Shown here: piece after piece, positions 1 to 60,573 of the stretch
How the letters are laid out: every line of letters starts with the position of its first letter
Numbering within the stretch: the stretch's first letter is position 1
Program-made: the position numbers and the translations under genes
The notes under the pieces: model-generated
Told to the model about the DNA's origin: nothing
Databases searched by the model: none
The model's input: only the letters and a program-made list of their open reading frames with translations
Assembly: GCA_049699715.1 (NCBI GenBank)
Contig: JBNAVB010000002.1
Location: forward strand, 1-60,573
DNA: 60,573 bases
Source: Candidatus Pacearchaeota archaeon
GTDB lineage: Archaea; Nanobdellota; Nanobdellia; Pacearchaeales; UBA284
Direction of reading: 5' to 3'

Positions 1-23
1 GACATTTTTTTATTTGTTAATAC

Positions 24-41
24 CTCGGGCTTTAGCCCGAG
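24..41. terminator. GC-rich hairpin (stem CTCGGGC/GCCCGAG, 4-nt loop) with flanking T/A runs, 3' of rpl2
   Basis: Inverted repeat read directly at 24-30 and 35-41. A T-rich run follows on the + strand. It lies just beyond the uL2 stop at 82. Confidence 0.3.
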
Positions 42-81
42 TGTTATTTATTTTTGACTAAATCTTTTTTAAAAAATTTAT

Positions 82-789
82 TTACCTCCTCCTTCCCGTC
101 CTTCTTGGCCTTAGTAATCCAACCTTTTTGCCAGCAGGCGCCCATCTTTTTGCGATTTTGCTTTTGATTCTTTTTCCTCTGCCGCTTCCGAAAGGATGAT
201 CTATAGCATTTACTTTTACAGCACTAGTTCTCGGATAAACTCTCCCACCAATGGCTTTAACCATAAATAATCTCTTGCTAGCTTTTACGAGAGGTTTTTC
301 AAGTCTTCCTGAAGCTGCAACAATTCCAATGCTCGCGCGAGCATTAGGATTGAATATCTTCTCTTGTTTTGATGGCAACAATACCGAAATTCCTTGTGGT
401 TCTTTTTTTGTAATTCTTCCAACAATTCCACTTGTTCTAACCAATTTTCCGCCCATGCCTGGAACAGTTTCGATATTGTAGACTAAAGTTCCAATAGGCA
501 ACATCCCTAGAGGAATAATATTCCCCGTTTCTATAGGGACATCTTTTCCAACCATAATCTTTTGACCTTCGTACATTCCTTCTGCAGCGATATTGTAGAA
601 AATTTCATGATTCAATTTTATTTTTACGATAGGCGCGTCATAACAAGGAACATGCATAAGTTTCAAAATTTCTCCAACCCCCTCTGTTTTAGGATATTTC
701 ACACTAATCCTATAGGCCTGTTTTCTTGTCCTGTAAGCTAAACTTCCATGCCCTCTCGCTTGCTGTATGATTGTTTTTCCCATTTTCAA
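82..789 (-). CDS. rpl2: 50S ribosomal protein uL2 (L2P)
   Basis: 235-aa ORF with the archaeal uL2 pattern (QQARGHGS..., DHPFGSGRG = HPxGGG-type motif, basic C-terminus). It is last in an L3-L4-L23-L2 gene order. Confidence 0.93.
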   Translation of the reverse strand: MKMGKTIIQQARGHGSLAYRTRKQAYRISVKYPKTEGVGEILKLMHVPCYDAPIVKIKLNHEIFYNIAAEGMYEGQKIMVGKDVPIETGNIIPLGMLPIGTLVYNIETVPGMGGKLVRTSGIVGRITKKEPQGISVLLPSKQEKIFNPNARASIGIVAASGRLEKPLVKASKRLFMVKAIGGRVYPRTSAVKVNAIDHPFGSGRGKRIKSKIAKRWAPAGKKVGLLRPRRTGRRR

Positions 790-795
790 ACCTAG

Positions 796-1044
796 TTACA
801 TCATCCCTAGTTTAGTTGCAATATCAATTGCAGGTGAATCTTGTTTCAGCTTTATGATTGCAATTTTTTTGTTGTTTCTTATCTGTACATTTATTTTGGA
901 GATCTTTGCCTTGAACATCTCTTTCATCGCCATAGCAATTTGCGCTTTCGTGGCTCTCATATCAACCATAAAACTTATTTTGTTCTCGAGCTCTATTTGT
1001 CTTATTGCTTTCTCTGTGGTGATTGGATTTAGCAAGATTTTCAT
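796..1044 (-). CDS. rpl23: 50S ribosomal protein uL23
   Basis: 82 aa with NPITTEKAIRQIE...KINV signature. Sits between uL4 and uL2. Confidence 0.9.
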   Translation of the reverse strand: MKILLNPITTEKAIRQIELENKISFMVDMRATKAQIAMAMKEMFKAKISKINVQIRNNKKIAIIKLKQDSPAIDIATKLGMM

Positions 1045-1045
1045 T

Positions 1046-1858
1046 TTATTTTCCTCCTACTTTTGTTTCTGTTTCTATTTTCCTGCCCAACTCTTCTATG
1101 GCTTTATCAGTCCACACTATAACTCGGCCAGGCGTGCCGCCGGGCGCAAGTTGTAGGATGTTAAGGGTATTTATTTTTGAGATTTCAACATTGTAGTTCT
1201 CTATTTTCCTGGCATTCTCATCCCTACCTATCACAAGCAAGGTTCTTGACACATTTTTATACTTGCGGTCTCGTCTCTTGCCCTTACCTGCTCTTATTTT
1301 CAATTTTTTTTTCAAATTAGTCTTAGTCAATTTTTCGATAAGGCTTGCTATTTCTTTCGGAGGGCTCTTCAAAACCTGAGAATCTATTACAATTGGCACT
1401 TTTTCTATCTTAAATTTTGGATATTTCTTTTTTAGGACTTCCATGGAAGCTGAGGCCGCTATAGCGCTTTCTATCGCTTTTCTGTTCTCTTTCTTGTTAA
1501 TTTTTATTGTTGCTCGGAAAGGTTTCGGGGGATGGGCCTCTCTTCCGCCGACTGTCCCTGGCACGAATGCGCCAACCCAATAAAATTGTTCGCCTCTTCT
1601 ACTCAAGGTTTTTCTTGGAACCCTTGACATGCCCTTACCATACAAAGTTTTCCATTTCCTCCTCGCATGGCTTTGTTTTCCGCTTGCTGAGACCGTTTTG
1701 CCAGCTAGAATGTATGCTCCATACAACTGCTGCTGTCTTTTTTGCACTGCCAAGAATACTTTACGTATCAAATCCTCTCTTATAGTTGCATTGAAACATT
1801 TAGGTAACAATATTTCTTTAACTTCTTTGCCTTCCATATTAATAATGTGAGTTTTCAT
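1046..1858 (-). CDS. rpl4: 50S ribosomal protein uL4
   Basis: 270 aa, basic, with GKQSHARRKW...GGREAHPPK motifs. Conserved position between uL3 and uL23. Confidence 0.9.
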   Translation of the reverse strand: MKTHIINMEGKEVKEILLPKCFNATIREDLIRKVFLAVQKRQQQLYGAYILAGKTVSASGKQSHARRKWKTLYGKGMSRVPRKTLSRRGEQFYWVGAFVPGTVGGREAHPPKPFRATIKINKKENRKAIESAIAASASMEVLKKKYPKFKIEKVPIVIDSQVLKSPPKEIASLIEKLTKTNLKKKLKIRAGKGKRRDRKYKNVSRTLLVIGRDENARKIENYNVEISKINTLNILQLAPGGTPGRVIVWTDKAIEELGRKIETETKVGGK

Positions 1859-1885
1859 TTCCTGTTCTTTTTTTTACGTTGATTT

Positions 1886-2857
1886 TTATTTAAGTATATT
1901 TATTATCTCGAAATTTTCTTTTGCTGTCCTTTTTGTTTCTCGCAACGGCATTGTGACTAGTAACTGTCTTTTTGGTGGTCCTTGGACAGAGCCTTTCAAT
2001 GCAGCATAAGTACTTTTTATCTTACCATAATACAAAAATTCCAGAGGCACCTTACTTGCATTGCCAATGTCCAACAACATTGAGTTATATTTGGTCCGTG
2101 TAAAAAAACCATGCTGTCCAGCCATCGCTACGCGAAAAGTGACTCTTGCGGGATGCCATGGTCCCAGGGTTCCTGGGCGTCTTCTACCCTTCTCAGCTTT
2201 GTGGCTCCTCAACCCTATACCCAATCTTTTTATTGGGCCGGTAAATCCATGCCCCTTTGTCACCCCATGGATATCCAGGAGCTGTCCTTTCGTAAAAATC
2301 TCAACAGCCTCAATGTTTTTGTTTAAATGTTCTTTGATCCAATTGAATTTATCCCTGATGCTACCGCCTAATCCAATCTCAACAATATCCGGAGTTTTCT
2401 TGATGCCTGTTTGTTTGACAGCATTGTAAACTATGACTCTTATATCATTGAACTCATCCAAGTTGGATTCAAATTCCGCCAATATTTCAGAAGCTTTTCT
2501 CCCTCCTTTTGGCAGCTTAAATTTATGTTTTAATTCCTTGTCTGGACTGTCAGCAAGGACCTCTTTGAAAACTTTATTATCTTTGTAGAATCTGACAGAA
2601 AAAATCCTCATGGAAGGGCATTCAAGAACTGTTAACGGAACAATAATTTGTTTATTTTTTGTCATAGAATCAGGAGTCAAGTCACGAGAAAGAGCTCTAG
2701 CCATTCCTACCTTATAGCAAATAAATCCTAACAAACCCTTTTTATCCTTATATTTTTCTCCGAGAACTCGCCAGTTCGCACTAGGTAGAAGCCTAGCCGC
2801 TCGCTTCCGCGGCCAATATTGTAACGATCCTGCTCGTGGTTTGTATATCTTTGGCAT
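1886..2857 (-). CDS. rpl3: 50S ribosomal protein uL3
   Basis: 323 aa with PRAGSLQYWPRKRA N-terminus and HGVTKGHGFTGPIKR motif. First gene of the cluster. Confidence 0.93.
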   Translation of the reverse strand: MPKIYKPRAGSLQYWPRKRAARLLPSANWRVLGEKYKDKKGLLGFICYKVGMARALSRDLTPDSMTKNKQIIVPLTVLECPSMRIFSVRFYKDNKVFKEVLADSPDKELKHKFKLPKGGRKASEILAEFESNLDEFNDIRVIVYNAVKQTGIKKTPDIVEIGLGGSIRDKFNWIKEHLNKNIEAVEIFTKGQLLDIHGVTKGHGFTGPIKRLGIGLRSHKAEKGRRRPGTLGPWHPARVTFRVAMAGQHGFFTRTKYNSMLLDIGNASKVPLEFLYYGKIKSTYAALKGSVQGPPKRQLLVTMPLRETKRTAKENFEIINILK

Positions 2858-2960
2858 TTCTTACATTAGCATTTCTTATATTAGGAATATTTACAGTTTT
2901 ATCTGACATTTTCTACCCTTTATGAACCCTGAACCTATAATCCTTATCTAAGGGTAATTT

Positions 2961-2983
2961 ATAAAGCTTACTGTAAGCTTTAT
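2961..2983. promoter_or_regulatory. Perfect 11-bp-arm palindrome ATAAAGCTTAC-T-GTAAGCTTTAT overlapping a TTTATAAA-type box, upstream of rpl3
   Basis: Read directly. On the minus strand the palindrome runs into CTTTATAAATT, about 100 nt upstream of the rpl3 ATG. Confidence 0.35.
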
Positions 2984-2998
2984 CCAGATTTTGTATAT

Positions 2999-3673
2999 TT
3001 AAGCGACGAATTCCTTTTCCTTGACTATCTCTTTGCTATCAACGATAATCTTTCTCACGATGGTTCCTTTCCTCTTAGCCAATATCCTTATTTTCTCGAA
3101 ATCTTTCTCGCCTTGCGGCATGATTATATCTTTAATTATGTAAGTGTGCTCGATTCTTGCTTTTTTGAATTCCTGTGGCAAGTCGAATAAAAACTCTTTA
3201 TGAACCTGCGACGAGAATTTCTTATCCAACTCGAGCACGCAAAATTTGTCATTTACTTTCCCTTCTCCGCTTTTGCTTGGCTTTGGCAGCGTCTTTTTAA
3301 TCTTTAAAGAGACTCCAGGCATATTACAATCAAGAAGAGTTGCATAAGATTTTGCTGCCAATTCTTTTAATTCTATATTGCTCATCTCTTTCTGTATTTC
3401 ACATGCCAAAATTCCTGCTTTTTTCCTGAACTCAAAACCTTCCATTTTATCTTTGCTCAAAACAATCCCGCTCACCGAAAATCTTGGGGCTAAAGTCGCT
3501 ATAAACTCTACAAAGTCATTGGCCAACTCGAAAGTTGAGCTTATCTTAATTTTGTCCGTTTGTCTTGTAACATTCATTATTGCTCTCAAGCCATAAGTCC
3601 CCTTACCAAATCTTACAAACTGTTTATGTACAGTTTCATCAATTTTATTTTCAAACAATTTTTTTATGAACAT
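2999..3673 (-). CDS. hypothetical protein (224 aa) upstream of the r-protein cluster
   Basis: Long ORF with coding-like composition. I recognise no family. Confidence 0.6.
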   Translation of the reverse strand: MFIKKLFENKIDETVHKQFVRFGKGTYGLRAIMNVTRQTDKIKISSTFELANDFVEFIATLAPRFSVSGIVLSKDKMEGFEFRKKAGILACEIQKEMSNIELKELAAKSYATLLDCNMPGVSLKIKKTLPKPSKSGEGKVNDKFCVLELDKKFSSQVHKEFLFDLPQEFKKARIEHTYIIKDIIMPQGEKDFEKIRILAKRKGTIVRKIIVDSKEIVKEKEFVA

Positions 3674-3707
3674 TTTTCCCTTGTTTTTCCTTTATTTTTC
3701 ACTTGAA

Positions 3708-3780
3708 TGGGCCTGCCTGGGATCGAACCAGGGATCTTCTCCGTGTAAGGGAGACGTCTTAACCACTGGACCACAGGCCC
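3708..3780 (-). tRNA. tRNA-Val (anticodon UAC)
   Basis: Reverse complement is GGGCCTGTGGTCCAGTGGTTAAGACGTCTCCCTTACACGGAGAAGATCCCTGGTTCGATCCCAGGCAGGCCCA. It forms a full cloverleaf with anticodon loop CTTACAC. No CCA is encoded. Confidence 0.9.
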
Positions 3781-3848
3781 TATTGCTTTTGCAGCTTTGT
3801 GTTAAAAAGAGCCAAAGCTTTAAAAAGGTTTTCGCCCTTTTTTTATCC

Positions 3849-5684
3849 ATGGCAAAATACAAGACAGAGAAGCCAAAATCCGAAGAAAAAACCAAAACTA
3901 AAGGACAAGAAACTGAAGAAAAATATCAGTTAAAATCTCCTGAACAGCTTGAGAAAGAGATTCCCGAAGAAGTCAAGAAAGAGATAGAAAGAATTAGAGA
4001 ACAACTCAAGGAGTTCAAGAAAAATATAACAAAGAAGTTCCCTTCTATCGCAGCCATAGGCATCTTGCCACCGCCAGCCTCTCCATTAATCGAAGAGGAA
4101 GAAGAAGTCCCACGGCAGAAAGATGAGAAAATTATACATCTCATAGTCATTGTGCCAGAAGAAAAATCTAAAGACATAGACAAAATCAAGCTCGAGAGCA
4201 TTAAGCTAGTTCAAGCGCTCAAGCCGAAGATTTGGCTGCATGTCAAAAGCATGAAGCAATTATGGGAGCTATGTTTCGATGGCAAGTATACCCTTATTGA
4301 GGCAATTGCGATGGCATTCCCGCTTCATGACAAAGGAATTCTTGGCGCGCTGCGTGCGGCATCAATACACAAAACCCTTGTATTAAAAAAATTCGAGAGA
4401 TATGTCGTGAGCTATGTTCTTGCTGGTTCGCTCGTGAGAGAAGAGGCAAGCAAAACAAGCGATGTTGATGTGTTCATAGTTATTGATGATACTGACGTCA
4501 AGAGGATGAGCAGATATGAGCTCAGAGAAAAACTCAGAGCAATAATCTATAGCTACACCATCGAAGCTTCTGAGCTCGCCGGAGTAAAAAACAAGCTCAA
4601 TGTTCAGGTGTATATCCTGACAGAATTCTGGGAAGCTGTCAAAGATGCCCACCCAGTAATTTTTACTTTTATCAGAGATGGCGTTCCTCTATATGACAGG
4701 GGTGCTTTCATGCCATGGAAACTTCTTCTGAAAATGGGTAAAATCAAGCCGAGTCCTGAAGCGATTGACATGTTCATGAGCCTCGGTGAGAGAGTTTCGG
4801 AAAACGTGAAGAGGAAGATGAATGATATTGTCACAGAAGATATTTATTGGGGTGTTATAACTCCTAGTCAAGCCCTCATAATGCTTTATGGCTTGCCCCC
4901 TCCAACACCAAAAGAAATCCAACAAGGAATCTTTAGGAAAATTTTCGTAGAAAAAGAAAAGCTTCTCGAACCTAAATATGCGGATATCTTAGAAAGAATA
5001 GTAAATATTTACAAAAAGTATGAGCATGAAGAGATAAAGACTATCTCTGGTAAAGAGATAGACTCTCTTCTAGAAGCTTCTTCTGAATACATCTCAAGGC
5101 TTAAGGAATTGATGAAACAGATAGAGGAAAAAAAAGCAGAAGAAGAGGTACTGCAGCACTACGACACAGTCATAGACCTAATAAAGAAAATTATAGGTGA
5201 AGGTTCTGAAACCACCCTCCTTATAAAATTTGAGAAAGAGCTGGTTGCAAAAGCAAGAATTTCTTCAAGAAATCTTGCATTGTTCAAGGAGATAATCGAA
5301 GCGAAGAAAAAATACAAGAAAAACAAGCTAACAAAACATGATATCGTATCTGTGACAAGGGCTGCTCATGAGCTGATTTCTGCTTTACTCGAATATTCAC
5401 AACGCCGTGAGATCCTTGAGCTTAAAAAATCAAGGATAGAGCTTATCTACAAGGAAGGTAAAGAATCAAAGCGCGCCGAGCTGTTCGTGTTTGAGGGTAC
5501 AGCATTTATCGTGCCTGATATGGCAAAGGATGAAATCAAGAAATTCAGTGAAGGTAAGATAACTGAAGCAAGCAAAGACGAGCTCAAAGAATGGCTCGCA
5601 AAAGGCGAAGGGGAGAAAAAGATAAGCAAAGAGCTTATGACTTATCTAAAACACACATTTGGCGAGTTCGAGTTAATTTTTTAA
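3849..5684 (+). CDS. large nucleotidyltransferase-domain protein (611 aa) with K/E-rich N-terminus and long helical C-terminal region
   Basis: Pol-beta-type NTase signature GSLVREEASKTSDVDVFIVIDD. Start moved to ATG 3849 because the ORF-track start (3666) runs through tRNA-Val. Confidence 0.7.
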   Translation: MAKYKTEKPKSEEKTKTKGQETEEKYQLKSPEQLEKEIPEEVKKEIERIREQLKEFKKNITKKFPSIAAIGILPPPASPLIEEEEEVPRQKDEKIIHLIVIVPEEKSKDIDKIKLESIKLVQALKPKIWLHVKSMKQLWELCFDGKYTLIEAIAMAFPLHDKGILGALRAASIHKTLVLKKFERYVVSYVLAGSLVREEASKTSDVDVFIVIDDTDVKRMSRYELREKLRAIIYSYTIEASELAGVKNKLNVQVYILTEFWEAVKDAHPVIFTFIRDGVPLYDRGAFMPWKLLLKMGKIKPSPEAIDMFMSLGERVSENVKRKMNDIVTEDIYWGVITPSQALIMLYGLPPPTPKEIQQGIFRKIFVEKEKLLEPKYADILERIVNIYKKYEHEEIKTISGKEIDSLLEASSEYISRLKELMKQIEEKKAEEEVLQHYDTVIDLIKKIIGEGSETTLLIKFEKELVAKARISSRNLALFKEIIEAKKKYKKNKLTKHDIVSVTRAAHELISALLEYSQRREILELKKSRIELIYKEGKESKRAELFVFEGTAFIVPDMAKDEIKKFSEGKITEASKDELKEWLAKGEGEKKISKELMTYLKHTFGEFELIF

Positions 5685-5729
5685 AGGCTCTTTTGTATAA
5701 ATTCACGTTCAGAAACTCAAAACATTAAA

Positions 5730-5987
5730 ATGAAAGCCCAAGTTATATTGTTCAGAAGAGGAAGGCACAGAATCAAGCCAAGGCACTTTCTTTTACAAGT
5801 ATCGGGAATAGAGAATAAGGCAAGAGCACAAGCACTCTTAAATAAAACAGTTTTATGGAAAAGTCCTGCAGGAAAAGAGATTAAAGGAACGATTACGGCT
5901 TCTCATGGTAATAAAGGTTTAGTTCGAGCAGTGTTTGAAAAAGGTTTGCCAGGACAAGCAATAAACACAGAAGTCGAAATTAAATAA
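5730..5987 (+). CDS. rpl35ae: 50S ribosomal protein eL33 (L35Ae)
   Basis: 85 aa with ...GTITASHGNKGLVRAVFEKGLPGQA..., the typical L35Ae C-terminal pattern. Confidence 0.85.
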   Translation: MKAQVILFRRGRHRIKPRHFLLQVSGIENKARAQALLNKTVLWKSPAGKEIKGTITASHGNKGLVRAVFEKGLPGQAINTEVEIK

Positions 5988-6012
5988 ATTAAACAATTCA
6001 AGAAAAGTTAAG

Positions 6013-6702
6013 ATGGAAATCAAATTATTGGTAGAAGGTGGAGAGATGAAGCCAGGCCCTGCATTAAGTCAAAAAATTGGGCCATTAGGATTAAATCTCG
6101 GGAAGATAATAAGTGATGTTAACAGAGCCACTGCGGATTTCAAAGGAATTAAAGTTCCTATAACTTTGAATATCAACACAAAAACCAAAGAGGTTTCTGT
6201 GAAAGTTTCAACGCCTCCAACTTCCGAGTTGTTAAAAAAAGAATTTGCAATACAGAAGGGCTCGCCTCAGCCAAACAACATCAAAGTGGCCAATGCAGCC
6301 ATGGAACATATAATCAAGATAGCAAAAATAAAGCAGCCCGATATGTTAGTCGATAGCTTTAAGGCTGCTGTCAAGTCAGTTGTTGGCTCATGCAATAGCA
6401 TAGGAATTCTTGTCGAGAGCAAAGAGCCTAAAATAGTGATGGAAGAAATTGATAAGGGTATTTATAATTCAATCATAGACAAAGGCAATGAGATACCCTC
6501 AAAAGAAAAGCTCGAAAAATTGGCGAAGGATTTTGAGATTGTGAAGAAAAAACAGGAAGCTTTCATTAAAGAATTAGAGAAGAAAGCAGAAGAGAAGGCA
6601 GCCGCAACTGCCCGCGCGGCAGCAGGGGCAGTCACAGCAGAAGGCGCAGCTCCATCCATAGGAACAACAACTCCTGCAAAAGCAGAGGAAAAGAAAAAAT
6701 AA
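6013..6702 (+). CDS. rpl11: 50S ribosomal protein uL11 with about 70-aa C-terminal extension
   Basis: N-terminal roughly 155 aa is canonical uL11 (GGEMKPGPALSQKIGPLGLN..., STPPTSELLKKE). The tail is coiled-coil plus Ala-rich plus EEKKK. Confidence 0.9.
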   Translation: MEIKLLVEGGEMKPGPALSQKIGPLGLNLGKIISDVNRATADFKGIKVPITLNINTKTKEVSVKVSTPPTSELLKKEFAIQKGSPQPNNIKVANAAMEHIIKIAKIKQPDMLVDSFKAAVKSVVGSCNSIGILVESKEPKIVMEEIDKGIYNSIIDKGNEIPSKEKLEKLAKDFEIVKKKQEAFIKELEKKAEEKAAATARAAAGAVTAEGAAPSIGTTTPAKAEEKKK

Positions 6703-6755
6703 TCCCGATAAAACATTTAAATATCAAAAACTATTGCCCTTAGCAGGAACAGCAA

Positions 6756-6830
6756 GGGGCTGTAGTATAGCTTGGTTTAGTATCCGAGTCTTGGGCACTC
6801 GTGGCCCCGGTTCAAATCCGGGCAGCCCCA
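6756..6830 (+). tRNA. tRNA-Pro (anticodon UGG)
   Basis: GGGGCTG...CGAGT-CTTGGGC-ACTCG...CCCGG-TTCAAAT-CCGGG-CAGCCCC-A. The cloverleaf checked by hand is 75 nt. Confidence 0.9.
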
Positions 6831-6872
6831 TTATCACATAATTCAACCAAAGAATCAAAATAAACAATAAAG

Positions 6873-7091
6873 ATGACAAGAACGAGAAAAGTAGGAGTTG
6901 CAGGCAAGTTCGGAGCGCGCTATGGCTCTACAATCAGAGAAAAATATAATGCAATAGCCTCAAAACAAGTGAGAAAACAGCAATGTCCTTACTGCAAAAA
7001 ATTTAGCGCCAAAAGAACTTCAAAGGGAGTATGGCATTGCAAAGCTTGCCAGAAGAATTTCGCAGCTCACGCTTATTATCTCAATAAATAA
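6873..7091 (+). CDS. rpl37ae: 50S ribosomal protein eL43 (L37Ae)
   Basis: 72 aa with KVGVAGKFGARYG and a CPYC...CKAC zinc ribbon. Confidence 0.9.
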   Translation: MTRTRKVGVAGKFGARYGSTIREKYNAIASKQVRKQQCPYCKKFSAKRTSKGVWHCKACQKNFAAHAYYLNK

Positions 7092-7093
7092 AA

Positions 7094-7231
7094 ATGGTAA
7101 ATTACAAATGCTTTTTTTGTGGGAAGCAGATATCAGTCAAGCAGCTGAAATCCAGATTCCTGTGCCCTTATTGTGGCTCGAAGATTTTTTTCAAGCCACG
7201 AACATTGGTCAAGAAAGTAAAAGCGGTATAA
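7094..7231 (+). CDS. rpoP: DNA-directed RNA polymerase subunit P (Rpo12)
   Basis: 45-aa ORF not in the track: MVNYKCFFCGKQISVKQLKSRFLCPYCGSKIFFKPRTLVKKVKAV. It has a CxxC...CxxC zinc ribbon and the conserved position right after rpl37ae. Confidence 0.8.
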   Translation: MVNYKCFFCGKQISVKQLKSRFLCPYCGSKIFFKPRTLVKKVKAV

Positions 7232-7284
7232 CTTTGTATGGCTTTTGCTTCACATAAACTGCTTTAAATGTCAAAATTTTAAAA

Positions 7285-7653
7285 ATGGTTAGAAAAGTAA
7301 AAGAAGAAAAAAAGAAAGAAATACAGGAATCAGCAGAAGGCACAAGTTTGGCGCAGTTGCAGATTTCTGAACAGGCCCTGCAGAACTTACTTTTGCAGAA
7401 ACAAGTGTTTCAATTTGAATTCGTAGAAACAAATAATGCTTTGGAGGAACTTAAAAAGACAAACCAAGAGGAAGTTTTCAAAATTGTAGGATCATTGATG
7501 ATAAAAGCCAATAAGTCAGATCTTGAAAAAGAGCTGGAAAGGAAGAAAGATATAATCAATTTGAGACTCAAGGCCATAGAGAAACAAGAAACTGAACTTA
7601 AGAATAAACTTCTCAGGCATCGAGATGCCCTTCTAAAGCAGATTAAGGAGTAA
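7285..7653 (+). CDS. pfdB: prefoldin beta subunit
   Basis: 122-aa two-helix coiled coil with a central beta-hairpin region (VFKIVGSLMIKANK). Archaeal rpl37ae-rpoP-pfdB neighbourhood. Confidence 0.8.
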   Translation: MVRKVKEEKKKEIQESAEGTSLAQLQISEQALQNLLLQKQVFQFEFVETNNALEELKKTNQEEVFKIVGSLMIKANKSDLEKELERKKDIINLRLKAIEKQETELKNKLLRHRDALLKQIKE

Positions 7654-7774
7654 CCGAGGGCATTATTAACGATAGATTAAGCATAATCGACTGCTTTTTA
7701 ATATATATAAAATACCAACAAAAAATTTATAAACTGAAAGCAGTTCATTAAAATCATAAAAGGGTCAATTTAAA

Positions 7775-8155
7775 ATGGGATTATTCAAAAAAGTGTTTGG
7801 TGGCGGCGGACAGCCAGCAGAAACTCCGGATTACATCGAAGTTGATGTAGGTAAAGAAGAGGCCAAAAAGATGAAAATCGTTGTGAGGCCCTTTGTTCTT
7901 AAGACTTTCGACGATGTGAATAAGATCTTAGAAATCTTGAGAGAAGGCTACACAATTGCATTGATTGACATCAAACCATTAAAACAAAAAGACATCAGTG
8001 AGCTTAAACGCGCAGTGTCAAAGCTTAAGAAAACAGTCGATGCTTTAGAAGGCAACATTGCAGGTTTCGGCGAAAACACGATTGTAGCGACTCCTTCCTT
8101 TGTTGAAGTATACAAAGGTGAGTCAACACAACAACCTACAACATTGCAGATGTAA
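7775..8155 (+). CDS. sepF: SepF-like cell-division protein
   Basis: 126 aa. It has an N-terminal amphipathic MGLFKKVFGG membrane-targeting helix and a DUF552-like core (IVVRPFVLKTFDDVNKILEILREGYTIALIDI...RAV..L). Confidence 0.65.
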   Translation: MGLFKKVFGGGGQPAETPDYIEVDVGKEEAKKMKIVVRPFVLKTFDDVNKILEILREGYTIALIDIKPLKQKDISELKRAVSKLKKTVDALEGNIAGFGENTIVATPSFVEVYKGESTQQPTTLQM

Positions 8156-8176
8156 TCAAAACAAGTCGCTAAACAA

Positions 8177-8821
8177 ATGAAATACATATGTGTTACCGCA
8201 ACTTCCTCTATTTCTTTTTCCTTTAATAAAATCAAGTTAGTACAGCTTCCGAAGTCTATTGGGTTAATAGCCCCTGTCCAGTTCATCAACACTTTGCCAA
8301 AATTAAAGCAATTCTTAGAATCTCATGGCAAAAATGTGATGATAGGTGGCAATGGCCAAGTTCTAGGTTGTAACACAACAAATGCAACGAGCCTTCAAGA
8401 CAAGGTTCAAGCTTTTCTTTACATTGGCTCTGGCAAATTTCATCCTCTCGCTATTGCCATTTCATTAAAAAAGCCCAAGCCAATTTTTGTTTACAATCCA
8501 AATACAGACGAGTTCTCACGTTTAAATGAAAAAGAAATCCGTTCAGTGTTGGCAAAAAAAAGGACAGCAAAAATCAAGTTTCTTTCAGCAAAAACTATTG
8601 GTATTTTGGTTTCAACAAAACCTGGCCAAAATAAACTAAAAGAAGCAGAAGAGATCAAGAGAAAACTTCAAAAACAAGGCAAGAAATGCTATATTTTTCT
8701 TTTTGACAATTTTGATATAAACCAAATAGAAAACTTTCCTAAAACTGAATGTTGGATAAATAGCGCATGTCCTGGCCTAAGCATGGAACATCCATTTATA
8801 TGGATTGATGATATAAAATGA
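8177..8821 (+). CDS. dph2: Dph2-like diphthamide synthesis radical-SAM enzyme, N-terminally short (214 aa)
   Basis: Motifs GQVLGC, YIGSGKFHPLAIA and NSACPG match the middle and C-terminal Dph2 domains. There is no room upstream for the first domain. Confidence 0.65.
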   Translation: MKYICVTATSSISFSFNKIKLVQLPKSIGLIAPVQFINTLPKLKQFLESHGKNVMIGGNGQVLGCNTTNATSLQDKVQAFLYIGSGKFHPLAIAISLKKPKPIFVYNPNTDEFSRLNEKEIRSVLAKKRTAKIKFLSAKTIGILVSTKPGQNKLKEAEEIKRKLQKQGKKCYIFLFDNFDINQIENFPKTECWINSACPGLSMEHPFIWIDDIK

Positions 8822-8838
8822 TCGATGGTGTGGATAAA

Positions 8839-8965
8839 CGCCGCGGCAGGGAATTGAACCCCGATGCCCTTGCGGGCGAGGCTTTATGGTTTCTTATTAG
8901 ATTTTGATTGAATCTTCTAAAAGATTTACTTCCAGGCCTCTGCGATACCATTACGCGACCGCGGC
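8839..8965 (-). tRNA. tRNA-Ser (anticodon GGA) with 46-nt intron after position 37
   Basis: Reverse complement: GCCGCGG acceptor, anticodon stem GAGGC/GCCTC, loop CTGGAA|intron|A. It has a long variable arm (GCCCGCAAGGGC), T arm CGGGG-TTCAATT-CCCTG and discriminator G. Confidence 0.85.
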
Positions 8966-8987
8966 ACAAAAACCACAAGAATTACAA

Positions 8988-9635
8988 TCAATCGGGATTT
9001 AAAACATTTGCTAAGAACTCATCAAGTATTTTTATAGTCTCTTCTTTCACTTTCTCTTTAGACTGTAAAGCATCTATGATTTTAACCCTATAACCGAACT
9101 TTCTGGCAATCCACTCATAGCCTTCGTAAACCTTCTGATGTTTTTCTATGCTTTCTCTGTCGATTCTGTTCATCTTTCCATTGCTCGCATTTCTCTGCAT
9201 TGCAATTTCAGGAAGGATTCTATACAATAAAGTTAAGTTTGGTTTTATTCCCTGTAAAATTCTCTTATTGTCATTAAAAATAACCTCCAAAGGGATTCCA
9301 TTTTTAAATCCTTGGTAAACAATTGTGGAGTCATAAAATCTATCTACAATGACCACTTTTCCTTGCTTCAGATCTGGCTTTATTTTATTTTCAAAAAGAT
9401 CTGCCCTTGCCGAAACATATAAATGATATTCAGCCCATTTGCTTATATTCAATCCAGAATCTAATAGCAGCCATCTCACTTTCTCAGCAAATTCTGTAGA
9501 GCCAGGATCTCTATAGCAAGTGAGCATATCCCTATATTTTGGCCTGAGGGTTTCAAGAGCACCATCTATAGCAGTTGTTTTGCCTGCTCCATCGAGTCCT
9601 TCTAGAGTAATAATGTAACCCTTATATTTTAACAT
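8988..9635 (-). CDS. tmk: thymidylate (dTMP) kinase
   Basis: 215 aa with P-loop ITLEGLDGAGKTT and the DRFYDST motif. Confidence 0.85.
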   Translation of the reverse strand: MLKYKGYIITLEGLDGAGKTTAIDGALETLRPKYRDMLTCYRDPGSTEFAEKVRWLLLDSGLNISKWAEYHLYVSARADLFENKIKPDLKQGKVVIVDRFYDSTIVYQGFKNGIPLEVIFNDNKRILQGIKPNLTLLYRILPEIAMQRNASNGKMNRIDRESIEKHQKVYEGYEWIARKFGYRVKIIDALQSKEKVKEETIKILDEFLANVLNPD

Positions 9636-9705
9636 TTGAAAGCTAGCACCAAATAATATTTAAACAAATTTGTTATGTAAAATATAGTTTAAGAGGCAAG
9701 AAAAA

Positions 9706-10926
9706 ATGCAGGTTATAGCAGACTTACACATACATTCAAGATTCTCTCGAGCCACTAGCAATGATTTAAACATAGCTAATCTTGAGAAATGGGCAAATAT
9801 CAAGGGACTTGGCTTGTTAGGCACAGGTGATTTTTGCCATCCAGAATGGCTGAAAGAACTCAAGGCCGAGCTAAGTGAAGAGGGTTCAGGAATCCTAAGA
9901 ACAAAAAATGGATTTCCTTTCATATTAACTAATGAAGTTTCTTTGATGTACACGCAAGAGGGCAAGGGAAGAAGAATTCATCTTGTAATACTCGCTCCAA
10001 ACTTCAACATCGTTGACAAAATTACCAATTATCTGAAAACTAAAGGCCGAGTAGATTATGACGGCAGGCCTATTTTCAATATTCCTTGCGATGAATTTGC
10101 AAAAACAATGTTTGAAATCTCTAGCGACATTGAAATTATTCCGGCTCATGCTTGGACGCCATGGTTTGGAATCTTCGGCTCAATGACAGGGTTTAACTCA
10201 ATAGAAGAGGCATTCAAAGAGCAATCGAAGCATATTCATGCATTTGAAACAGGCATGTCTTCAGATCCTGAAATGAACTGGCGCTTGAGCAACTTGGATA
10301 AATATACTATAGTCTCATTTTCCGATTCACACAGCTATTGGCCTTGGAGAATTGGCAGAGAAGCCACAGTTTTCGAGCTTCCAAGATTAACTTACAAAAA
10401 CATTATCGAAGCAATAAGGGACAATAAGATTGCTTTTACTATTGAAACCTCACCTTCTTATGGAAAATACCATTACGATGGCCATCGCTTTTGTCAATTT
10501 TCTTGCGCTCCAAAAGAATGCGAAGAAAAATATGACAATATCTGCCCAATATGCCACAAGCCTCTGACAATAGGGGTTTTGCACAGAGTCAATGAATTAG
10601 CAGATAGAAAAGAGGGCTTTAAACCAGAGCATGCAAAGCCTTTCAAAACTCTCTTGCCTCTACACGAGCTTATTGGAGCTGTGTTTGAAGTTTCAATGAC
10701 CTCGAAGAAGGTTTGGCAAGAGTACAATTCATTAATTAAGGAATTTGGTAATGAATTCAACATTTTGCTTAATGTTCCTTTTGATGAATTAAGGAAAATC
10801 ACGTCGCCAAAGGTAGTTCACGCTATTAAACTCAACCGTGAGGGCAAGATTAAAGTAAAGCCCGGCTACGATGGCGAATATGGCGAGTTAATCCTTGAAG
10901 CCGAGAGGCAAGAAACTTTGTTCTGA
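9706..10926 (+). CDS. PHP-domain endonuclease, EndoQ-like
   Basis: 406 aa with N-terminal DLHIHSRFSRA PHP motif, GLLGTGDF, and zinc finger CPICHKPLTIGVLHRV. Confidence 0.6.
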   Translation: MQVIADLHIHSRFSRATSNDLNIANLEKWANIKGLGLLGTGDFCHPEWLKELKAELSEEGSGILRTKNGFPFILTNEVSLMYTQEGKGRRIHLVILAPNFNIVDKITNYLKTKGRVDYDGRPIFNIPCDEFAKTMFEISSDIEIIPAHAWTPWFGIFGSMTGFNSIEEAFKEQSKHIHAFETGMSSDPEMNWRLSNLDKYTIVSFSDSHSYWPWRIGREATVFELPRLTYKNIIEAIRDNKIAFTIETSPSYGKYHYDGHRFCQFSCAPKECEEKYDNICPICHKPLTIGVLHRVNELADRKEGFKPEHAKPFKTLLPLHELIGAVFEVSMTSKKVWQEYNSLIKEFGNEFNILLNVPFDELRKITSPKVVHAIKLNREGKIKVKPGYDGEYGELILEAERQETLF

Positions 10927-11007
10927 TTTAGTTTTTGTTACTTTTTTCAAATAACAACAAAAACGAAAGATTTATAAAAGACCTTTTCCTAGAAAATATT
11001 GATTAAA

Positions 11008-11772
11008 ATGTTATTGCAATTAAACGAACAAAAACAATACAAGGAATTTTACGGAAAGACTATCGAACAGATGCCAAGGCTTATTGGAGAAGGCTGGATT
11101 CCGCTTTCTACTAGTGACTTGATGAAAAGAAGGCTTGAAGTAAGAAATTCATATTAAAGAAATTCATATTATATTAATTATCTTAGAAGTGTATGGATAG
11201 ACAATTATTTTTATACAGGCGATGCCTGTGTGGTTCATCCTAGTGGAAAGTTGAAAATAGACCTAGATTCTAAACAATTAAGGTTAATTAATCTAGCCAG
11301 CAAATTATCCAAAGGATTGCTTATTTTAAATGAAGAGATCTATTCATCAATCAAGGCAAAAGAACTTGACCTAGATGAAAGAGGAATGATCCTTGGCAAG
11401 AGTTTGACTAAAGAGCAAGTGATAAACCATCCTATTTGGAATGAGTTGGCAAGAGGTTCAGAACACCTATTAAAAGATTATGCTGATTTTGTATTTAAGG
11501 ATGTTAAAGAAAAATTTGGCCTTGATAGGAATATGTGTATTGGTATTCCATCAAAAAAAGAAACTCCAGTTCTTGGGGTGTGGTACATTGAGAGGTTAGA
11601 GGACAGTTCCAATGCGGTTGGCTATTTTAGAGACCTTGTTGGCTACCACGATGGCCGTCTTGTTGGGGTAAGAGACTTTGATTTAGAATCTGTTGTAACT
11701 GCTTTATCTCAAAAAAGGTCATTCAGACACAATGGAACTCTCTATGTTCCAGTTGCAGACAAAGAATTATAG
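11008..11772 (+). pseudogene. hypothetical gene interrupted by a single in-frame TAA (11155-11157)
   Basis: A 49-codon ORF from ATG 11008 and the 180-aa track ORF (GTG 11230) are in the same frame. The only stop between them lies inside a 15-nt tandem duplication. Confidence 0.55.
11143..11172 (+). repeat. 15-nt tandem duplication AGAAATTCATATTA[A/T] x2
   Basis: Read directly. Copy 1 ends TAA (stop) and copy 2 ends TAT. Confidence 0.9.
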
Positions 11773-11820
11773 TCGTCAATAAAATTCAATAGGTTTTTAT
11801 ATTATTTCTAGATTAATTTA

Positions 11821-11883
11821 GCGTCCCGGCGATTATCTCTTATGAGATAAATGCTGTGGGCTACAAGCCCCTTAACCAGCGCG
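11821..11883 (+). ncRNA. candidate small structured RNA (GC-rich island with two hairpins), family unknown
   Basis: GCGTCCCGGCG...CCAGCGCG in AT-rich intergenic DNA. Hairpins are TTATCTC/GAGATAA (11833-11850) and GGGC/GCCC (11858-11870). A TTTTTATATTA box lies about 25 nt upstream and a T-run downstream. Confidence 0.3.
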
Positions 11884-11960
11884 TTATTTGAGTTGATTTT
11901 AAGTCATAAAATTCAATCGCTTTAGCAAAATATAAAAGTCTATCGAGCTTTTCTAAGTAA

Positions 11961-12078
11961 GCCCCCATAGGTCAATGGATAGACTACGGGCTTGCGGTAA
12001 ACTTTTGGCAAGTAAAACAAAAGAAAGACAAAAGAGTGCGAAAAGCCTGTGATCTGCGTTCGAATCGCAGTGGGGGCA
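11961..12078 (+). tRNA. tRNA-Arg (anticodon GCG) with 46-nt intron
   Basis: GCCCCCA acceptor, anticodon stem CGGGC/GCCTG, loop TTGCGG|intron|A, T arm CTGCG-TTCGAAT-CGCAG, then TGGGGGC-A. Confidence 0.85.
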
Positions 12079-12091
12079 TTTTGAGATAAAA

Positions 12092-12553
12092 ATGACAAAT
12101 GAAATAAAAGAAATCATAGCAATTGGAAGCGATCATGCTGGCTATAAACTGAAAGAAGAAATTAAAAATTACTTAGAAAAATTGAAATACAAATATGAAG
12201 ACTTTGGCACTTACAACGAGGAATCTGTGGATTATCCAGATCATGCAATTAAAGTCATAAAAGCATTACAAGAAGGTTTTGATAAAGGAATTTTAATTTG
12301 CAGTACAGGTATTGGAATGAGCATTGCGGCAAACAAGATTTCAGGCATAAGAGCCGCTCTTTGTTACACGCCAGAAATTGCAAAACAAAGTCGCGAACAT
12401 CTTGATTCTAACGTTTTAGTGCTTGGCGGCAAAACTCTTGATGAAAAAGTCGCAAAAGAAATAGTAGCGGCATGGCTTTCAACTCCATTTAGCGAAGAAG
12501 AACGACATAAAAGAAGAATAAATAAAATTAAGGAAATTGAACAGTTAAAGTGA
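12092..12553 (+). CDS. rpiB: ribose-5-phosphate isomerase B (RpiB/LacAB family)
   Basis: 153 aa with IAIGSDHAGYKLKEEI, ILICSTGIGMSIAANK and NVLVLGG. Confidence 0.85.
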   Translation: MTNEIKEIIAIGSDHAGYKLKEEIKNYLEKLKYKYEDFGTYNEESVDYPDHAIKVIKALQEGFDKGILICSTGIGMSIAANKISGIRAALCYTPEIAKQSREHLDSNVLVLGGKTLDEKVAKEIVAAWLSTPFSEEERHKRRINKIKEIEQLK

Positions 12554-13392
12554 AATTTAATTTCTTTCTTATCTTTTTATTAGTAATTCTGCTTTTAGTC
12601 TCAGGCCAACAAGGCTGTGATCTTGTAGAACAAACTCAAACAAGCCAAAGAATTCTTTATCAGACCACAATTGTTGAAGTTGTAGACGGAGATACAGTTA
12701 AAACAGTTGACAATGAGACTATAAGATTATTACATGTCAACACTCCTGAAAAGGGCGAGAAATGTTATAGTGAAGCAAAGGCAAGATTGAAAGAACTTGT
12801 TGAAAACAAAACAGTCTGGCTTGAGCGAGATATGGAAGACAGGGATAAATATGAGAGAAAATTAAGATATATCTTTTTGAGTCCTAACACAAACCCCCAA
12901 GACTATCAAGATTTTGTAAATTTGATAATGATTCGTGAAGGTTATGCTTCTTTACTTATGATTGAACCTAACACAAAATACCAACAGGTTTTCAAAACAG
13001 CACTCAACGAGGCTTCAAAAGAACAGGGGTGTATTTGGAGAGCGCTAAGCAATTATAAAGATTGTTTTGTTATAGAACAGTTTCATTACGACGCTGAAGG
13101 TGATGATTGTAAAAATGCAAATGACGAATATGTTACATTAAAAAATATTTGCCAAGACATTGAGATGAAATCCTGGACAATAAAAGACTCTTCAAGAAAA
13201 ATTTACACTTTCAAGGATTTTACAGCAAAATCCAATCAATCTTTTACTTTATATAGTGGCAAAGGCGTGGACAATGAAACCTCGCTTTTTTGGAATTCTG
13301 ATCTTGCTTGCCAGTCAGTCTGGAACAATGATCATGACGCTCTATTTTTGAGAGATTCCGACGGCAATCTTGTTTTGCAATATATCTATTGA
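12550..13392 (+). CDS. secreted thermonuclease (SNase-like) fused to a C-terminal lamin-tail domain
   Basis: N-terminal hydrophobic signal. SNase core VVDGDTVK...IRLLHVNTPEKGE...RYIF. LTD-like tail DEYVTLKN...WTIKD...WNNDHDALFLRDSDGNLV. GTG start overlaps the rpiB stop (GTGA). Confidence 0.75.
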   Translation: MKFNFFLIFLLVILLLVSGQQGCDLVEQTQTSQRILYQTTIVEVVDGDTVKTVDNETIRLLHVNTPEKGEKCYSEAKARLKELVENKTVWLERDMEDRDKYERKLRYIFLSPNTNPQDYQDFVNLIMIREGYASLLMIEPNTKYQQVFKTALNEASKEQGCIWRALSNYKDCFVIEQFHYDAEGDDCKNANDEYVTLKNICQDIEMKSWTIKDSSRKIYTFKDFTAKSNQSFTLYSGKGVDNETSLFWNSDLACQSVWNNDHDALFLRDSDGNLVLQYIY

Positions 13393-13435
13393 CCTTACTA
13401 AAGGTTTTTAAATTTCTTAAACTTTCTCAAAGCAA

Positions 13436-13507
13436 GCCTCGGTAGCTCAGCGGTAGAGCACTGGTCTCATAAGCCAGGGGTCGCGTGTCCAACTCACGCC
13501 CGAGGCA
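13436..13507 (+). tRNA. tRNA with CAU anticodon (elongator Met or Ile2)
   Basis: GCCTCGG acceptor, anticodon loop CTCATAA, T arm GCGTG-TCCAACT-CACGC (unusual C at position 55), then CCGAGGC-A. Confidence 0.8.
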
Positions 13508-13618
13508 TTCTCCTGGTTTAATCATTTCGATTTCCTACAATAATCTTTTTAAATTAAAAAAATAAATATTTTAATAATAAAAAGACAGAAAAAGAGAAAA
13601 AAGAAAAAAAGAGGAAAA

Positions 13619-14020
13619 ATGGAGAATTTGTCGATAGATTCCTTAAAAAATTTCTTTTCAGAGTTTCTAGAGCAATATAAACAAGAAGTAGAAAAAAATT
13701 ATACAAAAGAACGGGATAAACTGACTTTATTCAATTCATTTCCTGTAAGAGTTGACTTGTTATGTGACCAAAATCTGCACTATTCTGCGATTCTTTTGTC
13801 CAAAAATTCAAAACCATTTTCTGAGTTTGTTGTTGATACCACTTTCCAAGATCCTATGATGGTTGTGGCGATGGCTAATTCAAAAAGATTCCAGTATGGC
13901 GAAGAAAAAAAATTTCTTTATCTTTTACATACCAATTCCAAAATATTCCCCAAATGGCATCCAGAGACTTTTGCAAAAGAGTTCATCAATTTCGAGATTT
14001 CTAAGAATAATCTCAAATAA
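13619..14020 (+). CDS. hypothetical protein (133 aa)
   Basis: ORF preceded by a polypurine leader with GAGG near the ATG. No family recognised. Confidence 0.5.
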   Translation: MENLSIDSLKNFFSEFLEQYKQEVEKNYTKERDKLTLFNSFPVRVDLLCDQNLHYSAILLSKNSKPFSEFVVDTTFQDPMMVVAMANSKRFQYGEEKKFLYLLHTNSKIFPKWHPETFAKEFINFEISKNNLK

Positions 14021-14057
14021 AAATAAAAAAATAAAAAAAGAAAAAAAGAAAAGTTGT

Positions 14058-14357
14058 TTATTTCTTGTGCAGTGTTATGTCTATCGTTGAAACATTGACT
14101 CGTCTGCCTTCCTTGTTTTCAAATTCTTCGCTGTCTATCTTGATTTCTTTCACTTCAACCCCGTGCTCTTTCAAAAATCTTTTCGTGGCTACTTCTGCTA
14201 CATCTACTGCTCTTGCAATAAACTTTCCTCTTGCCTTTATAGTCACTTCTTTCGCGCCTTTTGTCGTAAATTGCATCACTACACCGGTTACATAATTCAT
14301 AAAAGGCTTGCCTCCTATGAACACAATGTTTTCATCTGTTTTGTTTTTTTCTTCCAT
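14058..14357 (-). CDS. albA: DNA/RNA-binding protein Alba
   Basis: 99 aa with [18 protein letters not shown]...[17 protein letters not shown]... Confidence 0.9.
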
Positions 14358-14422
14358 TTTACCTCCGTTGTTTTTGTTTTTTGTTGTATGTAGCCTAAGC
14401 TGATGCTTAGTATGAACTGTTG

Positions 14423-14635
14423 TTATTTTATTTCCACTTTTTTATTCTTAGTTTCCCGTTTTTTTATTCTGGCTATGTAGCCTGCAATGCTGTTCCTTGT
14501 TCTTTTGTCTGTTTCAGGCAATATCTTTGCCATTATTCTCTTGTTCTTCTCAAAACTATTATCAAATAGTTCTGGATATTTTTTTAAGAGTTTTCTTGTA
14601 GTTCTTTTGATTATCTGTGATTTTACTCTTCCCAT
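14423..14635 (-). CDS. rps17e: 30S ribosomal protein eS17
   Basis: [24 protein letters not shown]...RNSIAGYI. Start set at the MGRV Met, because the track start (14683) overlaps bud32. Confidence 0.85.
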
Positions 14636-14645
14636 AGTAAAATGT

Positions 14646-15287
14646 TTAACTCCCTTTGCCCTTATATCTACCTCTGCCTTCAACCTTTTTAAGCCTTTCT
14701 AAAACTGCCAAGGCATTTTTTGATATTTTATAACCTTCACCCACTGCCTTAAAGAACTCTGGCCAGTGTTTAAAATGCTTTGCTTCCAAAGCCTCTCGCA
14801 ACAAATGCAAATCCACTGCTTTGTCTTCTATCCTGTCAGAATGAAACCCCAATCCAAAATCAACAAAATAAACTTTATCTTGCTTCAAGATCATATTGCT
14901 TGTTGTTAAATCACCATGGATTATTCCTAAATCATGTAATTTTGCTGTGCTTTTCCCGATTTCTCTACATATTGTTAGTGCTTTATTTAAAGGAAATTTG
15001 TCAAGGTGAAAGCTTAACGCTTTTCCGTAGATAAACTCCATCTCAATTTCTGTCTCTGGCTCAAGTTTTTTCTTCGTCGTGATGCCATCAATTGCTTTCA
15101 CTTTAGGCACTAGAATAACTCGTAAGGCCTTTTCAAGCAGTTTTGCTTCTTTTCTTGTCCTTGTTGCTCGAAGCATTAAATCAAGAGCTTCATGCCTGTA
15201 GCCTTTCTTGATCCTCCTTTTCTTGAGCATGTCGCCAGATTTGATTAATAAAGCTTCCGCGCCCCTGCCTATAATTTGTTCTTTCAT
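14646..15287 (-). CDS. bud32: Bud32/PRPK atypical kinase (KEOPS subunit)
   Basis: 213 aa with GRGAEA, IIHGDLTTSNMI, FVDFGLG and a RGRYKGKG tail. Confidence 0.85.
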   Translation of the reverse strand: MKEQIIGRGAEALLIKSGDMLKKRRIKKGYRHEALDLMLRATRTRKEAKLLEKALRVILVPKVKAIDGITTKKKLEPETEIEMEFIYGKALSFHLDKFPLNKALTICREIGKSTAKLHDLGIIHGDLTTSNMILKQDKVYFVDFGLGFHSDRIEDKAVDLHLLREALEAKHFKHWPEFFKAVGEGYKISKNALAVLERLKKVEGRGRYKGKGS

Positions 15288-15310
15288 TTTTTATTTTTGA
15301 TTAAAAATAA

Positions 15311-16804
15311 TTAATAGCTCTTTGCGATGTAAGCAATGACAGTTGCTTTCCTGCCGCAGATTGCGCACTTGCCCCGGGGGGTTTCTTTTTTATCGTGTCT
15401 TATACCTCTTACTGAAGCCAGCAAATTCTTCTCAACTATTTCTGCGCATTTCTCTCCATCTTTGCTTATACTACAGAAATTGCATCTTACGATTTTTTTC
15501 TCGTTCAAGGCTTTTCTTATTTCATCTTTGTTTTTGCAATCTGTAATCATACTCTTAAACCATAAATCCGCTTTCTTCTTAAGTCTTTCATCATATAAAG
15601 TTCCCTGTTTTTTTATTTCAGTTAAAAGCTTTTTGTCGTCGATAATTCTCTTTTCTTTCAAATCCCTTAAAAACAATGTGACCTTTTTGCTTTTCAGCTC
15701 CTTTTCTCCGAATTCTATTCTTAGAGGGACTCCTTTCATCTCCCAAAAGAAAAACTTTTCGCCTGGTCTGTCCCCTCCTTTGTCTATTTTTGTTCTTATC
15801 TCCGCTTTCTTTAGTTCTTGCTCGATTTGCTCAACTTTTTTGAAGATGCTCGCTTTATTGTTATTGTTAAATATAGGTACAATTATCACTTGGATTGGTG
15901 ATATTATGAAAGGCAGTACTAATCCAGAATCATCCCCATGAACTGATATCACAGAAGCAAAAATTCTTGAGATTGCTGGCCCGTAGCAAGTCTGATAGAC
16001 ATATTTTTCTTTTCCATCCTTGTCTTTAAACTTGACATTGAAAACTTTTGCGAAACCTTGCCCGAGATAGTGCGTAGAGGGCTGCTGTATAACGCGGCCG
16101 TCTGGCATTAACGAGTCAGAACCTATAGTATAAACTGCCCCAGGAAACTTGTCCCATTCTGGTCTTCTAAGCGCGATGAAAGGAATCCCAAGCTTTTGAT
16201 GCATTAAATTTTCAGTCGTGCCAATGTCTTCAAGAACCTGTTTTTCAGCGTCTTTTTCTGTGGCGAAACAGTCATGCCCTTCAATCCAGTAAAACTCTCT
16301 ACTCCTAATAAAAGGCCTTGTAGCTTTAGTCTCGTATCTCCATACTTGGGCGCGTTGATACATTTTAAAAGGCAGATCTTTATAACCCCTAATCCATAAA
16401 GAATACATCTGATACATTGCTGTTTCGCTTGTCGGCCTCAATGCCATCTTTTCCTCAAGAGCAGAATCAGCAGCATGAGTCACCCAGAAAACCTGTGGCG
16501 AGAATCCTTTAATATGCTCACCTTCAAGCTTAAAGTTCTTTTCAGGAATTACGGCCGGGAACCATGCAGGCTCGTGCCCTTTGCTTTGCAAGTCTTCCTC
16601 TAGAAAATCATACATCTTTTCCATGCATCTAACCGCCCAGGGCCTGAAAACAAGGAATCCCTTGACATTATATCTCAAGTCCGCAAGCTCGGCTTTGTCG
16701 ATTATTTCTGAGAACCATTCCGAAAAATTGGCATTTTTCTTGATGTTGAAAGTGACTTTCCTGCTCTGCTTTTTCGCTCCCTTTTCCATGTTAATCCAAA
16801 GCAT
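15311..16804 (-). CDS. proS: prolyl-tRNA synthetase, archaeal/eukaryal type
   Basis: 497 aa with FSEWFSEII, LRPTSETAMY, QVWRYETKATRPFIRSREFYWIEGH and a C-terminal Zn/Cys region ending in Tyr. The true start may be the internal MEKG. Confidence 0.92.
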   Translation of the reverse strand: MLWINMEKGAKKQSRKVTFNIKKNANFSEWFSEIIDKAELADLRYNVKGFLVFRPWAVRCMEKMYDFLEEDLQSKGHEPAWFPAVIPEKNFKLEGEHIKGFSPQVFWVTHAADSALEEKMALRPTSETAMYQMYSLWIRGYKDLPFKMYQRAQVWRYETKATRPFIRSREFYWIEGHDCFATEKDAEKQVLEDIGTTENLMHQKLGIPFIALRRPEWDKFPGAVYTIGSDSLMPDGRVIQQPSTHYLGQGFAKVFNVKFKDKDGKEKYVYQTCYGPAISRIFASVISVHGDDSGLVLPFIISPIQVIIVPIFNNNNKASIFKKVEQIEQELKKAEIRTKIDKGGDRPGEKFFFWEMKGVPLRIEFGEKELKSKKVTLFLRDLKEKRIIDDKKLLTEIKKQGTLYDERLKKKADLWFKSMITDCKNKDEIRKALNEKKIVRCNFCSISKDGEKCAEIVEKNLLASVRGIRHDKKETPRGKCAICGRKATVIAYIAKSY

Positions 16805-16872
16805 AAGATATTTTTAAAGGTTTTTAAAAAGTTCAGAGAAACCTTTAAATAAATTGTTTAATAAGTATATAT

Positions 16873-17454
16873 ATGAGTATACTTGAAAAAGAGGATGAGC
16901 TAAAGAATATTCTCGATATCTTGAAGAATGTCAAAAAAGCGCTTAAGACAGACGATATTCTTTTGATGAAAGAGATGTCTAATCGAACTGTGCATAGCGC
17001 CTCTCTTTATAAAGATCCGGATTCTGTAACCATCGCTGTAACCATCTATGCTCTTAGCAAGATAATCGAGAGGAAAAAATATGAGCAGTATAAAGAATGG
17101 CCCTCTTTCTTCACGAGAATAAGCCATGATATGGATTTGGCATTAGCTCACCTTAGCAAGAATCAAATCAAGGAATTCCGCGATGACTTGCACGATATAA
17201 GAAAAGCAGCGCATCAACTTTCAGGGCATCTCAAACTTTATATCCAAGATGTTTTCAGGCGTGCAAGCATCAATAAAGCTTCAAGGCTTTATGAGCACGG
17301 AATTTCGATGGAAGAAACAGCATCACTTCTCGATATTACGGCGTGGGAGCTTGCAGAATATGTGGGAATGACTGGTATAGGGGATGTGGATTTGAGCGTA
17401 ACACTTCCGATTAAAGAAAGAATAAATCTCACAAAAAAACTTTTCGAAAGATGA
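16873..17454 (+). CDS. hypothetical protein with C-terminal HTH-like segment
   Basis: 193 aa. GISMEETASLLDITAWELAEYVG resembles an HTH. It shares a 4-nt ATGA overlap with the next gene. Confidence 0.55.
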   Translation: MSILEKEDELKNILDILKNVKKALKTDDILLMKEMSNRTVHSASLYKDPDSVTIAVTIYALSKIIERKKYEQYKEWPSFFTRISHDMDLALAHLSKNQIKEFRDDLHDIRKAAHQLSGHLKLYIQDVFRRASINKASRLYEHGISMEETASLLDITAWELAEYVGMTGIGDVDLSVTLPIKERINLTKKLFER

Positions 17455-18110
17455 AAGCATTAATTTTTGATTCATCGAGCATCATTACTCTAACGCTTAA
17501 TGACTTGCTTTTTATTCTAAAGCCTCTCAAAAAGTTGTTTGGAGGAGAATTCTATATCACAGAATCAGTGAAATACGAACTTATCGATCGCTCCCTTGAA
17601 ATAAAGAGGTTCAAGCTCGAAGCACTAATGATAAAAAAATTGATAGATGAGGGTGTGATTAAGATAAAAGAAGATGGAATTGTTGAAAAAGAAATAAAAA
17701 CCTTGCTCAATGTGGCGAATAACACATTTGAAGTAGATGGGGAAAACTTGAGGATAATCCATGAAGGCGAAGCCTCCTGTCTTTCGCTTTACAATTTCTT
17801 ACCTACTGAAAAGAAGGCAATTGTTATCGATGAAAGAACCACAAGAATGCTGTGCGAGTCCCCAGAAAATCTTCACAAACTGCTTGAAAGCAAGAACCAT
17901 AGGAAAGTTAAAGCGAATATCATCAATTATAGTTTTTTCAAGAAATTTAAGGTGATTCGCTCTTCTGAACTAGCTTATCTTGCTTACAAAGCAGGCATCA
18001 TTTCATTGCCGGGGAAATCTACAGAGGCGATAGAGGCCATTCTCTACGCGCTGAAATATAAAGGTTGCGCGATATCTCATAATGAAATTCGCGAGGCGAA
18101 GAATTTCTAG
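17451..18110 (+). CDS. PIN-domain-like protein
   Basis: 219 aa with acidic residues placed as in PIN nucleases (LIFDSSS..., HEGEASCL, VIDERTTRM). Confidence 0.5.
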   Translation: MKALIFDSSSIITLTLNDLLFILKPLKKLFGGEFYITESVKYELIDRSLEIKRFKLEALMIKKLIDEGVIKIKEDGIVEKEIKTLLNVANNTFEVDGENLRIIHEGEASCLSLYNFLPTEKKAIVIDERTTRMLCESPENLHKLLESKNHRKVKANIINYSFFKKFKVIRSSELAYLAYKAGIISLPGKSTEAIEAILYALKYKGCAISHNEIREAKNF

Positions 18111-18123
18111 ATTCAAGCTCAAA

Positions 18124-19164
18124 ATGCCTAAAAATAAGCTTTTGGAAGAAAAAGAAGAGTTGAAAGAAGCGCTTTACTACAGAAAGCTCAAGAATGAGCT
18201 TGTTAGATGTAATCTTTGTCCAAGATTCTGTGTTATAAAAAACGGCTCGAGGGGAAATTGTGGTGTTCGTGAGAACCTTAATGGTAAACTGTATTCTATG
18301 GTTTACGGAAAGCCTTGTAACATTGCTCTGGATCCAATCGAGAAAAAACCCTTCTACAATTTCTTACCAAGCTCAAAATCTTTGAGTATAGCAACAGTTG
18401 GCTGTAATTTGCATTGCGCCCATTGCCAAAACTGGGAAATATCACAGGCAAAAATAGAAGATGTTCCTTACATTGCAGCTTCTCCATTACAGATAGTTCA
18501 ACAAGCAAAACTAAAACAAGCACAAAGCATCTCCTACACCTATACCGAGCCTACAATTTTCTATGAATATATGCTTGACATAGCAAAAATAGCAAAAAAA
18601 GAGAAATTGAGAAACAATATTGTGAGTAACGGCTTTATCAATCCTCTTCCTTTGAAAAAGCTCTGCGCTTTTATTGATGCTGCAAACATCGATTTGAAAG
18701 GCAATTCTTTATTTTATGAAAAGATATGTCAAGGCAAGATTGAACCCGTTCTAGAAACAATAAAACTATTGCACCAGAAGAAAGTTTGGGTTGAAATCAC
18801 AAATCTGATAGTCCCGGGCTACAACGACAACGTTGAAGATATAAAGAAAATGGTCTCATGGATTCAAGAAAATCTCGGCAATGATGTTCCTTTGCATTTC
18901 TCAGCTTTTTATCCTTGTTATAAGCTCATGAATGTCAAGCCTACCCCCCCCGAGTTTCTCGTGAAAGCCCGCATGATCGCCAAGAGCATGGGCTTAAATT
19001 ATGTCTACACAGGCAACATTGCTGATGTTGAAGGAAGCACAACATTCTGCCCTAAGTGCGGTGCGAAATTAATCACAAGACAAGGCTTCTTTGTTGCTGA
19101 AAACAAGATTATTGGTGGTAAATGTCCTTTCTGCAAAGAGAAAATAGCCGGAGTTTGGGAATAA
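18124..19164 (+). CDS. AmmeMemoRadiSam-type radical SAM enzyme
   Basis: CNLCPRFCVIKNGSRGNCGVREN followed by the radical-SAM CNLHCAHCQNW cluster, plus a C-terminal CPKC...CPFC. Start set at ATG 18124 to avoid overlap with the upstream gene. Confidence 0.8.
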   Translation: MPKNKLLEEKEELKEALYYRKLKNELVRCNLCPRFCVIKNGSRGNCGVRENLNGKLYSMVYGKPCNIALDPIEKKPFYNFLPSSKSLSIATVGCNLHCAHCQNWEISQAKIEDVPYIAASPLQIVQQAKLKQAQSISYTYTEPTIFYEYMLDIAKIAKKEKLRNNIVSNGFINPLPLKKLCAFIDAANIDLKGNSLFYEKICQGKIEPVLETIKLLHQKKVWVEITNLIVPGYNDNVEDIKKMVSWIQENLGNDVPLHFSAFYPCYKLMNVKPTPPEFLVKARMIAKSMGLNYVYTGNIADVEGSTTFCPKCGAKLITRQGFFVAENKIIGGKCPFCKEKIAGVWE

Positions 19165-19182
19165 ATTTGGAGATAATTTTGC

Positions 19183-20907
19183 TTATCTTCTGCTCATCAA
19201 ATGCGCGAAGATCGCGGCAGCAGCAATAACTACAACCACAATCAAGATTATCCACCAGTTTCCAGAAGCCCATCCGATGAAAGTGTGCCATATAATCAAT
19301 CCAGTGAAAGGTGGTTTCTCAGTGGAAGCCAAAGCAACGCTTGAGAAGTGTGACACTTTGGCTGTCACTACCCTGGCATCTTTGTCATCAACACTGGCCA
19401 GAGTCAACCATCTGCCTTCGCTAGGGCTATAAGTTATTATAAACGCATTTGCACTTTCTGATACTTCATACTCATTGTATCTAATCTTAATCTCAGCATC
19501 TTTGTCAAAGGTTATGTCGCTAGGCAATAGAAGGTAAGCTCTCACAAGATAAAAGTTCTGAGCAGGATATGGAATTGCGTCTGCTCTTAAGCTTATTACC
19601 TCTCCTGGTTCCATACATCTTCCATCAATTTTTATTTGAGTTCCTTTGTAAACTTTTAATGAAGCTAATCCATCATCGCTTGTCTCTATCAAGTCCTCGC
19701 TCAATGGCGTGCAAGATCCTTGTGGCTGCTGACTTTGGTTTGTTTGATTAGTCTGATTTGTTTGATTCTGTTGTTGGCAATCCTGTGGGCAGTATATATT
19801 TTCTTGATATTCACAGAGGCCATTGCCGCAAATCGGTCCAGGGCTTCCACCTCCCCCACCGCCACCTCCGCCGCCAGTTCCGGTGATTGTTATATTTACT
19901 GGGGAGGTGAAATTGTTATTCCAGTTTCCACATTCTTCATTAGAATCCACAACAATTCTTGGGGTGAAAGTTCCTCTGCCCGAAGCTTCCCATGTATCTG
20001 AACCACTCTTTGTCTCGCCCACAGCCACAGAACCTAAATTAATAGTCACTAAAAGCTGGTTTTGTCTATATACCCTTACAACAACTCCCGTGGCGTTTAT
20101 TGAAGTGTTCCTAGCAACATTTGTAACATTTACTCTGAATGTGACTGTTTCTCCTTCCCTGACACTATTGTCGGAAACGCTGAATGATTCTAATGCAATA
20201 TCAGAGCCAGAAACATTGAAAGTTTTATTGCCTTCGGCGAAGTAATACTCATTGTATTGTGTCTTGCCTTCCAAGAGGTTTGTGCCACACATTAATGGTA
20301 TTAAAGTATAAGAAGTATAGTTGCTTGTGCCATTAGTTATATTTCCTAAGTTCCTTGAAGGTGGCACCACATTCTGGCCTATAAAATAACTTATAACATT
20401 AGTCGCAGTGTCATTACCAACATTGCTCACATTGACATTGAAATTGACATTGGATTTTGCGATGTATCCCTCGACAGGAGCAGGGGGCATTACAATATCC
20501 ATGGTCAAGAACGGCCTTCCTCCAACTACTATTAATATCGAAGAGTTTTTAGTGCAGTTCTCTCCAGTAATGCTGTTCACAACAAGAATACTAACATTGT
20601 AGCTTCCTGGGGCAGTTGAGTTCATGAGCCATTGTGATGTTGTAAAAGGGGCTGTAGCAGTAGGATTTGCGCTAAGGTTCACTAAGCCACCAACAGGGTT
20701 CCAACTCAAAAGAGCAGTGCCAGTCCATCCTGACATTCCGTTGAAAAAGCTGACATTAAAGGTCTCTCCTAAAATCACAGGATTTGGGTGACTCAAAGTT
20801 CCGTTACACTCTTGCGCTGCTGCTATCGCAGAGCCGAACACAGCCATAATTCCTACTATAATCGCTACTAATCCTGCCAAAATTATTAATTTTATTTTTG
20901 TGTCCAT
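19183..20907 (-). CDS. membrane-anchored surface protein (574 aa) with Ig/CARDB-like domains, Gly11 and (NQT)n linkers
   Basis: Signal-like MDTKIKLIILAGLVAIIVG..., many N-x-S/T sequons, GGGGGGGGGGG, ICGNGLCEYQENIYCPQDC, and a C-terminal TM plus MSRR. Start set at ATG 20907. Confidence 0.75.
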   Translation of the reverse strand: MDTKIKLIILAGLVAIIVGIMAVFGSAIAAAQECNGTLSHPNPVILGETFNVSFFNGMSGWTGTALLSWNPVGGLVNLSANPTATAPFTTSQWLMNSTAPGSYNVSILVVNSITGENCTKNSSILIVVGGRPFLTMDIVMPPAPVEGYIAKSNVNFNVNVSNVGNDTATNVISYFIGQNVVPPSRNLGNITNGTSNYTSYTLIPLMCGTNLLEGKTQYNEYYFAEGNKTFNVSGSDIALESFSVSDNSVREGETVTFRVNVTNVARNTSINATGVVVRVYRQNQLLVTINLGSVAVGETKSGSDTWEASGRGTFTPRIVVDSNEECGNWNNNFTSPVNITITGTGGGGGGGGGGSPGPICGNGLCEYQENIYCPQDCQQQNQTNQTNQTNQSQQPQGSCTPLSEDLIETSDDGLASLKVYKGTQIKIDGRCMEPGEVISLRADAIPYPAQNFYLVRAYLLLPSDITFDKDAEIKIRYNEYEVSESANAFIITYSPSEGRWLTLASVDDKDARVVTAKVSHFSSVALASTEKPPFTGLIIWHTFIGWASGNWWIILIVVVVIAAAAIFAHLMSRR

Positions 20908-20914
20908 TTTAATC

Positions 20915-21286
20915 TTATTTTTTCTTTTGTTGTGGTTTAGGATTGTATCCTGGGACATTCCCAAGCATCCATCTTGCTGCCTCCCCATCATTGATTTTTT
21001 TATTACTATAAGCTTCTGTTATCTTTTCTCTTACATTTACATTTCGATCAAGATACTTGCTCAATATTCTAAAACCTGTCTGATAATCTTCCTTTCTTTC
21101 TTTAATACTTTTTAAGCTGTCTGTTAGTTCCTCCAATTTGCTTTTTGTTTTATTTAATTCTATAGCCATTTTTGTATAATTCCTTTTCGACTCATTTTTT
21201 CCTATAAAATATCCTGTGGTTCCAACAATAGCTAAAACAACGATTCCTATAGCATACTTCAATCCATTTTTATTGTTCATTTTCAT
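20915..21286 (-). CDS. small N-terminally anchored coiled-coil protein (123 aa)
   Basis: One TM (YAIGIVVLAIVGTTGYFIG) followed by helical K/E-rich sequence. Its ATG overlaps the stop of the giant gene (ATGA). Confidence 0.6.
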   Translation of the reverse strand: MKMNNKNGLKYAIGIVVLAIVGTTGYFIGKNESKRNYTKMAIELNKTKSKLEELTDSLKSIKERKEDYQTGFRILSKYLDRNVNVREKITEAYSNKKINDGEAARWMLGNVPGYNPKPQQKKK

Positions 21287-24200
21287 GTAACAATTACAGG
21301 TTTACTTGGGATTATTAATTCATTTATCCCCTCGATTGCGCCGACATTGAAAGTTCCTGTTGCAGTAGCATTTACATGCCATTGGGCAACAACAAAGCCT
21401 CCAGGAGCTAAGTAAATGTAGCTTTGTACAGGGTCTATAGGTGTTAATCCTGCAGGGTTGATTGTCAACAAAACAGGAAAATCATAAAACGCTTGGCTTG
21501 CGAATGAATTTTGTATAGGTAAGTATGTTGTGAAAATAGTGTACAATGGAGGATTCTGATTGTCAATGAAAATCTCTCTAGTGTCATTGCTTACAATGTC
21601 ATTAACACTCCATACAACTAAGTCTAAAGTTTTGAAATCATTGCTTGAGTTAGTGTCCACCGCAACAGCTGCTTTAATTCTCAAAGTGTGTGTTCCCTTA
21701 GGAGTTGAAGTGTAATTGAACGATACAATCTGAGAGTCTCCGGTATTTAGGCTTATATTTTTCGTTTCTATAACAACTGTCACAGGATTTCCATTAACAA
21801 TGTAAGTGTCAGTGAAGTTAATAAGCACATTAGATTCATTAACATTCCCCCTATTCGTTACGATTGCACTTACATTCAATAAGTCATTCAAATAAACTGT
21901 TCTATTATCCCTGCCATTTATCTTGACTTGCCATATATTATCTACACTTACATCATGTATTGCAGGAATCACATTTATGAAATGCGTCGCGCTTCCATTA
22001 GTATAATTCTGGTTCCCATCATAATAAGCAGTTATGTTGTAATACCCTGGAATGTTATAGCTAGTTATTGAAGTCAAAGGCGAGTTTCCATATGCGAATT
22101 GTGTTCCATTTCTTGTCAAATTGAGAAGCCCTGTTGTTGGCGTGAGCAATACAGCCGTATGGTTGACTGCTTGGCCCTCTGTTATTGTGATGTCGCCGTT
22201 TGTTCCATTCAAGTATAATATTAGCGAAGAGTTGGCTTTGTTGATTGTCAAGAAATAAGTAACTGAAGCAGCACTATGATTAGAATCGCCTGTGCTGTAA
22301 GCAGTGAAATTATAAACTCCTGCCGCAAGATTGCTGAAATTCTCAGTATAGCTTGGAGTAGGCCCTGCAATAAGCGAACCATTTCTAAAGATTGAGACAT
22401 TTCCGTAGAGTGTTGAAGCATTGAACTTTAGAGTTTCATTGGCATAAGTTACAGTTAAGTTGCCTTCTGTTCCATTAAGCCACAAATGAATGTCACCTGG
22501 AAGTAAAGGTGAAACAATTAGGATGTTGCTGATGCTTGCCGCAGTCCAGTTTTGCGATCCAGTTGTGTTGCACACATAAGTGTAGTTGCCTACGGGCAAA
22601 GTCGCTACATTACTTACGAGATTGTAGCCAGAAGCGACAAGCGAATCATTCCTGTACAGGTTCAATAAAACTTCATTGTTGTTTGCTGCGCAAGTCACAT
22701 TTGTCTGAGTTCCAACAGTAACATTCCATGATGGCAATGCACTCAAGTTCAAGACTGTAGCGCCTTGATTAACAACTAAGGTTCTTAATGGAGTCGAGCC
22801 AGCGCTATAGTTCTGATTCCCTGTTGTGTTATAAACATAATTGTAAACTCCAGCGCCTAAAGTTCTTATATCGCTCGCAGGATCGCCACTAACAACAAAC
22901 GAGTTATTTCTGTACAGATTATAAATTATACCCGAGACATTTAAGTCGCTCCATCCAGTTGCATTTGTAACAGCAGGATAAGTAACAGTTAAATTGCTCT
23001 CGCTTCCATTCAGCGCGAGATGTAAGAAGTTTGCTATATTTTCTTGTGTTACAACATACTGCATTATCGGAGTTTGATTATAATTATTTGAAGTGTCGCG
23101 AGCGAACCATCTGTAGCTGTGGTTTCCAACGGCTAATCCGGTGAAGCTGTAGCTGCATAAAGTATCATTTACTGGCAGTCCAGGCATACATGTAGGTGTA
23201 TAATTAACGCCGTTGAACTCAAACCAAGCTTGAGCAACAGCGACATTGTCTTGCCATGTTATGTTGAACCAGTAGACTTGCGTTGGTGAATAGACTTGGG
23301 GGCTTGGAGGAGCAACAGTTATGTTCAGATACCAAGGAGGTATGAAATCTCCTACCTGTATAATGTTCACAGTTCTATTTCTCTCATTGTCTGTAGGATT
23401 AATATCGACATAGCCGACAATTGTGGCATTAACTGTTATATTATATTGTCCAGGTGCAAAAGCAGAAGGATTGAAAGTCACATTTCCTAGATGGAATTGC
23501 GAAATTGATTGCAAGTAAGAGCTGATGAGATATCTTCCTGTAGAATTTACAAGCCAAACCGTCATGTTGACTTGTTCAGGATTAATTTCAGGATAACCGT
23601 TGTTGTTTATTCTGTATCTAATGTAATAAGTCTCGTTCTGTGACAAGTTCGCAGGATTATCCATAATATCTGTTCCGTTCATTGTTGTGATTCTTATTCC
23701 ATTGATGCTGTTAGTATAATTAGCGACAACCTCAACGTCATGCAATGCGATAATAAAGAACCATGTTTCGCTCACTCCAGTCAAGCTGCCAGAATCAGTG
23801 CACTCAACTCTCCATGAGTGAGTTCCCTTTGCTATACCATTTATAGTAAAATTAGTTGTGGTGTTGTTTTGTGTTATTTGAGATTGATTAGCCACATTAT
23901 CAAGGAAAATTGTGCATGAGAAGCTTAAGTCATTATCATCAGTTGCAATATAAGTAAAATTAATAGTCTGCTGATTGTGGAACATTGTATTGTTCAAAGG
24001 CGACGTTAAATTCACAACTGGTGGTAAGTTTGGCGAAGTTGTGTTAACGTTAACATATCTTGTCTCGCTGACATTCCAGTTATTGCTCGTATCATTTGCA
24101 TAGACTCTGAAAATATATAAGCCATCGCTCAATCCAGTTACATTCAAGTAGTAGTTTGGCTCGGCTCCTTCCATAGTGAAATTAGTACCATTCCATTCCA

Positions 24201-27200
24201 ATACTGCAGTGTCTACAGCAACATTATCAGTTATGCTAGTATTAACATAAACATAATTCATGTTGATAGTTGAACCGTTTGTAGGAGTTGGTGACACAAA
24301 AATTATGATAGGGGGGTCTATGTCTCCTGTTCCATTAATTACAGTTATATTATATACAGTATCAGATGAACTTCCGCCTTGCTCACAAGTTGTCGTTACA
24401 GTTATGTTTGAATTTCCAATAGCCGCGGCAGTAACATTCCATTGTGTCACAACTGTAGTGCCATTGCTTATGTTTCCTAAAACATTAACTGGCTGTGTTG
24501 TGTTCAAAACAGAGCTGTTTGAAAAAGTTATTGTTGCATTACAATTTACTACATCACCATTGACAGCAGTAACATTTGCTTCAGTGATGAAAATTTCAGA
24601 AACATTAAATATCGAATTATTTAATGGCTGTGTTATAACAGTTGTTGTATTGCCAAAACTAGGAATAGCTTGGACTACAAACCAAGTTGTCTCGGTTGTA
24701 TTCCAATTGTTGCTCGTATCATTGGCAAAAATCCTAACACTGTAATTTCCGACTTGTAAAGTGTCAGTGAAGTTGTACAAATACTGCTCAGTAATCATGC
24801 CAGGCGCCATTGTATAATTGGCCTGAGTCAAATCAGGATATGTCACTTGCGCTAGCACAGTATCAACTGCTACATTATCTCTAACATAGGATTCAAGCAT
24901 TGTGGCTTGGGTCTGATTAATGACTTGAGGATTTGCGCTGACGTTCCAAACTTCAGGTGGGATCAAGTCAGGGCCTGTAACATTTACAATGAAAGTCCAG
25001 TTTTGTGGAGCAAAGGCGCTATTATTTGCATCATCCCTACATCTAACATTCCAAATGTAAGCACCATTTGCTAAATCGCTATAATCCCAATTTCCATTTG
25101 TCCCATTTGCAGTTTGTCTTGAACCATCAATTTGCCAAATTCCGCTTGTGTTACTATATATATCGCAATCAAGCAGCAAGTCTATATTGTCAGTAACGTT
25201 ATAAATTACAGTCACATTTTCTCCAGTTTGTGCACCATTTGGAGGAAAAATTAAGGTTACAACAGGCGAGGTTGTATCACCAACAACATTCACCCAGTGT
25301 GTTTCATTAGATTCAGAATAATTTTGTGTTCCAGGATATCTTGCAGTGAAATTGTGCAATCCTGGTTCTCGGAATGCAGTAACATAAGTTACAGTATGGT
25401 TGTCTATTGCAATCCATAATCCGTCCATATAAAGCTCAATCTCATAGAGCTGCGGCTGCGGGGCAGGTATACTATCAATCCCTATCTCCCCTATCTCATC
25501 ATCGCTTTCTTCTTCATCAATAAGTGAATCATTCACTGGCGGTTGATAGAAGCTAGGGATAATTAAATAGCCGGTGGCATTGACAGTCTCATTTACATTG
25601 ACAGTTATGTTTCCATCGATTCCGTTTAAAGTTAAATTCACAAGCGAAGCCGCTTTGTCGACATGTAAGCTATTGCCAATGCTCGCTGCACTCCAGTTCT
25701 GGTTTCCATTAGTGCTACAATTGTAATAGTAATAGCCCGCACCCAAAACGTTTACATCAGGATTGCTTACATTCAAATCGTTTCTTTTCAAACTTAAAGT
25801 GACTTGATTTGTATTAGCGCTACATGAAATATTTGTTTGTGTTGGATAAGTTACATTCCACCCAGGAATCGCGTCAAGAGTCAGTATTGTCTGTGCAATA
25901 TTAATTACATAGATAGCAGAAGTGCTTGCGTTCGTGTAATTCTGAGTTTCGCTAACATTACAAACATAATTGTAACCAGCAGGATTTGCAGCAAGCGTGA
26001 TAGGCTCACCGTTTTCATTTGTAATATTAATTCCATCTCGCCATAATTGCGCTGGAGCTTCGGGATTAGTACAAGAGCATAAAGCGATGAAAGGTTGCAT
26101 ATTATAAGTGATAGGGCTTGGAGGAATAAAACTCAAATTACAAGTCGAGTTTATTTTGCTTGTCACATTTAACCATCTTGTGATGCTCTGGCTTGTATAA
26201 TTCTGAGACTGGGGATAATAATAGGTGTAATTATATAATCCAGCGCTCAAGTTTGCTATCTCAGTAGCGGGCGATCCAGTCGCAACAACCTCTCCATTCC
26301 TGGAAAGTGTTGCATTAACAGCTCCTTGGATTATCTCGAGCCAGCCTGTTACATTAGTTATTGTATTTATAGGAACACTTAAGTTGCTCTCATTTCCATT
26401 GAGTGCAAGATGTATGGTATGATTTGCTCTATTTACAACATATATTGCAGTTGCGCTCGCATTTTTATAATTCTGTGTTTCGCTAACATTACACTCATAA
26501 TTATAAGTTCCTGCTCCAAGCAAGACAAATTGGTTGTTCTCTGAATCAATGTTCAATCCATCTCTCCATAATCTCGCTGGGGCTTCTGGGTTAGTGCAGT
26601 AACATGAAGCATTTGTCAAAGTTCCATAAGTTACCGGAGATTGCGGATTAAAGCTTAAGTAGCATGTGGAATTTAATAAAACATTAGTTACATTTACTTG
26701 CCATGCTTTAGTGGCTGTTCCGCCCTTGCCGTCATTCACAATAACATAAACATCATGCAACCCGGAAGCATTGAAATCAGGATGGTAATTATAATTTGTA
26801 GTAGTTGAAACTTCATTTCCGTCCAAGTTCCACGAATAATACAATGGATCATTGTTTGGGTCGTGAGCCCACACTTCAAAATGCAATGTCTCATTTTCAT
26901 TTACATTTGGTGTCATGTCTTGAGGAACCCAGTCATCAATTATAGGATCTTGATTCAAACCATCGAATCTTATTGTTATATGCTCTGACTCGACAAGATG
27001 ATTCCCTAAATCCATTGTTGTGGCATAGTAAGTATGTGTTGTATTCTGAGTTTCGGTCTTGACTTTAACGAATGTGCATGTAGTTTGTCCGTAACAATCT
27101 TTATAGCCCCACTCTTGATTGTCTTCATATATTCTTATCCATCTTATCCCTGCATTGTCAAGATAATCTGTAGCAATTGCCGTCAAAACTGCAGTTGTAT

Positions 27201-27447
27201 TTGTATGGGTTGTATCAGAAAAGAATTGTAATGTAGGTGCAGGGTCAATTAAATAGCCATTGCCTGGATTTTTAAGACTTATAATAGGATTAACAGGTTG
27301 TGGTTGATAAGGCAATTGCGGTTGTTCTGGAGTGGGTTTGAATGCAGAATCCCATTTTTGATTATAATATGTCAATAAAGAAAACAAGAGAGGCAAGACT
27401 ATAAAAATTGGAATCAAACTCAAAATCAATCTTGCTTTCTTATTCAT
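21283..27447 (-). CDS. giant repeat-rich surface protein (2054 aa), probably heavily N-glycosylated
   Basis: Uninterrupted 6.2-kb ORF with an N-terminal signal/anchor and two families of roughly 85-90-aa repeats (LNGxExNLTV... and NPEAPAxLWRDG...NVSETQNY). N-x-S/T occurs about every 10-15 residues. Confidence 0.85.
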   Translation of the reverse strand: MNKKARLILSLIPIFIVLPLLFSLLTYYNQKWDSAFKPTPEQPQLPYQPQPVNPIISLKNPGNGYLIDPAPTLQFFSDTTHTNTTAVLTAIATDYLDNAGIRWIRIYEDNQEWGYKDCYGQTTCTFVKVKTETQNTTHTYYATTMDLGNHLVESEHITIRFDGLNQDPIIDDWVPQDMTPNVNENETLHFEVWAHDPNNDPLYYSWNLDGNEVSTTTNYNYHPDFNASGLHDVYVIVNDGKGGTATKAWQVNVTNVLLNSTCYLSFNPQSPVTYGTLTNASCYCTNPEAPARLWRDGLNIDSENNQFVLLGAGTYNYECNVSETQNYKNASATAIYVVNRANHTIHLALNGNESNLSVPINTITNVTGWLEIIQGAVNATLSRNGEVVATGSPATEIANLSAGLYNYTYYYPQSQNYTSQSITRWLNVTSKINSTCNLSFIPPSPITYNMQPFIALCSCTNPEAPAQLWRDGINITNENGEPITLAANPAGYNYVCNVSETQNYTNASTSAIYVINIAQTILTLDAIPGWNVTYPTQTNISCSANTNQVTLSLKRNDLNVSNPDVNVLGAGYYYYNCSTNGNQNWSAASIGNSLHVDKAASLVNLTLNGIDGNITVNVNETVNATGYLIIPSFYQPPVNDSLIDEEESDDEIGEIGIDSIPAPQPQLYEIELYMDGLWIAIDNHTVTYVTAFREPGLHNFTARYPGTQNYSESNETHWVNVVGDTTSPVVTLIFPPNGAQTGENVTVIYNVTDNIDLLLDCDIYSNTSGIWQIDGSRQTANGTNGNWDYSDLANGAYIWNVRCRDDANNSAFAPQNWTFIVNVTGPDLIPPEVWNVSANPQVINQTQATMLESYVRDNVAVDTVLAQVTYPDLTQANYTMAPGMITEQYLYNFTDTLQVGNYSVRIFANDTSNNWNTTETTWFVVQAIPSFGNTTTVITQPLNNSIFNVSEIFITEANVTAVNGDVVNCNATITFSNSSVLNTTQPVNVLGNISNGTTVVTQWNVTAAAIGNSNITVTTTCEQGGSSSDTVYNITVINGTGDIDPPIIIFVSPTPTNGSTINMNYVYVNTSITDNVAVDTAVLEWNGTNFTMEGAEPNYYLNVTGLSDGLYIFRVYANDTSNNWNVSETRYVNVNTTSPNLPPVVNLTSPLNNTMFHNQQTINFTYIATDDNDLSFSCTIFLDNVANQSQITQNNTTTNFTINGIAKGTHSWRVECTDSGSLTGVSETWFFIIALHDVEVVANYTNSINGIRITTMNGTDIMDNPANLSQNETYYIRYRINNNGYPEINPEQVNMTVWLVNSTGRYLISSYLQSISQFHLGNVTFNPSAFAPGQYNITVNATIVGYVDINPTDNERNRTVNIIQVGDFIPPWYLNITVAPPSPQVYSPTQVYWFNITWQDNVAVAQAWFEFNGVNYTPTCMPGLPVNDTLCSYSFTGLAVGNHSYRWFARDTSNNYNQTPIMQYVVTQENIANFLHLALNGSESNLTVTYPAVTNATGWSDLNVSGIIYNLYRNNSFVVSGDPASDIRTLGAGVYNYVYNTTGNQNYSAGSTPLRTLVVNQGATVLNLSALPSWNVTVGTQTNVTCAANNNEVLLNLYRNDSLVASGYNLVSNVATLPVGNYTYVCNTTGSQNWTAASISNILIVSPLLPGDIHLWLNGTEGNLTVTYANETLKFNASTLYGNVSIFRNGSLIAGPTPSYTENFSNLAAGVYNFTAYSTGDSNHSAASVTYFLTINKANSSLILYLNGTNGDITITEGQAVNHTAVLLTPTTGLLNLTRNGTQFAYGNSPLTSITSYNIPGYYNITAYYDGNQNYTNGSATHFINVIPAIHDVSVDNIWQVKINGRDNRTVYLNDLLNVSAIVTNRGNVNESNVLINFTDTYIVNGNPVTVVIETKNISLNTGDSQIVSFNYTSTPKGTHTLRIKAAVAVDTNSSNDFKTLDLVVWSVNDIVSNDTREIFIDNQNPPLYTIFTTYLPIQNSFASQAFYDFPVLLTINPAGLTPIDPVQSYIYLAPGGFVVAQWHVNATATGTFNVGAIEGINELIIPSKPVIVT

Positions 27448-27466
27448 TTTTTTATATTTCCCTTAC

Positions 27467-29125
27467 TTAATCTGAAAATTTGAATCTCGCTTCTGCTCCT
27501 ATTTTCCAGAGGTTTTGGTTTTGATTGCTGCCCTTTGCTTCGATAGTTTCAACTGAGATTATGCCTTCATTTTGTGCTTTCCCCAATCCAATATAAAACT
27601 TTTTCTTGCCTTCTCCAAAATCAATTCCGCCTCTTATTCTTCCATTATCATAAACTGAATATCCAAGCTCAACTTTAATCTCTGAATACCCCCTTCTTCC
27701 ACCGATTCTTTTAAAATCTAATAAAAGATAAGGCCCGTAAAGCTTTGTTAATAATTCAACATCTTTATATTTCTGTATCAATGCTTTTTGTCTGTCATTC
27801 ATTGAAGCATTTCTTGTAAGCTCTTCTTTTTCACTTAGATATTTTGAAAGCTCTTTAACATAGCCCAATTTTAACCAGTCAAGAGCTAAGATAATTCCAA
27901 ATCCAAATGAACTGTTGTTAATCTGGGCTTTCAATGCATTTACAAAACTGCCTGTTTGATAGTTAAATTGATTCTTCACAGCCCATTCATTAGAGTTGAA
28001 AAAAGCTTTGTCAAAATAAAATCTGTTGTTGACATTCCCGTTTTTATTTATTGAAATCAAGAAATTAAATAAGTCTGTGTTAATCTGCTCTCTGCCGAAA
28101 TCTCTTGTTCTGTTTCGAGTTTCTGTGCTGTAAGCGAAAGGAATAGTATCACTGTAAGGCTGATTGCCTCCCAAAATGTCAACAATTGTCTGTCCATTGA
28201 CATTAACAATTGAGTTTAGGTTGTTCCTTACCTCATTCTCGACAATATGATGCTGTAAAACCGCGCCTAATGCTAATTCCAATGGAATTTTTGCGCTAAA
28301 TTTTTGATTATATAGGATTCTATATTTGGTTATATCTTCTTTATTTTTGATAATTGTCTCGAGGTTTGTCAATACATTAGTTAGCGTATTTGTTCTTGTG
28401 ATTATTGTGTAAGGGCCTTCTAGAGTTCGCGTTGAATCTCTGTAATTTTCTAAGAATGCATCTATTGTAGTAATTGTATTGTTTTTTGTTGTATTATATC
28501 TCCCAATTTGGATAATAGCACTATGATTCTCTCCATTCATCTCAGCGCCCACTCCCCACATGTTTCCATTATTCTCCTGCTCTTCACTTGAAATCTGTCT
28601 GTCTTGCTGATAACTCCATGCTCTTCCATTTTGGATACTATTAATCGTATTTCGAAAATTTGTTAATGTGTCTGTTCTTGTGCTAGATTCCTTGCTCAAT
28701 TCTATATTTGGATTGACTTGCCAGTTTTTTCCATTAATCTTAGTCATCCCCCCAACAGCCGCATTATTCCAAATGTCATTGAATCCGCTTTTAAGATAAG
28801 GTCTCAAGCTAAGATTCCCATTTGGGTTCGCTTCGCCATCCAAATATAATCCAAAATAACCTTTTCCGCCGAATTCAAGTTTGCCGCCATAATTATGGTT
28901 TTTTTCTCCGTTTTCTACTTTGGCACCTGCTTTAACAGATGAGGTCATCGGAGGAATTGTTTCTGGAGAAATTATAATTTTATTTTCAAGAGTGTCTTTT
29001 TGAGTAGCTTTTTTATCTTCATCATCTTCAAAAACGTTAATCTCCGGCGGCTGTAAAAGAGGTTCTACATCCAGATTCTGCGAAAATAAATTCAATGCGA
29101 GTAAGCCTGTGCTTAATATTCCCAT
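27467..29125 (-). CDS. beta-strand-rich protein (552 aa) with porin-like amphipathic strands
   Basis: Gly/Asn/Tyr-rich sequence. The C-terminal part alternates hydrophobic and polar residues (YSEIKVELGYSVY, KFYIGLG, GIISVETIEA, LWKIGAEARFKFSD). It is the first gene of the operon. Confidence 0.7.
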   Translation of the reverse strand: MGILSTGLLALNLFSQNLDVEPLLQPPEINVFEDDEDKKATQKDTLENKIIISPETIPPMTSSVKAGAKVENGEKNHNYGGKLEFGGKGYFGLYLDGEANPNGNLSLRPYLKSGFNDIWNNAAVGGMTKINGKNWQVNPNIELSKESSTRTDTLTNFRNTINSIQNGRAWSYQQDRQISSEEQENNGNMWGVGAEMNGENHSAIIQIGRYNTTKNNTITTIDAFLENYRDSTRTLEGPYTIITRTNTLTNVLTNLETIIKNKEDITKYRILYNQKFSAKIPLELALGAVLQHHIVENEVRNNLNSIVNVNGQTIVDILGGNQPYSDTIPFAYSTETRNRTRDFGREQINTDLFNFLISINKNGNVNNRFYFDKAFFNSNEWAVKNQFNYQTGSFVNALKAQINNSSFGFGIILALDWLKLGYVKELSKYLSEKEELTRNASMNDRQKALIQKYKDVELLTKLYGPYLLLDFKRIGGRRGYSEIKVELGYSVYDNGRIRGGIDFGEGKKKFYIGLGKAQNEGIISVETIEAKGSNQNQNLWKIGAEARFKFSD

Positions 29126-29305
29126 TCTTTCCCTTTAGCCTTATTATTTAAATAGCTCTCGACTATTTATTTTTTACTACCCTATGTTTTCTATGTTTTT
29201 ACTACTTGGAAGATATTTAAATCTTTCTCTTGTTGAAACAAAAAAGTAGTGACAAAGTGGTGGTAAAAAAAACACAAAATAAATAAAATATTTTTTCTTC
29301 TTTTT

Positions 29306-30718
29306 GTGATGAAACTCGTTCCAATACTTATTTTAAGCTTGGTTTTAATTGCAATTTTTCCGATGGTTAAGGCCTTAACCATCAACGAAATAATGTACAA
29401 TCCTGAAGGGGATGATAACAATAGGGAGTATATAGAAATTTATTTTGAAAACTGGACTGATTTAACGGGGTGGATTATTGCAGATGTCTCTTCAAATGAT
29501 ACTCTTATGCCTTTACAAGAATCGACGAGCAATTATGCCTTGATCGTCGAAGATGGTTTCAACTATACGGGCATTGATGCGTCGGTATATTCTGCTGGGG
29601 CAACTATCGGAAATAATCTGAACAACGACGGCATAGAAGTAATCTTTCTTTATGACTCTAATCAAAACCTGATAGCAACAGCGACCTATAATGATTCAAT
29701 GGGCGCAGATGGTGATGGTAAAAGTTTGCAGCTGTGCAATAATTCCCTTCTTGCAAATTTTCCAACTCCAGGAACACAAAACAATTGCTCGCAAGGCGGC
29801 AACGAGCCCCCACAGCAGCAGGAGTCTTCAATAAAGATTGTCGACTCCCCAAAAAATGCAAAATTCGGAGATGAGATTGAAGTCGGGCTAGAAATTTATA
29901 GAGGCAACACCTCAAAATATGCAGTTTATATTTATGTAGAGGACAAGGATGGCACAGATGTCAGTAATAAAGTAACATTGCACTGCGATGACAAATTCAC
30001 AAATTATACCGAGACTGTTGAACTTGAATTAAAATGCAAGGAAGAACAAGGGGAGTATGTTATTGTCGCAGAGGGTTTGAATGAGCGTGATGAAGAAGAG
30101 ATTAAAATAGAATCATGCCATGAGCTCCAAAAAGAAGAACAAGGAACAGGACAAGAGGGAAACGAAGGAGTCACCATCGGAGATTTTACTTATAGTATAA
30201 CAATTCCGAATAAAATTTATCTAAATCAAGAGTTTCAAGTTAAAGTTAAAATAGAAAGCCAAGCCGAACAAGAGCAAGAGTTCCTTGTTTGGGGTTACAT
30301 TTATATCGGAAGCAAATGTTATTCTTGCACTGACACTATTACAAGAGAAAGCAATGCCAAGTCCATAATAGTGTCTTCTGGGGATTCTGCAGAGGTTTCT
30401 CTCGTGAACATTGTAGGATCAGATTCAGCAGAACCAGGGACTTATAAGTTAAAAGTAAAAATTTTGCAGCAAGGTTTGAAAACTCCTAAAGAATTCACTT
30501 ATAACATCACTCTTGAATCAAGCACTTTATCGCAAACCACAGCGCAACAATCTCAACAATCACAATCATCTGTCCTACCCCCATCAACATATGCCGCTTA
30601 TTCTTCAAATACTAACACAACAGAATCAGAAAGCTTCTCGTTCATAAAAATAGGGCCCTATATTTTGGTTTCTCTCGCTTTGCTCGCAGCGATTTATCTG
30701 ATAATCACAAAAATTTAA
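29306..30718 (+). CDS. lamin-tail-domain surface protein with C-terminal TM anchor (470 aa)
   Basis: Signal peptide, LTD pattern INEIMYNPEGDDNNREYIEIYF...LTGWIIAD...NNDGIEVIFLYD, S/Q/T-rich stalk, and a terminal hydrophobic helix. Confidence 0.75.
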   Translation: MMKLVPILILSLVLIAIFPMVKALTINEIMYNPEGDDNNREYIEIYFENWTDLTGWIIADVSSNDTLMPLQESTSNYALIVEDGFNYTGIDASVYSAGATIGNNLNNDGIEVIFLYDSNQNLIATATYNDSMGADGDGKSLQLCNNSLLANFPTPGTQNNCSQGGNEPPQQQESSIKIVDSPKNAKFGDEIEVGLEIYRGNTSKYAVYIYVEDKDGTDVSNKVTLHCDDKFTNYTETVELELKCKEEQGEYVIVAEGLNERDEEEIKIESCHELQKEEQGTGQEGNEGVTIGDFTYSITIPNKIYLNQEFQVKVKIESQAEQEQEFLVWGYIYIGSKCYSCTDTITRESNAKSIIVSSGDSAEVSLVNIVGSDSAEPGTYKLKVKILQQGLKTPKEFTYNITLESSTLSQTTAQQSQQSQSSVLPPSTYAAYSSNTNTTESESFSFIKIGPYILVSLALLAAIYLIITKI

Positions 30719-30749
30719 TCACTTAATTACAAAAATTTAAAAACAACTA

Positions 30750-31256
30750 ATGCAAGAATCTAGCATGGACAAAAGAGAAATCAAGGAAAAAGTAACAAAA
30801 GGATGGCTTCGCGTTGCTTTAATTATCGAGGTGTTGGGAAAGCCAGTGGACTATCTCGAGAAGGCTCTTAGCATGGCAGTAGATGCTTTAGAAAAAAGCG
30901 GCAAAGCAAACATTCTTGAAAAGAAAATTCATCCAGCAAAAGCGCTGCCCAACACAAAAGAGGTTTTCACAACTTTCGCTGAAATCGAGATTCTCGTGCA
31001 GGACATTTCAAAATTAATCGAAATTATTTTCGATTACATGCCAAGCTCGATAGAAATTATAGAGCCAGCGAACTTTTCATTGAAGCTTGAGGATGCAAAT
31101 GCAGTCTTAAACGATTTGGCAACAAAACTCCATCAGTATGACACTCTTCTCAAAAAATCAAGGCTCGAACTCGAGATTCTCGCTAAAAGGCTGAAGGAAC
31201 TCGCAGAAAAATCTGGGGAGAAATTGGGCGAGAAGAAAGAAGAAAAGAAAAAATAA
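30750..31256 (+). CDS. hypothetical protein (168 aa), helical K/E-rich C-terminus
   Basis: ORF only; no family recognised. Confidence 0.5.
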   Translation: MQESSMDKREIKEKVTKGWLRVALIIEVLGKPVDYLEKALSMAVDALEKSGKANILEKKIHPAKALPNTKEVFTTFAEIEILVQDISKLIEIIFDYMPSSIEIIEPANFSLKLEDANAVLNDLATKLHQYDTLLKKSRLELEILAKRLKELAEKSGEKLGEKKEEKKK

Positions 31257-31275
31257 AGTTATCTTAAAATTATTA

Positions 31276-33723
31276 TTAAACTCTTGTTATCCCAGGGGGT
31301 CTCTGAAATCTTTTTTCATATGCCCTTGAGGTTTCTTCGAGGAACTCTTTCATCTCTTTTTTGGGTTTCTTTTTCAATACATATAGTATTATTAATAGCA
31401 CAATTACAACTACAACTATAATTATCAGTGCAATTGTGGTCCCTTGCCCTCCTACCTTCTTACAGCTATCAGCAGGAATGCAACAAGCATAACTTTCTTT
31501 CGATGTAGTAAGATTTCCTGTGCAATTTTCATTTGTTTCATTGCAAATCTTCCCCCCCATCTCGCTGCAGTCCTTTAATTCTATGGCTAGGCCTATAACA
31601 TTAATCTTTACAGGCAAACTCGCCTTTATCTTTTGGCTATCATAGTTTGCAGTTACTTCAATCTCACCGCTGAAGTTGTCAACCCGGGCAGGCATAAATG
31701 AGATAGTTATATTCCTTGTTTCATCTTTTTCAAGCTTATCAATATAAGAAGGATTTATAGTTATTGAACCTCCCATAAGGGTAAGTGGAGTAGAATGTCC
31801 AAACAGCAAGCCTGTTATGTCCCTGTCCATCTGGTTTGAGATTCTTACTGTTGTCGTGAAAGGCTCATTAACGTTGATAGTTTTAGTGATGTTTCTTTCA
31901 ACAAATCTAAAGTACTGAAGCAAGCTCTGGTTTATCTCAGTTGTTTTGTTCTTGGTTTCTTCTTGGGTTTCATTTATTATTTCTTCTTGCTTTGATTCAT
32001 TGATTTCTTCCTCGCTCGCGTTTATTGTACCGTTAGTTTGTTCTTGGACTGATTTTTGCGTAAAAATAACAATAGGGATGCTATAACTGAAAATTTTGTC
32101 AGAGATTTTTGTTTTGTAGTCTAAGGATAATATTTCAACTAAGGATCTCCCATCGGTTGTGGTGAATAAAGGAACATTGAACTTGACATTTTTGATTGTT
32201 CCAGAATCAATCTCGAATTGGGTAGTAGAATTTAGCAAGCCCGCGTTAACCATAATTGTTTGTGTTCCTTTGTTATTCAGTATCAAACTGAAACTGCCTA
32301 GACTATCAGTCTTGACAATTCCCGGCCAAATCGTTATCACAGGCTCAATGTCCTTTGCCTGAAAAGCATAAGCCAAAATTATGGCTTTGTCCTTTAGCAT
32401 TGCAGAGCTCGAGCTGAACTGCCCCAACAGCCATCTTTCTCCTTTTGCAATCGCTTCGAGAAACTCAGAAGAGCTTTCACTGTTCACGTGGCTTTTCACA
32501 GCAAGAATCGCAATCGAGGTCGCTCGGATGTCTGGTTGATAGTCTCCACTTTTAGGCCACCATCCTGCGCCTGTCTGCGAGCCAAGCAGCCACGTCAACG
32601 CATCTAAATCACTTGTTATGTAATAAACGACTGCCTTTTCTTCTACAGAATTTGCATTTCTATTGAGCCATGAAATCGCAACAATATGATTCGTTGAATT
32701 TGCATTAAAGTTTGCGGTTTTAGCCAAAGCCATCAAAGCAAAAACTGTAGATTCCTTATCACAGTTGCCTGTAAAAACATTATTAAAATTAGAAACAAAA
32801 CATCCCCTGTTATTCAAGACTGTCTGAACTGCCTGCCCTTCTCCTAAAGCAATAGATTTAGAAAATTGTTTGTATGTGTAGACTATGTTGCCGTTGACAC
32901 TTGAGTTACAGCTCACTTTCACAGTAATTATTTCATCAGTCACATTACTGAAGTCCAAGTCAAGAGAATTGCTTCCAGCAACGAGCGAGATATTTGAAGT
33001 TTCATTGTTTATCGAAAGATTGCATTCTTGGCTCAGGCTCGAGTTCAAATTCAATTTCCAGCTGCCTTTGTTGACATAGCTCTGTGCTGCTTCAATATTG
33101 TTAATCATCTTTTGTCTAATTAGACTGTCTTTGAAAGCCATGAGCGTGAGGGCATTGAAAAAAGTGCTGCAATTTATTTTCAAGCAAGAATCGCTTCTGT
33201 TGACAAACGTTCCTAACGCTTGTTCATAAGTCTTATCATCATGCGCCAAAGCCATCGCGCTCAGGAGATGTTCGTCCAAGTCCAAAGATAGGAACTTGTC
33301 TTTTACCAAAGGTTTAAATTCCAAGTATTTTGAAGCTATCGTGGTCTCTACTTTAAAATTAATTTCTGAAACATAAAATCCGTCTGGACAGTTCCCTCTC
33401 ACTTTAACACTGTAATTGCCCCCCCCAGGCAACAGGTCGAACCATGCAAAATATTTTGTGTTAGTCACTTTAGTCAAGAATATTGTTACAGGAATTCTCG
33501 TCTCGCCTTTGTAAAGAAAAATGTCACTAGTAAGAATTTCTTTGATTGTCGGCGCATCTATTTCAAGCTGCACAGTCTCTTGAGGCAAATAACTTGTCTT
33601 TGCAAGTTTCAAAGAAATGCAGTTTGCCCCGCTGGCAAAACCTAAACTTACAATCCCAATAATAGATATGCTAATTATAATTATAAAACTAAAGACAGCA
33701 AGTGGCTTTTGCTTTAACCCCAT
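31276..33723 (-). CDS. single-pass surface protein (815 aa), paralogue of 34110-36527
   Basis: Signal/anchor and a large ectodomain containing GAGWWPKSGDYQPDIRATSIAILAV. It has one 6-Cys module (CSEMGGKICNETNENCTGN...YACCIPADSC), a TM helix and a basic tail. Confidence 0.75.
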   Translation of the reverse strand: MGLKQKPLAVFSFIIIISISIIGIVSLGFASGANCISLKLAKTSYLPQETVQLEIDAPTIKEILTSDIFLYKGETRIPVTIFLTKVTNTKYFAWFDLLPGGGNYSVKVRGNCPDGFYVSEINFKVETTIASKYLEFKPLVKDKFLSLDLDEHLLSAMALAHDDKTYEQALGTFVNRSDSCLKINCSTFFNALTLMAFKDSLIRQKMINNIEAAQSYVNKGSWKLNLNSSLSQECNLSINNETSNISLVAGSNSLDLDFSNVTDEIITVKVSCNSSVNGNIVYTYKQFSKSIALGEGQAVQTVLNNRGCFVSNFNNVFTGNCDKESTVFALMALAKTANFNANSTNHIVAISWLNRNANSVEEKAVVYYITSDLDALTWLLGSQTGAGWWPKSGDYQPDIRATSIAILAVKSHVNSESSSEFLEAIAKGERWLLGQFSSSSAMLKDKAIILAYAFQAKDIEPVITIWPGIVKTDSLGSFSLILNNKGTQTIMVNAGLLNSTTQFEIDSGTIKNVKFNVPLFTTTDGRSLVEILSLDYKTKISDKIFSYSIPIVIFTQKSVQEQTNGTINASEEEINESKQEEIINETQEETKNKTTEINQSLLQYFRFVERNITKTINVNEPFTTTVRISNQMDRDITGLLFGHSTPLTLMGGSITINPSYIDKLEKDETRNITISFMPARVDNFSGEIEVTANYDSQKIKASLPVKINVIGLAIELKDCSEMGGKICNETNENCTGNLTTSKESYACCIPADSCKKVGGQGTTIALIIIVVVVIVLLIILYVLKKKPKKEMKEFLEETSRAYEKRFQRPPGITRV

Positions 33724-34109
33724 TTTAATCTATAAAGAAAAGAAAAATGTATTTAATAAATTTTGCTTTAAGTGTTTTACATGTCAGGATGATTGGATGA
33801 AGGTTTATTCGAAGGTTCTGATATCCTTACATCCCAATAACCAGCTCCAAACCGTAATCTTCCTCAATTAGATTTAGTTCTTGTAAACTTAAATCACGGT
33901 TTTCTATAATAATGTAAGCTGTCATGCGCTTCTTTTCCACCCTATTTTATCTTGCATCTAAGTCTTACTTTTAATTCTTTCAATTTGTCTTCTGTTAAAG
34001 GATCTGTAGTTTGATACATATAAGACATTAAATTGTATAGCAACACAGCTATATAAAAATTAAAAATTTATGAAACTATATAAAAATTTATGAAACTTAG
34101 AACAGCAAT

Positions 34110-36527
34110 TTATTTCTTGCTCATTTTTTTCAATTTGCTCAATGTTTTCTCGAGCTCGCTTTCGGTCTTGCCTTTTGGCTTTGTTGCCGTTGCCGTCGCA
34201 GGCACTGATGGTGTGGGTCCTAGCACTGGTTTTGCTAAAGGTTTTAACAATGGCTTTGGCTGAGGTCTAAATAATGGTCTCGGGCTTATTCCTGGTCCTG
34301 GGGTGCTAGGCCTTACAACAGGCCTAATTACTGGCCCTCCAAACGGTCCCCCGAACGGGCTGACTTTCTCTTTGGGTGGCCCTTTCTTCTTTTTCATGAC
34401 TAAGAAATAATAAGCCGCTCCTCCACCGAGAATTACTACAATAATTATTATCCATATCCACCACAATCCAGCAGGCTTCTTACAAGTTCCATTGACACAA
34501 CATTTCAATTGATTTGGGAATTCTGCCGAATATGTCATAGTACCACTGCATTCCTGATCTGTGGTGCATATTGTTCCTCCTTGTTTGTTGCAAGATTCTA
34601 AACATTGGCCCTCGCAGCACTCTTCTTCGTCTCTTGTTTCAACAATGTTTCCAGTGCATTCCTCGCCTAGCAAGCATTTCGCTCCGATACTTGAACAACT
34701 CTTATCTGGAACACATTTTACATTTCCCCCTACACAACATCTTTTTGAATCGGGGGTAGTCGTAAAGTCAACAACACGCCAAGTTAGTTTATTAATACAC
34801 ACCTCATCTGACTGGCATTCAGTACCTATATCGGGACAGTTCTCTTCGCTGGTTCCTCCCGAGCATTCTCCTAGGCAACATGCGCCATCAAGGCTTTCAA
34901 CTTCTTCGCCTAAACACGTTTCGCCTAAAAGCGGATCGCAAATTGTTCCATGCAATTCATCACAAGTTGATTCAGCGTAAGCCTTGCAGCAATACAGAAA
35001 GTCAGGGCAGAATATTGTTTCTATCTCTGTTTCATTCTCTTCGCATAGCTCTCTGCATGCACCTCCGGCACTAGTACATTCTGCTTCTCCTGCGCCTATA
35101 TATTTGCAGCAGATCTCGCCTGTTTCACAAGCCGCGTCAGGAATCTCAATCTCGTCGGGATTGCAAGTAATATTAGTGGTGCATCTGTAATCATAGCCTA
35201 AATCAAGACAGTTGCCTCCAGGGCCTACACCGACTCCAGGGCATAATCCCGGCCATAAAACCCATAACGCGAATGCAGTGTCCCTTATTGGTTCTTTCTG
35301 CGACTCACCATAGCCAGCCACAACCAAGCTTCCGTCTGTGCCTTGATTTGAGATCAAATAATTTTTTGCTTTAGCTATCGCATCAATACCACTCGCACCT
35401 AGAGCCAAACCAGCATGAGCAGTGTCATAAACTCTTCCATAGGTAATTGGTTGGATTAACCAGTAACCTTTGTCTGTTCCAACGACTTTCTGCGCAGCAA
35501 GAATTTCCGTGTTGTAACGCTCGCCACTGGTTATAGGATATAAAAAGGAAGAAGGGAAAAATCGTATGTTATCTTCAGAAAAAACTACAAGATAGGGCAC
35601 AAACATCTTTGCGCGCTCTCTTTCCTCTGTATTAGCTGAAGTTGCTAATGCATAAGCGCTCCATGCTGTCCCTTCATAATCACAGCCTTGTCCTATACCA
35701 ATAGGATTTGCAAGACAATAACTTATAACCTCAAGCTCGAGGGGATTTGGCTGATCCTCAAGTTTTTCGCTTCCAGGCACTCCCGGCCTGCCGCTCTCGG
35801 TTTGGCTTGACACGTGCCAGATATTCGAACCAGTTTTCTTGTAAAGAAGCGATGCTCGGTAAGTCGTCGCATTACTCCAGCATTTGATAGTATAAGTATA
35901 AGAATAACAATCTTTATCAGCGCGAATCTTAAACCAGTAAGGTTCTGTAGTATCAGTGTAAAAACATTTGCTTGTTCCATTCACGATAGAGACCTTTTTA
36001 TCAGCAGCAACTTCAAACATCTTTTCTTCATTGCCGCCGTATATTATCTCGCAGGAAGCATTTGAGCCCCTGTCAATATCAATCTGTAAATACCAGTTGA
36101 TTCCCAAAACCTGTGTCATGTTCCTCGAAAGAATCCATTTGGTGACCTTAGTTGTGTTGTCACCCCAGCTGTCAAGCGCGACTTTCGCTAATGCCGTCTC
36201 TGTTAACATGCAACCGTCTTGGCTGGAAGGCTTGCTAGGCCCGGCGCCCCAACAACTCAGGTTCTGCGACGAAAATCTTTTAGCATAAAGCGAGGAGTTA
36301 CCAGGATTGAAATAACTTTCATTGCATCTTAGTGCGAGGACAGAAAAAACATGTTGCTTGATGTTTAATGTTTGCCATTTCCCTTGGACTTGTTTAATGA
36401 GCCAATCATAAGTTTTAGCCACTTTCTGCTCTTCAGTTGTGCCGCCAGCTTGCGCAGCGATATGAGAAATCAGAAGTGTGGCGATAATAAGACCGATAAA
36501 AACAATTAATGCACTCTTTTTTACCAT
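34110..36527 (-). CDS. single-pass surface protein (805 aa) with an array of 6-Cys modules and a Pro-rich cytoplasmic tail
   Basis: Signal peptide, ectodomain (NQGTDGSLVVAGYGESQKEPIRDTAFALWVL), Cys-rich array at aa 428-683, TM at aa 687-711, and tail PFGGPFGGPVIRPVVRPSTPGPGISPRPLFRPQPKPLLKPLAKP. Confidence 0.8.
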   Translation of the reverse strand: MVKKSALIVFIGLIIATLLISHIAAQAGGTTEEQKVAKTYDWLIKQVQGKWQTLNIKQHVFSVLALRCNESYFNPGNSSLYAKRFSSQNLSCWGAGPSKPSSQDGCMLTETALAKVALDSWGDNTTKVTKWILSRNMTQVLGINWYLQIDIDRGSNASCEIIYGGNEEKMFEVAADKKVSIVNGTSKCFYTDTTEPYWFKIRADKDCYSYTYTIKCWSNATTYRASLLYKKTGSNIWHVSSQTESGRPGVPGSEKLEDQPNPLELEVISYCLANPIGIGQGCDYEGTAWSAYALATSANTEERERAKMFVPYLVVFSEDNIRFFPSSFLYPITSGERYNTEILAAQKVVGTDKGYWLIQPITYGRVYDTAHAGLALGASGIDAIAKAKNYLISNQGTDGSLVVAGYGESQKEPIRDTAFALWVLWPGLCPGVGVGPGGNCLDLGYDYRCTTNITCNPDEIEIPDAACETGEICCKYIGAGEAECTSAGGACRELCEENETEIETIFCPDFLYCCKAYAESTCDELHGTICDPLLGETCLGEEVESLDGACCLGECSGGTSEENCPDIGTECQSDEVCINKLTWRVVDFTTTPDSKRCCVGGNVKCVPDKSCSSIGAKCLLGEECTGNIVETRDEEECCEGQCLESCNKQGGTICTTDQECSGTMTYSAEFPNQLKCCVNGTCKKPAGLWWIWIIIIVVILGGGAAYYFLVMKKKKGPPKEKVSPFGGPFGGPVIRPVVRPSTPGPGISPRPLFRPQPKPLLKPLAKPVLGPTPSVPATATATKPKGKTESELEKTLSKLKKMSKK

Positions 36528-36639
36528 ATTTTTTATAAGTGTAGGGCATTTAAAATACTTTCGCTATTTTATCACGACTATCATGCAGCCATTATTATAA
36601 GCTATACAACTAATTAACTAATTACAACTAATTCTTTTG

Positions 36640-38040
36640 CTATCCTTTTTTTCTCTGGCTATATTTTTTTGTCTGCCTTGATTGCTCTTTCTGTTTGTCG
36701 CTTTCTATCCTTGCCTTAAGCGCAACATAATTCACAGGATTCTTGATTTTCCTACATAAAAAATCAGGCATGCAGGCTTGTATATCTTTATACCAGCTCG
36801 TGGTATTGTCCACATTGCAGTTCGGCGGCAGTCTCGTTTCCTGTTTCTTAAACCAGTTCAATTGCGTTCCAATATAATTTTCTTTCAATGGCTTGTAGTT
36901 AACCTTGTTCCATTCTCGCAACCTTTTCTCCACATCTTCAAAACTCAAACCAAGAGACCTCAAAAAATTAATCAACACAAATAATGCTCTTTTCCTTCCG
37001 TCTTGTTTCATCCCTTGCAATATTATGCTGATGCAAGGGGGATACATTTCTTCATTTATGCTCGTGAATTTTATAGGAGCCCTTTCAATCTTTCGCTCCG
37101 CCACTTTTTCCTTCTCGTCTTTTCTTTTCTGCTCTTTCGCATGCCAGTCAAGCGCTTGGGTAAATAACTCTCGGGCTTCTTCAATTTCGGGCTCTGGAAT
37201 AAACTGTTTCACAATCACTCTGTCAGGCTTTGCCCATCCTGGATGAAACGCCTTAAGATGTTCGGGCCTCAAAACAATTGAAACTAGTCCGGTTCTTTCA
37301 TGCAGCGAATAAGCCATCCTGTATAGATGCCTCGAAGCTATCAATACTGTATCGATCTCGAGAATTGTGAAAGGGTCAAACTGGAAATCCTTGCCTATCA
37401 ACTGTTGCGGCTCTTTGCCAGCTGCCTTGGCAATTTCTTTGACACTAGAAATCTCAAGAATTCTTTTTCTTAAATCATCACGAATCATCTCTTTGAGATA
37501 AGCCGCAATCATTCTCGGCCCTTGCGGAAAAAAATCCTTTATTTTAACTCTTTGCACAACTTCCGGGAATGCTTTGTAACTTAGCCCAATATGGAATCCA
37601 GAGCCCCCAGAATATTTCAATCCAATGTTCTTGATTCCATGAAAATATAAAGCTTCGCAGAGTAGCCATGCCGCTATCTTGCTATATTCTATAAACTTGC
37701 AGTCAACGTCCAAAAGCAGATTCCATCCAACTCTCAATTTGTTCAATTGTTCCTCGCGCAAATCAGTGCTAATTTCAAGGGGGTTTCTCCAAATCTCCTC
37801 TGAGACATGAAAGCTTGTTGCGCCTTTCATGACAAGGTTCATAACATCCTGTGGATATTCAATAGTGTCAGGCCTTCTACCAAAGCCTTCAAAATATCTA
37901 GGCACAACTTCATGCGCGCCCTCACTGCCGCCGTCAGCCCCTCTGTTCAAGGCCCTCGCTTGATAAACTAGACAAGCCTGAACATCCTTCCTTGAATAAT
38001 ATCTCCAAGCAAGCTTCCTTAGCCTTTCTATATCCCCCAT
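36640..38040 (-). CDS. priS: DNA primase, PriS catalytic domain fused to a PriL-CTD-like Fe-S domain
   Basis: PriS motifs LLLDVDCKF, YSGGSGFHIGL and IASRHLYRMAYSLHERTG. The C-terminal part has YPPCISIILQG plus three more Cys (PPNC, QAC, FLC). Confidence 0.8.
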   Translation of the reverse strand: MGDIERLRKLAWRYYSRKDVQACLVYQARALNRGADGGSEGAHEVVPRYFEGFGRRPDTIEYPQDVMNLVMKGATSFHVSEEIWRNPLEISTDLREEQLNKLRVGWNLLLDVDCKFIEYSKIAAWLLCEALYFHGIKNIGLKYSGGSGFHIGLSYKAFPEVVQRVKIKDFFPQGPRMIAAYLKEMIRDDLRKRILEISSVKEIAKAAGKEPQQLIGKDFQFDPFTILEIDTVLIASRHLYRMAYSLHERTGLVSIVLRPEHLKAFHPGWAKPDRVIVKQFIPEPEIEEARELFTQALDWHAKEQKRKDEKEKVAERKIERAPIKFTSINEEMYPPCISIILQGMKQDGRKRALFVLINFLRSLGLSFEDVEKRLREWNKVNYKPLKENYIGTQLNWFKKQETRLPPNCNVDNTTSWYKDIQACMPDFLCRKIKNPVNYVALKARIESDKQKEQSRQTKKYSQRKKG

Positions 38041-38076
38041 TTTATTGCTTCACTAATTTAATCAATTAAATTAATC

Positions 38077-38160
38077 AAATTATTTAAATAAAAGCGATTA
38101 AATTATTTAAATAATTATTCGTGATAAAACATAATAAAATTAGGATAAAACATAATAAAA
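38077..38160. repeat. two pairs of direct repeats in a very AT-rich intergenic region
   Basis: AAATTATTTAAATA at 38077-38090 and 38100-38113. GATAAAACATAATAAAA at 38123-38139 and 38144-38160 (21-nt register). Confidence 0.85.
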
Positions 38161-38224
38161 GGATAGCTTAAAAAACTTGATTTAATAAATTAAATTTTTG
38201 GTAGATTTTTAAAAATTAAAAGGC

Positions 38225-39211
38225 CTATTCAGAATTATACAGAACTTTCAATCTCCCACTCTCTTCTTTTTTTACTCGGACGCTTCCTTTTTCTTTTTTG
38301 AATAACCAAAGACATCCGCTAGTTTTGACCCCCTTAAAATAAAAGTGATTTTTTAAAAGTCCCTTATCTTTCATCCCGGTTCTTACCTGCAAGGACGGAT
38401 AAAACTCTAATCGGAAAGGTTCTATGGCCATCTCTATCTTGCTGTAATAGCTGTAAATATCATCATAAATATAATCCCATTTCCCCATCATCTCGTTTCC
38501 ATAAAAATAGCAAGGGCTTTCTGACATACTTTTTGAATCAACACTAAACAACACCTCTACACTTGGTTCCCCTCTCACCAGATAGAATCCATTGCTGCCG
38601 AGTCTATCCCCTCTTGATATCGAAGCATTTTCACTTCTAGAATAATTTTTGGCGTTTATTTTTATATCAATGTTCTTTCCATCAACGTTCAGATTTTTTG
38701 TATAGCTTTCACCGGCATTAAGATCTATACTTAAGTCTAATATCTTTTTTTCTATGTTTAATTTGTCTAGGATTCGAGCGTACATCCCTGCGGCGCTCCA
38801 TTTTCCCCTTTTTAAATTTGAAAGCACCAAGTCTAAATTTTTTGATTCCCCTTCATGTATAGTTATATTCTCACTATAAGAAAGTACATCATCCTTACTG
38901 ATACAAAAGCTACTGCCATAAACGCTTAGGTCTAAATGATACGTTCCAGGGGTAAGGTTGTCAAATGTAATTTTTCCAATATAATAATCCATGTAACCAG
39001 CTTCGGCTTTCTTTAGTATCTTCTTAAGCTGCTCTTCAGATTTTATTGTAACAACCCCCTGTACCGCATCGGATTTGCATAATTCCGCAATACCCCTGCA
39101 AGTTCTTTCAAACTGCCGAAGATATATAACCAGAGATTCTCCATACATTAACAGCGGGCTAAGAAATAAAATTAACCCTTTTCTGAAATTTTTCATATTT
39201 AAAGATATCAC
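38225..39211 (-). CDS. secreted hypothetical protein (328 aa)
   Basis: N-terminal hydrophobic segment. The beta-rich body includes a GKITFDNLTPGTYHLDLSVYG motif, resembling a carboxypeptidase-regulatory-like fold. Confidence 0.55.
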   Translation of the reverse strand: MISLNMKNFRKGLILFLSPLLMYGESLVIYLRQFERTCRGIAELCKSDAVQGVVTIKSEEQLKKILKKAEAGYMDYYIGKITFDNLTPGTYHLDLSVYGSSFCISKDDVLSYSENITIHEGESKNLDLVLSNLKRGKWSAAGMYARILDKLNIEKKILDLSIDLNAGESYTKNLNVDGKNIDIKINAKNYSRSENASISRGDRLGSNGFYLVRGEPSVEVLFSVDSKSMSESPCYFYGNEMMGKWDYIYDDIYSYYSKIEMAIEPFRLEFYPSLQVRTGMKDKGLLKNHFYFKGVKTSGCLWLFKKEKGSVRVKKEESGRLKVLYNSE

Positions 39212-39349
39212 TATATATTTTTAAATTTTACTTTTCTAAAAATAAAACATAACAAATAATCATAACAAACTTTAAAAACTTCTAAATTCTAAAAATCTTG
39301 AAATAAAAAAGGCGAGGTTAACCAATAAAAAAGAATAGTCCAAACAAAA

Positions 39350-40090
39350 ATGTTACTAAAATTAGATAATCCTAAACTCTTAGCAGACAGCATCTCTTTG
39401 CTCAGCGAGCTTGTGCTAGAAGTAAAAGCAAAAATATCGAAGCAAGGCATGGAAATCACAGCGATTGATCCTGCAAATGTTGCTTTAGTTTCCTTAAAAA
39501 TCCCCTCGCAAGCATTCTCACAGATTGAGGTGGAGAAGGACGAAGAGGAAATAGGGATAAATCTCGAGGATTTCAAGCAAGTCTTGAGGAGAGTAGCAAG
39601 TGGCTCGAACCTAATAATAGAAAGGCAAGACAATATGCTTAAGCTTAAAGTCCAAGAAAAGTCAAAGCGCGGTTTCAATCTCGCTCTAATAAGCCTCGAT
39701 GCCGAAGAAAAGAAGATTCCTGCATTGAGTTTTGCGTCAAAGATAGAGATGGACTCAGAAGCATTTGCAGAAGCCATCAATGATGCAGCAATAGTCGCTG
39801 ACTCAACCGCGTTCATTGCTTCAAGCAATTCATTCGCGATAGAAGCAAAAGGTACTCTAAATAGCGCGAAGACAGAATTCAGCAATGAGGAAGTTTTAAT
39901 AGCATCAGAACAAGAAACTAAAGCTAAGTACTCTTTGGACTATCTTGTCAAGTTTGCAAAGGCCTCGAAACTTGCAGATAAGGTGAAAATCAACTTCGCC
40001 ACAGATTATCCCGCGCGTTTAGATTTCAAGAGCAAGGAAAATCCTATTGAGATTTCATTCATTCTGGCGCCAAGAGTAGAGGAAGAATAA
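39350..40090 (+). CDS. pcn: DNA polymerase sliding clamp PCNA
   Basis: 246 aa with a two-domain PCNA pattern, KYSLDYLVKFAKA, and an acidic C-terminus LAPRVEEE. Confidence 0.9.
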   Translation: MLLKLDNPKLLADSISLLSELVLEVKAKISKQGMEITAIDPANVALVSLKIPSQAFSQIEVEKDEEEIGINLEDFKQVLRRVASGSNLIIERQDNMLKLKVQEKSKRGFNLALISLDAEEKKIPALSFASKIEMDSEAFAEAINDAAIVADSTAFIASSNSFAIEAKGTLNSAKTEFSNEEVLIASEQETKAKYSLDYLVKFAKASKLADKVKINFATDYPARLDFKSKENPIEISFILAPRVEEE

Positions 40091-40183
40091 AAATTGAAGA
40101 GTAGAACAAGAGCTCGAGAATAGAGAAGAGTAAAAAAATTAAGATAAAGGCAGAAGAGAAAAAATAAAAGAAAAAAGAGCAGG

Positions 40184-40738
40184 ATGGTTAATAAAGTTTT
40201 GATATTTTTAATTGCAATAGTTTTTCTTTTCGGAATTTTGTTTATGGTTGGGGCATTTGATAAAGCATTTAAATCAAATGCATCAATTGAATCATCACAA
40301 CCACAAACACAATCGCAACAAAGGTCATCATCAGAAATTGTTATAACAGGCAAGTTTGACTTGGAGCAAGGAAAGCCTTATTTCATTAGTGCAACACAAG
40401 ACTGGGACAGATGGACCTATGTTGGAAAGGTGCCTGAAAGAGTGACGTTTGAGTTGAAGTATATAAACCCAACGCAGAGAACTAATTATCTTGTTCTTCC
40501 TTTAGACACGACAATTGCCACAGCAAAGGACTTATGCGAGGCAAAAGCAGATAATGGTCAAGCCTTAATGAGTGACGATGATAACATTGGCTACTGGGAT
40601 ACCCTTAAACAAGAAATAATTACTCCTGCGCCTGATTGTTTTGAAATTAAAAATGTTCCTGGTCGTGACTTTAATCTTGAAGCAGGAAAGATTTATAGAA
40701 TAACTGTGCCAGGTGATAGAACTTGGACACAGATATAA
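40184..40738 (+). CDS. secreted/anchored hypothetical protein (184 aa)
   Basis: N-terminal TM VLIFLIAIVFLFGILFMVGAF followed by a Q/S-rich linker. First gene of the plus-strand cluster. Confidence 0.55.
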   Translation: MVNKVLIFLIAIVFLFGILFMVGAFDKAFKSNASIESSQPQTQSQQRSSSEIVITGKFDLEQGKPYFISATQDWDRWTYVGKVPERVTFELKYINPTQRTNYLVLPLDTTIATAKDLCEAKADNGQALMSDDDNIGYWDTLKQEIITPAPDCFEIKNVPGRDFNLEAGKIYRITVPGDRTWTQI

Positions 40739-40790
40739 CTATTAAGTAGTGAAACGAAAAGTTTAAATAGTTTTATCAGTTTATTTATAG

Positions 40791-41786
40791 ATGGGAATTG
40801 GAAAATCTTTGATTACAGTTGGATTAATTGGATTAATTTCAGAAGTTTCAGCGCAAACAATAAGGCAAAGGGTTTGGGATGCTCATAACGGAACAAGTTC
40901 TAATGGAACAATTGTTAATTGTTGGGTGAATAATGGCAGTTCTGGAGTTCAAAAAGATACTGTTGGTATTTATGGCACTTGGTGGGTTAGTGCAGCTAAT
41001 TTTGTTCCACCTCCGAATGCAGGCGACACAATCAAGTCAGTTGATACTTTGGATTATGGCGGGGCAATTTACACAGGAAGAATGAGAGCAATTTATGATA
41101 ATGCAAATTTGACTATTCCTACAGGCTTTCTTGATGACCCTAACAAAAGTATTATTGCCTTGAGTGTTGGAGCTAATAAAGTCAAGAATAGAAGTTCAAG
41201 GTCACAATATACAATGAATGCAAAAGGATGGTTGCAGAAGAACCCTAATCAAAAAATACAGTTCATTAATTATTTTAGAAGGGCTCTAGGGCAAGATAGT
41301 TTAGCTATTGACACCACAGACATTCATAACCAGCTTTATTTCAATCTTGAAAAACAAGATTCAATTTGGCAGCAAGGCGAGAATCTTGTGGCTCAAGTCT
41401 ATCAGATTAAAGGCGACACAACTTGGTTTCAAAAGTTCTTGTTGCCTATTGACACTACAAAATATGGCAGAGCTTCTATAGTTGATTCTTTAAGATACAC
41501 TGGCGATTCTCTTGTTATAGGTGTTGTTGAGGAAAACGGATTGGAGAATATAGCAAGAGATGCAAGACTGATTAAAGGCCCGAGCATTGTTAGAGGTGGA
41601 AGCGACATTGTCTTGAATTGTGAAGGAGATTATTATTTATGCAATTCTTGTGGGAGTGTTGTTTCTAAAGGAAAAGGCAATAAGATTAATACTTGTGGCT
41701 TGACTAATGGCGCTTACTTTGTTTTTATAAAGCCAAAAGATGGCAAAAAATTATTGAAGCCAGAGAAGATTGTTAAGATTGAATAA
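40791..41786 (+). CDS. secreted protein (331 aa) with T9SS-like C-terminal beta-sandwich tail
   Basis: Signal peptide ending SEVSAQT. The last roughly 75 aa (IVRGGSDIVLNCEGDYYL.NS.GSVVSKGKGNKINTCGLTNGAYFVFIKPKDGKKLLKPEKIVKIE) follow the Por_Secre_tail pattern. Confidence 0.6.
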   Translation: MGIGKSLITVGLIGLISEVSAQTIRQRVWDAHNGTSSNGTIVNCWVNNGSSGVQKDTVGIYGTWWVSAANFVPPPNAGDTIKSVDTLDYGGAIYTGRMRAIYDNANLTIPTGFLDDPNKSIIALSVGANKVKNRSSRSQYTMNAKGWLQKNPNQKIQFINYFRRALGQDSLAIDTTDIHNQLYFNLEKQDSIWQQGENLVAQVYQIKGDTTWFQKFLLPIDTTKYGRASIVDSLRYTGDSLVIGVVEENGLENIARDARLIKGPSIVRGGSDIVLNCEGDYYLCNSCGSVVSKGKGNKINTCGLTNGAYFVFIKPKDGKKLLKPEKIVKIE

Positions 41787-41841
41787 AAGAAGAGGGGGTT
41801 ATAAAGACAAGTCATAGCAAATTATATATAGTATATTGTAC

Positions 41842-41860
41842 AAGAATAAGTTTTATAAAT
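41842..41860 (+). promoter_or_regulatory. conserved promoter box AAGAATAAGTTTTATAAAT (copy 1)
   Basis: Identical 19-mer also at 45324-45342. The TATA-like TTTTATAAAT ends about 20 nt before ATG 41881. Confidence 0.55.
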
Positions 41861-41880
41861 CCCCGGTTGCTTGTTAAAAA

Positions 41881-42648
41881 ATGATTAAAAGAGGCATTCA
41901 ATACAACAGTCAAAACAAAAAAGCCCAGGTTACTTTGTTTATTATTATTGCAATTGTCGTGATTGCTCTGATTCTCTTAACTATATTTTTGACAGGCGGC
42001 TTCAAAACAGTATTTACTCAGGCCGAGATCGCACAAGTCAAAAGCTACTTAGATGATTGTTTCAAATCAAAGACGCAACAAGGCATCTTGTTTATAGCAA
42101 GACAAGGCGGCTACAACACATTGCCGGAAGCAAGCATAAACTTTATTGATGAGAAAACAGCGTATTACTGGAAAGCTAATCAAACTCTAGTGCCAAGCAT
42201 TTCGACAGTTGAATCTGAACTGGCTTCATGGCTTGATGTCAATGCAAGAGATTGCTTAAAAATGCCCGGCTATGCCTTGACTGTCAAAACATGCAAAACA
42301 CAAGTTGAAATAGAAGATGTTACCAAAGCCATTTTCGATTGTCCCGTGACAATACAGAAAGGCATGGCTACTACACAGTTTAAAGATTTCAATGTTGAAA
42401 TCGAAGCGCCCGTAACAAAGCTGCTTGGTGTTTCATCACAGGTGGTTGATGAATACAAAAAACAAAAAGGTTTTTTGAATTTGGACTCTTTAGAAAATGT
42501 CTCTTCTGAAAATAATGTATTTATTCATGCAGTTCCTGTAGCAAATATCAGCCCTTTTCCTGATTTTATCTGGTTTATCATTCAAGACAACGAAAAACCC
42601 TTAATAGAGGAAAAGAATTTAACGTGGAGGTTTGTGGTAGAATATTAA
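41881..42648 (+). CDS. type IV pilin-like protein with class III signal peptide (255 aa)
   Basis: MIKRGIQYNSQNKKA|QVTLFIIIAIVVIALILL: a basic residue, then G/A, then Q at +1, then a hydrophobic helix. This is the archaeal prepilin peptidase substrate pattern. Confidence 0.6.
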   Translation: MIKRGIQYNSQNKKAQVTLFIIIAIVVIALILLTIFLTGGFKTVFTQAEIAQVKSYLDDCFKSKTQQGILFIARQGGYNTLPEASINFIDEKTAYYWKANQTLVPSISTVESELASWLDVNARDCLKMPGYALTVKTCKTQVEIEDVTKAIFDCPVTIQKGMATTQFKDFNVEIEAPVTKLLGVSSQVVDEYKKQKGFLNLDSLENVSSENNVFIHAVPVANISPFPDFIWFIIQDNEKPLIEEKNLTWRFVVEY

Positions 42649-42680
42649 ATTGCAATGTTTAAGTTTGTGACGTAATAAAA

Positions 42681-43934
42681 ATGATAAAAATAAATCCAGA
42701 AAAAGCACATACGAAATTTAAGTTTTGGGCTCTATTCCTTGTATTCATCGTTACATTGATTGTAGTGATCATTCCTATAATTAAGGCCCAGTATAATATG
42801 CAATCAAATGTTATTCCTTTTGCAGAATGTAATAGAAGAAGCACAACCCCGATGTGGAGTGAGTTATGTCTAAGAAATAGTGGTTTGGCGAAAATATTTG
42901 AAAATTGCGCACTGGCATACAGGGGCGCGGCAAATACTAGATCTTTTATAAGTGATATTATTGATGAAGTATCTTTTGAAAATACTATTCCCCAGTGTAC
43001 TGTTCCAAAAAACCTGGCCACTCCTCAAGAACTTGAAGCAACAAAACAAGCCTATAGGATCTGCCTTTCGAACACCATCCGGGGAGTTATTTCGTTTCAT
43101 ATAGATACTAACCATAATCTAATTGTTTATAGCAGCGACGCGCTTATTAATGATACAGTTTTACAGTTTTACATGGCCCCAACAGAAATTGAACTCATAA
43201 ATGATACGCGAGTAAAATATAACATAAGAGGCTTAGCTATCCCTAAAATAAATATAACTAATACCACAAATTTTCGCTTTAGCGACAAGTATGGCGGTTC
43301 TGAAAATCTCAATGTAGTTTTTGATAATCCTTCTCATTATGTTGTTATAAATGAAAACGAGATATGTGGAAACAATTTTATAATCGAAGGCCTTCGTTGC
43401 AAAGGGGTAGGTAACGAAGGATGTGTAATTTTTTATAACAAAGAACTTTCAATCATTTTACCGAATACAACTGTAGAAAATTATCTTTCTATTCTTGGAC
43501 CTATTACTTTTGGTCCATTTAATGAGCCCTTTAACGTTGGTCAAAATTTATTAGGGAGCCAAAAAATTGGCAATTCTATTAATTTTGTTAAAAAAGAAAA
43601 CATTCCAATAATTCAGATCAATAACAAGGATTATCTAGGGTTAGCAACTGTAATAATAGGAAAACTAAATATCATAAGTCAGGGCCAGGTTGTTGGTGTC
43701 ACTAAAGAAGATAAACTCTTGAAGCCTCAAGAAATTTCTTTAGAAGGCGAATATTTTTTAATCGAAAAATATCTTTTTAACAAGAAGCTTGGAAAAAACA
43801 TCCTAGTGAAATCTTATCTAATACAGCCAGAAAAAGGCTTCTCGACTCTTTATAAAGAAGGAGGGAACTTTAAAGTTAAAGTGCCAGATGATTACAAAGG
43901 CCTCAAGAAAATTGTAGAAAGTTATTATAGATAG
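42681..43934 (+). CDS. anchored hypothetical protein (417 aa)
   Basis: N-terminal TM FWALFLVFIVTLIVVIIPII. It starts 32 nt after the pilin-like gene. Confidence 0.55.
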   Translation: MIKINPEKAHTKFKFWALFLVFIVTLIVVIIPIIKAQYNMQSNVIPFAECNRRSTTPMWSELCLRNSGLAKIFENCALAYRGAANTRSFISDIIDEVSFENTIPQCTVPKNLATPQELEATKQAYRICLSNTIRGVISFHIDTNHNLIVYSSDALINDTVLQFYMAPTEIELINDTRVKYNIRGLAIPKINITNTTNFRFSDKYGGSENLNVVFDNPSHYVVINENEICGNNFIIEGLRCKGVGNEGCVIFYNKELSIILPNTTVENYLSILGPITFGPFNEPFNVGQNLLGSQKIGNSINFVKKENIPIIQINNKDYLGLATVIIGKLNIISQGQVVGVTKEDKLLKPQEISLEGEYFLIEKYLFNKKLGKNILVKSYLIQPEKGFSTLYKEGGNFKVKVPDDYKGLKKIVESYYR

Positions 43935-44032
43935 TTCTTATTTCTAACGCATCACATTTTTCTTTCCATTGTCATTCAATAAATTTAATTTTTTTGAATT
44001 TTTCTGGCATTTTAATAACCTTTTCCTTTATC

Positions 44033-44060
44033 ATGAACAAGAAAGTATGAACAAGAAAGT
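44033..44060. repeat. perfect 14-nt tandem duplication ATGAACAAGAAAGT x2
   Basis: Read directly. Confidence 0.9.
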
Positions 44061-44076
44061 ACAATTCATGAAACTT

Positions 44077-44108
44077 TTGACTTTATTTTGACTTTATATT
44101 TGACTTTA
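44077..44108. repeat. TTGACTTTA x3 at 11-12-nt register
   Basis: Copies at 44077, 44088 and 44100, between convergent genes. Confidence 0.85.
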
Positions 44109-44137
44109 GCTGTAAGAGAGCGCCCCTTTTTTTATTC

Positions 44138-44854
44138 TTATTCATTATTATAAGGATTATTATAAGGAATTACTAGTATCTGATTTAATTTTTCTTCTTC
44201 AAGAGCTCGCCAATAAAGAGAGTAATAAAAATACACAAGGGGGTCTTTTTCTTTTTTTGCTATAAGCCATAACAAATAGTAACTATCAATTTTTCCAGGA
44301 ATATCCTCTATTTTTTCTGCTATCTCTGTAGCTTTTTTTGCATATTCTTTAGCTTTCTTCAAATTCTTATTAAGATAAAGCGCACCTTTTGAAACATAAC
44401 AATCTATAATCCCCTCTAAAAAATTAATCTTTTTATAACCTCTTTCTGCTTTATTAATACTATTCAAAACATCCTCAAAATTTCTTCCTGAAAATTTCCC
44501 CAAATAATTTACAAAAGCTGTTCTGGTTTCTTTTTCAAAATTGGCCATTTTCATTTCTCCATCTATTCTTTTAATAATTTTTTTAGTGGAGTCTTTTGAG
44601 ATATTATTATTCAAACACCCCCTAACATAGAAAAATAAGATTCTGCTGTCTTCATTTTTAATAGCATAAGGGAAATTAAAAAACTCGCAAGCCGAATCTT
44701 CTTCCAATGCTCTTTCTAAATAAGATAAATTTTCTCTCAAAGAATTTAGTCTTTGTAAATCACTCGAGGAATTAATTGAGTCTGAGCCATTCATCAAATC
44801 AAGGCCTACCATACTTAATGTTCCTATAACCCTCAACAGGTTTTGTAGTTTCAT
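44138..44854 (-). CDS. hypothetical helical-repeat protein (238 aa), no signal peptide
   Basis: ORF with a TPR-like helical C-terminal half (KAKEYAKKATEIAEKIED...YYLLWLIAKK). It is the only minus-strand gene inside the plus-strand cluster. Confidence 0.5.
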   Translation of the reverse strand: MKLQNLLRVIGTLSMVGLDLMNGSDSINSSSDLQRLNSLRENLSYLERALEEDSACEFFNFPYAIKNEDSRILFFYVRGCLNNNISKDSTKKIIKRIDGEMKMANFEKETRTAFVNYLGKFSGRNFEDVLNSINKAERGYKKINFLEGIIDCYVSKGALYLNKNLKKAKEYAKKATEIAEKIEDIPGKIDSYYLLWLIAKKEKDPLVYFYYSLYWRALEEEKLNQILVIPYNNPYNNE

Positions 44855-45266
44855 TGTTTTTATAAAGAAATCAACTATTTAAATTTTTCTATTGATATTA
44901 CTTCAAAATAACTACAAATTAAAAACAAACAAAAAAACAAAAAAAACAAAAACAACAAATCAAAAAAAGCAATTGTTATCTTCTCTATTGTTTTGAAATT
45001 TAAATTCAAAGGCATTAACAATCAGATTCAACAATTAGATAATAGAAGATAATAGAAAAGCCCTTTAAAAAAGCCTTATTTAAAAATCCAATAAAAACCT
45101 AATAAAAAATAATAAAACGATAATCCAATAAAAGGTTATAGAAAAAGAAAGAAAAGTGAAAAAAAGAAAAGTGAAAAAGAAAGAAAAACAAGTTAAAACA
45201 AGTTATAAAAGCAAATCACAGCATTATAGTTATACGAGCTACATATTGATAAGATACGATTATTTA

Positions 45267-45325
45267 ACATTATTTTGTACAAATGTGACATTATTTTGTG
45301 CAAGATTTAATATTGTTTTGTAAAA
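45267..45325 (+). promoter_or_regulatory. three phased copies of A[C/T]ATT[A/G]TTTTGT[A/G][C/A]AA just upstream of the TATA box
   Basis: ACATTATTTTGTACAA at 45267, ACATTATTTTGTGCAA at 45288 and ATATTGTTTTGTAAAA at 45310 (21-22-nt spacing). A related ATATTGTACAA precedes the copy-1 promoter at about 41833. Confidence 0.45.
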
Positions 45326-45342
45326 GAATAAGTTTTATAAAT
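45324..45342 (+). promoter_or_regulatory. conserved promoter box AAGAATAAGTTTTATAAAT (copy 2)
   Basis: Identical to 41842-41860. Lies upstream of ATG 45373. Confidence 0.55.
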
Positions 45343-45372
45343 GTCAAATCCATCATAAAAGATAATTGAAAG

Positions 45373-46206
45373 ATGATTAAAAGAGGCAATCAAAACAAAA
45401 AAGGCCAGGTTACCTTATTTATAATTATTGCTATTGTGATAGTTGCAATAGCAGCTTTGGTGATAGTATTATGGCCAAGGATTTCGGGCTTGTTTATGAC
45501 AAAACAGTCTGCTCAACAGTTGCTCGCGACACAGGGCAGCCAGATCCAAAAAGCAGTGACTGAATGCATTGCGCCAGTTGCAACAGACATATTCTACACA
45601 ATGGGCTGGCAAGCAGGCTATTATACTACAGAGCTCTACGCTGTAGATTTCGGCGGGCCCAAATACGTTGTTCTTTATAAAGATGATAACAAAGTTAGGG
45701 TCAACAAGCTTCCAAGTCTAGAACTCATGAAATCCGAATTTACCCGAGCTCTCGAAGCCGAAGGAAATGCCAGAATTGATTCATGCTTGAATAATTTCGC
45801 CAGTTTTAAGAGAGTTGTTGACATAGAAACCGGAGAAAGGAAAATTAATGCCACAATCACCGAAGATTCAATTTTTATTAACGTAGACTGGCCAATCAAA
45901 CTCTCAAAGACAACAGCCCAAGGAACAGTAGAGCAGACAATAAACCAGAAACAAGTGGAAGTTTTGATTCCCTTAGGAAGAGTATGGACTTTTGCTAATG
46001 ACATAGTCAATTATGAAGCAAAGCAAGACAATTTCGAGGACATGGAAGACAGTTACAACTGGAAATATCCAGAAAGGCGAGAACACCTGTTGCTTTACAC
46101 AGCAAGAGCTCCCACATACAAGCAAGTTATTTACATGATAACCACCGAGCCTTATCGCGAAGGCGAGATGGAATATAACTTTTACTTCGCAGTAGACAGG
46201 AGCTAA
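45373..46206 (+). CDS. type IV pilin-like protein with class III signal peptide (277 aa), paralogue of 41881-42648
   Basis: MIKRGNQNKKG|QVTLFIIIAIVIVAIAAL. The first roughly 80 nt are near-identical to the paralogue except for a 12-nt indel. Confidence 0.6.
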   Translation: MIKRGNQNKKGQVTLFIIIAIVIVAIAALVIVLWPRISGLFMTKQSAQQLLATQGSQIQKAVTECIAPVATDIFYTMGWQAGYYTTELYAVDFGGPKYVVLYKDDNKVRVNKLPSLELMKSEFTRALEAEGNARIDSCLNNFASFKRVVDIETGERKINATITEDSIFINVDWPIKLSKTTAQGTVEQTINQKQVEVLIPLGRVWTFANDIVNYEAKQDNFEDMEDSYNWKYPERREHLLLYTARAPTYKQVIYMITTEPYREGEMEYNFYFAVDRS

Positions 46207-46310
46207 AAAATAATAAAGATAATATAATTAAAGAATAAAAAATAATAATTAAAGAACAAAGAACAAAAATAACAAAAGAAGAGAAGAAAAAACAAGAAAA
46301 AAACAAAGAA

Positions 46311-48275
46311 ATGAAAAACCAAATAACAAAAAAAATTTCAGCATTGTTTCTCTCTATACTTGTAGTCAGCATGACAATCACTTTCTCATTCTCGATGAAC
46401 ACGCCAACTGCCAAGGCAGTTGAGTGGGGCTGTTGCCTTAAATATCAGAACAAATACTGTACTGATGATGTCACAAGAGATGTTTGCGAAGGCATGTTTT
46501 TCACAGGCAAAGCTTGCACGAGTGTGCCAGAATGTAAAGAAGTGTTGTGCAGGCCCGATAACCTTAGAGACTTGCCATTAAACGAAGTTATGGTTACCCA
46601 ATGCCAAGTCAACAAGCATCAGTATGCATGTCGCGATGAGAACAAGGGTGCTGTTGCAAATGAAGAAGTCTGCGCTCTAGGCTGCTGCATGATTCCAGGA
46701 CAGAAAATCGGAAGAGTTTGCCAGACTTTGCCGAAATTTGTGTGCCAGGAACTTGCCAGACGAGATGGAGGCAATTATACCTTTGAAGCAGGCTTGACAA
46801 GTAATGAATGCTATTCAAAATGTGCGGCAGATAAGCTAGGCTGCTGTGTTCTTGGAGGTGGCGACTGTAAATATGGCTCGAGAGGCGAGTGCAGTTCAGA
46901 AACATTTTATGAAGGAATGTTCTGTTATGAGGTTGGCCCGCCCCAGTGCGTCACAGAACATAACGCAAGTTTAGGCTGTTGTAGCTCAGCAGTTGTAGGC
47001 GGGGGCGAGATTAAGCGAGCCATTTGTATGTTCGACAGCCAAGGCAACCAAGAAGAAACTATAAGCGAGTGTCCTTATCCCGAAACTAAATGTGACATTT
47101 GTAATAAGGATACATGCTACGATCACAAAAATAATACAGTAAGCCTTGGCCAGCCTTATTGCAAAGACAGAAGCTGCTATCCTGCCAAGGAAGGCGCAAT
47201 AGGCAGCCAAAAAATTGTTTACGACAATACAACAGGCAAACCAAAAATCGAATTTGTTCCTGCGCCAGAAAAAATGCTCCATGGCTCAAGTGTCTGTTAC
47301 AATTTCTATACTTACTACCAAAGCCCTTCACAATTAAACTTGGACAGCAAGTCAACTGGCTTGCAGAATCAAATCCTAAGATGCGTTGAAGGCAACATCG
47401 AGATCCAAGGCTTGGGCGCAGATCGCGAAACGCTATGCTTGCAAACAAGCACTGTCACAACAGCAGCATTCGACAACAACTGGGAGCAATGCAGAACCTG
47501 CGCGAACAAGTCAGGCTTTTGGAACACGATAGGCGATGCTTTCTTGGCTGTCCCAAAAGGTGGGTGGAAATTTATATTCCCTCTGCAGTTCAGCGCGCCT
47601 TATTGCAAAGCAATAGATGAGGAAAATCCAGGACAATCCTGTAATTCCCTAGGTGAGGTAAAAGTTGCAGACACAACACAACAGATGTGCTGGTTCAATC
47701 AAGATACATCATTCCCTACCAAGATAGGCTCTTGCGATCCTTTATATCCTCCTGGCACAAGCACTCAATGTGCTGAATGCGGCCAAGGTTATGATTCAAT
47801 TTATAATGTCTGCGATGCAGAGGAATGCGCTGCTTTAGGAAATTGCCAGACTAAAGGTTTGGGACTTATTGGCGGAACTTGGAGTTTCTTGAAGATATTC
47901 ATCCCAGCATTTTTAGCAACAAGAATGTCTGTTGTCCCGTCACTAGACTGCATGTCAGAAGCAGCTTGGAAGTGTTTTGGGCCTCATTTCCCTGCATGTT
48001 TCCCAGGCGCTTATGCAGCCTGTCTTGTAGACAGAACTAAATATGTCAATCCATTGTGTTTGCTAAGCGGAATAATAGGATCAGCAATCTCAGGAACTGA
48101 CAGCGATACTCAAGGCAAGATTATTTCAACAATATCATTAATAACAACATTTATCCCAGGACTTCCGGCTTATGTTAGGTTTATAACAGCAGGAATTGGT
48201 ATATGGGGCGCAGCCAAGGGCGGCGGAGGACAACAAGGAGCACAGGCGGTGGCGGGGGATAATCCAAACAAGTGA
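46311..48275 (+). CDS. cysteine-rich secreted protein (654 aa) with hydrophobic C-terminal region
   Basis: Signal peptide ending AKA. Repeated GCC-initiated modules (WGCCLK, LGCCMI, LGCCVL, LGCCSS). Several hydrophobic helices lie near the C-terminus, followed by a GGGGQQG tail. Confidence 0.7.
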   Translation: MKNQITKKISALFLSILVVSMTITFSFSMNTPTAKAVEWGCCLKYQNKYCTDDVTRDVCEGMFFTGKACTSVPECKEVLCRPDNLRDLPLNEVMVTQCQVNKHQYACRDENKGAVANEEVCALGCCMIPGQKIGRVCQTLPKFVCQELARRDGGNYTFEAGLTSNECYSKCAADKLGCCVLGGGDCKYGSRGECSSETFYEGMFCYEVGPPQCVTEHNASLGCCSSAVVGGGEIKRAICMFDSQGNQEETISECPYPETKCDICNKDTCYDHKNNTVSLGQPYCKDRSCYPAKEGAIGSQKIVYDNTTGKPKIEFVPAPEKMLHGSSVCYNFYTYYQSPSQLNLDSKSTGLQNQILRCVEGNIEIQGLGADRETLCLQTSTVTTAAFDNNWEQCRTCANKSGFWNTIGDAFLAVPKGGWKFIFPLQFSAPYCKAIDEENPGQSCNSLGEVKVADTTQQMCWFNQDTSFPTKIGSCDPLYPPGTSTQCAECGQGYDSIYNVCDAEECAALGNCQTKGLGLIGGTWSFLKIFIPAFLATRMSVVPSLDCMSEAAWKCFGPHFPACFPGAYAACLVDRTKYVNPLCLLSGIIGSAISGTDSDTQGKIISTISLITTFIPGLPAYVRFITAGIGIWGAAKGGGGQQGAQAVAGDNPNK

Positions 48276-48276
48276 C

Positions 48277-48476
48277 ATATATCCCGCATAAAATCTAAAA
48301 CAAAAAGAAAGAAATAAAAAAGTAGAAAAAACAAGAAAAGGACAAAAAAATAAGGAAAAGAAGAGAAGAAAAAGCAAGAAAAGAACAAAAAATAAAGAGA
48401 AGAAGAAACAAAACAAAAGACAAAAACAAACACAAACAAAAAAAGAGAAAAAAGAGAAAAGAGAAAAGAACAAAAA
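48277..48476 (+). repeat. about 200-nt polypurine (A>>G, few C, almost no T) low-complexity leader
   Basis: Read directly. It fills the whole gap between the stop at 48275 and ATG 48477. Confidence 0.9.
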
Positions 48477-50891
48477 ATGGCAAGAAAAACACGCAAAAAC
48501 CCTCAAATTGGAAAAAAGAGCATCGCGCTATTCATTATTATCTTAATCATAACAACAACTTTCGCTTTCGTCATGCCAATGAAAAGTGCAGAAGCGGATG
48601 CATCCTCCAGTGAAGAAGAGGGTGCATCCACAAATTTGAGGCTAGAGTATTTCAAAGTCAGTGTTGATGGATTAAGTTGGGGTGAAACAGCAACAGTAAC
48701 AAGTAGGGGAAAGGTTTATTATAAATTTAAAGTTTTAGGCTCTAATGGACGACCCTCTAATGGACCCTTTACATTAAATAGAAGCACCGGAGAAACAGAC
48801 ACAATTACAACAAACCCTTATAAGGGGATTAGCAAACCATTTATAGAATCAGCAACTGTTACATTGTATGCATGTTCTTCTAAGGATGATAAGGAGGGAT
48901 GTACTAAATGGGAAAGTATGGGAAAAGTCGAGGTTGAGGTTGTTGTAAAAGCAGAGGAGGAAGGAGGGGAGACTCCAAGCGGCGGGTCGCAACCAGAAAC
49001 AGTATCATCGCCAGCAAGCAGCAAGGAAAATGCATGGTGGACGATTCCTTGTTTGGGCTTCTTGAAGACAAAACTCGAACCCAAGGCAGCAAAACAATTA
49101 AAATGGGGCCCGTTCTCAAGCTGGGTTGATGCAGCATGGACTGCGTTTTCATTTATGTGGGCACTTGGATTCGCACGTACAGGTGATTTGAATAATGAAT
49201 TCAAATGTGTAGAGGAGCGGCCTCTTGAGGAAGACAAATGCGAGGAATGCGAGGCAGATCCTTTCAGGGTTTGCACTAGCGAGCGTTGCGTGATTCTTGG
49301 CAAGAACTGCTTTGCTGTTGAAAGAGATGACGGCAAAGGGTATCATTGCTTCAAAGGTGAGTGCGAAGACAATGACTTGGCCAAGATAAATAGGATTGAT
49401 TTCAAGTGGTATGTTGGCTCAGCTTTCGAGCCTGCGGGCTCTGAATCCTCAGACTCAAATCAGCTTAAAGTCTCGAAAGAGCTTCCATGGAATGTAACTC
49501 AGGCTTTCTTGAGCACCAAGCAAGACAAAGAAGCAAAATGCAGATGGATTATAGACACTAATGAAGCCAACTTCTCAAACATGAACGATTTCGATGAAAA
49601 CGAGAAATATCCAACAGAGCAGAGCATTAATATTGATATGAGTGAAATAAAAACCGGAGAGCATTATATTTTCATTAAATGCCGAAACAAGTGTAATGTC
49701 ATGAATCCTCCAGAAGATGATAACAATTATGTAAAGTTCAAAATCGCAGAGATTCCAGAAGGAATCCCTCCAATAATCGACTACATCAATCCTGCGCCTC
49801 ACTCATTCATAGACGACAGGCAGAAAAACTTGACAATAGAAATCTGGCTGAACGAGAATGTGGCGAGCAAGCAAGGCTGCGTTTACAGCACAAAAGTGAA
49901 CAACCTTACAAGCAACTGGAGCTTGATGATTCCTTTCGAAGGGCCTCATGGTAATAGCAATAACTCAGTCATAGGAGGAGAATGCATTAACAACCAAGAC
50001 TGCAGATACATCACGAAAAAACAATGCGCTCATTGTTTCTTGTATTTAAACTTAACAAAAGGCTACGAGCAACTCAATGAGACCTTTGCAGAGCTTTTAC
50101 AAGAAAACTTCACTGAAATGAACCTGTCAGAGCTCTTGAATACCGAATCTGGCCTTGCAAAATACTTCAACTTTATCTTCAGATGCCAAGACACTAATGG
50201 AAACAAGAATGAAGGCGATCTTTACTCAATTTTGACTATCCCGCCTTACAATGTTTATGTCCTGGAGCCAGAGAACTTAAATGAAACCTATGAGCGAGAG
50301 AATCTCCCTATAGAAGTAGAGACTTATGGCCTTAATGCCACAGGCGACAATGTCTCGAGAAGCACTTATTGCCATTACAAAGTTCTAGATGGATGGCCAA
50401 AACAACCACAAACAATTCCAGGGACAAAATGGGATGATTTAGCGCCTATAGATGATACCCTTTCATCAATACATATAGGAACAATAAACAGAACATTGCA
50501 GCCTTCGACTTACACAATGTTCGTGAGATGTAGAGACTTGGCAAGAATCGAGATAGCAAACTGGAGCTACTTCAAGATTCTCAAAGATGCCAAAACTCCT
50601 GTGATCCTAAGAATGTATCATGACACAACAGCCGGAGATTATCTTATAGTTGAAACTGATGAAGAAAGTGAGTGTGTTTATGGAACAAGGGACAGCATTA
50701 AATGCAATTATAACTTTAGCGATGGCTCAGCAATGATGACAACAGACAAGTTCTTGCACGCTGCTTACTGGCAGCCGAATAACCTTTATTATATCAAGTG
50801 CAAAGACAGATGGGACAATTATCCAGGCAACAGAAGCAATGCGAATGTATGCACAGCGATAATAGACCCTTACGAAGTGCCACCGTTGTAA
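48477..50891 (+). CDS. large secreted hypothetical protein (804 aa)
   Basis: N-terminus MARKTRKNPQIGKKSIALFIIILIITTTFAFV. Many sequons and scattered Cys pairs. Confidence 0.7.
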   Translation: MARKTRKNPQIGKKSIALFIIILIITTTFAFVMPMKSAEADASSSEEEGASTNLRLEYFKVSVDGLSWGETATVTSRGKVYYKFKVLGSNGRPSNGPFTLNRSTGETDTITTNPYKGISKPFIESATVTLYACSSKDDKEGCTKWESMGKVEVEVVVKAEEEGGETPSGGSQPETVSSPASSKENAWWTIPCLGFLKTKLEPKAAKQLKWGPFSSWVDAAWTAFSFMWALGFARTGDLNNEFKCVEERPLEEDKCEECEADPFRVCTSERCVILGKNCFAVERDDGKGYHCFKGECEDNDLAKINRIDFKWYVGSAFEPAGSESSDSNQLKVSKELPWNVTQAFLSTKQDKEAKCRWIIDTNEANFSNMNDFDENEKYPTEQSINIDMSEIKTGEHYIFIKCRNKCNVMNPPEDDNNYVKFKIAEIPEGIPPIIDYINPAPHSFIDDRQKNLTIEIWLNENVASKQGCVYSTKVNNLTSNWSLMIPFEGPHGNSNNSVIGGECINNQDCRYITKKQCAHCFLYLNLTKGYEQLNETFAELLQENFTEMNLSELLNTESGLAKYFNFIFRCQDTNGNKNEGDLYSILTIPPYNVYVLEPENLNETYERENLPIEVETYGLNATGDNVSRSTYCHYKVLDGWPKQPQTIPGTKWDDLAPIDDTLSSIHIGTINRTLQPSTYTMFVRCRDLARIEIANWSYFKILKDAKTPVILRMYHDTTAGDYLIVETDEESECVYGTRDSIKCNYNFSDGSAMMTTDKFLHAAYWQPNNLYYIKCKDRWDNYPGNRSNANVCTAIIDPYEVPPL

Positions 50892-50922
50892 GTTGATAAA
50901 AGATAAACTTTTTTTCTTGGAG

Positions 50923-51010
50923 AAATCGCGCTTGTCAATAATACTTTATTTAAAGAATTAAAGCTATAAGTTAAAAGAAAAGCCTTCTTAATCAAAAATT
51001 GCGCTTGTCA
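50923..51010. repeat. 15-nt direct repeat AAAT[C/T]GCGCTTGTCA, two copies 73 nt apart
   Basis: Copies at 50923-50937 and 50996-51010, between convergent genes. Confidence 0.8.
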
Positions 51011-51011
51011 T

Positions 51012-51938
51012 TTACTTCTTTCTCTTTTTTCTATTTTCTTGTTTTAGGGGATATAATGGCTGGTAAATCATGTAATTTGGCCTTTCTGCTGTGACCTTCA
51101 ATGTTTTATGATACTCAGCAGCCTTGACAATCCCTGTCCCTAGTTGCTTTCCTAATTCTTTAGGTTCTGTCATTTTCCTGAACTTTTCATAAAGCTCGCT
51201 CGTGGACTCGCCTTTTTTTCTTCTCTCCCTGCCAATGAGTCTGCACAAGTTTAGGTAGGCAAAAGCGATGGTGTGCGCAAGTCTGCCATATTTTTTGAAG
51301 CCCCTTGTTGATATAATGAAATTAGTAGATTTCAAGACCCCGAACCTTGCTTTGCCTTTTTTCACAGCTCGCTCAATATACTCAGAATCCTCGCCGAAAA
51401 AAAGCCTCTCGTCAAAGCCCCCTATCTTGTAATGGATGTCTCTTTTCATAAAAAAGCAGCAATGTCCGTAAGGCTTCCATCTCTCGAAAGAGCGTATCCA
51501 AGTGTTCCCGATAACGTCATAGCAAAGTTTTTCCCACAAAGCTCTCAGCCCCTCCTCTCCTACCTTGGAAAGGCACGAGGCTGCATCGAGGTTTCTTTCA
51601 ATAATTTCTCTCAAGGCCTTTTCAAGAAAACCTTTGGGCAAAACAACATCTGCGTCAAGAAACATCAACAAAGGCGCTCGGGCTTTCCATGCGCCATAAT
51701 TTCTCTGATATGACTGCCCTTTTTTCTTCGGCTGGAAAATCTTCAAGTTTCTAATCTTTGCTTTTTTTGCAACCTTAACAGTCTTGTCTTTAGAATGCGC
51801 ATCAATCACAAGAACTTCAGCGTTTATATTTTTCAAGTTGCTTTTGAGCGAGTTCAAGAGTCTAGGCAGGGCTTTCTCTTCATTTAGTGTAGGAATAATT
51901 ATAGATAGTTCCAATTGCCTACCCTTAATCTTTCCCAT
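51012..51938 (-). CDS. family 2 glycosyltransferase
   Basis: 308 aa with LSIIIPTLNEE, VIDAHSKDKT and FLDADVVLP (DxD). Confidence 0.8.
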   Translation of the reverse strand: MGKIKGRQLELSIIIPTLNEEKALPRLLNSLKSNLKNINAEVLVIDAHSKDKTVKVAKKAKIRNLKIFQPKKKGQSYQRNYGAWKARAPLLMFLDADVVLPKGFLEKALREIIERNLDAASCLSKVGEEGLRALWEKLCYDVIGNTWIRSFERWKPYGHCCFFMKRDIHYKIGGFDERLFFGEDSEYIERAVKKGKARFGVLKSTNFIISTRGFKKYGRLAHTIAFAYLNLCRLIGRERRKKGESTSELYEKFRKMTEPKELGKQLGTGIVKAAEYHKTLKVTAERPNYMIYQPLYPLKQENRKKRKK

Positions 51939-51966
51939 CTTATCTTTAGATATTATGTAGATATTA

Positions 51967-52038
51967 TGGGAACGGAGGGAATCGAACCCCCATTCGCCGG
52001 TCTGGAGCCGGCAGGTCTAGCCTTTGACCTACGTTCCC
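51967..52038 (-). tRNA. tRNA-Trp (anticodon CCA)
   Basis: Reverse complement: GGGAACG...GCCGG-CTCCAGA-CCGGC...GGGGG-TTCGATT-CCCTC-CGTTCCC-A. Confidence 0.9.
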
Positions 52039-52134
52039 TTAAACAGCTCTGGAATTTTTGATAATTCAAATTCTTCCAGTAAGATTGTTTTGTTTTTATC
52101 TATTAAAAATCTATCTTTTTAGTGCTTTTCTCAA

Positions 52135-52521
52135 TTATTCCACGAATTCATCAAAGCACTTGCCTTTTTTTTGTACTTCTTCGAGTGAAATTGCCAAAGC
52201 TTTTCTAGTTTTTTCCAATTTATCAGGCTCGATAAACCACCATCCTTTATGAAGAAACTTTATTGCAATAATGGGGCTTAAACCAAATTTTTCGGCAAAT
52301 TCAATTAAGCCAGAAATTTGTTCTTTGCTCAAATATTTTTTATGATTGCTCGAGAGCTTGACTTCAATGGCATATTTCTTTTTGCCGTTGCCCGCAAATA
52401 AGTCACAATTTGTTTCCTCAATCATGCCCGAGCCTGCAACTCTTGCAACTGCAAATCCTTTCGAGCTCAACAAATGTAATAACTCCCTTTCAGCATCGCT
52501 GCCTCTTTTCTTTTGTGACAT
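52135..52521 (-). CDS. hjc: Holliday junction resolvase Hjc
   Basis: KRGSDAERELLHLLSSKGFAVARVAGSG...AIEVKLS. Start set at ATG 52521; the track start is a TTG 9 nt upstream. Confidence 0.85.
   Translation of the reverse strand: MSQKKRGSDAERELLHLLSSKGFAVARVAGSGMIEETNCDLFAGNGKKKYAIEVKLSSNHKKYLSKEQISGLIEFAEKFGLSPIIAIKFLHKGWWFIEPDKLEKTRKALAISLEEVQKKGKCFDEFVE
52473..52512. repeat. 40-nt direct repeat, copy A (inside hjc 5' end)
   Basis: AATGTAATAACTCCCTTTCAGCATCGCTGCCTCTTTTCTT. Matches 53552-53591 with 1 mismatch. Confidence 0.9.
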
Positions 52522-52522
52522 T

Positions 52523-52954
52523 TTATTCAATAAATTTTTTCAAAGAATTTATTATCTTGGGGATGTCTTCCAAAGCCTCTTTAACTGTGATAGCATTGAT
52601 ATCTTCTCCATAATAGTTTATACCATTTCTAAGTCTTCTGTATCTATCGAATTTTATTGATAGAGAACCCTGCTTCAATACATCTCGTAAGAAATAAGTT
52701 ATAGAGATATGATCTAAAAATTTATATCCTTTCACATATCCAATAGCTTCACAATATTCTCTAAGAGCTTCATACAGCTCCCTAAAAATCGTTTTCAAGG
52801 AGGTTTCTATTAAATGAATGGTTTTGGCTGTTATAATAGCTTGCTCTGAAGACTTAATTAAGCTTTTTGCTCTTATACTGTTTATAGGAACTTTTTTTGC
52901 TTTTCCTTCTTCGAGGCATTCTTTGAAATTCGTTGGTTCCATTTCGCCAGCCAT
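52523..52954 (-). CDS. HEPN-domain protein (putative toxin)
   Basis: 143 aa, helical, with an RRLRNGINYYG motif. Sits immediately downstream of the cognate MNT gene. Confidence 0.7.
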   Translation of the reverse strand: MAGEMEPTNFKECLEEGKAKKVPINSIRAKSLIKSSEQAIITAKTIHLIETSLKTIFRELYEALREYCEAIGYVKGYKFLDHISITYFLRDVLKQGSLSIKFDRYRRLRNGINYYGEDINAITVKEALEDIPKIINSLKKFIE

Positions 52955-52975
52955 TTTTATTATACTATTTCTTTA

Positions 52976-53506
52976 TTATACTACTTCTAATTCTCCAGAA
53001 AGAACTATCCCATTGCATACATTATTTACTAATTCTTTATTCTTTGACTTCGCTATTTCCCATTCTTTTTTTGTAAACTTGTGGAGGCTTATTCTTCTTC
53101 TGAGGATTTTTTCATATTTTTCTAAATTTATTTCTTTTTTGATATTGGTTATCAAACAAATGTCAATATCACTACTTAAATCATCCATCGCTTTAGCATA
53201 GCTTCCGAATAAAACAATAACAGGCATATCGTACTCTTTCTCCAAGTCTTCAATTAAGCGAGATTCTCTGATCTTTTCTAAATTATAAAACAGTTTCAAG
53301 TTGAGAGTTTTCTTTGATAAAAGCAATCTATAAGAAGGATACAACCCCTTTTTGCTTTTCAATAATAACCCTTCTTTGATTAATTTATTTAGATACTGTC
53401 TTACTGTTGTGTGATTTATCTTGGCAATTCTCGCTATTTCTCTGATATAAAATTCTTTATTAGGATTTTCAAAAAAATGGCTTAAAATGGTTATTTTTGT
53501 TTCCAT
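52976..53506 (-). CDS. wHTH-fused minimal nucleotidyltransferase (MNT, putative antitoxin)
   Basis: 176 aa with N-terminal wHTH (FYIREIARIAKINHTTVRQYLNKL) and NTase motif LFGSYAKAMDDLSSDIDICLI. Confidence 0.75.
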   Translation of the reverse strand: METKITILSHFFENPNKEFYIREIARIAKINHTTVRQYLNKLIKEGLLLKSKKGLYPSYRLLLSKKTLNLKLFYNLEKIRESRLIEDLEKEYDMPVIVLFGSYAKAMDDLSSDIDICLITNIKKEINLEKYEKILRRRISLHKFTKKEWEIAKSKNKELVNNVCNGIVLSGELEVV

Positions 53507-53546
53507 TTGTAAATAAATACTTACAAATGTTTATAAATCTTTCCAT

Positions 53547-53597
53547 TTAATAATGTAATAACTCTCTTTCAGCATCGCTGCCTCTTTTCTTGTTCAT
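53547..53597 (-). pseudogene. 16-codon stub duplicating the hjc N-terminus (MNKKRGSDAERELLHY*)
   Basis: Contains repeat copy B (53552-53591). The ATG lies about 27 nt downstream of GTTTAAATAG. Confidence 0.7.
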
Positions 53598-53647
53598 ATT
53601 TCTTTTAACACAACAATCTATTTAAACTTTTTTCGGTCAAAGTATTA

Positions 53648-53884
53648 TTGAAAATGGCAATCGAGAACCCTATTGAAAGCCATGTTACAGGCCCTGCACA
53701 AACAATAGACGAGAAAGCCGAAGCTCTTTTAGCTACGATAAACCTTTATATTTTAAGAAATAATCCAAATTATTGTAAAAAGACTCTCGAAACAGTAGAA
53801 TGGTTTTATTCTAAAAATCATAAAGAAATGTCTTATGGGATTAAAACTAGAATTAAAAAGATAAAGGAGATGTTAATTGGATGA
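53648..53884 (+). CDS. hypothetical small protein (78 aa; ATG at 53654 is the more likely start)
   Basis: ORF only. 8-nt overlap with the next ORF. Confidence 0.45.
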   Translation: MKMAIENPIESHVTGPAQTIDEKAEALLATINLYILRNNPNYCKKTLETVEWFYSKNHKEMSYGIKTRIKKIKEMLIG

Positions 53885-54305
53885 AAAGATGTGCTTGGGT
53901 TTTTTTAATGAGGAAAACGAAGAAAATCAATTCAAAGACATTCATACATTTTTGAAGAAAGAATATGAGATTGTCAAGAATCTCATAGAGTTTTCTGACA
54001 GACTTCTTTTAAGAATGACTGCGCCGAGGATGGAATACGATGCCGCGCTCTGCTTTAGCGAGGCAGAAGAATGCATGACAAATTATAGACTGGCCATTAA
54101 ATCTGCTATTAATGGTATAATTAAAAGATACTGCAGATTCAAATATAAAGAGGCGCTAGACATTAGAACAGTCACGAGCAAATATCTGCCAGAGACGCGC
54201 GCCAGAAACCTAAAACAATTAATAAATAAATTATACAAAGAGAGCAAAGACGAGGAATATCACCCAAAAAACATTAAGCTCTCGCTTTCTGATGGCCCCT
54301 GTTAG
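53877..54305 (+). CDS. hypothetical protein (142 aa)
   Basis: ORF only; helical, Cys-containing. Confidence 0.45.
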   Translation: MDEKMCLGFFNEENEENQFKDIHTFLKKEYEIVKNLIEFSDRLLLRMTAPRMEYDAALCFSEAEECMTNYRLAIKSAINGIIKRYCRFKYKEALDIRTVTSKYLPETRARNLKQLINKLYKESKDEEYHPKNIKLSLSDGPC

Positions 54306-54310
54306 CCAAC

Positions 54311-54478
54311 CTATATATCTTGCGGCAGAATTGTCGTTCTGTGATTTGCTTTTGCCCTCTCGCTTGCCTCTTTCAAGATTGCCTCAATCTTTTTGTTCAA
54401 AGCTTCTGCAAGCTCAATCGAGACTCGCATATCTTTAACAACATCTTTTATTTTTGATTTTACAATAAGTTCTGCCAT
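54311..54478 (-). CDS. small histone-fold-like (DUF1931-type) protein, 55 aa
   Basis: Not in the track: MAELIVKSKIKDVVKDMRVSIELAEALNKKIEAILKEASERAKANHRTTILPQDI. A tandem AAATAAATTTATCC x2 sits upstream. Confidence 0.5.
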   Translation of the reverse strand: MAELIVKSKIKDVVKDMRVSIELAEALNKKIEAILKEASERAKANHRTTILPQDI

Positions 54479-54493
54479 TTTGGTACTAAATGT

Positions 54494-54523
54494 GGATAAA
54501 TTTATTTGGGATAAATTTATTTG
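54494..54523. repeat. perfect 15-nt tandem repeat GGATAAATTTATTTG x2
   Basis: Read directly. Lies 16-45 nt upstream of the minus-strand ATG at 54478. Confidence 0.85.
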
Positions 54524-54608
54524 CTTTAGGGAAGTTTCTTAGAGAGGTTTTTACTCGCCATTTCTTTTTTTTATTTCTTTATTTCTTTTTTACTCTTTCT
54601 TCTCTTTC

Positions 54609-54773
54609 TTATATCTGCGGCTTGCTCTTGCCGACAATCTTGAACATGTTCGTGCTGCACTTGATACATTTGCCCTTAATCGCCCATGTCCCCTTCTTTA
54701 TTTCTGTTGCTTGGGGATCTTTAATCTCGCGCTTGTCTTTACATTTCATGCATCTTCCTTCGAATTTCGCCAT
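54609..54773 (-). CDS. small zinc-ribbon protein, 54 aa
   Basis: Not in the track: MAKFEGRCMKCKDKREIKDPQATEIKKGTWAIKGKCIKCSTNMFKIVGKSKPQI. It has CxxC...CxxC, and GGAGG lies 7 nt upstream of the ATG. Confidence 0.6.
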   Translation of the reverse strand: MAKFEGRCMKCKDKREIKDPQATEIKKGTWAIKGKCIKCSTNMFKIVGKSKPQI

Positions 54774-54867
54774 TTTTTACCTCCTTTGCCATTTACTATA
54801 AAATTTCGTCGATAATGACATCATAATGTCAGTTTTTATATTTATAAATCTTACTTCTCCCTGCATT

Positions 54868-56349
54868 TTATTTCTCGCTTTTTTCAGGTTTCATGAAAGG
54901 GAATAATATAACATCCCTAATGCCTGGAGAGTTTGTCAACAACATTGTCAAGCGGTCAACTCCAATTCCCAAGCCCGATGCGGGAGGCATTCCATATTGC
55001 AGTGCTTTTAGAAAATCTAAATCAAGCCTCTGTTCCTCAACTTTGCCTTTCTTGAAAGCTTCCTCGGCTTTTTTCCAGTAAGCTTCTAGTTTTTTTGGAT
55101 CGTTCTCCTCGCTATAACTATTGCCTATTTCCCATCCATTAATGTAAGGTTCGAAGCGCTCGGCAAATCTTGGATCATCAGCTTTGGCTTTTGCCAAGCC
55201 AGAGATGTCGGCAGGGAAATCATAAACTATTGTTGGTTGTATCAGATGTGGCTCAACCTTTTCTTCAAAGACTTTATTGAGAATTTCGCCCCAACTGTTA
55301 CAATCAGAAACATCAACTTTAAGCTTCAAAGCAAGCTTTCTTGCATGATTCTCGTTTTCTGTATCAAAATCCTCACCAGTATGCTTTTTCAAGGCTTCCA
55401 AGAAACTTAACTCTTGCCATTTTCCCAAGTCAATCTTTGTGCCTTGATAATCTATCTTTGTTGTGTTTAAGACTTTCTTCGCGATAGAAACAATCATTTC
55501 CTCGCAAAATCTTATATTATCCTTATAATTAGCATAAGTCCACATTGTTTCCATCTGCAAGAATTCTGGATTGTGCGTCTTGTCAATGCCCTCGTTCCTG
55601 AAATCTGGTGAAAATTCAAAGATTTTTTCATATCCCCCTACAAGCAATCTTTTCAAGTATAATTCATTTGAGATTCTAAGATAGAGTTTTATATCTAATG
55701 CATTCAATTTTGTTTCAAAAGGTCTAGCATTCGTGCCTCCGTAAATCGGCTGCAAAATTGGGGTTTCAACTTCAATGAAGCCATGGCTTTTCAAAAACTC
55801 TCGCATAGCCTCAATAATCTTGCCTCTTTTTAAGAACACTTCCTTGACTTCAGGATTCATTATCAAGTCAACATATCTCTTTCGATACCTTTCTTCCTTG
55901 TCCTGCAATCCGTGCCATTTCTCAGGCAAAGGCATAATTGCTTTAGTTAGTAATTCAAGTTTCTTGGCAAGTATAGTTACTTCACCTCGCCGGGTCTTGA
56001 AAACGGTTCCTTCAACTCCAACGATATCACCAACATCGATATATTTCTTGAAAAAATCACAAAGCTCCTTGCCGCTTTCTCTCTCTTCAATACATAATTG
56101 AATCTTGTCTGTAAAATCTTGCAGATGAGCAAAATTAATTTTGCCATGAACTCTTATTCCAAGAATACGCCCCGCAACAACAACTTTATCTTTGGTTTTT
56201 TCTCCAGGCTTGAGCTTGTCATATTTTCTTTGAATTTCTATAGCCTTGCCTTTCTTTTCAAAGCGATGCTTGTAAGGCTCAATACCCAATTTCTTGAGTT
56301 CTTCAATCTTTTTCTCACGCTCTTTTTTAATCTCGTCTTCTCTCGCCAT
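54868..56349 (-). CDS. lysS: lysyl-tRNA synthetase, class II
   Basis: 493 aa with an OB-fold N-terminus, motif 2 DFRNEGIDKTHNPEFLQMETMW and motif 3 GLGIGVDRLTMLLT. Confidence 0.9.
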   Translation of the reverse strand: MAREDEIKKEREKKIEELKKLGIEPYKHRFEKKGKAIEIQRKYDKLKPGEKTKDKVVVAGRILGIRVHGKINFAHLQDFTDKIQLCIEERESGKELCDFFKKYIDVGDIVGVEGTVFKTRRGEVTILAKKLELLTKAIMPLPEKWHGLQDKEERYRKRYVDLIMNPEVKEVFLKRGKIIEAMREFLKSHGFIEVETPILQPIYGGTNARPFETKLNALDIKLYLRISNELYLKRLLVGGYEKIFEFSPDFRNEGIDKTHNPEFLQMETMWTYANYKDNIRFCEEMIVSIAKKVLNTTKIDYQGTKIDLGKWQELSFLEALKKHTGEDFDTENENHARKLALKLKVDVSDCNSWGEILNKVFEEKVEPHLIQPTIVYDFPADISGLAKAKADDPRFAERFEPYINGWEIGNSYSEENDPKKLEAYWKKAEEAFKKGKVEEQRLDLDFLKALQYGMPPASGLGIGVDRLTMLLTNSPGIRDVILFPFMKPEKSEK

Positions 56350-56357
56350 GATAAATT

Positions 56358-56774
56358 TTAGTCTCGTTCCTTTTTAAATTTATAACCCGCTTCTTTGATG
56401 GATTTTTTTATGCTTTCGGTGACTTTTTCCTTATTTGGCCCATTGTAAATAATTTCTTCAGCATATGGCAATTGGTATTCCCCTCTTAATTTTGAAACCA
56501 AGTTGTGGAAGCCGCTTTTTTTGCTTGCATGTTCTTCTCGGAATTTTTTAAACATCTCTTCATAATTGAATATAATCCTCGCTTCCTGATAACCTTTTTT
56601 GTCTTCTGGATAATTCGAGAAACCGAGAATGTTCCCCTCCTCATCGACAAAAGCATTAGCGCAAGCTCTGTATGGGCCAGCATTGCCACCTATACTTTCA
56701 TTTGATAAGAACTTTACAATAGCTCTTCTCAGCTCTTTTTTCCTTAGTCCTTTTTTCATTATATGTTCAAGCAT
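56358..56774 (-). CDS. hypothetical protein (138 aa)
   Basis: ORF only, 9 nt upstream of lysS. Confidence 0.5.
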   Translation of the reverse strand: MLEHIMKKGLRKKELRRAIVKFLSNESIGGNAGPYRACANAFVDEEGNILGFSNYPEDKKGYQEARIIFNYEEMFKKFREEHASKKSGFHNLVSKLRGEYQLPYAEEIIYNGPNKEKVTESIKKSIKEAGYKFKKERD

Positions 56775-56793
56775 TAGAAGTTTAAAAATTTAA

Positions 56794-57594
56794 TCAAATA
56801 ACTCTCTCAGGCTTCAAGACAAACCCCTCCCATTTCTTTATTTCTTTCGAGCTGTAAAAAGGCTTCACTAAAGCAACAATCTCCTTGCCACAGAAAGCCG
56901 CTATGACTTGGCTTTTCTCAAATCCACCTGTAATTTTTTTAATATCTCTGGCAAATAGAAACTTCCCTTGCCTTAATTTTTCTTTCGCCTCAATAGTTAC
57001 ATAAACAATTGGAGAGGCTTTCAAAATAATTTTTTCCGCTTCAATAACTTCCTTTTTGCTTAATTTTTCAAGTGTCGCGGCTTGCTTGAGTGTAAAGTTT
57101 CCTTGTTTAATTCTTCTTAGCGAAGTCATATGCGCCCCTATTCCAAGCTCCTCGCCCAAATCATGAATTAACTTCCTGATGTAAGTTCCTTTTTCACAAT
57201 GAACTCTAAACCAAAAATCTCTGCCTTTCTTCTTTATAACTTTAAACTCGTAAATCCCACGCTCGCGCTCGACTCTTGTGACTCTTGAGCGTTTAGGAGG
57301 AATCTGTTTAATTTTTCCCAAAAATTTCTTATTGATCGTTCTTTTTAATGTTTGTAGCGATACTTCTTGATGCAAATGTGCTTTTCCTTCATAAGTTTTG
57401 TCAAGTTTATCAAACAGAGGCATTAACTTTGTAGCATTGTTCAGAGCAATCAATAAAACTCCAGTGACATTAGGATCTAAAGTGCCGGCATGCCCTGCTT
57501 TTTCTGCTCCAAGTTTTTCGCGCACAGCCTCGCAGGCCTCGAAGCTGGTCATGCCCTGGGGCTTGTCAAGAATAATGAAACCTTTTTCTATCAT
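56794..57594 (-). CDS. cbf5: tRNA/rRNA pseudouridine synthase, TruB/Cbf5 family with PUA-like C-terminus
   Basis: ILDKPQGMTSFE, HAGTLDPNVTGVLLIAL and KTYEG. At 266 aa it is short for Cbf5. Confidence 0.8.
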   Translation of the reverse strand: MIEKGFIILDKPQGMTSFEACEAVREKLGAEKAGHAGTLDPNVTGVLLIALNNATKLMPLFDKLDKTYEGKAHLHQEVSLQTLKRTINKKFLGKIKQIPPKRSRVTRVERERGIYEFKVIKKKGRDFWFRVHCEKGTYIRKLIHDLGEELGIGAHMTSLRRIKQGNFTLKQAATLEKLSKKEVIEAEKIILKASPIVYVTIEAKEKLRQGKFLFARDIKKITGGFEKSQVIAAFCGKEIVALVKPFYSSKEIKKWEGFVLKPERVI

Positions 57595-57654
57595 GCCAAA
57601 TAAAACAGTAATTTTTTTAAATACTTTGTGTCTAAAGGATAAAGCTGAGAAAAA

Positions 57655-58058
57655 ATGATAAATGAGAATGATGAAACAGAGGAAACTTTCTTATTGAGAA
57701 GAAAATTCCAGTAGCACCAGATTCAGTCTGCCGCTATTATAGGCGGCGATATCAACAAGCATTATGATAAATTATCCAGGCTTCTAGGGCTAGTGAAATA
57801 ATACATGTTCCTTATTAATATAAATTAAGAAAGATTCATTCTAAAATCCATGAGGCAGTAAAAAAAGCAGAGCTTGTTATAATTTTGCCTTACAAGAGCT
57901 ATGAACTAGAGGTTTATATAGAAGAAGCTTTAAAAGAGTATCCTAGGCCACTCATACGCACAAGCGGAGGTAATGGAGCCTCGCACATTATCGAAGGTCT
58001 TTACAGGAAGCGCGTAGGTTTAGAAATAATACTTGAGAATGGCTACGGAGAAGTGTAA
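57655..58058 (+). pseudogene. decayed ORF: in-frame TAG plus a frame change
   Basis: ATG 57655 gives MINENDETEETFLLRRKFQ, then TAG, then HQIQSAAIIGGDINKHYDKLSRLLGLVK and a stop. A further 79-codon stretch without ATG follows in another frame (...ELVIILPYKS...RTSGGNGASHIIEGLY...GEV*). Confidence 0.35.
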
Positions 58059-58067
58059 CACTAATTA

Positions 58068-58658
58068 TTATTTTTCTAAAGTCATTCGCCTCATCTCTTT
58101 GTGTTCCTTATGTTGCTGAGGTTGCTTAATCTTGGGCTGTTCTGGAAGGACTTCCTTGCGTAGCATCTTTTCTTTCTCTTTTTCCTCCTTTTCCTCAAGC
58201 TTCTCTTCTTCTGTTTTCTCTTCCTCTTTCTTCTCCCTCTCTTCCTTCTTCTTTGCTTCTTCCTTTTTTTTCTTTTCTCTTTCTTTAGATTTCTCTTCTT
58301 CAAGCTTCTTAACTTTCTCAATTTTTCTCTTTAGCTTTGCATCTTCAACCTTGAAATTATTTGGCAATGAAACAAACTCAACTTTAACATTATCATTAGC
58401 ATCTTTTGTTGCCTTGACAGTTATTTTATGCGGAGGCTTTTTTATTCCACGAAGCCATAAGGCTCTATTGACCCAAGGATCAATCTTAATCTTGTCCAAA
58501 TCGCGGTTAGAAACTTTCATGTGTCTTGCCAAGAACTCTTTGATTGCTCTCATTGCTTTCTTTGCTCTTTTGTAGCGAGGAGCCTTCAACCATTCCTTGC
58601 GCAAAGGAATAGTATAAGTTCTTTCCAAAACAGTTTTAGTTTCTTTCTCTTTTACCAT
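58068..58658 (-). CDS. rpl31e: 50S ribosomal protein eL31 with about 100-aa K/E-rich C-terminal extension
   Basis: N-terminal roughly 95 aa match eL31 (RTYTIPLRKEWLKAPRYKRAKKAMRAIKEF...WLRGIKKPPHKITV). A KE-rich tail follows. Confidence 0.85.
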   Translation of the reverse strand: MVKEKETKTVLERTYTIPLRKEWLKAPRYKRAKKAMRAIKEFLARHMKVSNRDLDKIKIDPWVNRALWLRGIKKPPHKITVKATKDANDNVKVEFVSLPNNFKVEDAKLKRKIEKVKKLEEEKSKEREKKKKEEAKKKEEREKKEEEKTEEEKLEEKEEKEKEKMLRKEVLPEQPKIKQPQQHKEHKEMRRMTLEK

Positions 58659-58660
58659 TT

Positions 58661-58879
58661 TTAATCCTTAACTAATTTAATTCCTAGCTCATCGAGATCA
58701 AGAACCTTTATGCCAATATCTTTAGTTGAAAATGAAATTTTTCCATTATTTATTAATAAAACTAATCCGTAATCTTCTGACATTTTGGTTATATCTAAAA
58801 TTTTTGCTTTAGTTTCTTTGCCTTTGTATTTTATTTCAATTATGTCTCCGATTTCATATTCTCTGTATTCACTGTTCAT
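58661..58879 (-). CDS. hypothetical small protein (72 aa) between rpl39e and rpl31e
   Basis: ORF only; beta-rich, tightly packed within the operon. Confidence 0.5.
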   Translation of the reverse strand: MNSEYREYEIGDIIEIKYKGKETKAKILDITKMSEDYGLVLLINNGKISFSTKDIGIKVLDLDELGIKLVKD

Positions 58880-58908
58880 TTTTCTCTTTTCGTTTTATAA
58901 TTTTTGCT

Positions 58909-59139
58909 TTAGTATAACTTTTTCTTAGCTCCTGACTTTATTTTCTTGAACTCTTGTCTTTTGATTTTTAAAGGGATTTTTGTGCGCCTCCACGAACGCT
59001 TGACTCGGGTTAATCTTGAAGGATGAACTCTCTTGCCTCTGCCAAGAGTTTTGGGAATAACCCAAAAAGGTGCCCATTTTGTTCTTTTCTGTTGTTTTCC
59101 TAATCTTAGTTTTTTCGCAAGAGGTTTGTGTTTTGCCAT
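58909..59139 (-). CDS. rpl39e: 50S ribosomal protein eL39 with C-terminal extension
   Basis: MAKHKPLAKKLRLGKQQKRTKWAPFWVIPKT...SWRRTK, followed by about 25 extra basic residues. Confidence 0.85.
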   Translation of the reverse strand: MAKHKPLAKKLRLGKQQKRTKWAPFWVIPKTLGRGKRVHPSRLTRVKRSWRRTKIPLKIKRQEFKKIKSGAKKKLY

Positions 59140-59204
59140 TTTTTATTTTATTTGATTTATTTTATTTAATTATTTGATTTATTCTATTTGATTGTCTATC
59201 CCAT

Positions 59205-59642
59205 TTATTTTATGTGTTTCATTTCAGCAGCAATTGTTTCAAGATATTCCTTGCCCTTCTTTGTTAGCCTTCTTCCTACTTTCTTTTCTTTAATATGTTC
59301 AATCAAGCCTGCCTTGGTGGCTTGTTGTAAAATTGTCCTTATTATTTTTCCGCCTGCTCTAAAAAACTTTTCAGGTCTCATGCCACTCTTCTTTCTTGAG
59401 CCATATTCGTTTCGCAGCCGCTCAACGCCCACAATGCCCTTGACGTAAACCTTTCTCAAGATACTTGCAGCCCGGACATACCACCAATCGTCTGTTTCAG
59501 GAGGCCGCATCTTTGCTACACCTGTTTTGACATAAGCCGCCCAATTTGGCATCTCAAATTCTTTCATCCCTTTAAGTTTTTCAGCCAGATAAATTATAAA
59601 TTTCTGGCTCGGGATTTCATAAACTACACTATTTTTCGCCAT
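59205..59642 (-). CDS. rps19e: 30S ribosomal protein eS19
   Basis: 145 aa with PNWAAYVKTGVAKMRPPETDDWWYVRAASILRKVY...GGKIIRTILQQ. Confidence 0.9.
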   Translation of the reverse strand: MAKNSVVYEIPSQKFIIYLAEKLKGMKEFEMPNWAAYVKTGVAKMRPPETDDWWYVRAASILRKVYVKGIVGVERLRNEYGSRKKSGMRPEKFFRAGGKIIRTILQQATKAGLIEHIKEKKVGRRLTKKGKEYLETIAAEMKHIK

Positions 59643-59881
59643 TTTCTAACATATAAAGTAAAGCCCACTATTTTTGCCGTGAAACTTTTGTTCAGCTTTT
59701 TTTTGAGTTCTGAGCAAATTTCTTCCGCGATTTTCTTGAGCTCGTCGCGGTCTCGGCATGCGCTTTTTAATATAGCTATTTTAACAAGCTCGTGGTTTTT
59801 AAATGTTATTTCAAGCGCTTCGATAAAACCAGGAGTTAATCCATGCTTTCCAATCTGAAACGAAACAAGTGAGGACCTCAT
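59624..59881 (-). CDS. CRM/YhbY-type RNA-binding protein
   Basis: 85 aa with FQIGKHGLTPGFIEALEITFKNHELVKIAIL. Confidence 0.7.
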   Translation of the reverse strand: MRSSLVSFQIGKHGLTPGFIEALEITFKNHELVKIAILKSACRDRDELKKIAEEICSELKKKLNKSFTAKIVGFTLYVRKWRKIV

Positions 59882-60303
59882 TTTTCAGTGTTTTTAGTTT
59901 CGGTTTCCTCCCTTTCTAGCTCTTTTTTCTTTACAATTATCTTTTTCACTTTTCTAACTCCGAAAGTTCCTGTTTTCATTCCTTTCTCTTTATAAATATC
60001 TTTTCCTAGAAAATAGTGCACTTCTACATTGCCTTTATTCTTTTTCCAGTCTCTCGAGAATTTTGCACAGAAAATCGCAGCTTCTTTGATATCTTTCTTG
60101 TTCGCCTTGCCTTTAATATTGACAAAGGGCGAGCCAGCTGCTTTAGTATGCAAAACAATCTCCTCTTTAGCATTCATATCTTTCATTATTTGTTTCACAA
60201 GCTCTTCATTCTGTTCTGCGTTCTTGCCCGCAAGCATTAATTTACCACTTGAAGCGTAGGCTTTTCTGAAGTTGGTGCTTTTTGTGCTTTTTATTTTTGA
60301 CAT
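59878..60303 (-). CDS. NFACT-R (DUF814) RNA-binding domain protein
   Basis: 141 aa with LMLAGKNAEQNEELVKQ...VLHTKAAGSPFVNIKG. Confidence 0.65.
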   Translation of the reverse strand: MSKIKSTKSTNFRKAYASSGKLMLAGKNAEQNEELVKQIMKDMNAKEEIVLHTKAAGSPFVNIKGKANKKDIKEAAIFCAKFSRDWKKNKGNVEVHYFLGKDIYKEKGMKTGTFGVRKVKKIIVKKKELEREETETKNTEK

Positions 60304-60322
60304 TTTTATCTTCTTTAGCCCA

Positions 60323-60475
60323 TTACTTTAAACACGCAGGCTTACTTTTATCTTTTCTATGCCAAGCAATACACTCACAACAAATTCCATGCCTCTCACA
60401 ATTATTGTAAGGGCAAGGGCATTGTTTCTCGTTCTCTTCTTTGTTAGGACATTTAGGACATGCTTTTCGTGCCAT
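60323..60475 (-). CDS. small cysteine-rich protein, 50 aa
   Basis: Not in the track: MARKACPKCPNKEENEKQCPCPYNNCERHGICCECIAWHRKDKSKPACLK, with 10 Cys. Confidence 0.55.
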   Translation of the reverse strand: MARKACPKCPNKEENEKQCPCPYNNCERHGICCECIAWHRKDKSKPACLK

Positions 60476-60573
60476 GATAATCTAAAGAAAAAGATGTTTT
60501 AAAATTTAATGTTATTTATGCTGTGTTGCATGATTAAGCAATCACTCTGAATATTTGGTGAATTGCTTTGTAT

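Follow-up and report, generated by a model that had tools for sequence, protein, structure and literature searches.

A core of three genes, encoding an orphan beta-protein (gA), a giant surface protein (gB) and a C-terminally anchored partner, is conserved within a four-gene cluster of the window, the term used here for the whole stretch of 60,573 nucleotides that was analysed. On balance, we read the cluster as an anchored module for surface display or attachment, conserved in DPANN archaea of the Pacearchaeota/Woesearchaeota type and equipped with an OMP-like partner. The window is archaeal chromosome and its relatives carry Pacearchaeota or Woesearchaeota labels, in agreement with the DPANN-type organism proposed in the initial annotation.

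Four tightly packed genes on the minus strand

Positions 19183-29125 hold four tightly packed minus-strand genes, gA, gB, gC and gD (Table 1). ORF calls and direct reading of the window agreed on the consecutive arrangement first annotated, with spacers of 19 nt (gA-gB), -4 nt (gB-gC) and 7 nt (gC-gD), the overlap being a 4-nt ATGA within gttacATGAaaatg. The longest ORF of gD reaches 20991 (602 aa), and homologue alignment favoured the ATG at 20907. The sole sizeable intergenic gap, 180 nt common to the cluster and a divergent LTD gene, contains the TATA-like element CTATTTAAATAA, a candidate archaeal promoter that may give rise to a leaderless operon transcript. A sigma-70 scan, whose model is not applicable to archaea, revealed no enrichment. 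The four proteins had been described as free of recognised catalytic motifs, and domain searches of gA-gD found no enzyme domain. N-terminal hydrophobic segments, ascribed earlier to all four, were recovered for gB, gC and gD but not for gA, in which no segment passed a 19-residue hydrophobicity scan.

Table 1 Features of the four-gene cluster, in window coordinates
Feature	Positions	Strand	Description
TATA-box-like element CTATTTAAATAA	29144..29155	minus	centre ~25 nt upstream of gA ATG; read from sequence
gA	27467-29125	minus	552 aa
gB	21283-27447	minus	2054 aa
gB C-terminal cassette, aa 1805-2054	21286..22035	minus	sliding identity, pairwise matrices, Mantel test
gC	20915-21286	minus	123 aa
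gD	19183-20907	minus	574 aa
gD N-terminal domain, ~aa 31-236	20200..20817	minus	type I here; pairwise matrices, Mantel test
gD C-terminal tripartite signal-like end	19186..19314	minus	'PPFTG' + LIIWHTFIGWASGNWW + TM + 'SRR'

The gene order recurs in relatives

Absence of a conserved gene order in relatives had been named beforehand as refuting a dedicated module. The cluster was found at more than 10 loci in three genomic contexts, whose flanks are unrelated (LTD/radical-SAM, AMMECR1/gyrase and Nramp/DsbD). A giant gB homologue directly followed the gA-family gene in 9/9 cases with readable downstream DNA, and a gB homologue preceded gD in all ten gD loci having upstream sequence. Intergenic spacers measured at most ~55 nt at most loci, the exception being L024 (577 nt, with two small ORFs inside). 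Because the same co-directional tight order recurs at many independent loci, the arrangement is not due to chance.

In the closest relatives, the wider region with ProRS, radical SAM, LTD, p815/p805 and PriL is also collinear. At L006, L012 and L015 the gA-giant-anchor triad survives amid wholly different flanks. The anchor at L015 is a non-homologous 525-aa protein with a signal peptide (SP), CarboxypepD_reg and a TM; there the C-terminus of the giant has changed to the domain type of the anchor, and gA and the N-terminal 1200 aa of the giant are kept. Thus gA, gB and a partner with a C-terminal anchor make up the conserved core. The initial reading of all four genes as one surface or attachment module was upheld in that a conserved set of exported or membrane proteins recurs in fixed order, but its core is the triad, with gC optional and least kept.

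gB is a sequon-dense giant with two repeat types

The N-terminus of gB carries a signal or anchor segment (aa 3-27) and a P/Q-rich linker, followed by ~20 Ig-like/PKD/Y_Y_Y/CARDB-like beta-sandwich modules; a C-terminal TM is absent. Pfam matches to Y_Y_Y, Big_7 and PKD were all weak, and no recognisable adhesive tip domain was found in the Pfam search. Two internal repeat types were mapped, which bears out the first description of gB as a repeat-rich giant: Ig-like modules of ~88 aa occupy 258-720 and 1435-1830, and the other type spans 723-1240 and 1366-1466. N-glycosylation sequons (N-X-S/T) numbered 136, against 47 expected; this enrichment is present in all homologues, with 60-79% of the positions in common.

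Identity of gB to its orthologues was 70-71%, compared with 76-84% for ProRS, radical SAM and PriL. A core structure of the envelope would account for such near-housekeeping conservation no less well than a host adhesin, which would evolve fast, and 71% identity is unusually high for a host-interaction adhesin, which would count against a host-contact role.

gD is an exported protein with a C-terminal membrane anchor

In gD, a signal peptide (AAA|QEC) is followed by the N-terminal domain, a CARDB domain, a poly-Gly linker, a 'CGNGLCE..CPQDC' mini-domain and a Q/N/T linker, after which come the C-terminal beta domain, an invariant P-x-x-T-G, a Trp-rich segment, the TM and a basic tail. The CARDB match (PF07705) scored 28.4 bits (cut-off 22.7) and was shared by 10/10 family members (best E 3.9e-13); it defines a domain and not a function. 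Hydrophobic or TM segments lie at aa 1-19 and 542-560. With CARDB above the Pfam threshold, a signal peptide and a C-terminal TM, gD was confirmed as the C-terminally anchored Ig-like protein annotated initially. It contains 23 sequons, against 8.4 expected, so that the excess in gB and gD is about three-fold (2.6-3.1x). Together, gB and gD bear an exported signature of signal peptides or TMs, cysteines, Ig-like/CARDB/PKD matches and a sequon excess conserved in position.

Alignment of 10 homologues showed P532, T535 and G536 of gD to be invariant, and ~17 residues separate the P-x-x-T-G motif from the TM. An ending of the form P-x(1,2)-T-G...TM...basic was shared by an LTD protein of L007 and by the 525-aa anchor of L015, which is non-homologous. 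No NCBIfam/TIGRFAM sorting-signal model matched the gD end at E<=1, and by family HMM gD is therefore not recognised as a substrate of sortase (LPXTG) or archaeosortase (PGF-/PEF-CTERM).

The gB C-terminus and the gD N-terminal domain co-vary

The C-terminal 250 aa of gB and the gD N-terminal domain each fall into two deep types, and the types are matched between the two proteins, type I with type I in the window. Across 11 loci the two segments co-varied strongly (Mantel r=0.94, p=0.0002), whereas directly adjacent segments correlated at 0.32-0.41 only. Because of this co-variation in matched types, gB is likely to dock physically on gD. The co-varying segments lie close together on the DNA, and recombinational cassette exchange without contact could give the same pattern.

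The gC gene located between them has a history that differs from that of the co-varying segments on either side. It encodes a single TM (aa 9-27) and, after it, a helical region rich in K/E that is probably a coiled-coil; with 17-52% identity to orthologues it is the least conserved of the four. Between gB and gD it is absent in L006, L007, L009, L012 and L021; L006 instead has, upstream, a 185-aa gene with SP and coiled-coil. The presence of gC tracks one type of gD C-terminal domain. The TM plus coiled-coil description probably fits the protein, but as a member of the cluster gC is missing or moved in several loci.

gA is an orphan with a predicted beta-meander

Pfam, NCBIfam and PDB sequence searches returned no match to gA, whose family is tiny, with 12 representatives among 1.84 billion (1.84e9) proteins. 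An AlphaFold2 model built from these 12 sequences (pLDDT 77, pTM 0.66) showed a disordered region (aa 1-73) and then a 20-strand up-and-down beta-meander with consecutive strands antiparallel. Fourteen strands are of 10-14 aa, three hairpins of 25-38-aa strands lie within aa 140-361, and a helical hairpin is inserted at aa 422-461. The best Foldseek matches were TonB-dependent receptors, LptD and PapC, at E ~2e-8 and probability 1.0, but with TMq of only 0.2-0.36. Matches in BFVD were likewise OM barrels, and such barrels were the sole significant fold matches of gA. The short strands exhibited a dyad hydrophobic pattern with aromatic enrichment; in the long strands a clear hydrophobic face was missing at 3/6 bases.

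Sequons are not enriched in gA, and its signal peptide is weak in this genome. The N-terminus forms a short conserved 'LLxLQLISQ' helix, with E/Q present in close homologues, and the hydrophobic stretch nearby is uncharged and 13 residues long. Classical Sec signal peptides were found in distant family members (P0022, P0023 and those of L007 and L021). The family ends exactly in F in 3/11 full-length members and has F at most 3 residues from the end in most others, among them the window copy ('FKFSD'); the non-homologous positional analogue of gA in L006 likewise has a C-terminal F. One of the 12 members gave a sub-threshold OMP_b-brl match (E=0.016). The gA-family profile found nothing in the PDB, and no known OMP sequence family fits. 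For the putative membrane beta-protein of the initial annotation, the OMP-like beta-meander speaks in favour (AlphaFold2, Foldseek and BFVD), but a convincing N-terminal hydrophobic segment is lacking in this genome; on the model, membrane embedding of gA is possible, at somewhat less than an even chance.

A proposed anchored surface module

From what was observed, namely how the genes are arranged and conserved, which extracellular signatures they bear and how gB and gD co-vary, we infer the following function. One TATA-type promoter upstream of gA probably drives the whole cluster. gD would be exported by Sec and then held in the cytoplasmic membrane by its C-terminal TM helix, with the poly-Gly and Q/N/T linkers, flexible in nature, keeping its N-terminal domain off the membrane. 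gB would be exported and its last 250 residues would dock on this domain; gD would therefore serve as anchor or stalk, with gB as the giant element distal to it. Retention of the long N-terminal hydrophobic segment of gB in the membrane may complicate a scheme in which gD holds gB. gC would act as an optional small bitopic accessory that accompanies one of the types of membrane-proximal domain in gD. gA may be an exported protein, an OMP-like beta-barrel or beta-sheet from which three long hairpins protrude, and would invariably partner gB through the conserved N-terminal two-thirds of the giant. Most likely, the assembly would be a long surface fibre or coat serving envelope structure and cell-cell (host) contact, the host-contact part being put forward tentatively. 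A bolder version, which we consider rather unlikely, makes gA a true membrane-inserting archaeal barrel, located in an unseen Pacearchaeota/Woesearchaeota outer membrane or in the host membrane, and gB a ~20-domain tether to gD in the symbiont membrane, giving a 'tether-and-pore' contact apparatus with no bacterial secretion-system homologue.

These DPANN organisms are uncultivated, and to our knowledge little has been described of how DPANN archaea build their envelopes and attach to hosts. The module supplies concrete, conserved and testable parts, namely a sequon-dense giant, its matched anchor and an OMP-barrel-like orphan, and the co-variation pinpoints a candidate gB-gD interface. Should gA truly form a barrel in a membrane, it would be one of the first archaeal proteins assigned to the beta-barrel membrane class and would bear on the archaeal double-membrane debate and on how episymbionts open host contact. 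Even the conservative reading yields a new surface system of two components, an anchor and a giant, outside Sulfolobales.

Comparison with known systems and alternative explanations

No counterpart already described was found. Fibrillar adhesins and giant surface proteins are generally reported in DPANN/CPR genomes, and the cluster resembles them in its tandem Ig-like stalk repeats, membrane anchor (N-terminal TM or via gD), very long product and episymbiont-type genome. It differs from them in that gB lacks a recognisable adhesive tip domain, evolves unusually slowly (71% vs 76-84% housekeeping) and sits in a fixed multi-gene context with the orphan beta-protein gA.

The cluster might instead encode a true S-layer, with gB as the lattice canopy, gD as a stalk in the membrane akin to SlaB, and the other two proteins, gA and gC, as lattice or pore accessories; we regard this as unlikely. 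As with SlaA/SlaB of Sulfolobales, a large, sequon-rich, beta-rich, TM-less outer protein (gB, 136 sequons) is encoded upstream of a smaller partner (gD) that has a signal peptide and beta-sandwich domains and is held by a single membrane anchor, only gC lying between, although glycosylation of SlaA is experimental and the gB sequons are predicted sites. The likeness is a division of labour without homology: SlaA/SlaB and other PDB chains gave no match to gB, gD or the gD-family profile. Homology to characterised S-layer components, named earlier as refuting the module, was found for none of gA-gD, and PDB searches linked them to no solved structure. Moreover, gB is not a compact sheet of several domains but a string of ~20 bead-like tandem repeats, which at 2054 aa is more fibre-like, and we know of no SLP of that size. 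Where SlaB carries a coiled coil, gD instead contains a Cys mini-domain and Gly/Q-rich linkers, and gA and gC are additional. A 2054-aa surface protein conserved almost like housekeeping proteins, with dense and conserved sequons, at a single conserved locus per genome fragment seen, would nevertheless suit an S-layer. So would the order of a large protein and then a smaller anchored one, as in slaA-slaB, where display and anchoring are divided between two proteins so that each can evolve separately (PMC12175726). Here that division appears as matched gB-gD cassettes, but the exchange of C-terminal end and anchor as cassettes itself argues against an S-layer. Several archaeal S-layers are built of Ig-like domain arrays (10.1101/2024.05.28.596244), yet the SLPs that Johnston et al. 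reported for DPANN phyla including Nanoarchaeota are MSTP-like beta-sandwich proteins (10.1101/2024.05.28.596244), and no MSTP/DUF1608-type tile domain was matched in gA-gD by Pfam at E<=1.

Still less probable is a lineage bounded by an outer membrane or outer lipid layer, in which gA is a genuine archaeal outer-membrane beta-barrel that translocates or anchors gB, like two-partner secretion or a split intimin-type inverse autotransporter, with gD and gC on the inner-membrane side. Double membranes are known in some archaea, including DPANN ARMAN (PMC4243693). gA shares with bacterial OMP barrels a predicted all-antiparallel next-neighbour meander of even strand number (20) whose 3Di matches are OMP-like, amphipathic aromatic-rich strands of 10-14 residues and, in its family, a C-terminal strand with Phe at or near its end; the Sec signal peptides of distant members also favour a barrel. 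That a barrel-like gene directly precedes the gene for a giant, repetitive surface protein (9/9) recalls TpsB/TpsA and intimin/invasin, and the Ig-like repeat 'passenger' architecture of gB recalls intimin. However, Pfam at E<=1 detected no POTRA/Omp85, TPS domain, autotransporter, LysM or Big_1 domain in gA or gB, and the cluster has a third, C-terminally anchored partner in an archaeal organism. gA also differs from OMP barrels in having neither plug nor family HMM match, in its three 25-38-residue beta-hairpins in place of loops, in the helical hairpin on the termini side and in its low TM-scores, and the OMP_b-brl match is weak. We know of no BAM-like machinery in archaea and of no outer membrane in the Pacearchaeota lineage.

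Least probable of all is that the four are independent surface proteins, mere neighbours in a collinear region without joint function. The wider collinearity in the closest relatives and the dispensability of gC would fit such a view, but the triad is kept with entirely different flanks in L006, L012 and L015, spacers are short outside L024, and the gB-gD co-variation is specific to segments.

A conserved four-gene surface cluster in related archaea

Re-reading of the ORFs with coordinates confirmed four consecutive minus-strand genes at the locus, named gA to gD in order of transcription, and the tight spacing reported in the initial annotation (19 nt, a 4-nt ATGA overlap read directly from the sequence, and 7 nt). 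The longest ORF of gD reaches 20991, beyond its homologue-supported start codon. The sole real intergenic gap of the cluster is the 180 nt upstream of gA, which is common with a divergent gene for a lamin-tail domain (LTD) protein. Within this gap lies CTATTTAAATAA, its centre about 25 nt upstream of the gA ATG; it is a candidate archaeal TATA box at the position expected for a leaderless first gene. A scan for sigma-70 promoters and terminators showed no enrichment, and its model does not apply to archaea.

Coordinates of the cluster genes, their predicted elements and other features of the window and of related loci
Feature	Location	Strand	Remarks
gA	27467-29125	-	552 aa
gA, disordered N-terminus	aa 1-73		AF2 prediction
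gA, strands 5-10	aa 140-361		AF2 prediction, pLDDT above 90; 25-38 residues each; three long hairpins projecting from the same side
gA, helical hairpin	aa 422-461		AF2 prediction; on the side of the termini
gB	21283-27447	-	2054 aa
gC	20915-21286	-	123 aa
gD	19183-20907	-	574 aa; ATG at 20907 backed by alignment with nine homologues
gD, tripartite end	19186-19314		C-terminus
gD, Cys mini-domain	~19777-19830		aa 360-377
Antisense ORF	19823-20245	+	140 aa
LTD-domain protein	29306-30718	+	470 aa
MJ0538-family protein	30750-31256	+	168 aa
Surface protein	31276-33723	-	815 aa
Cys-rich surface protein	34110-36527	-	805 aa; 5.7% Cys
tRNA-Leu call (ARAGORN)	34226-34324	+	99 nt
SNase + lamin-tail-domain protein	12550-13392	+	secreted
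tRNA	8839-8965	-	127 nt
Secreted-type protein	46311-48275	+	654 aa
Secreted-type protein	48477-50891	+	804 aa
Tripartite end, anchor of L015	L015:16352-17929		525 aa; 'KPLTGLL...'; non-homologous to gD
Tripartite end, LTD protein of L007	L007:51-1466	-	'PVTGMAV...'
Protein in gA position, L006	L006:2822-4252	+	476 aa

gA has only two close relatives, and HMMER, run exhaustively against 1.84 billion cluster representatives, put the family at 12 members in total. A profile search of a word-indexed database with the 12-member alignment, which was too diverse for pattern scanning, yielded no additional members. About ten relatives of gD were found. Results showed that the gene order recurs across related loci, with further partial loci at L009, L012/L019, L022 and L024. 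Of the gA-family genes, nine have readable sequence downstream, and in all nine a giant gene comes directly next; a gB homologue precedes every gD that has upstream sequence, and the spacers are at most about 55 nt in most loci; the exception is L024, where 577 nt with two small ORFs separate the giant gene from gD. Three flanking contexts (LTD/radical-SAM/ProRS, AMMECR1/gyrase and Nramp/DsbD) occur among the loci, and therefore general genome collinearity does not explain the linkage. The cluster is real and conserved.

Gene order in related loci
Locus	Product lengths in order (aa)
L001	545, 1939, 125, 567
L005 / L004 / L013	526, 2027, 140, 579
L010 / L017	514, 2162, 144, 575
L007	552, 2240, 585
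L021	554, 2225, 582
L042	516, 2028, ...
L016	540, then a giant gene cut by the contig end
L006	185, 476, 1907, 559
L015	528, 1586, 525

The window is archaeal chromosome. In it lie genes for ribosomal proteins L2/L3/L4/L11, diphthamide synthase, an archaeal-type ProRS, a RIO kinase and the primase large subunit, together with a tRNA that probably contains an intron. Relatives bear the label Candidatus Pacearchaeota or Woesearchaeota. The 'WOR-3 bacterium' label of the related protein P0002 hinted that the cluster might be bacterial in origin; this was rejected because archaeal markers flank the cluster on both sides and the contig of P0002 is 98.7% identical to a Pacearchaeota scaffold. Locus L004 (GCA_039801425.1, labelled candidate division WOR-3 bacterium; 8.8-kb contig) matches L005 (Pacearchaeota GCA_038885395.1) from end to end at 98.7% identity and is almost certainly a mis-binned archaeal contig; co-occurrence could be a cause of its co-binning with WOR-3. 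A search of viral contigs found no relatives of the cluster, and a viral or mobile origin was likewise rejected.

gB and gD carry export and glycoprotein signatures

By sequence, gB and gD are both exported, and both show signatures of glycoproteins. gB begins with a signal/anchor followed by a P/Q-rich linker, continues with about 20 beta-sandwich modules that include two internally repeated types (weak Pfam matches to Y_Y_Y, Big_7 and PKD), and has no C-terminal TM. It contains 136 N-X-S/T sequons against 47 expected from composition, an excess of 2.6-3.1-fold being found in all six gB homologues compared, and 60-79% of the sequon positions of the window gB are common to relatives of ~70% identity. 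gD has a cleavable-looking signal peptide, a CARDB match above the Pfam threshold and 23 sequons where 8.4 are expected. Its further parts are a poly-Gly linker, a 'CGNGLCE...CPQDC' mini-domain and a C-terminal beta domain, and at the C-terminus a TM is followed by a basic tail. Pfam and NCBIfam returned only generic Ig-like/CARDB matches for the cluster proteins, and sequence and profile searches of the PDB with gB and gD were empty or noise.

Conservation was calibrated against proteins of the same genomes. Identity to orthologues was 76-84% for ProRS, radical SAM and PriL, 70-71% for gB, 45-65% for gD and 32-45% for gA. Because gB evolves almost as slowly as housekeeping genes, this conservation points to a core structural role of the 2054-residue surface protein rather than to an arms-race adhesin.

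The end of gD is tripartite, with an invariant P-x(1,2)-T-G, about 15 often Trp-rich residues, and a TM with a K/R tail. The same end is shared by the gD family, the L015 anchor and an LTD protein of L007; it matched no known sorting-signal model, though it is LPXTG/PGF-CTERM-like in form, and could be a sorting or anchoring signal specific to the lineage. The Cys mini-domain ('CGNGICE...CPQDC') alone matched 17 otherwise unrelated metagenome loci (L025-L041) and is apparently a small module that is widespread among archaeal surface proteins. The antisense ORF in gD, whose poly-Pro run mirrors the poly-Gly linker, was rejected as a gene and is an artefact.

The C-terminus of gB co-varies with the N-terminal domain of gD

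gB shows a mosaic of identity along its length, and its last 250 aa fall into two deep types across 11 loci: type I in the window, L001, L010, L006 and L012, and type II in L005, L007, L021, L009, L022 and L024 (45-78% identity within types, 31-43% between them). The N-terminal domain of gD splits into exactly the same two groups (33-75% within, 24-34% between), and the two identity matrices are strongly correlated (r=0.94, Mantel p=0.0002, 11 loci); each segment against its immediate neighbour in its own protein gave r of only 0.32-0.41, and the 'background' segments correlate with one another instead (gB_pre vs gD_mid, r=0.76). L015 provides a third, independent case. Its anchor protein lacks homology to gD and combines a signal peptide with CarboxypepD_reg repeats and the end 'KPLTGLL...TM...RRRY'. 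The giant of this locus has a C-terminus that has changed to the domain type of this anchor (E 2e-11 between the two), while the first 1200 residues remain gB-homologous (36% identity) and the gA-family gene is kept. Duplication between anchor and giant C-terminus does hold in L015; for the window, descent of gD from a duplicated gB C-terminus was rejected (best E 0.037).

These patterns suggest that the C-terminal end of gB probably docks on the N-terminal domain of its anchored partner, and that the two would have been swapped together, or would have adapted to each other, as matching partners. Co-transfer of neighbouring DNA could also produce the co-variation. The intervening gC fits neither partition, being 52% identical between the window and L005 (different types) and 17% between the window and L001 (same type), and therefore one contiguous recombination tract is insufficient as an explanation. 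Co-variation of gA with the gB N-terminus was looked for and was not evident.

gC is the weak member of the cluster, with 17-52% identity to orthologues. At least five loci lack it between gB and gD, and in L006 the cluster instead begins with a 185-aa signal-peptide-plus-coiled-coil gene. The last 170 aa of gD give another grouping, in which the four loci with gC between gB and gD fall together; this hints that gC may work with the membrane-proximal part of gD.

gA is predicted to be an OMP-like beta protein

The initial annotation placed an N-terminal hydrophobic segment in all four proteins. This holds only in part. In the window gA no segment passes a hydrophobicity scan, and the protein starts with a short 'LLxLQLISQ' helix that is conserved; distant gA-family members do have textbook Sec signal peptides. 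Searches of Pfam, NCBIfam and PDB sequences, even with the family profile, gave no match for gA. An AF2 model from three sequences (pLDDT 30) was discarded, and the 12-member alignment gave a pLDDT of 77 and pTM of 0.66, with all five models at 70-77. After the disordered start, the model runs through 20 antiparallel strands in succession, connected by turns of 2-8 residues; 14 of the strands are 10-14 residues long. Its top Foldseek matches in the PDB were only bacterial outer-membrane barrels (TonB-dependent receptors, LptD and the PapC usher) with E ~2e-8 and probability 1.0 but TMq of 0.2-0.36, and a viral structure library gave the same kind of matches. About half of the structured residues lie in long hairpins with no counterpart in the barrel targets, which lowers the TM-score ceiling.

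Nearly all short strands have one apolar and one polar face by family-averaged hydrophobicity, and a clearly apolar face is present in only three of the six long-strand bases. Aromatic content is 17% in short strands, 13% in long-strand bases and 5% in their distal parts. Most members of the family end in Phe or have it within three residues of the end, and gA, unlike gB and gD, contains no cysteine and shows no sequon enrichment. On the predicted fold, gA is likely an OMP-like beta-barrel or beta-sheet protein; that it is embedded in a lipid membrane is a tentative reading, with somewhat less than an even chance.

In L006 the gA position is occupied by a protein that has 'LQQILLSQ' as an N-terminal motif, carries a helical insert in its middle and ends in '...YGF'. 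HMM and hhalign comparison detected no homology to the gA family, and despite the motif and terminal F the protein was rejected as a homologue and termed a positional analogue, reflecting either extreme divergence or convergent replacement.

Comparison with known systems

The best explanation of the cluster is a four-part surface assembly. In it, gD would be the membrane anchor, and gB, a sequon-rich giant, would dock on gD as the distal element; gC would be an optional accessory and gA an OMP-like partner linked to that part of gB which is conserved. The assembly may be a coat, a fibre or a host-contact bridge, and the evidence does not favour one of these. The initial annotation could not assign it to a described system, and a literature search found no paper on it.

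The closest functional analogy for gB and gD, without homology, is the Sulfolobales SlaA/SlaB S-layer, in which assembly and anchoring are divided between adjacent genes (PMC12175726). The S-layer proteins of DPANN phyla, including Nanoarchaeota, are reported to be MSTP-like tiles (Johnston et al., 10.1101/2024.05.28.596244); no MSTP-like domain is present in gA-gD, which lowers the probability that the cluster is itself the S-layer. gA comes closest to bacterial OMPs and to gene pairs of the TpsB/TpsA or intimin kind, whose defining domains were not detected in the cluster. Double membranes have been seen in a few archaea, including the DPANN ARMAN cells (PMC4243693), and our search for beta-barrels and outer membranes in DPANN or Altiarchaeota turned up nothing beyond a brief reference to a possible distal PopA relative in Altiarchaeales (PMC12228718). 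A barrel that is made by an archaeon, inserts into a membrane and is held by gB to the membrane of the symbiont is a possible but unlikely form of the assembly.

Neighbouring genes and other features of the window

The 19-37 kb stretch of the window is dense in surface proteins. The LTD protein, with a signal peptide and C-terminal TM, and the MJ0538-family protein adjoin the cluster; both lie beside it in at least seven related loci (L001, L005, L007, L010, L016, L017 and L021), are absent in L006 and L015, and may be loosely associated fifth and sixth components. The 815-aa and 805-aa proteins have a signal peptide and a near-C-terminal TM, are 56-63% identical to their counterparts in L001, and gave no Pfam assignment beyond a weak CD1107-like match. 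The tRNA-Leu call inside the 805-aa CDS has no Rfam support and is probably a false positive.

The 127-nt tRNA, found by Rfam and missed by ARAGORN, probably contains an intron. The 654-aa and 804-aa proteins, encoded next to each other, have signal-peptide-like N-termini and no Pfam match, and look like another uncharacterised secreted pair. The SNase + lamin-tail-domain protein is conserved in L005, L010 and L011 and is probably an extracellular nuclease; its conservation fits nucleotide scavenging by a reduced-genome symbiont.
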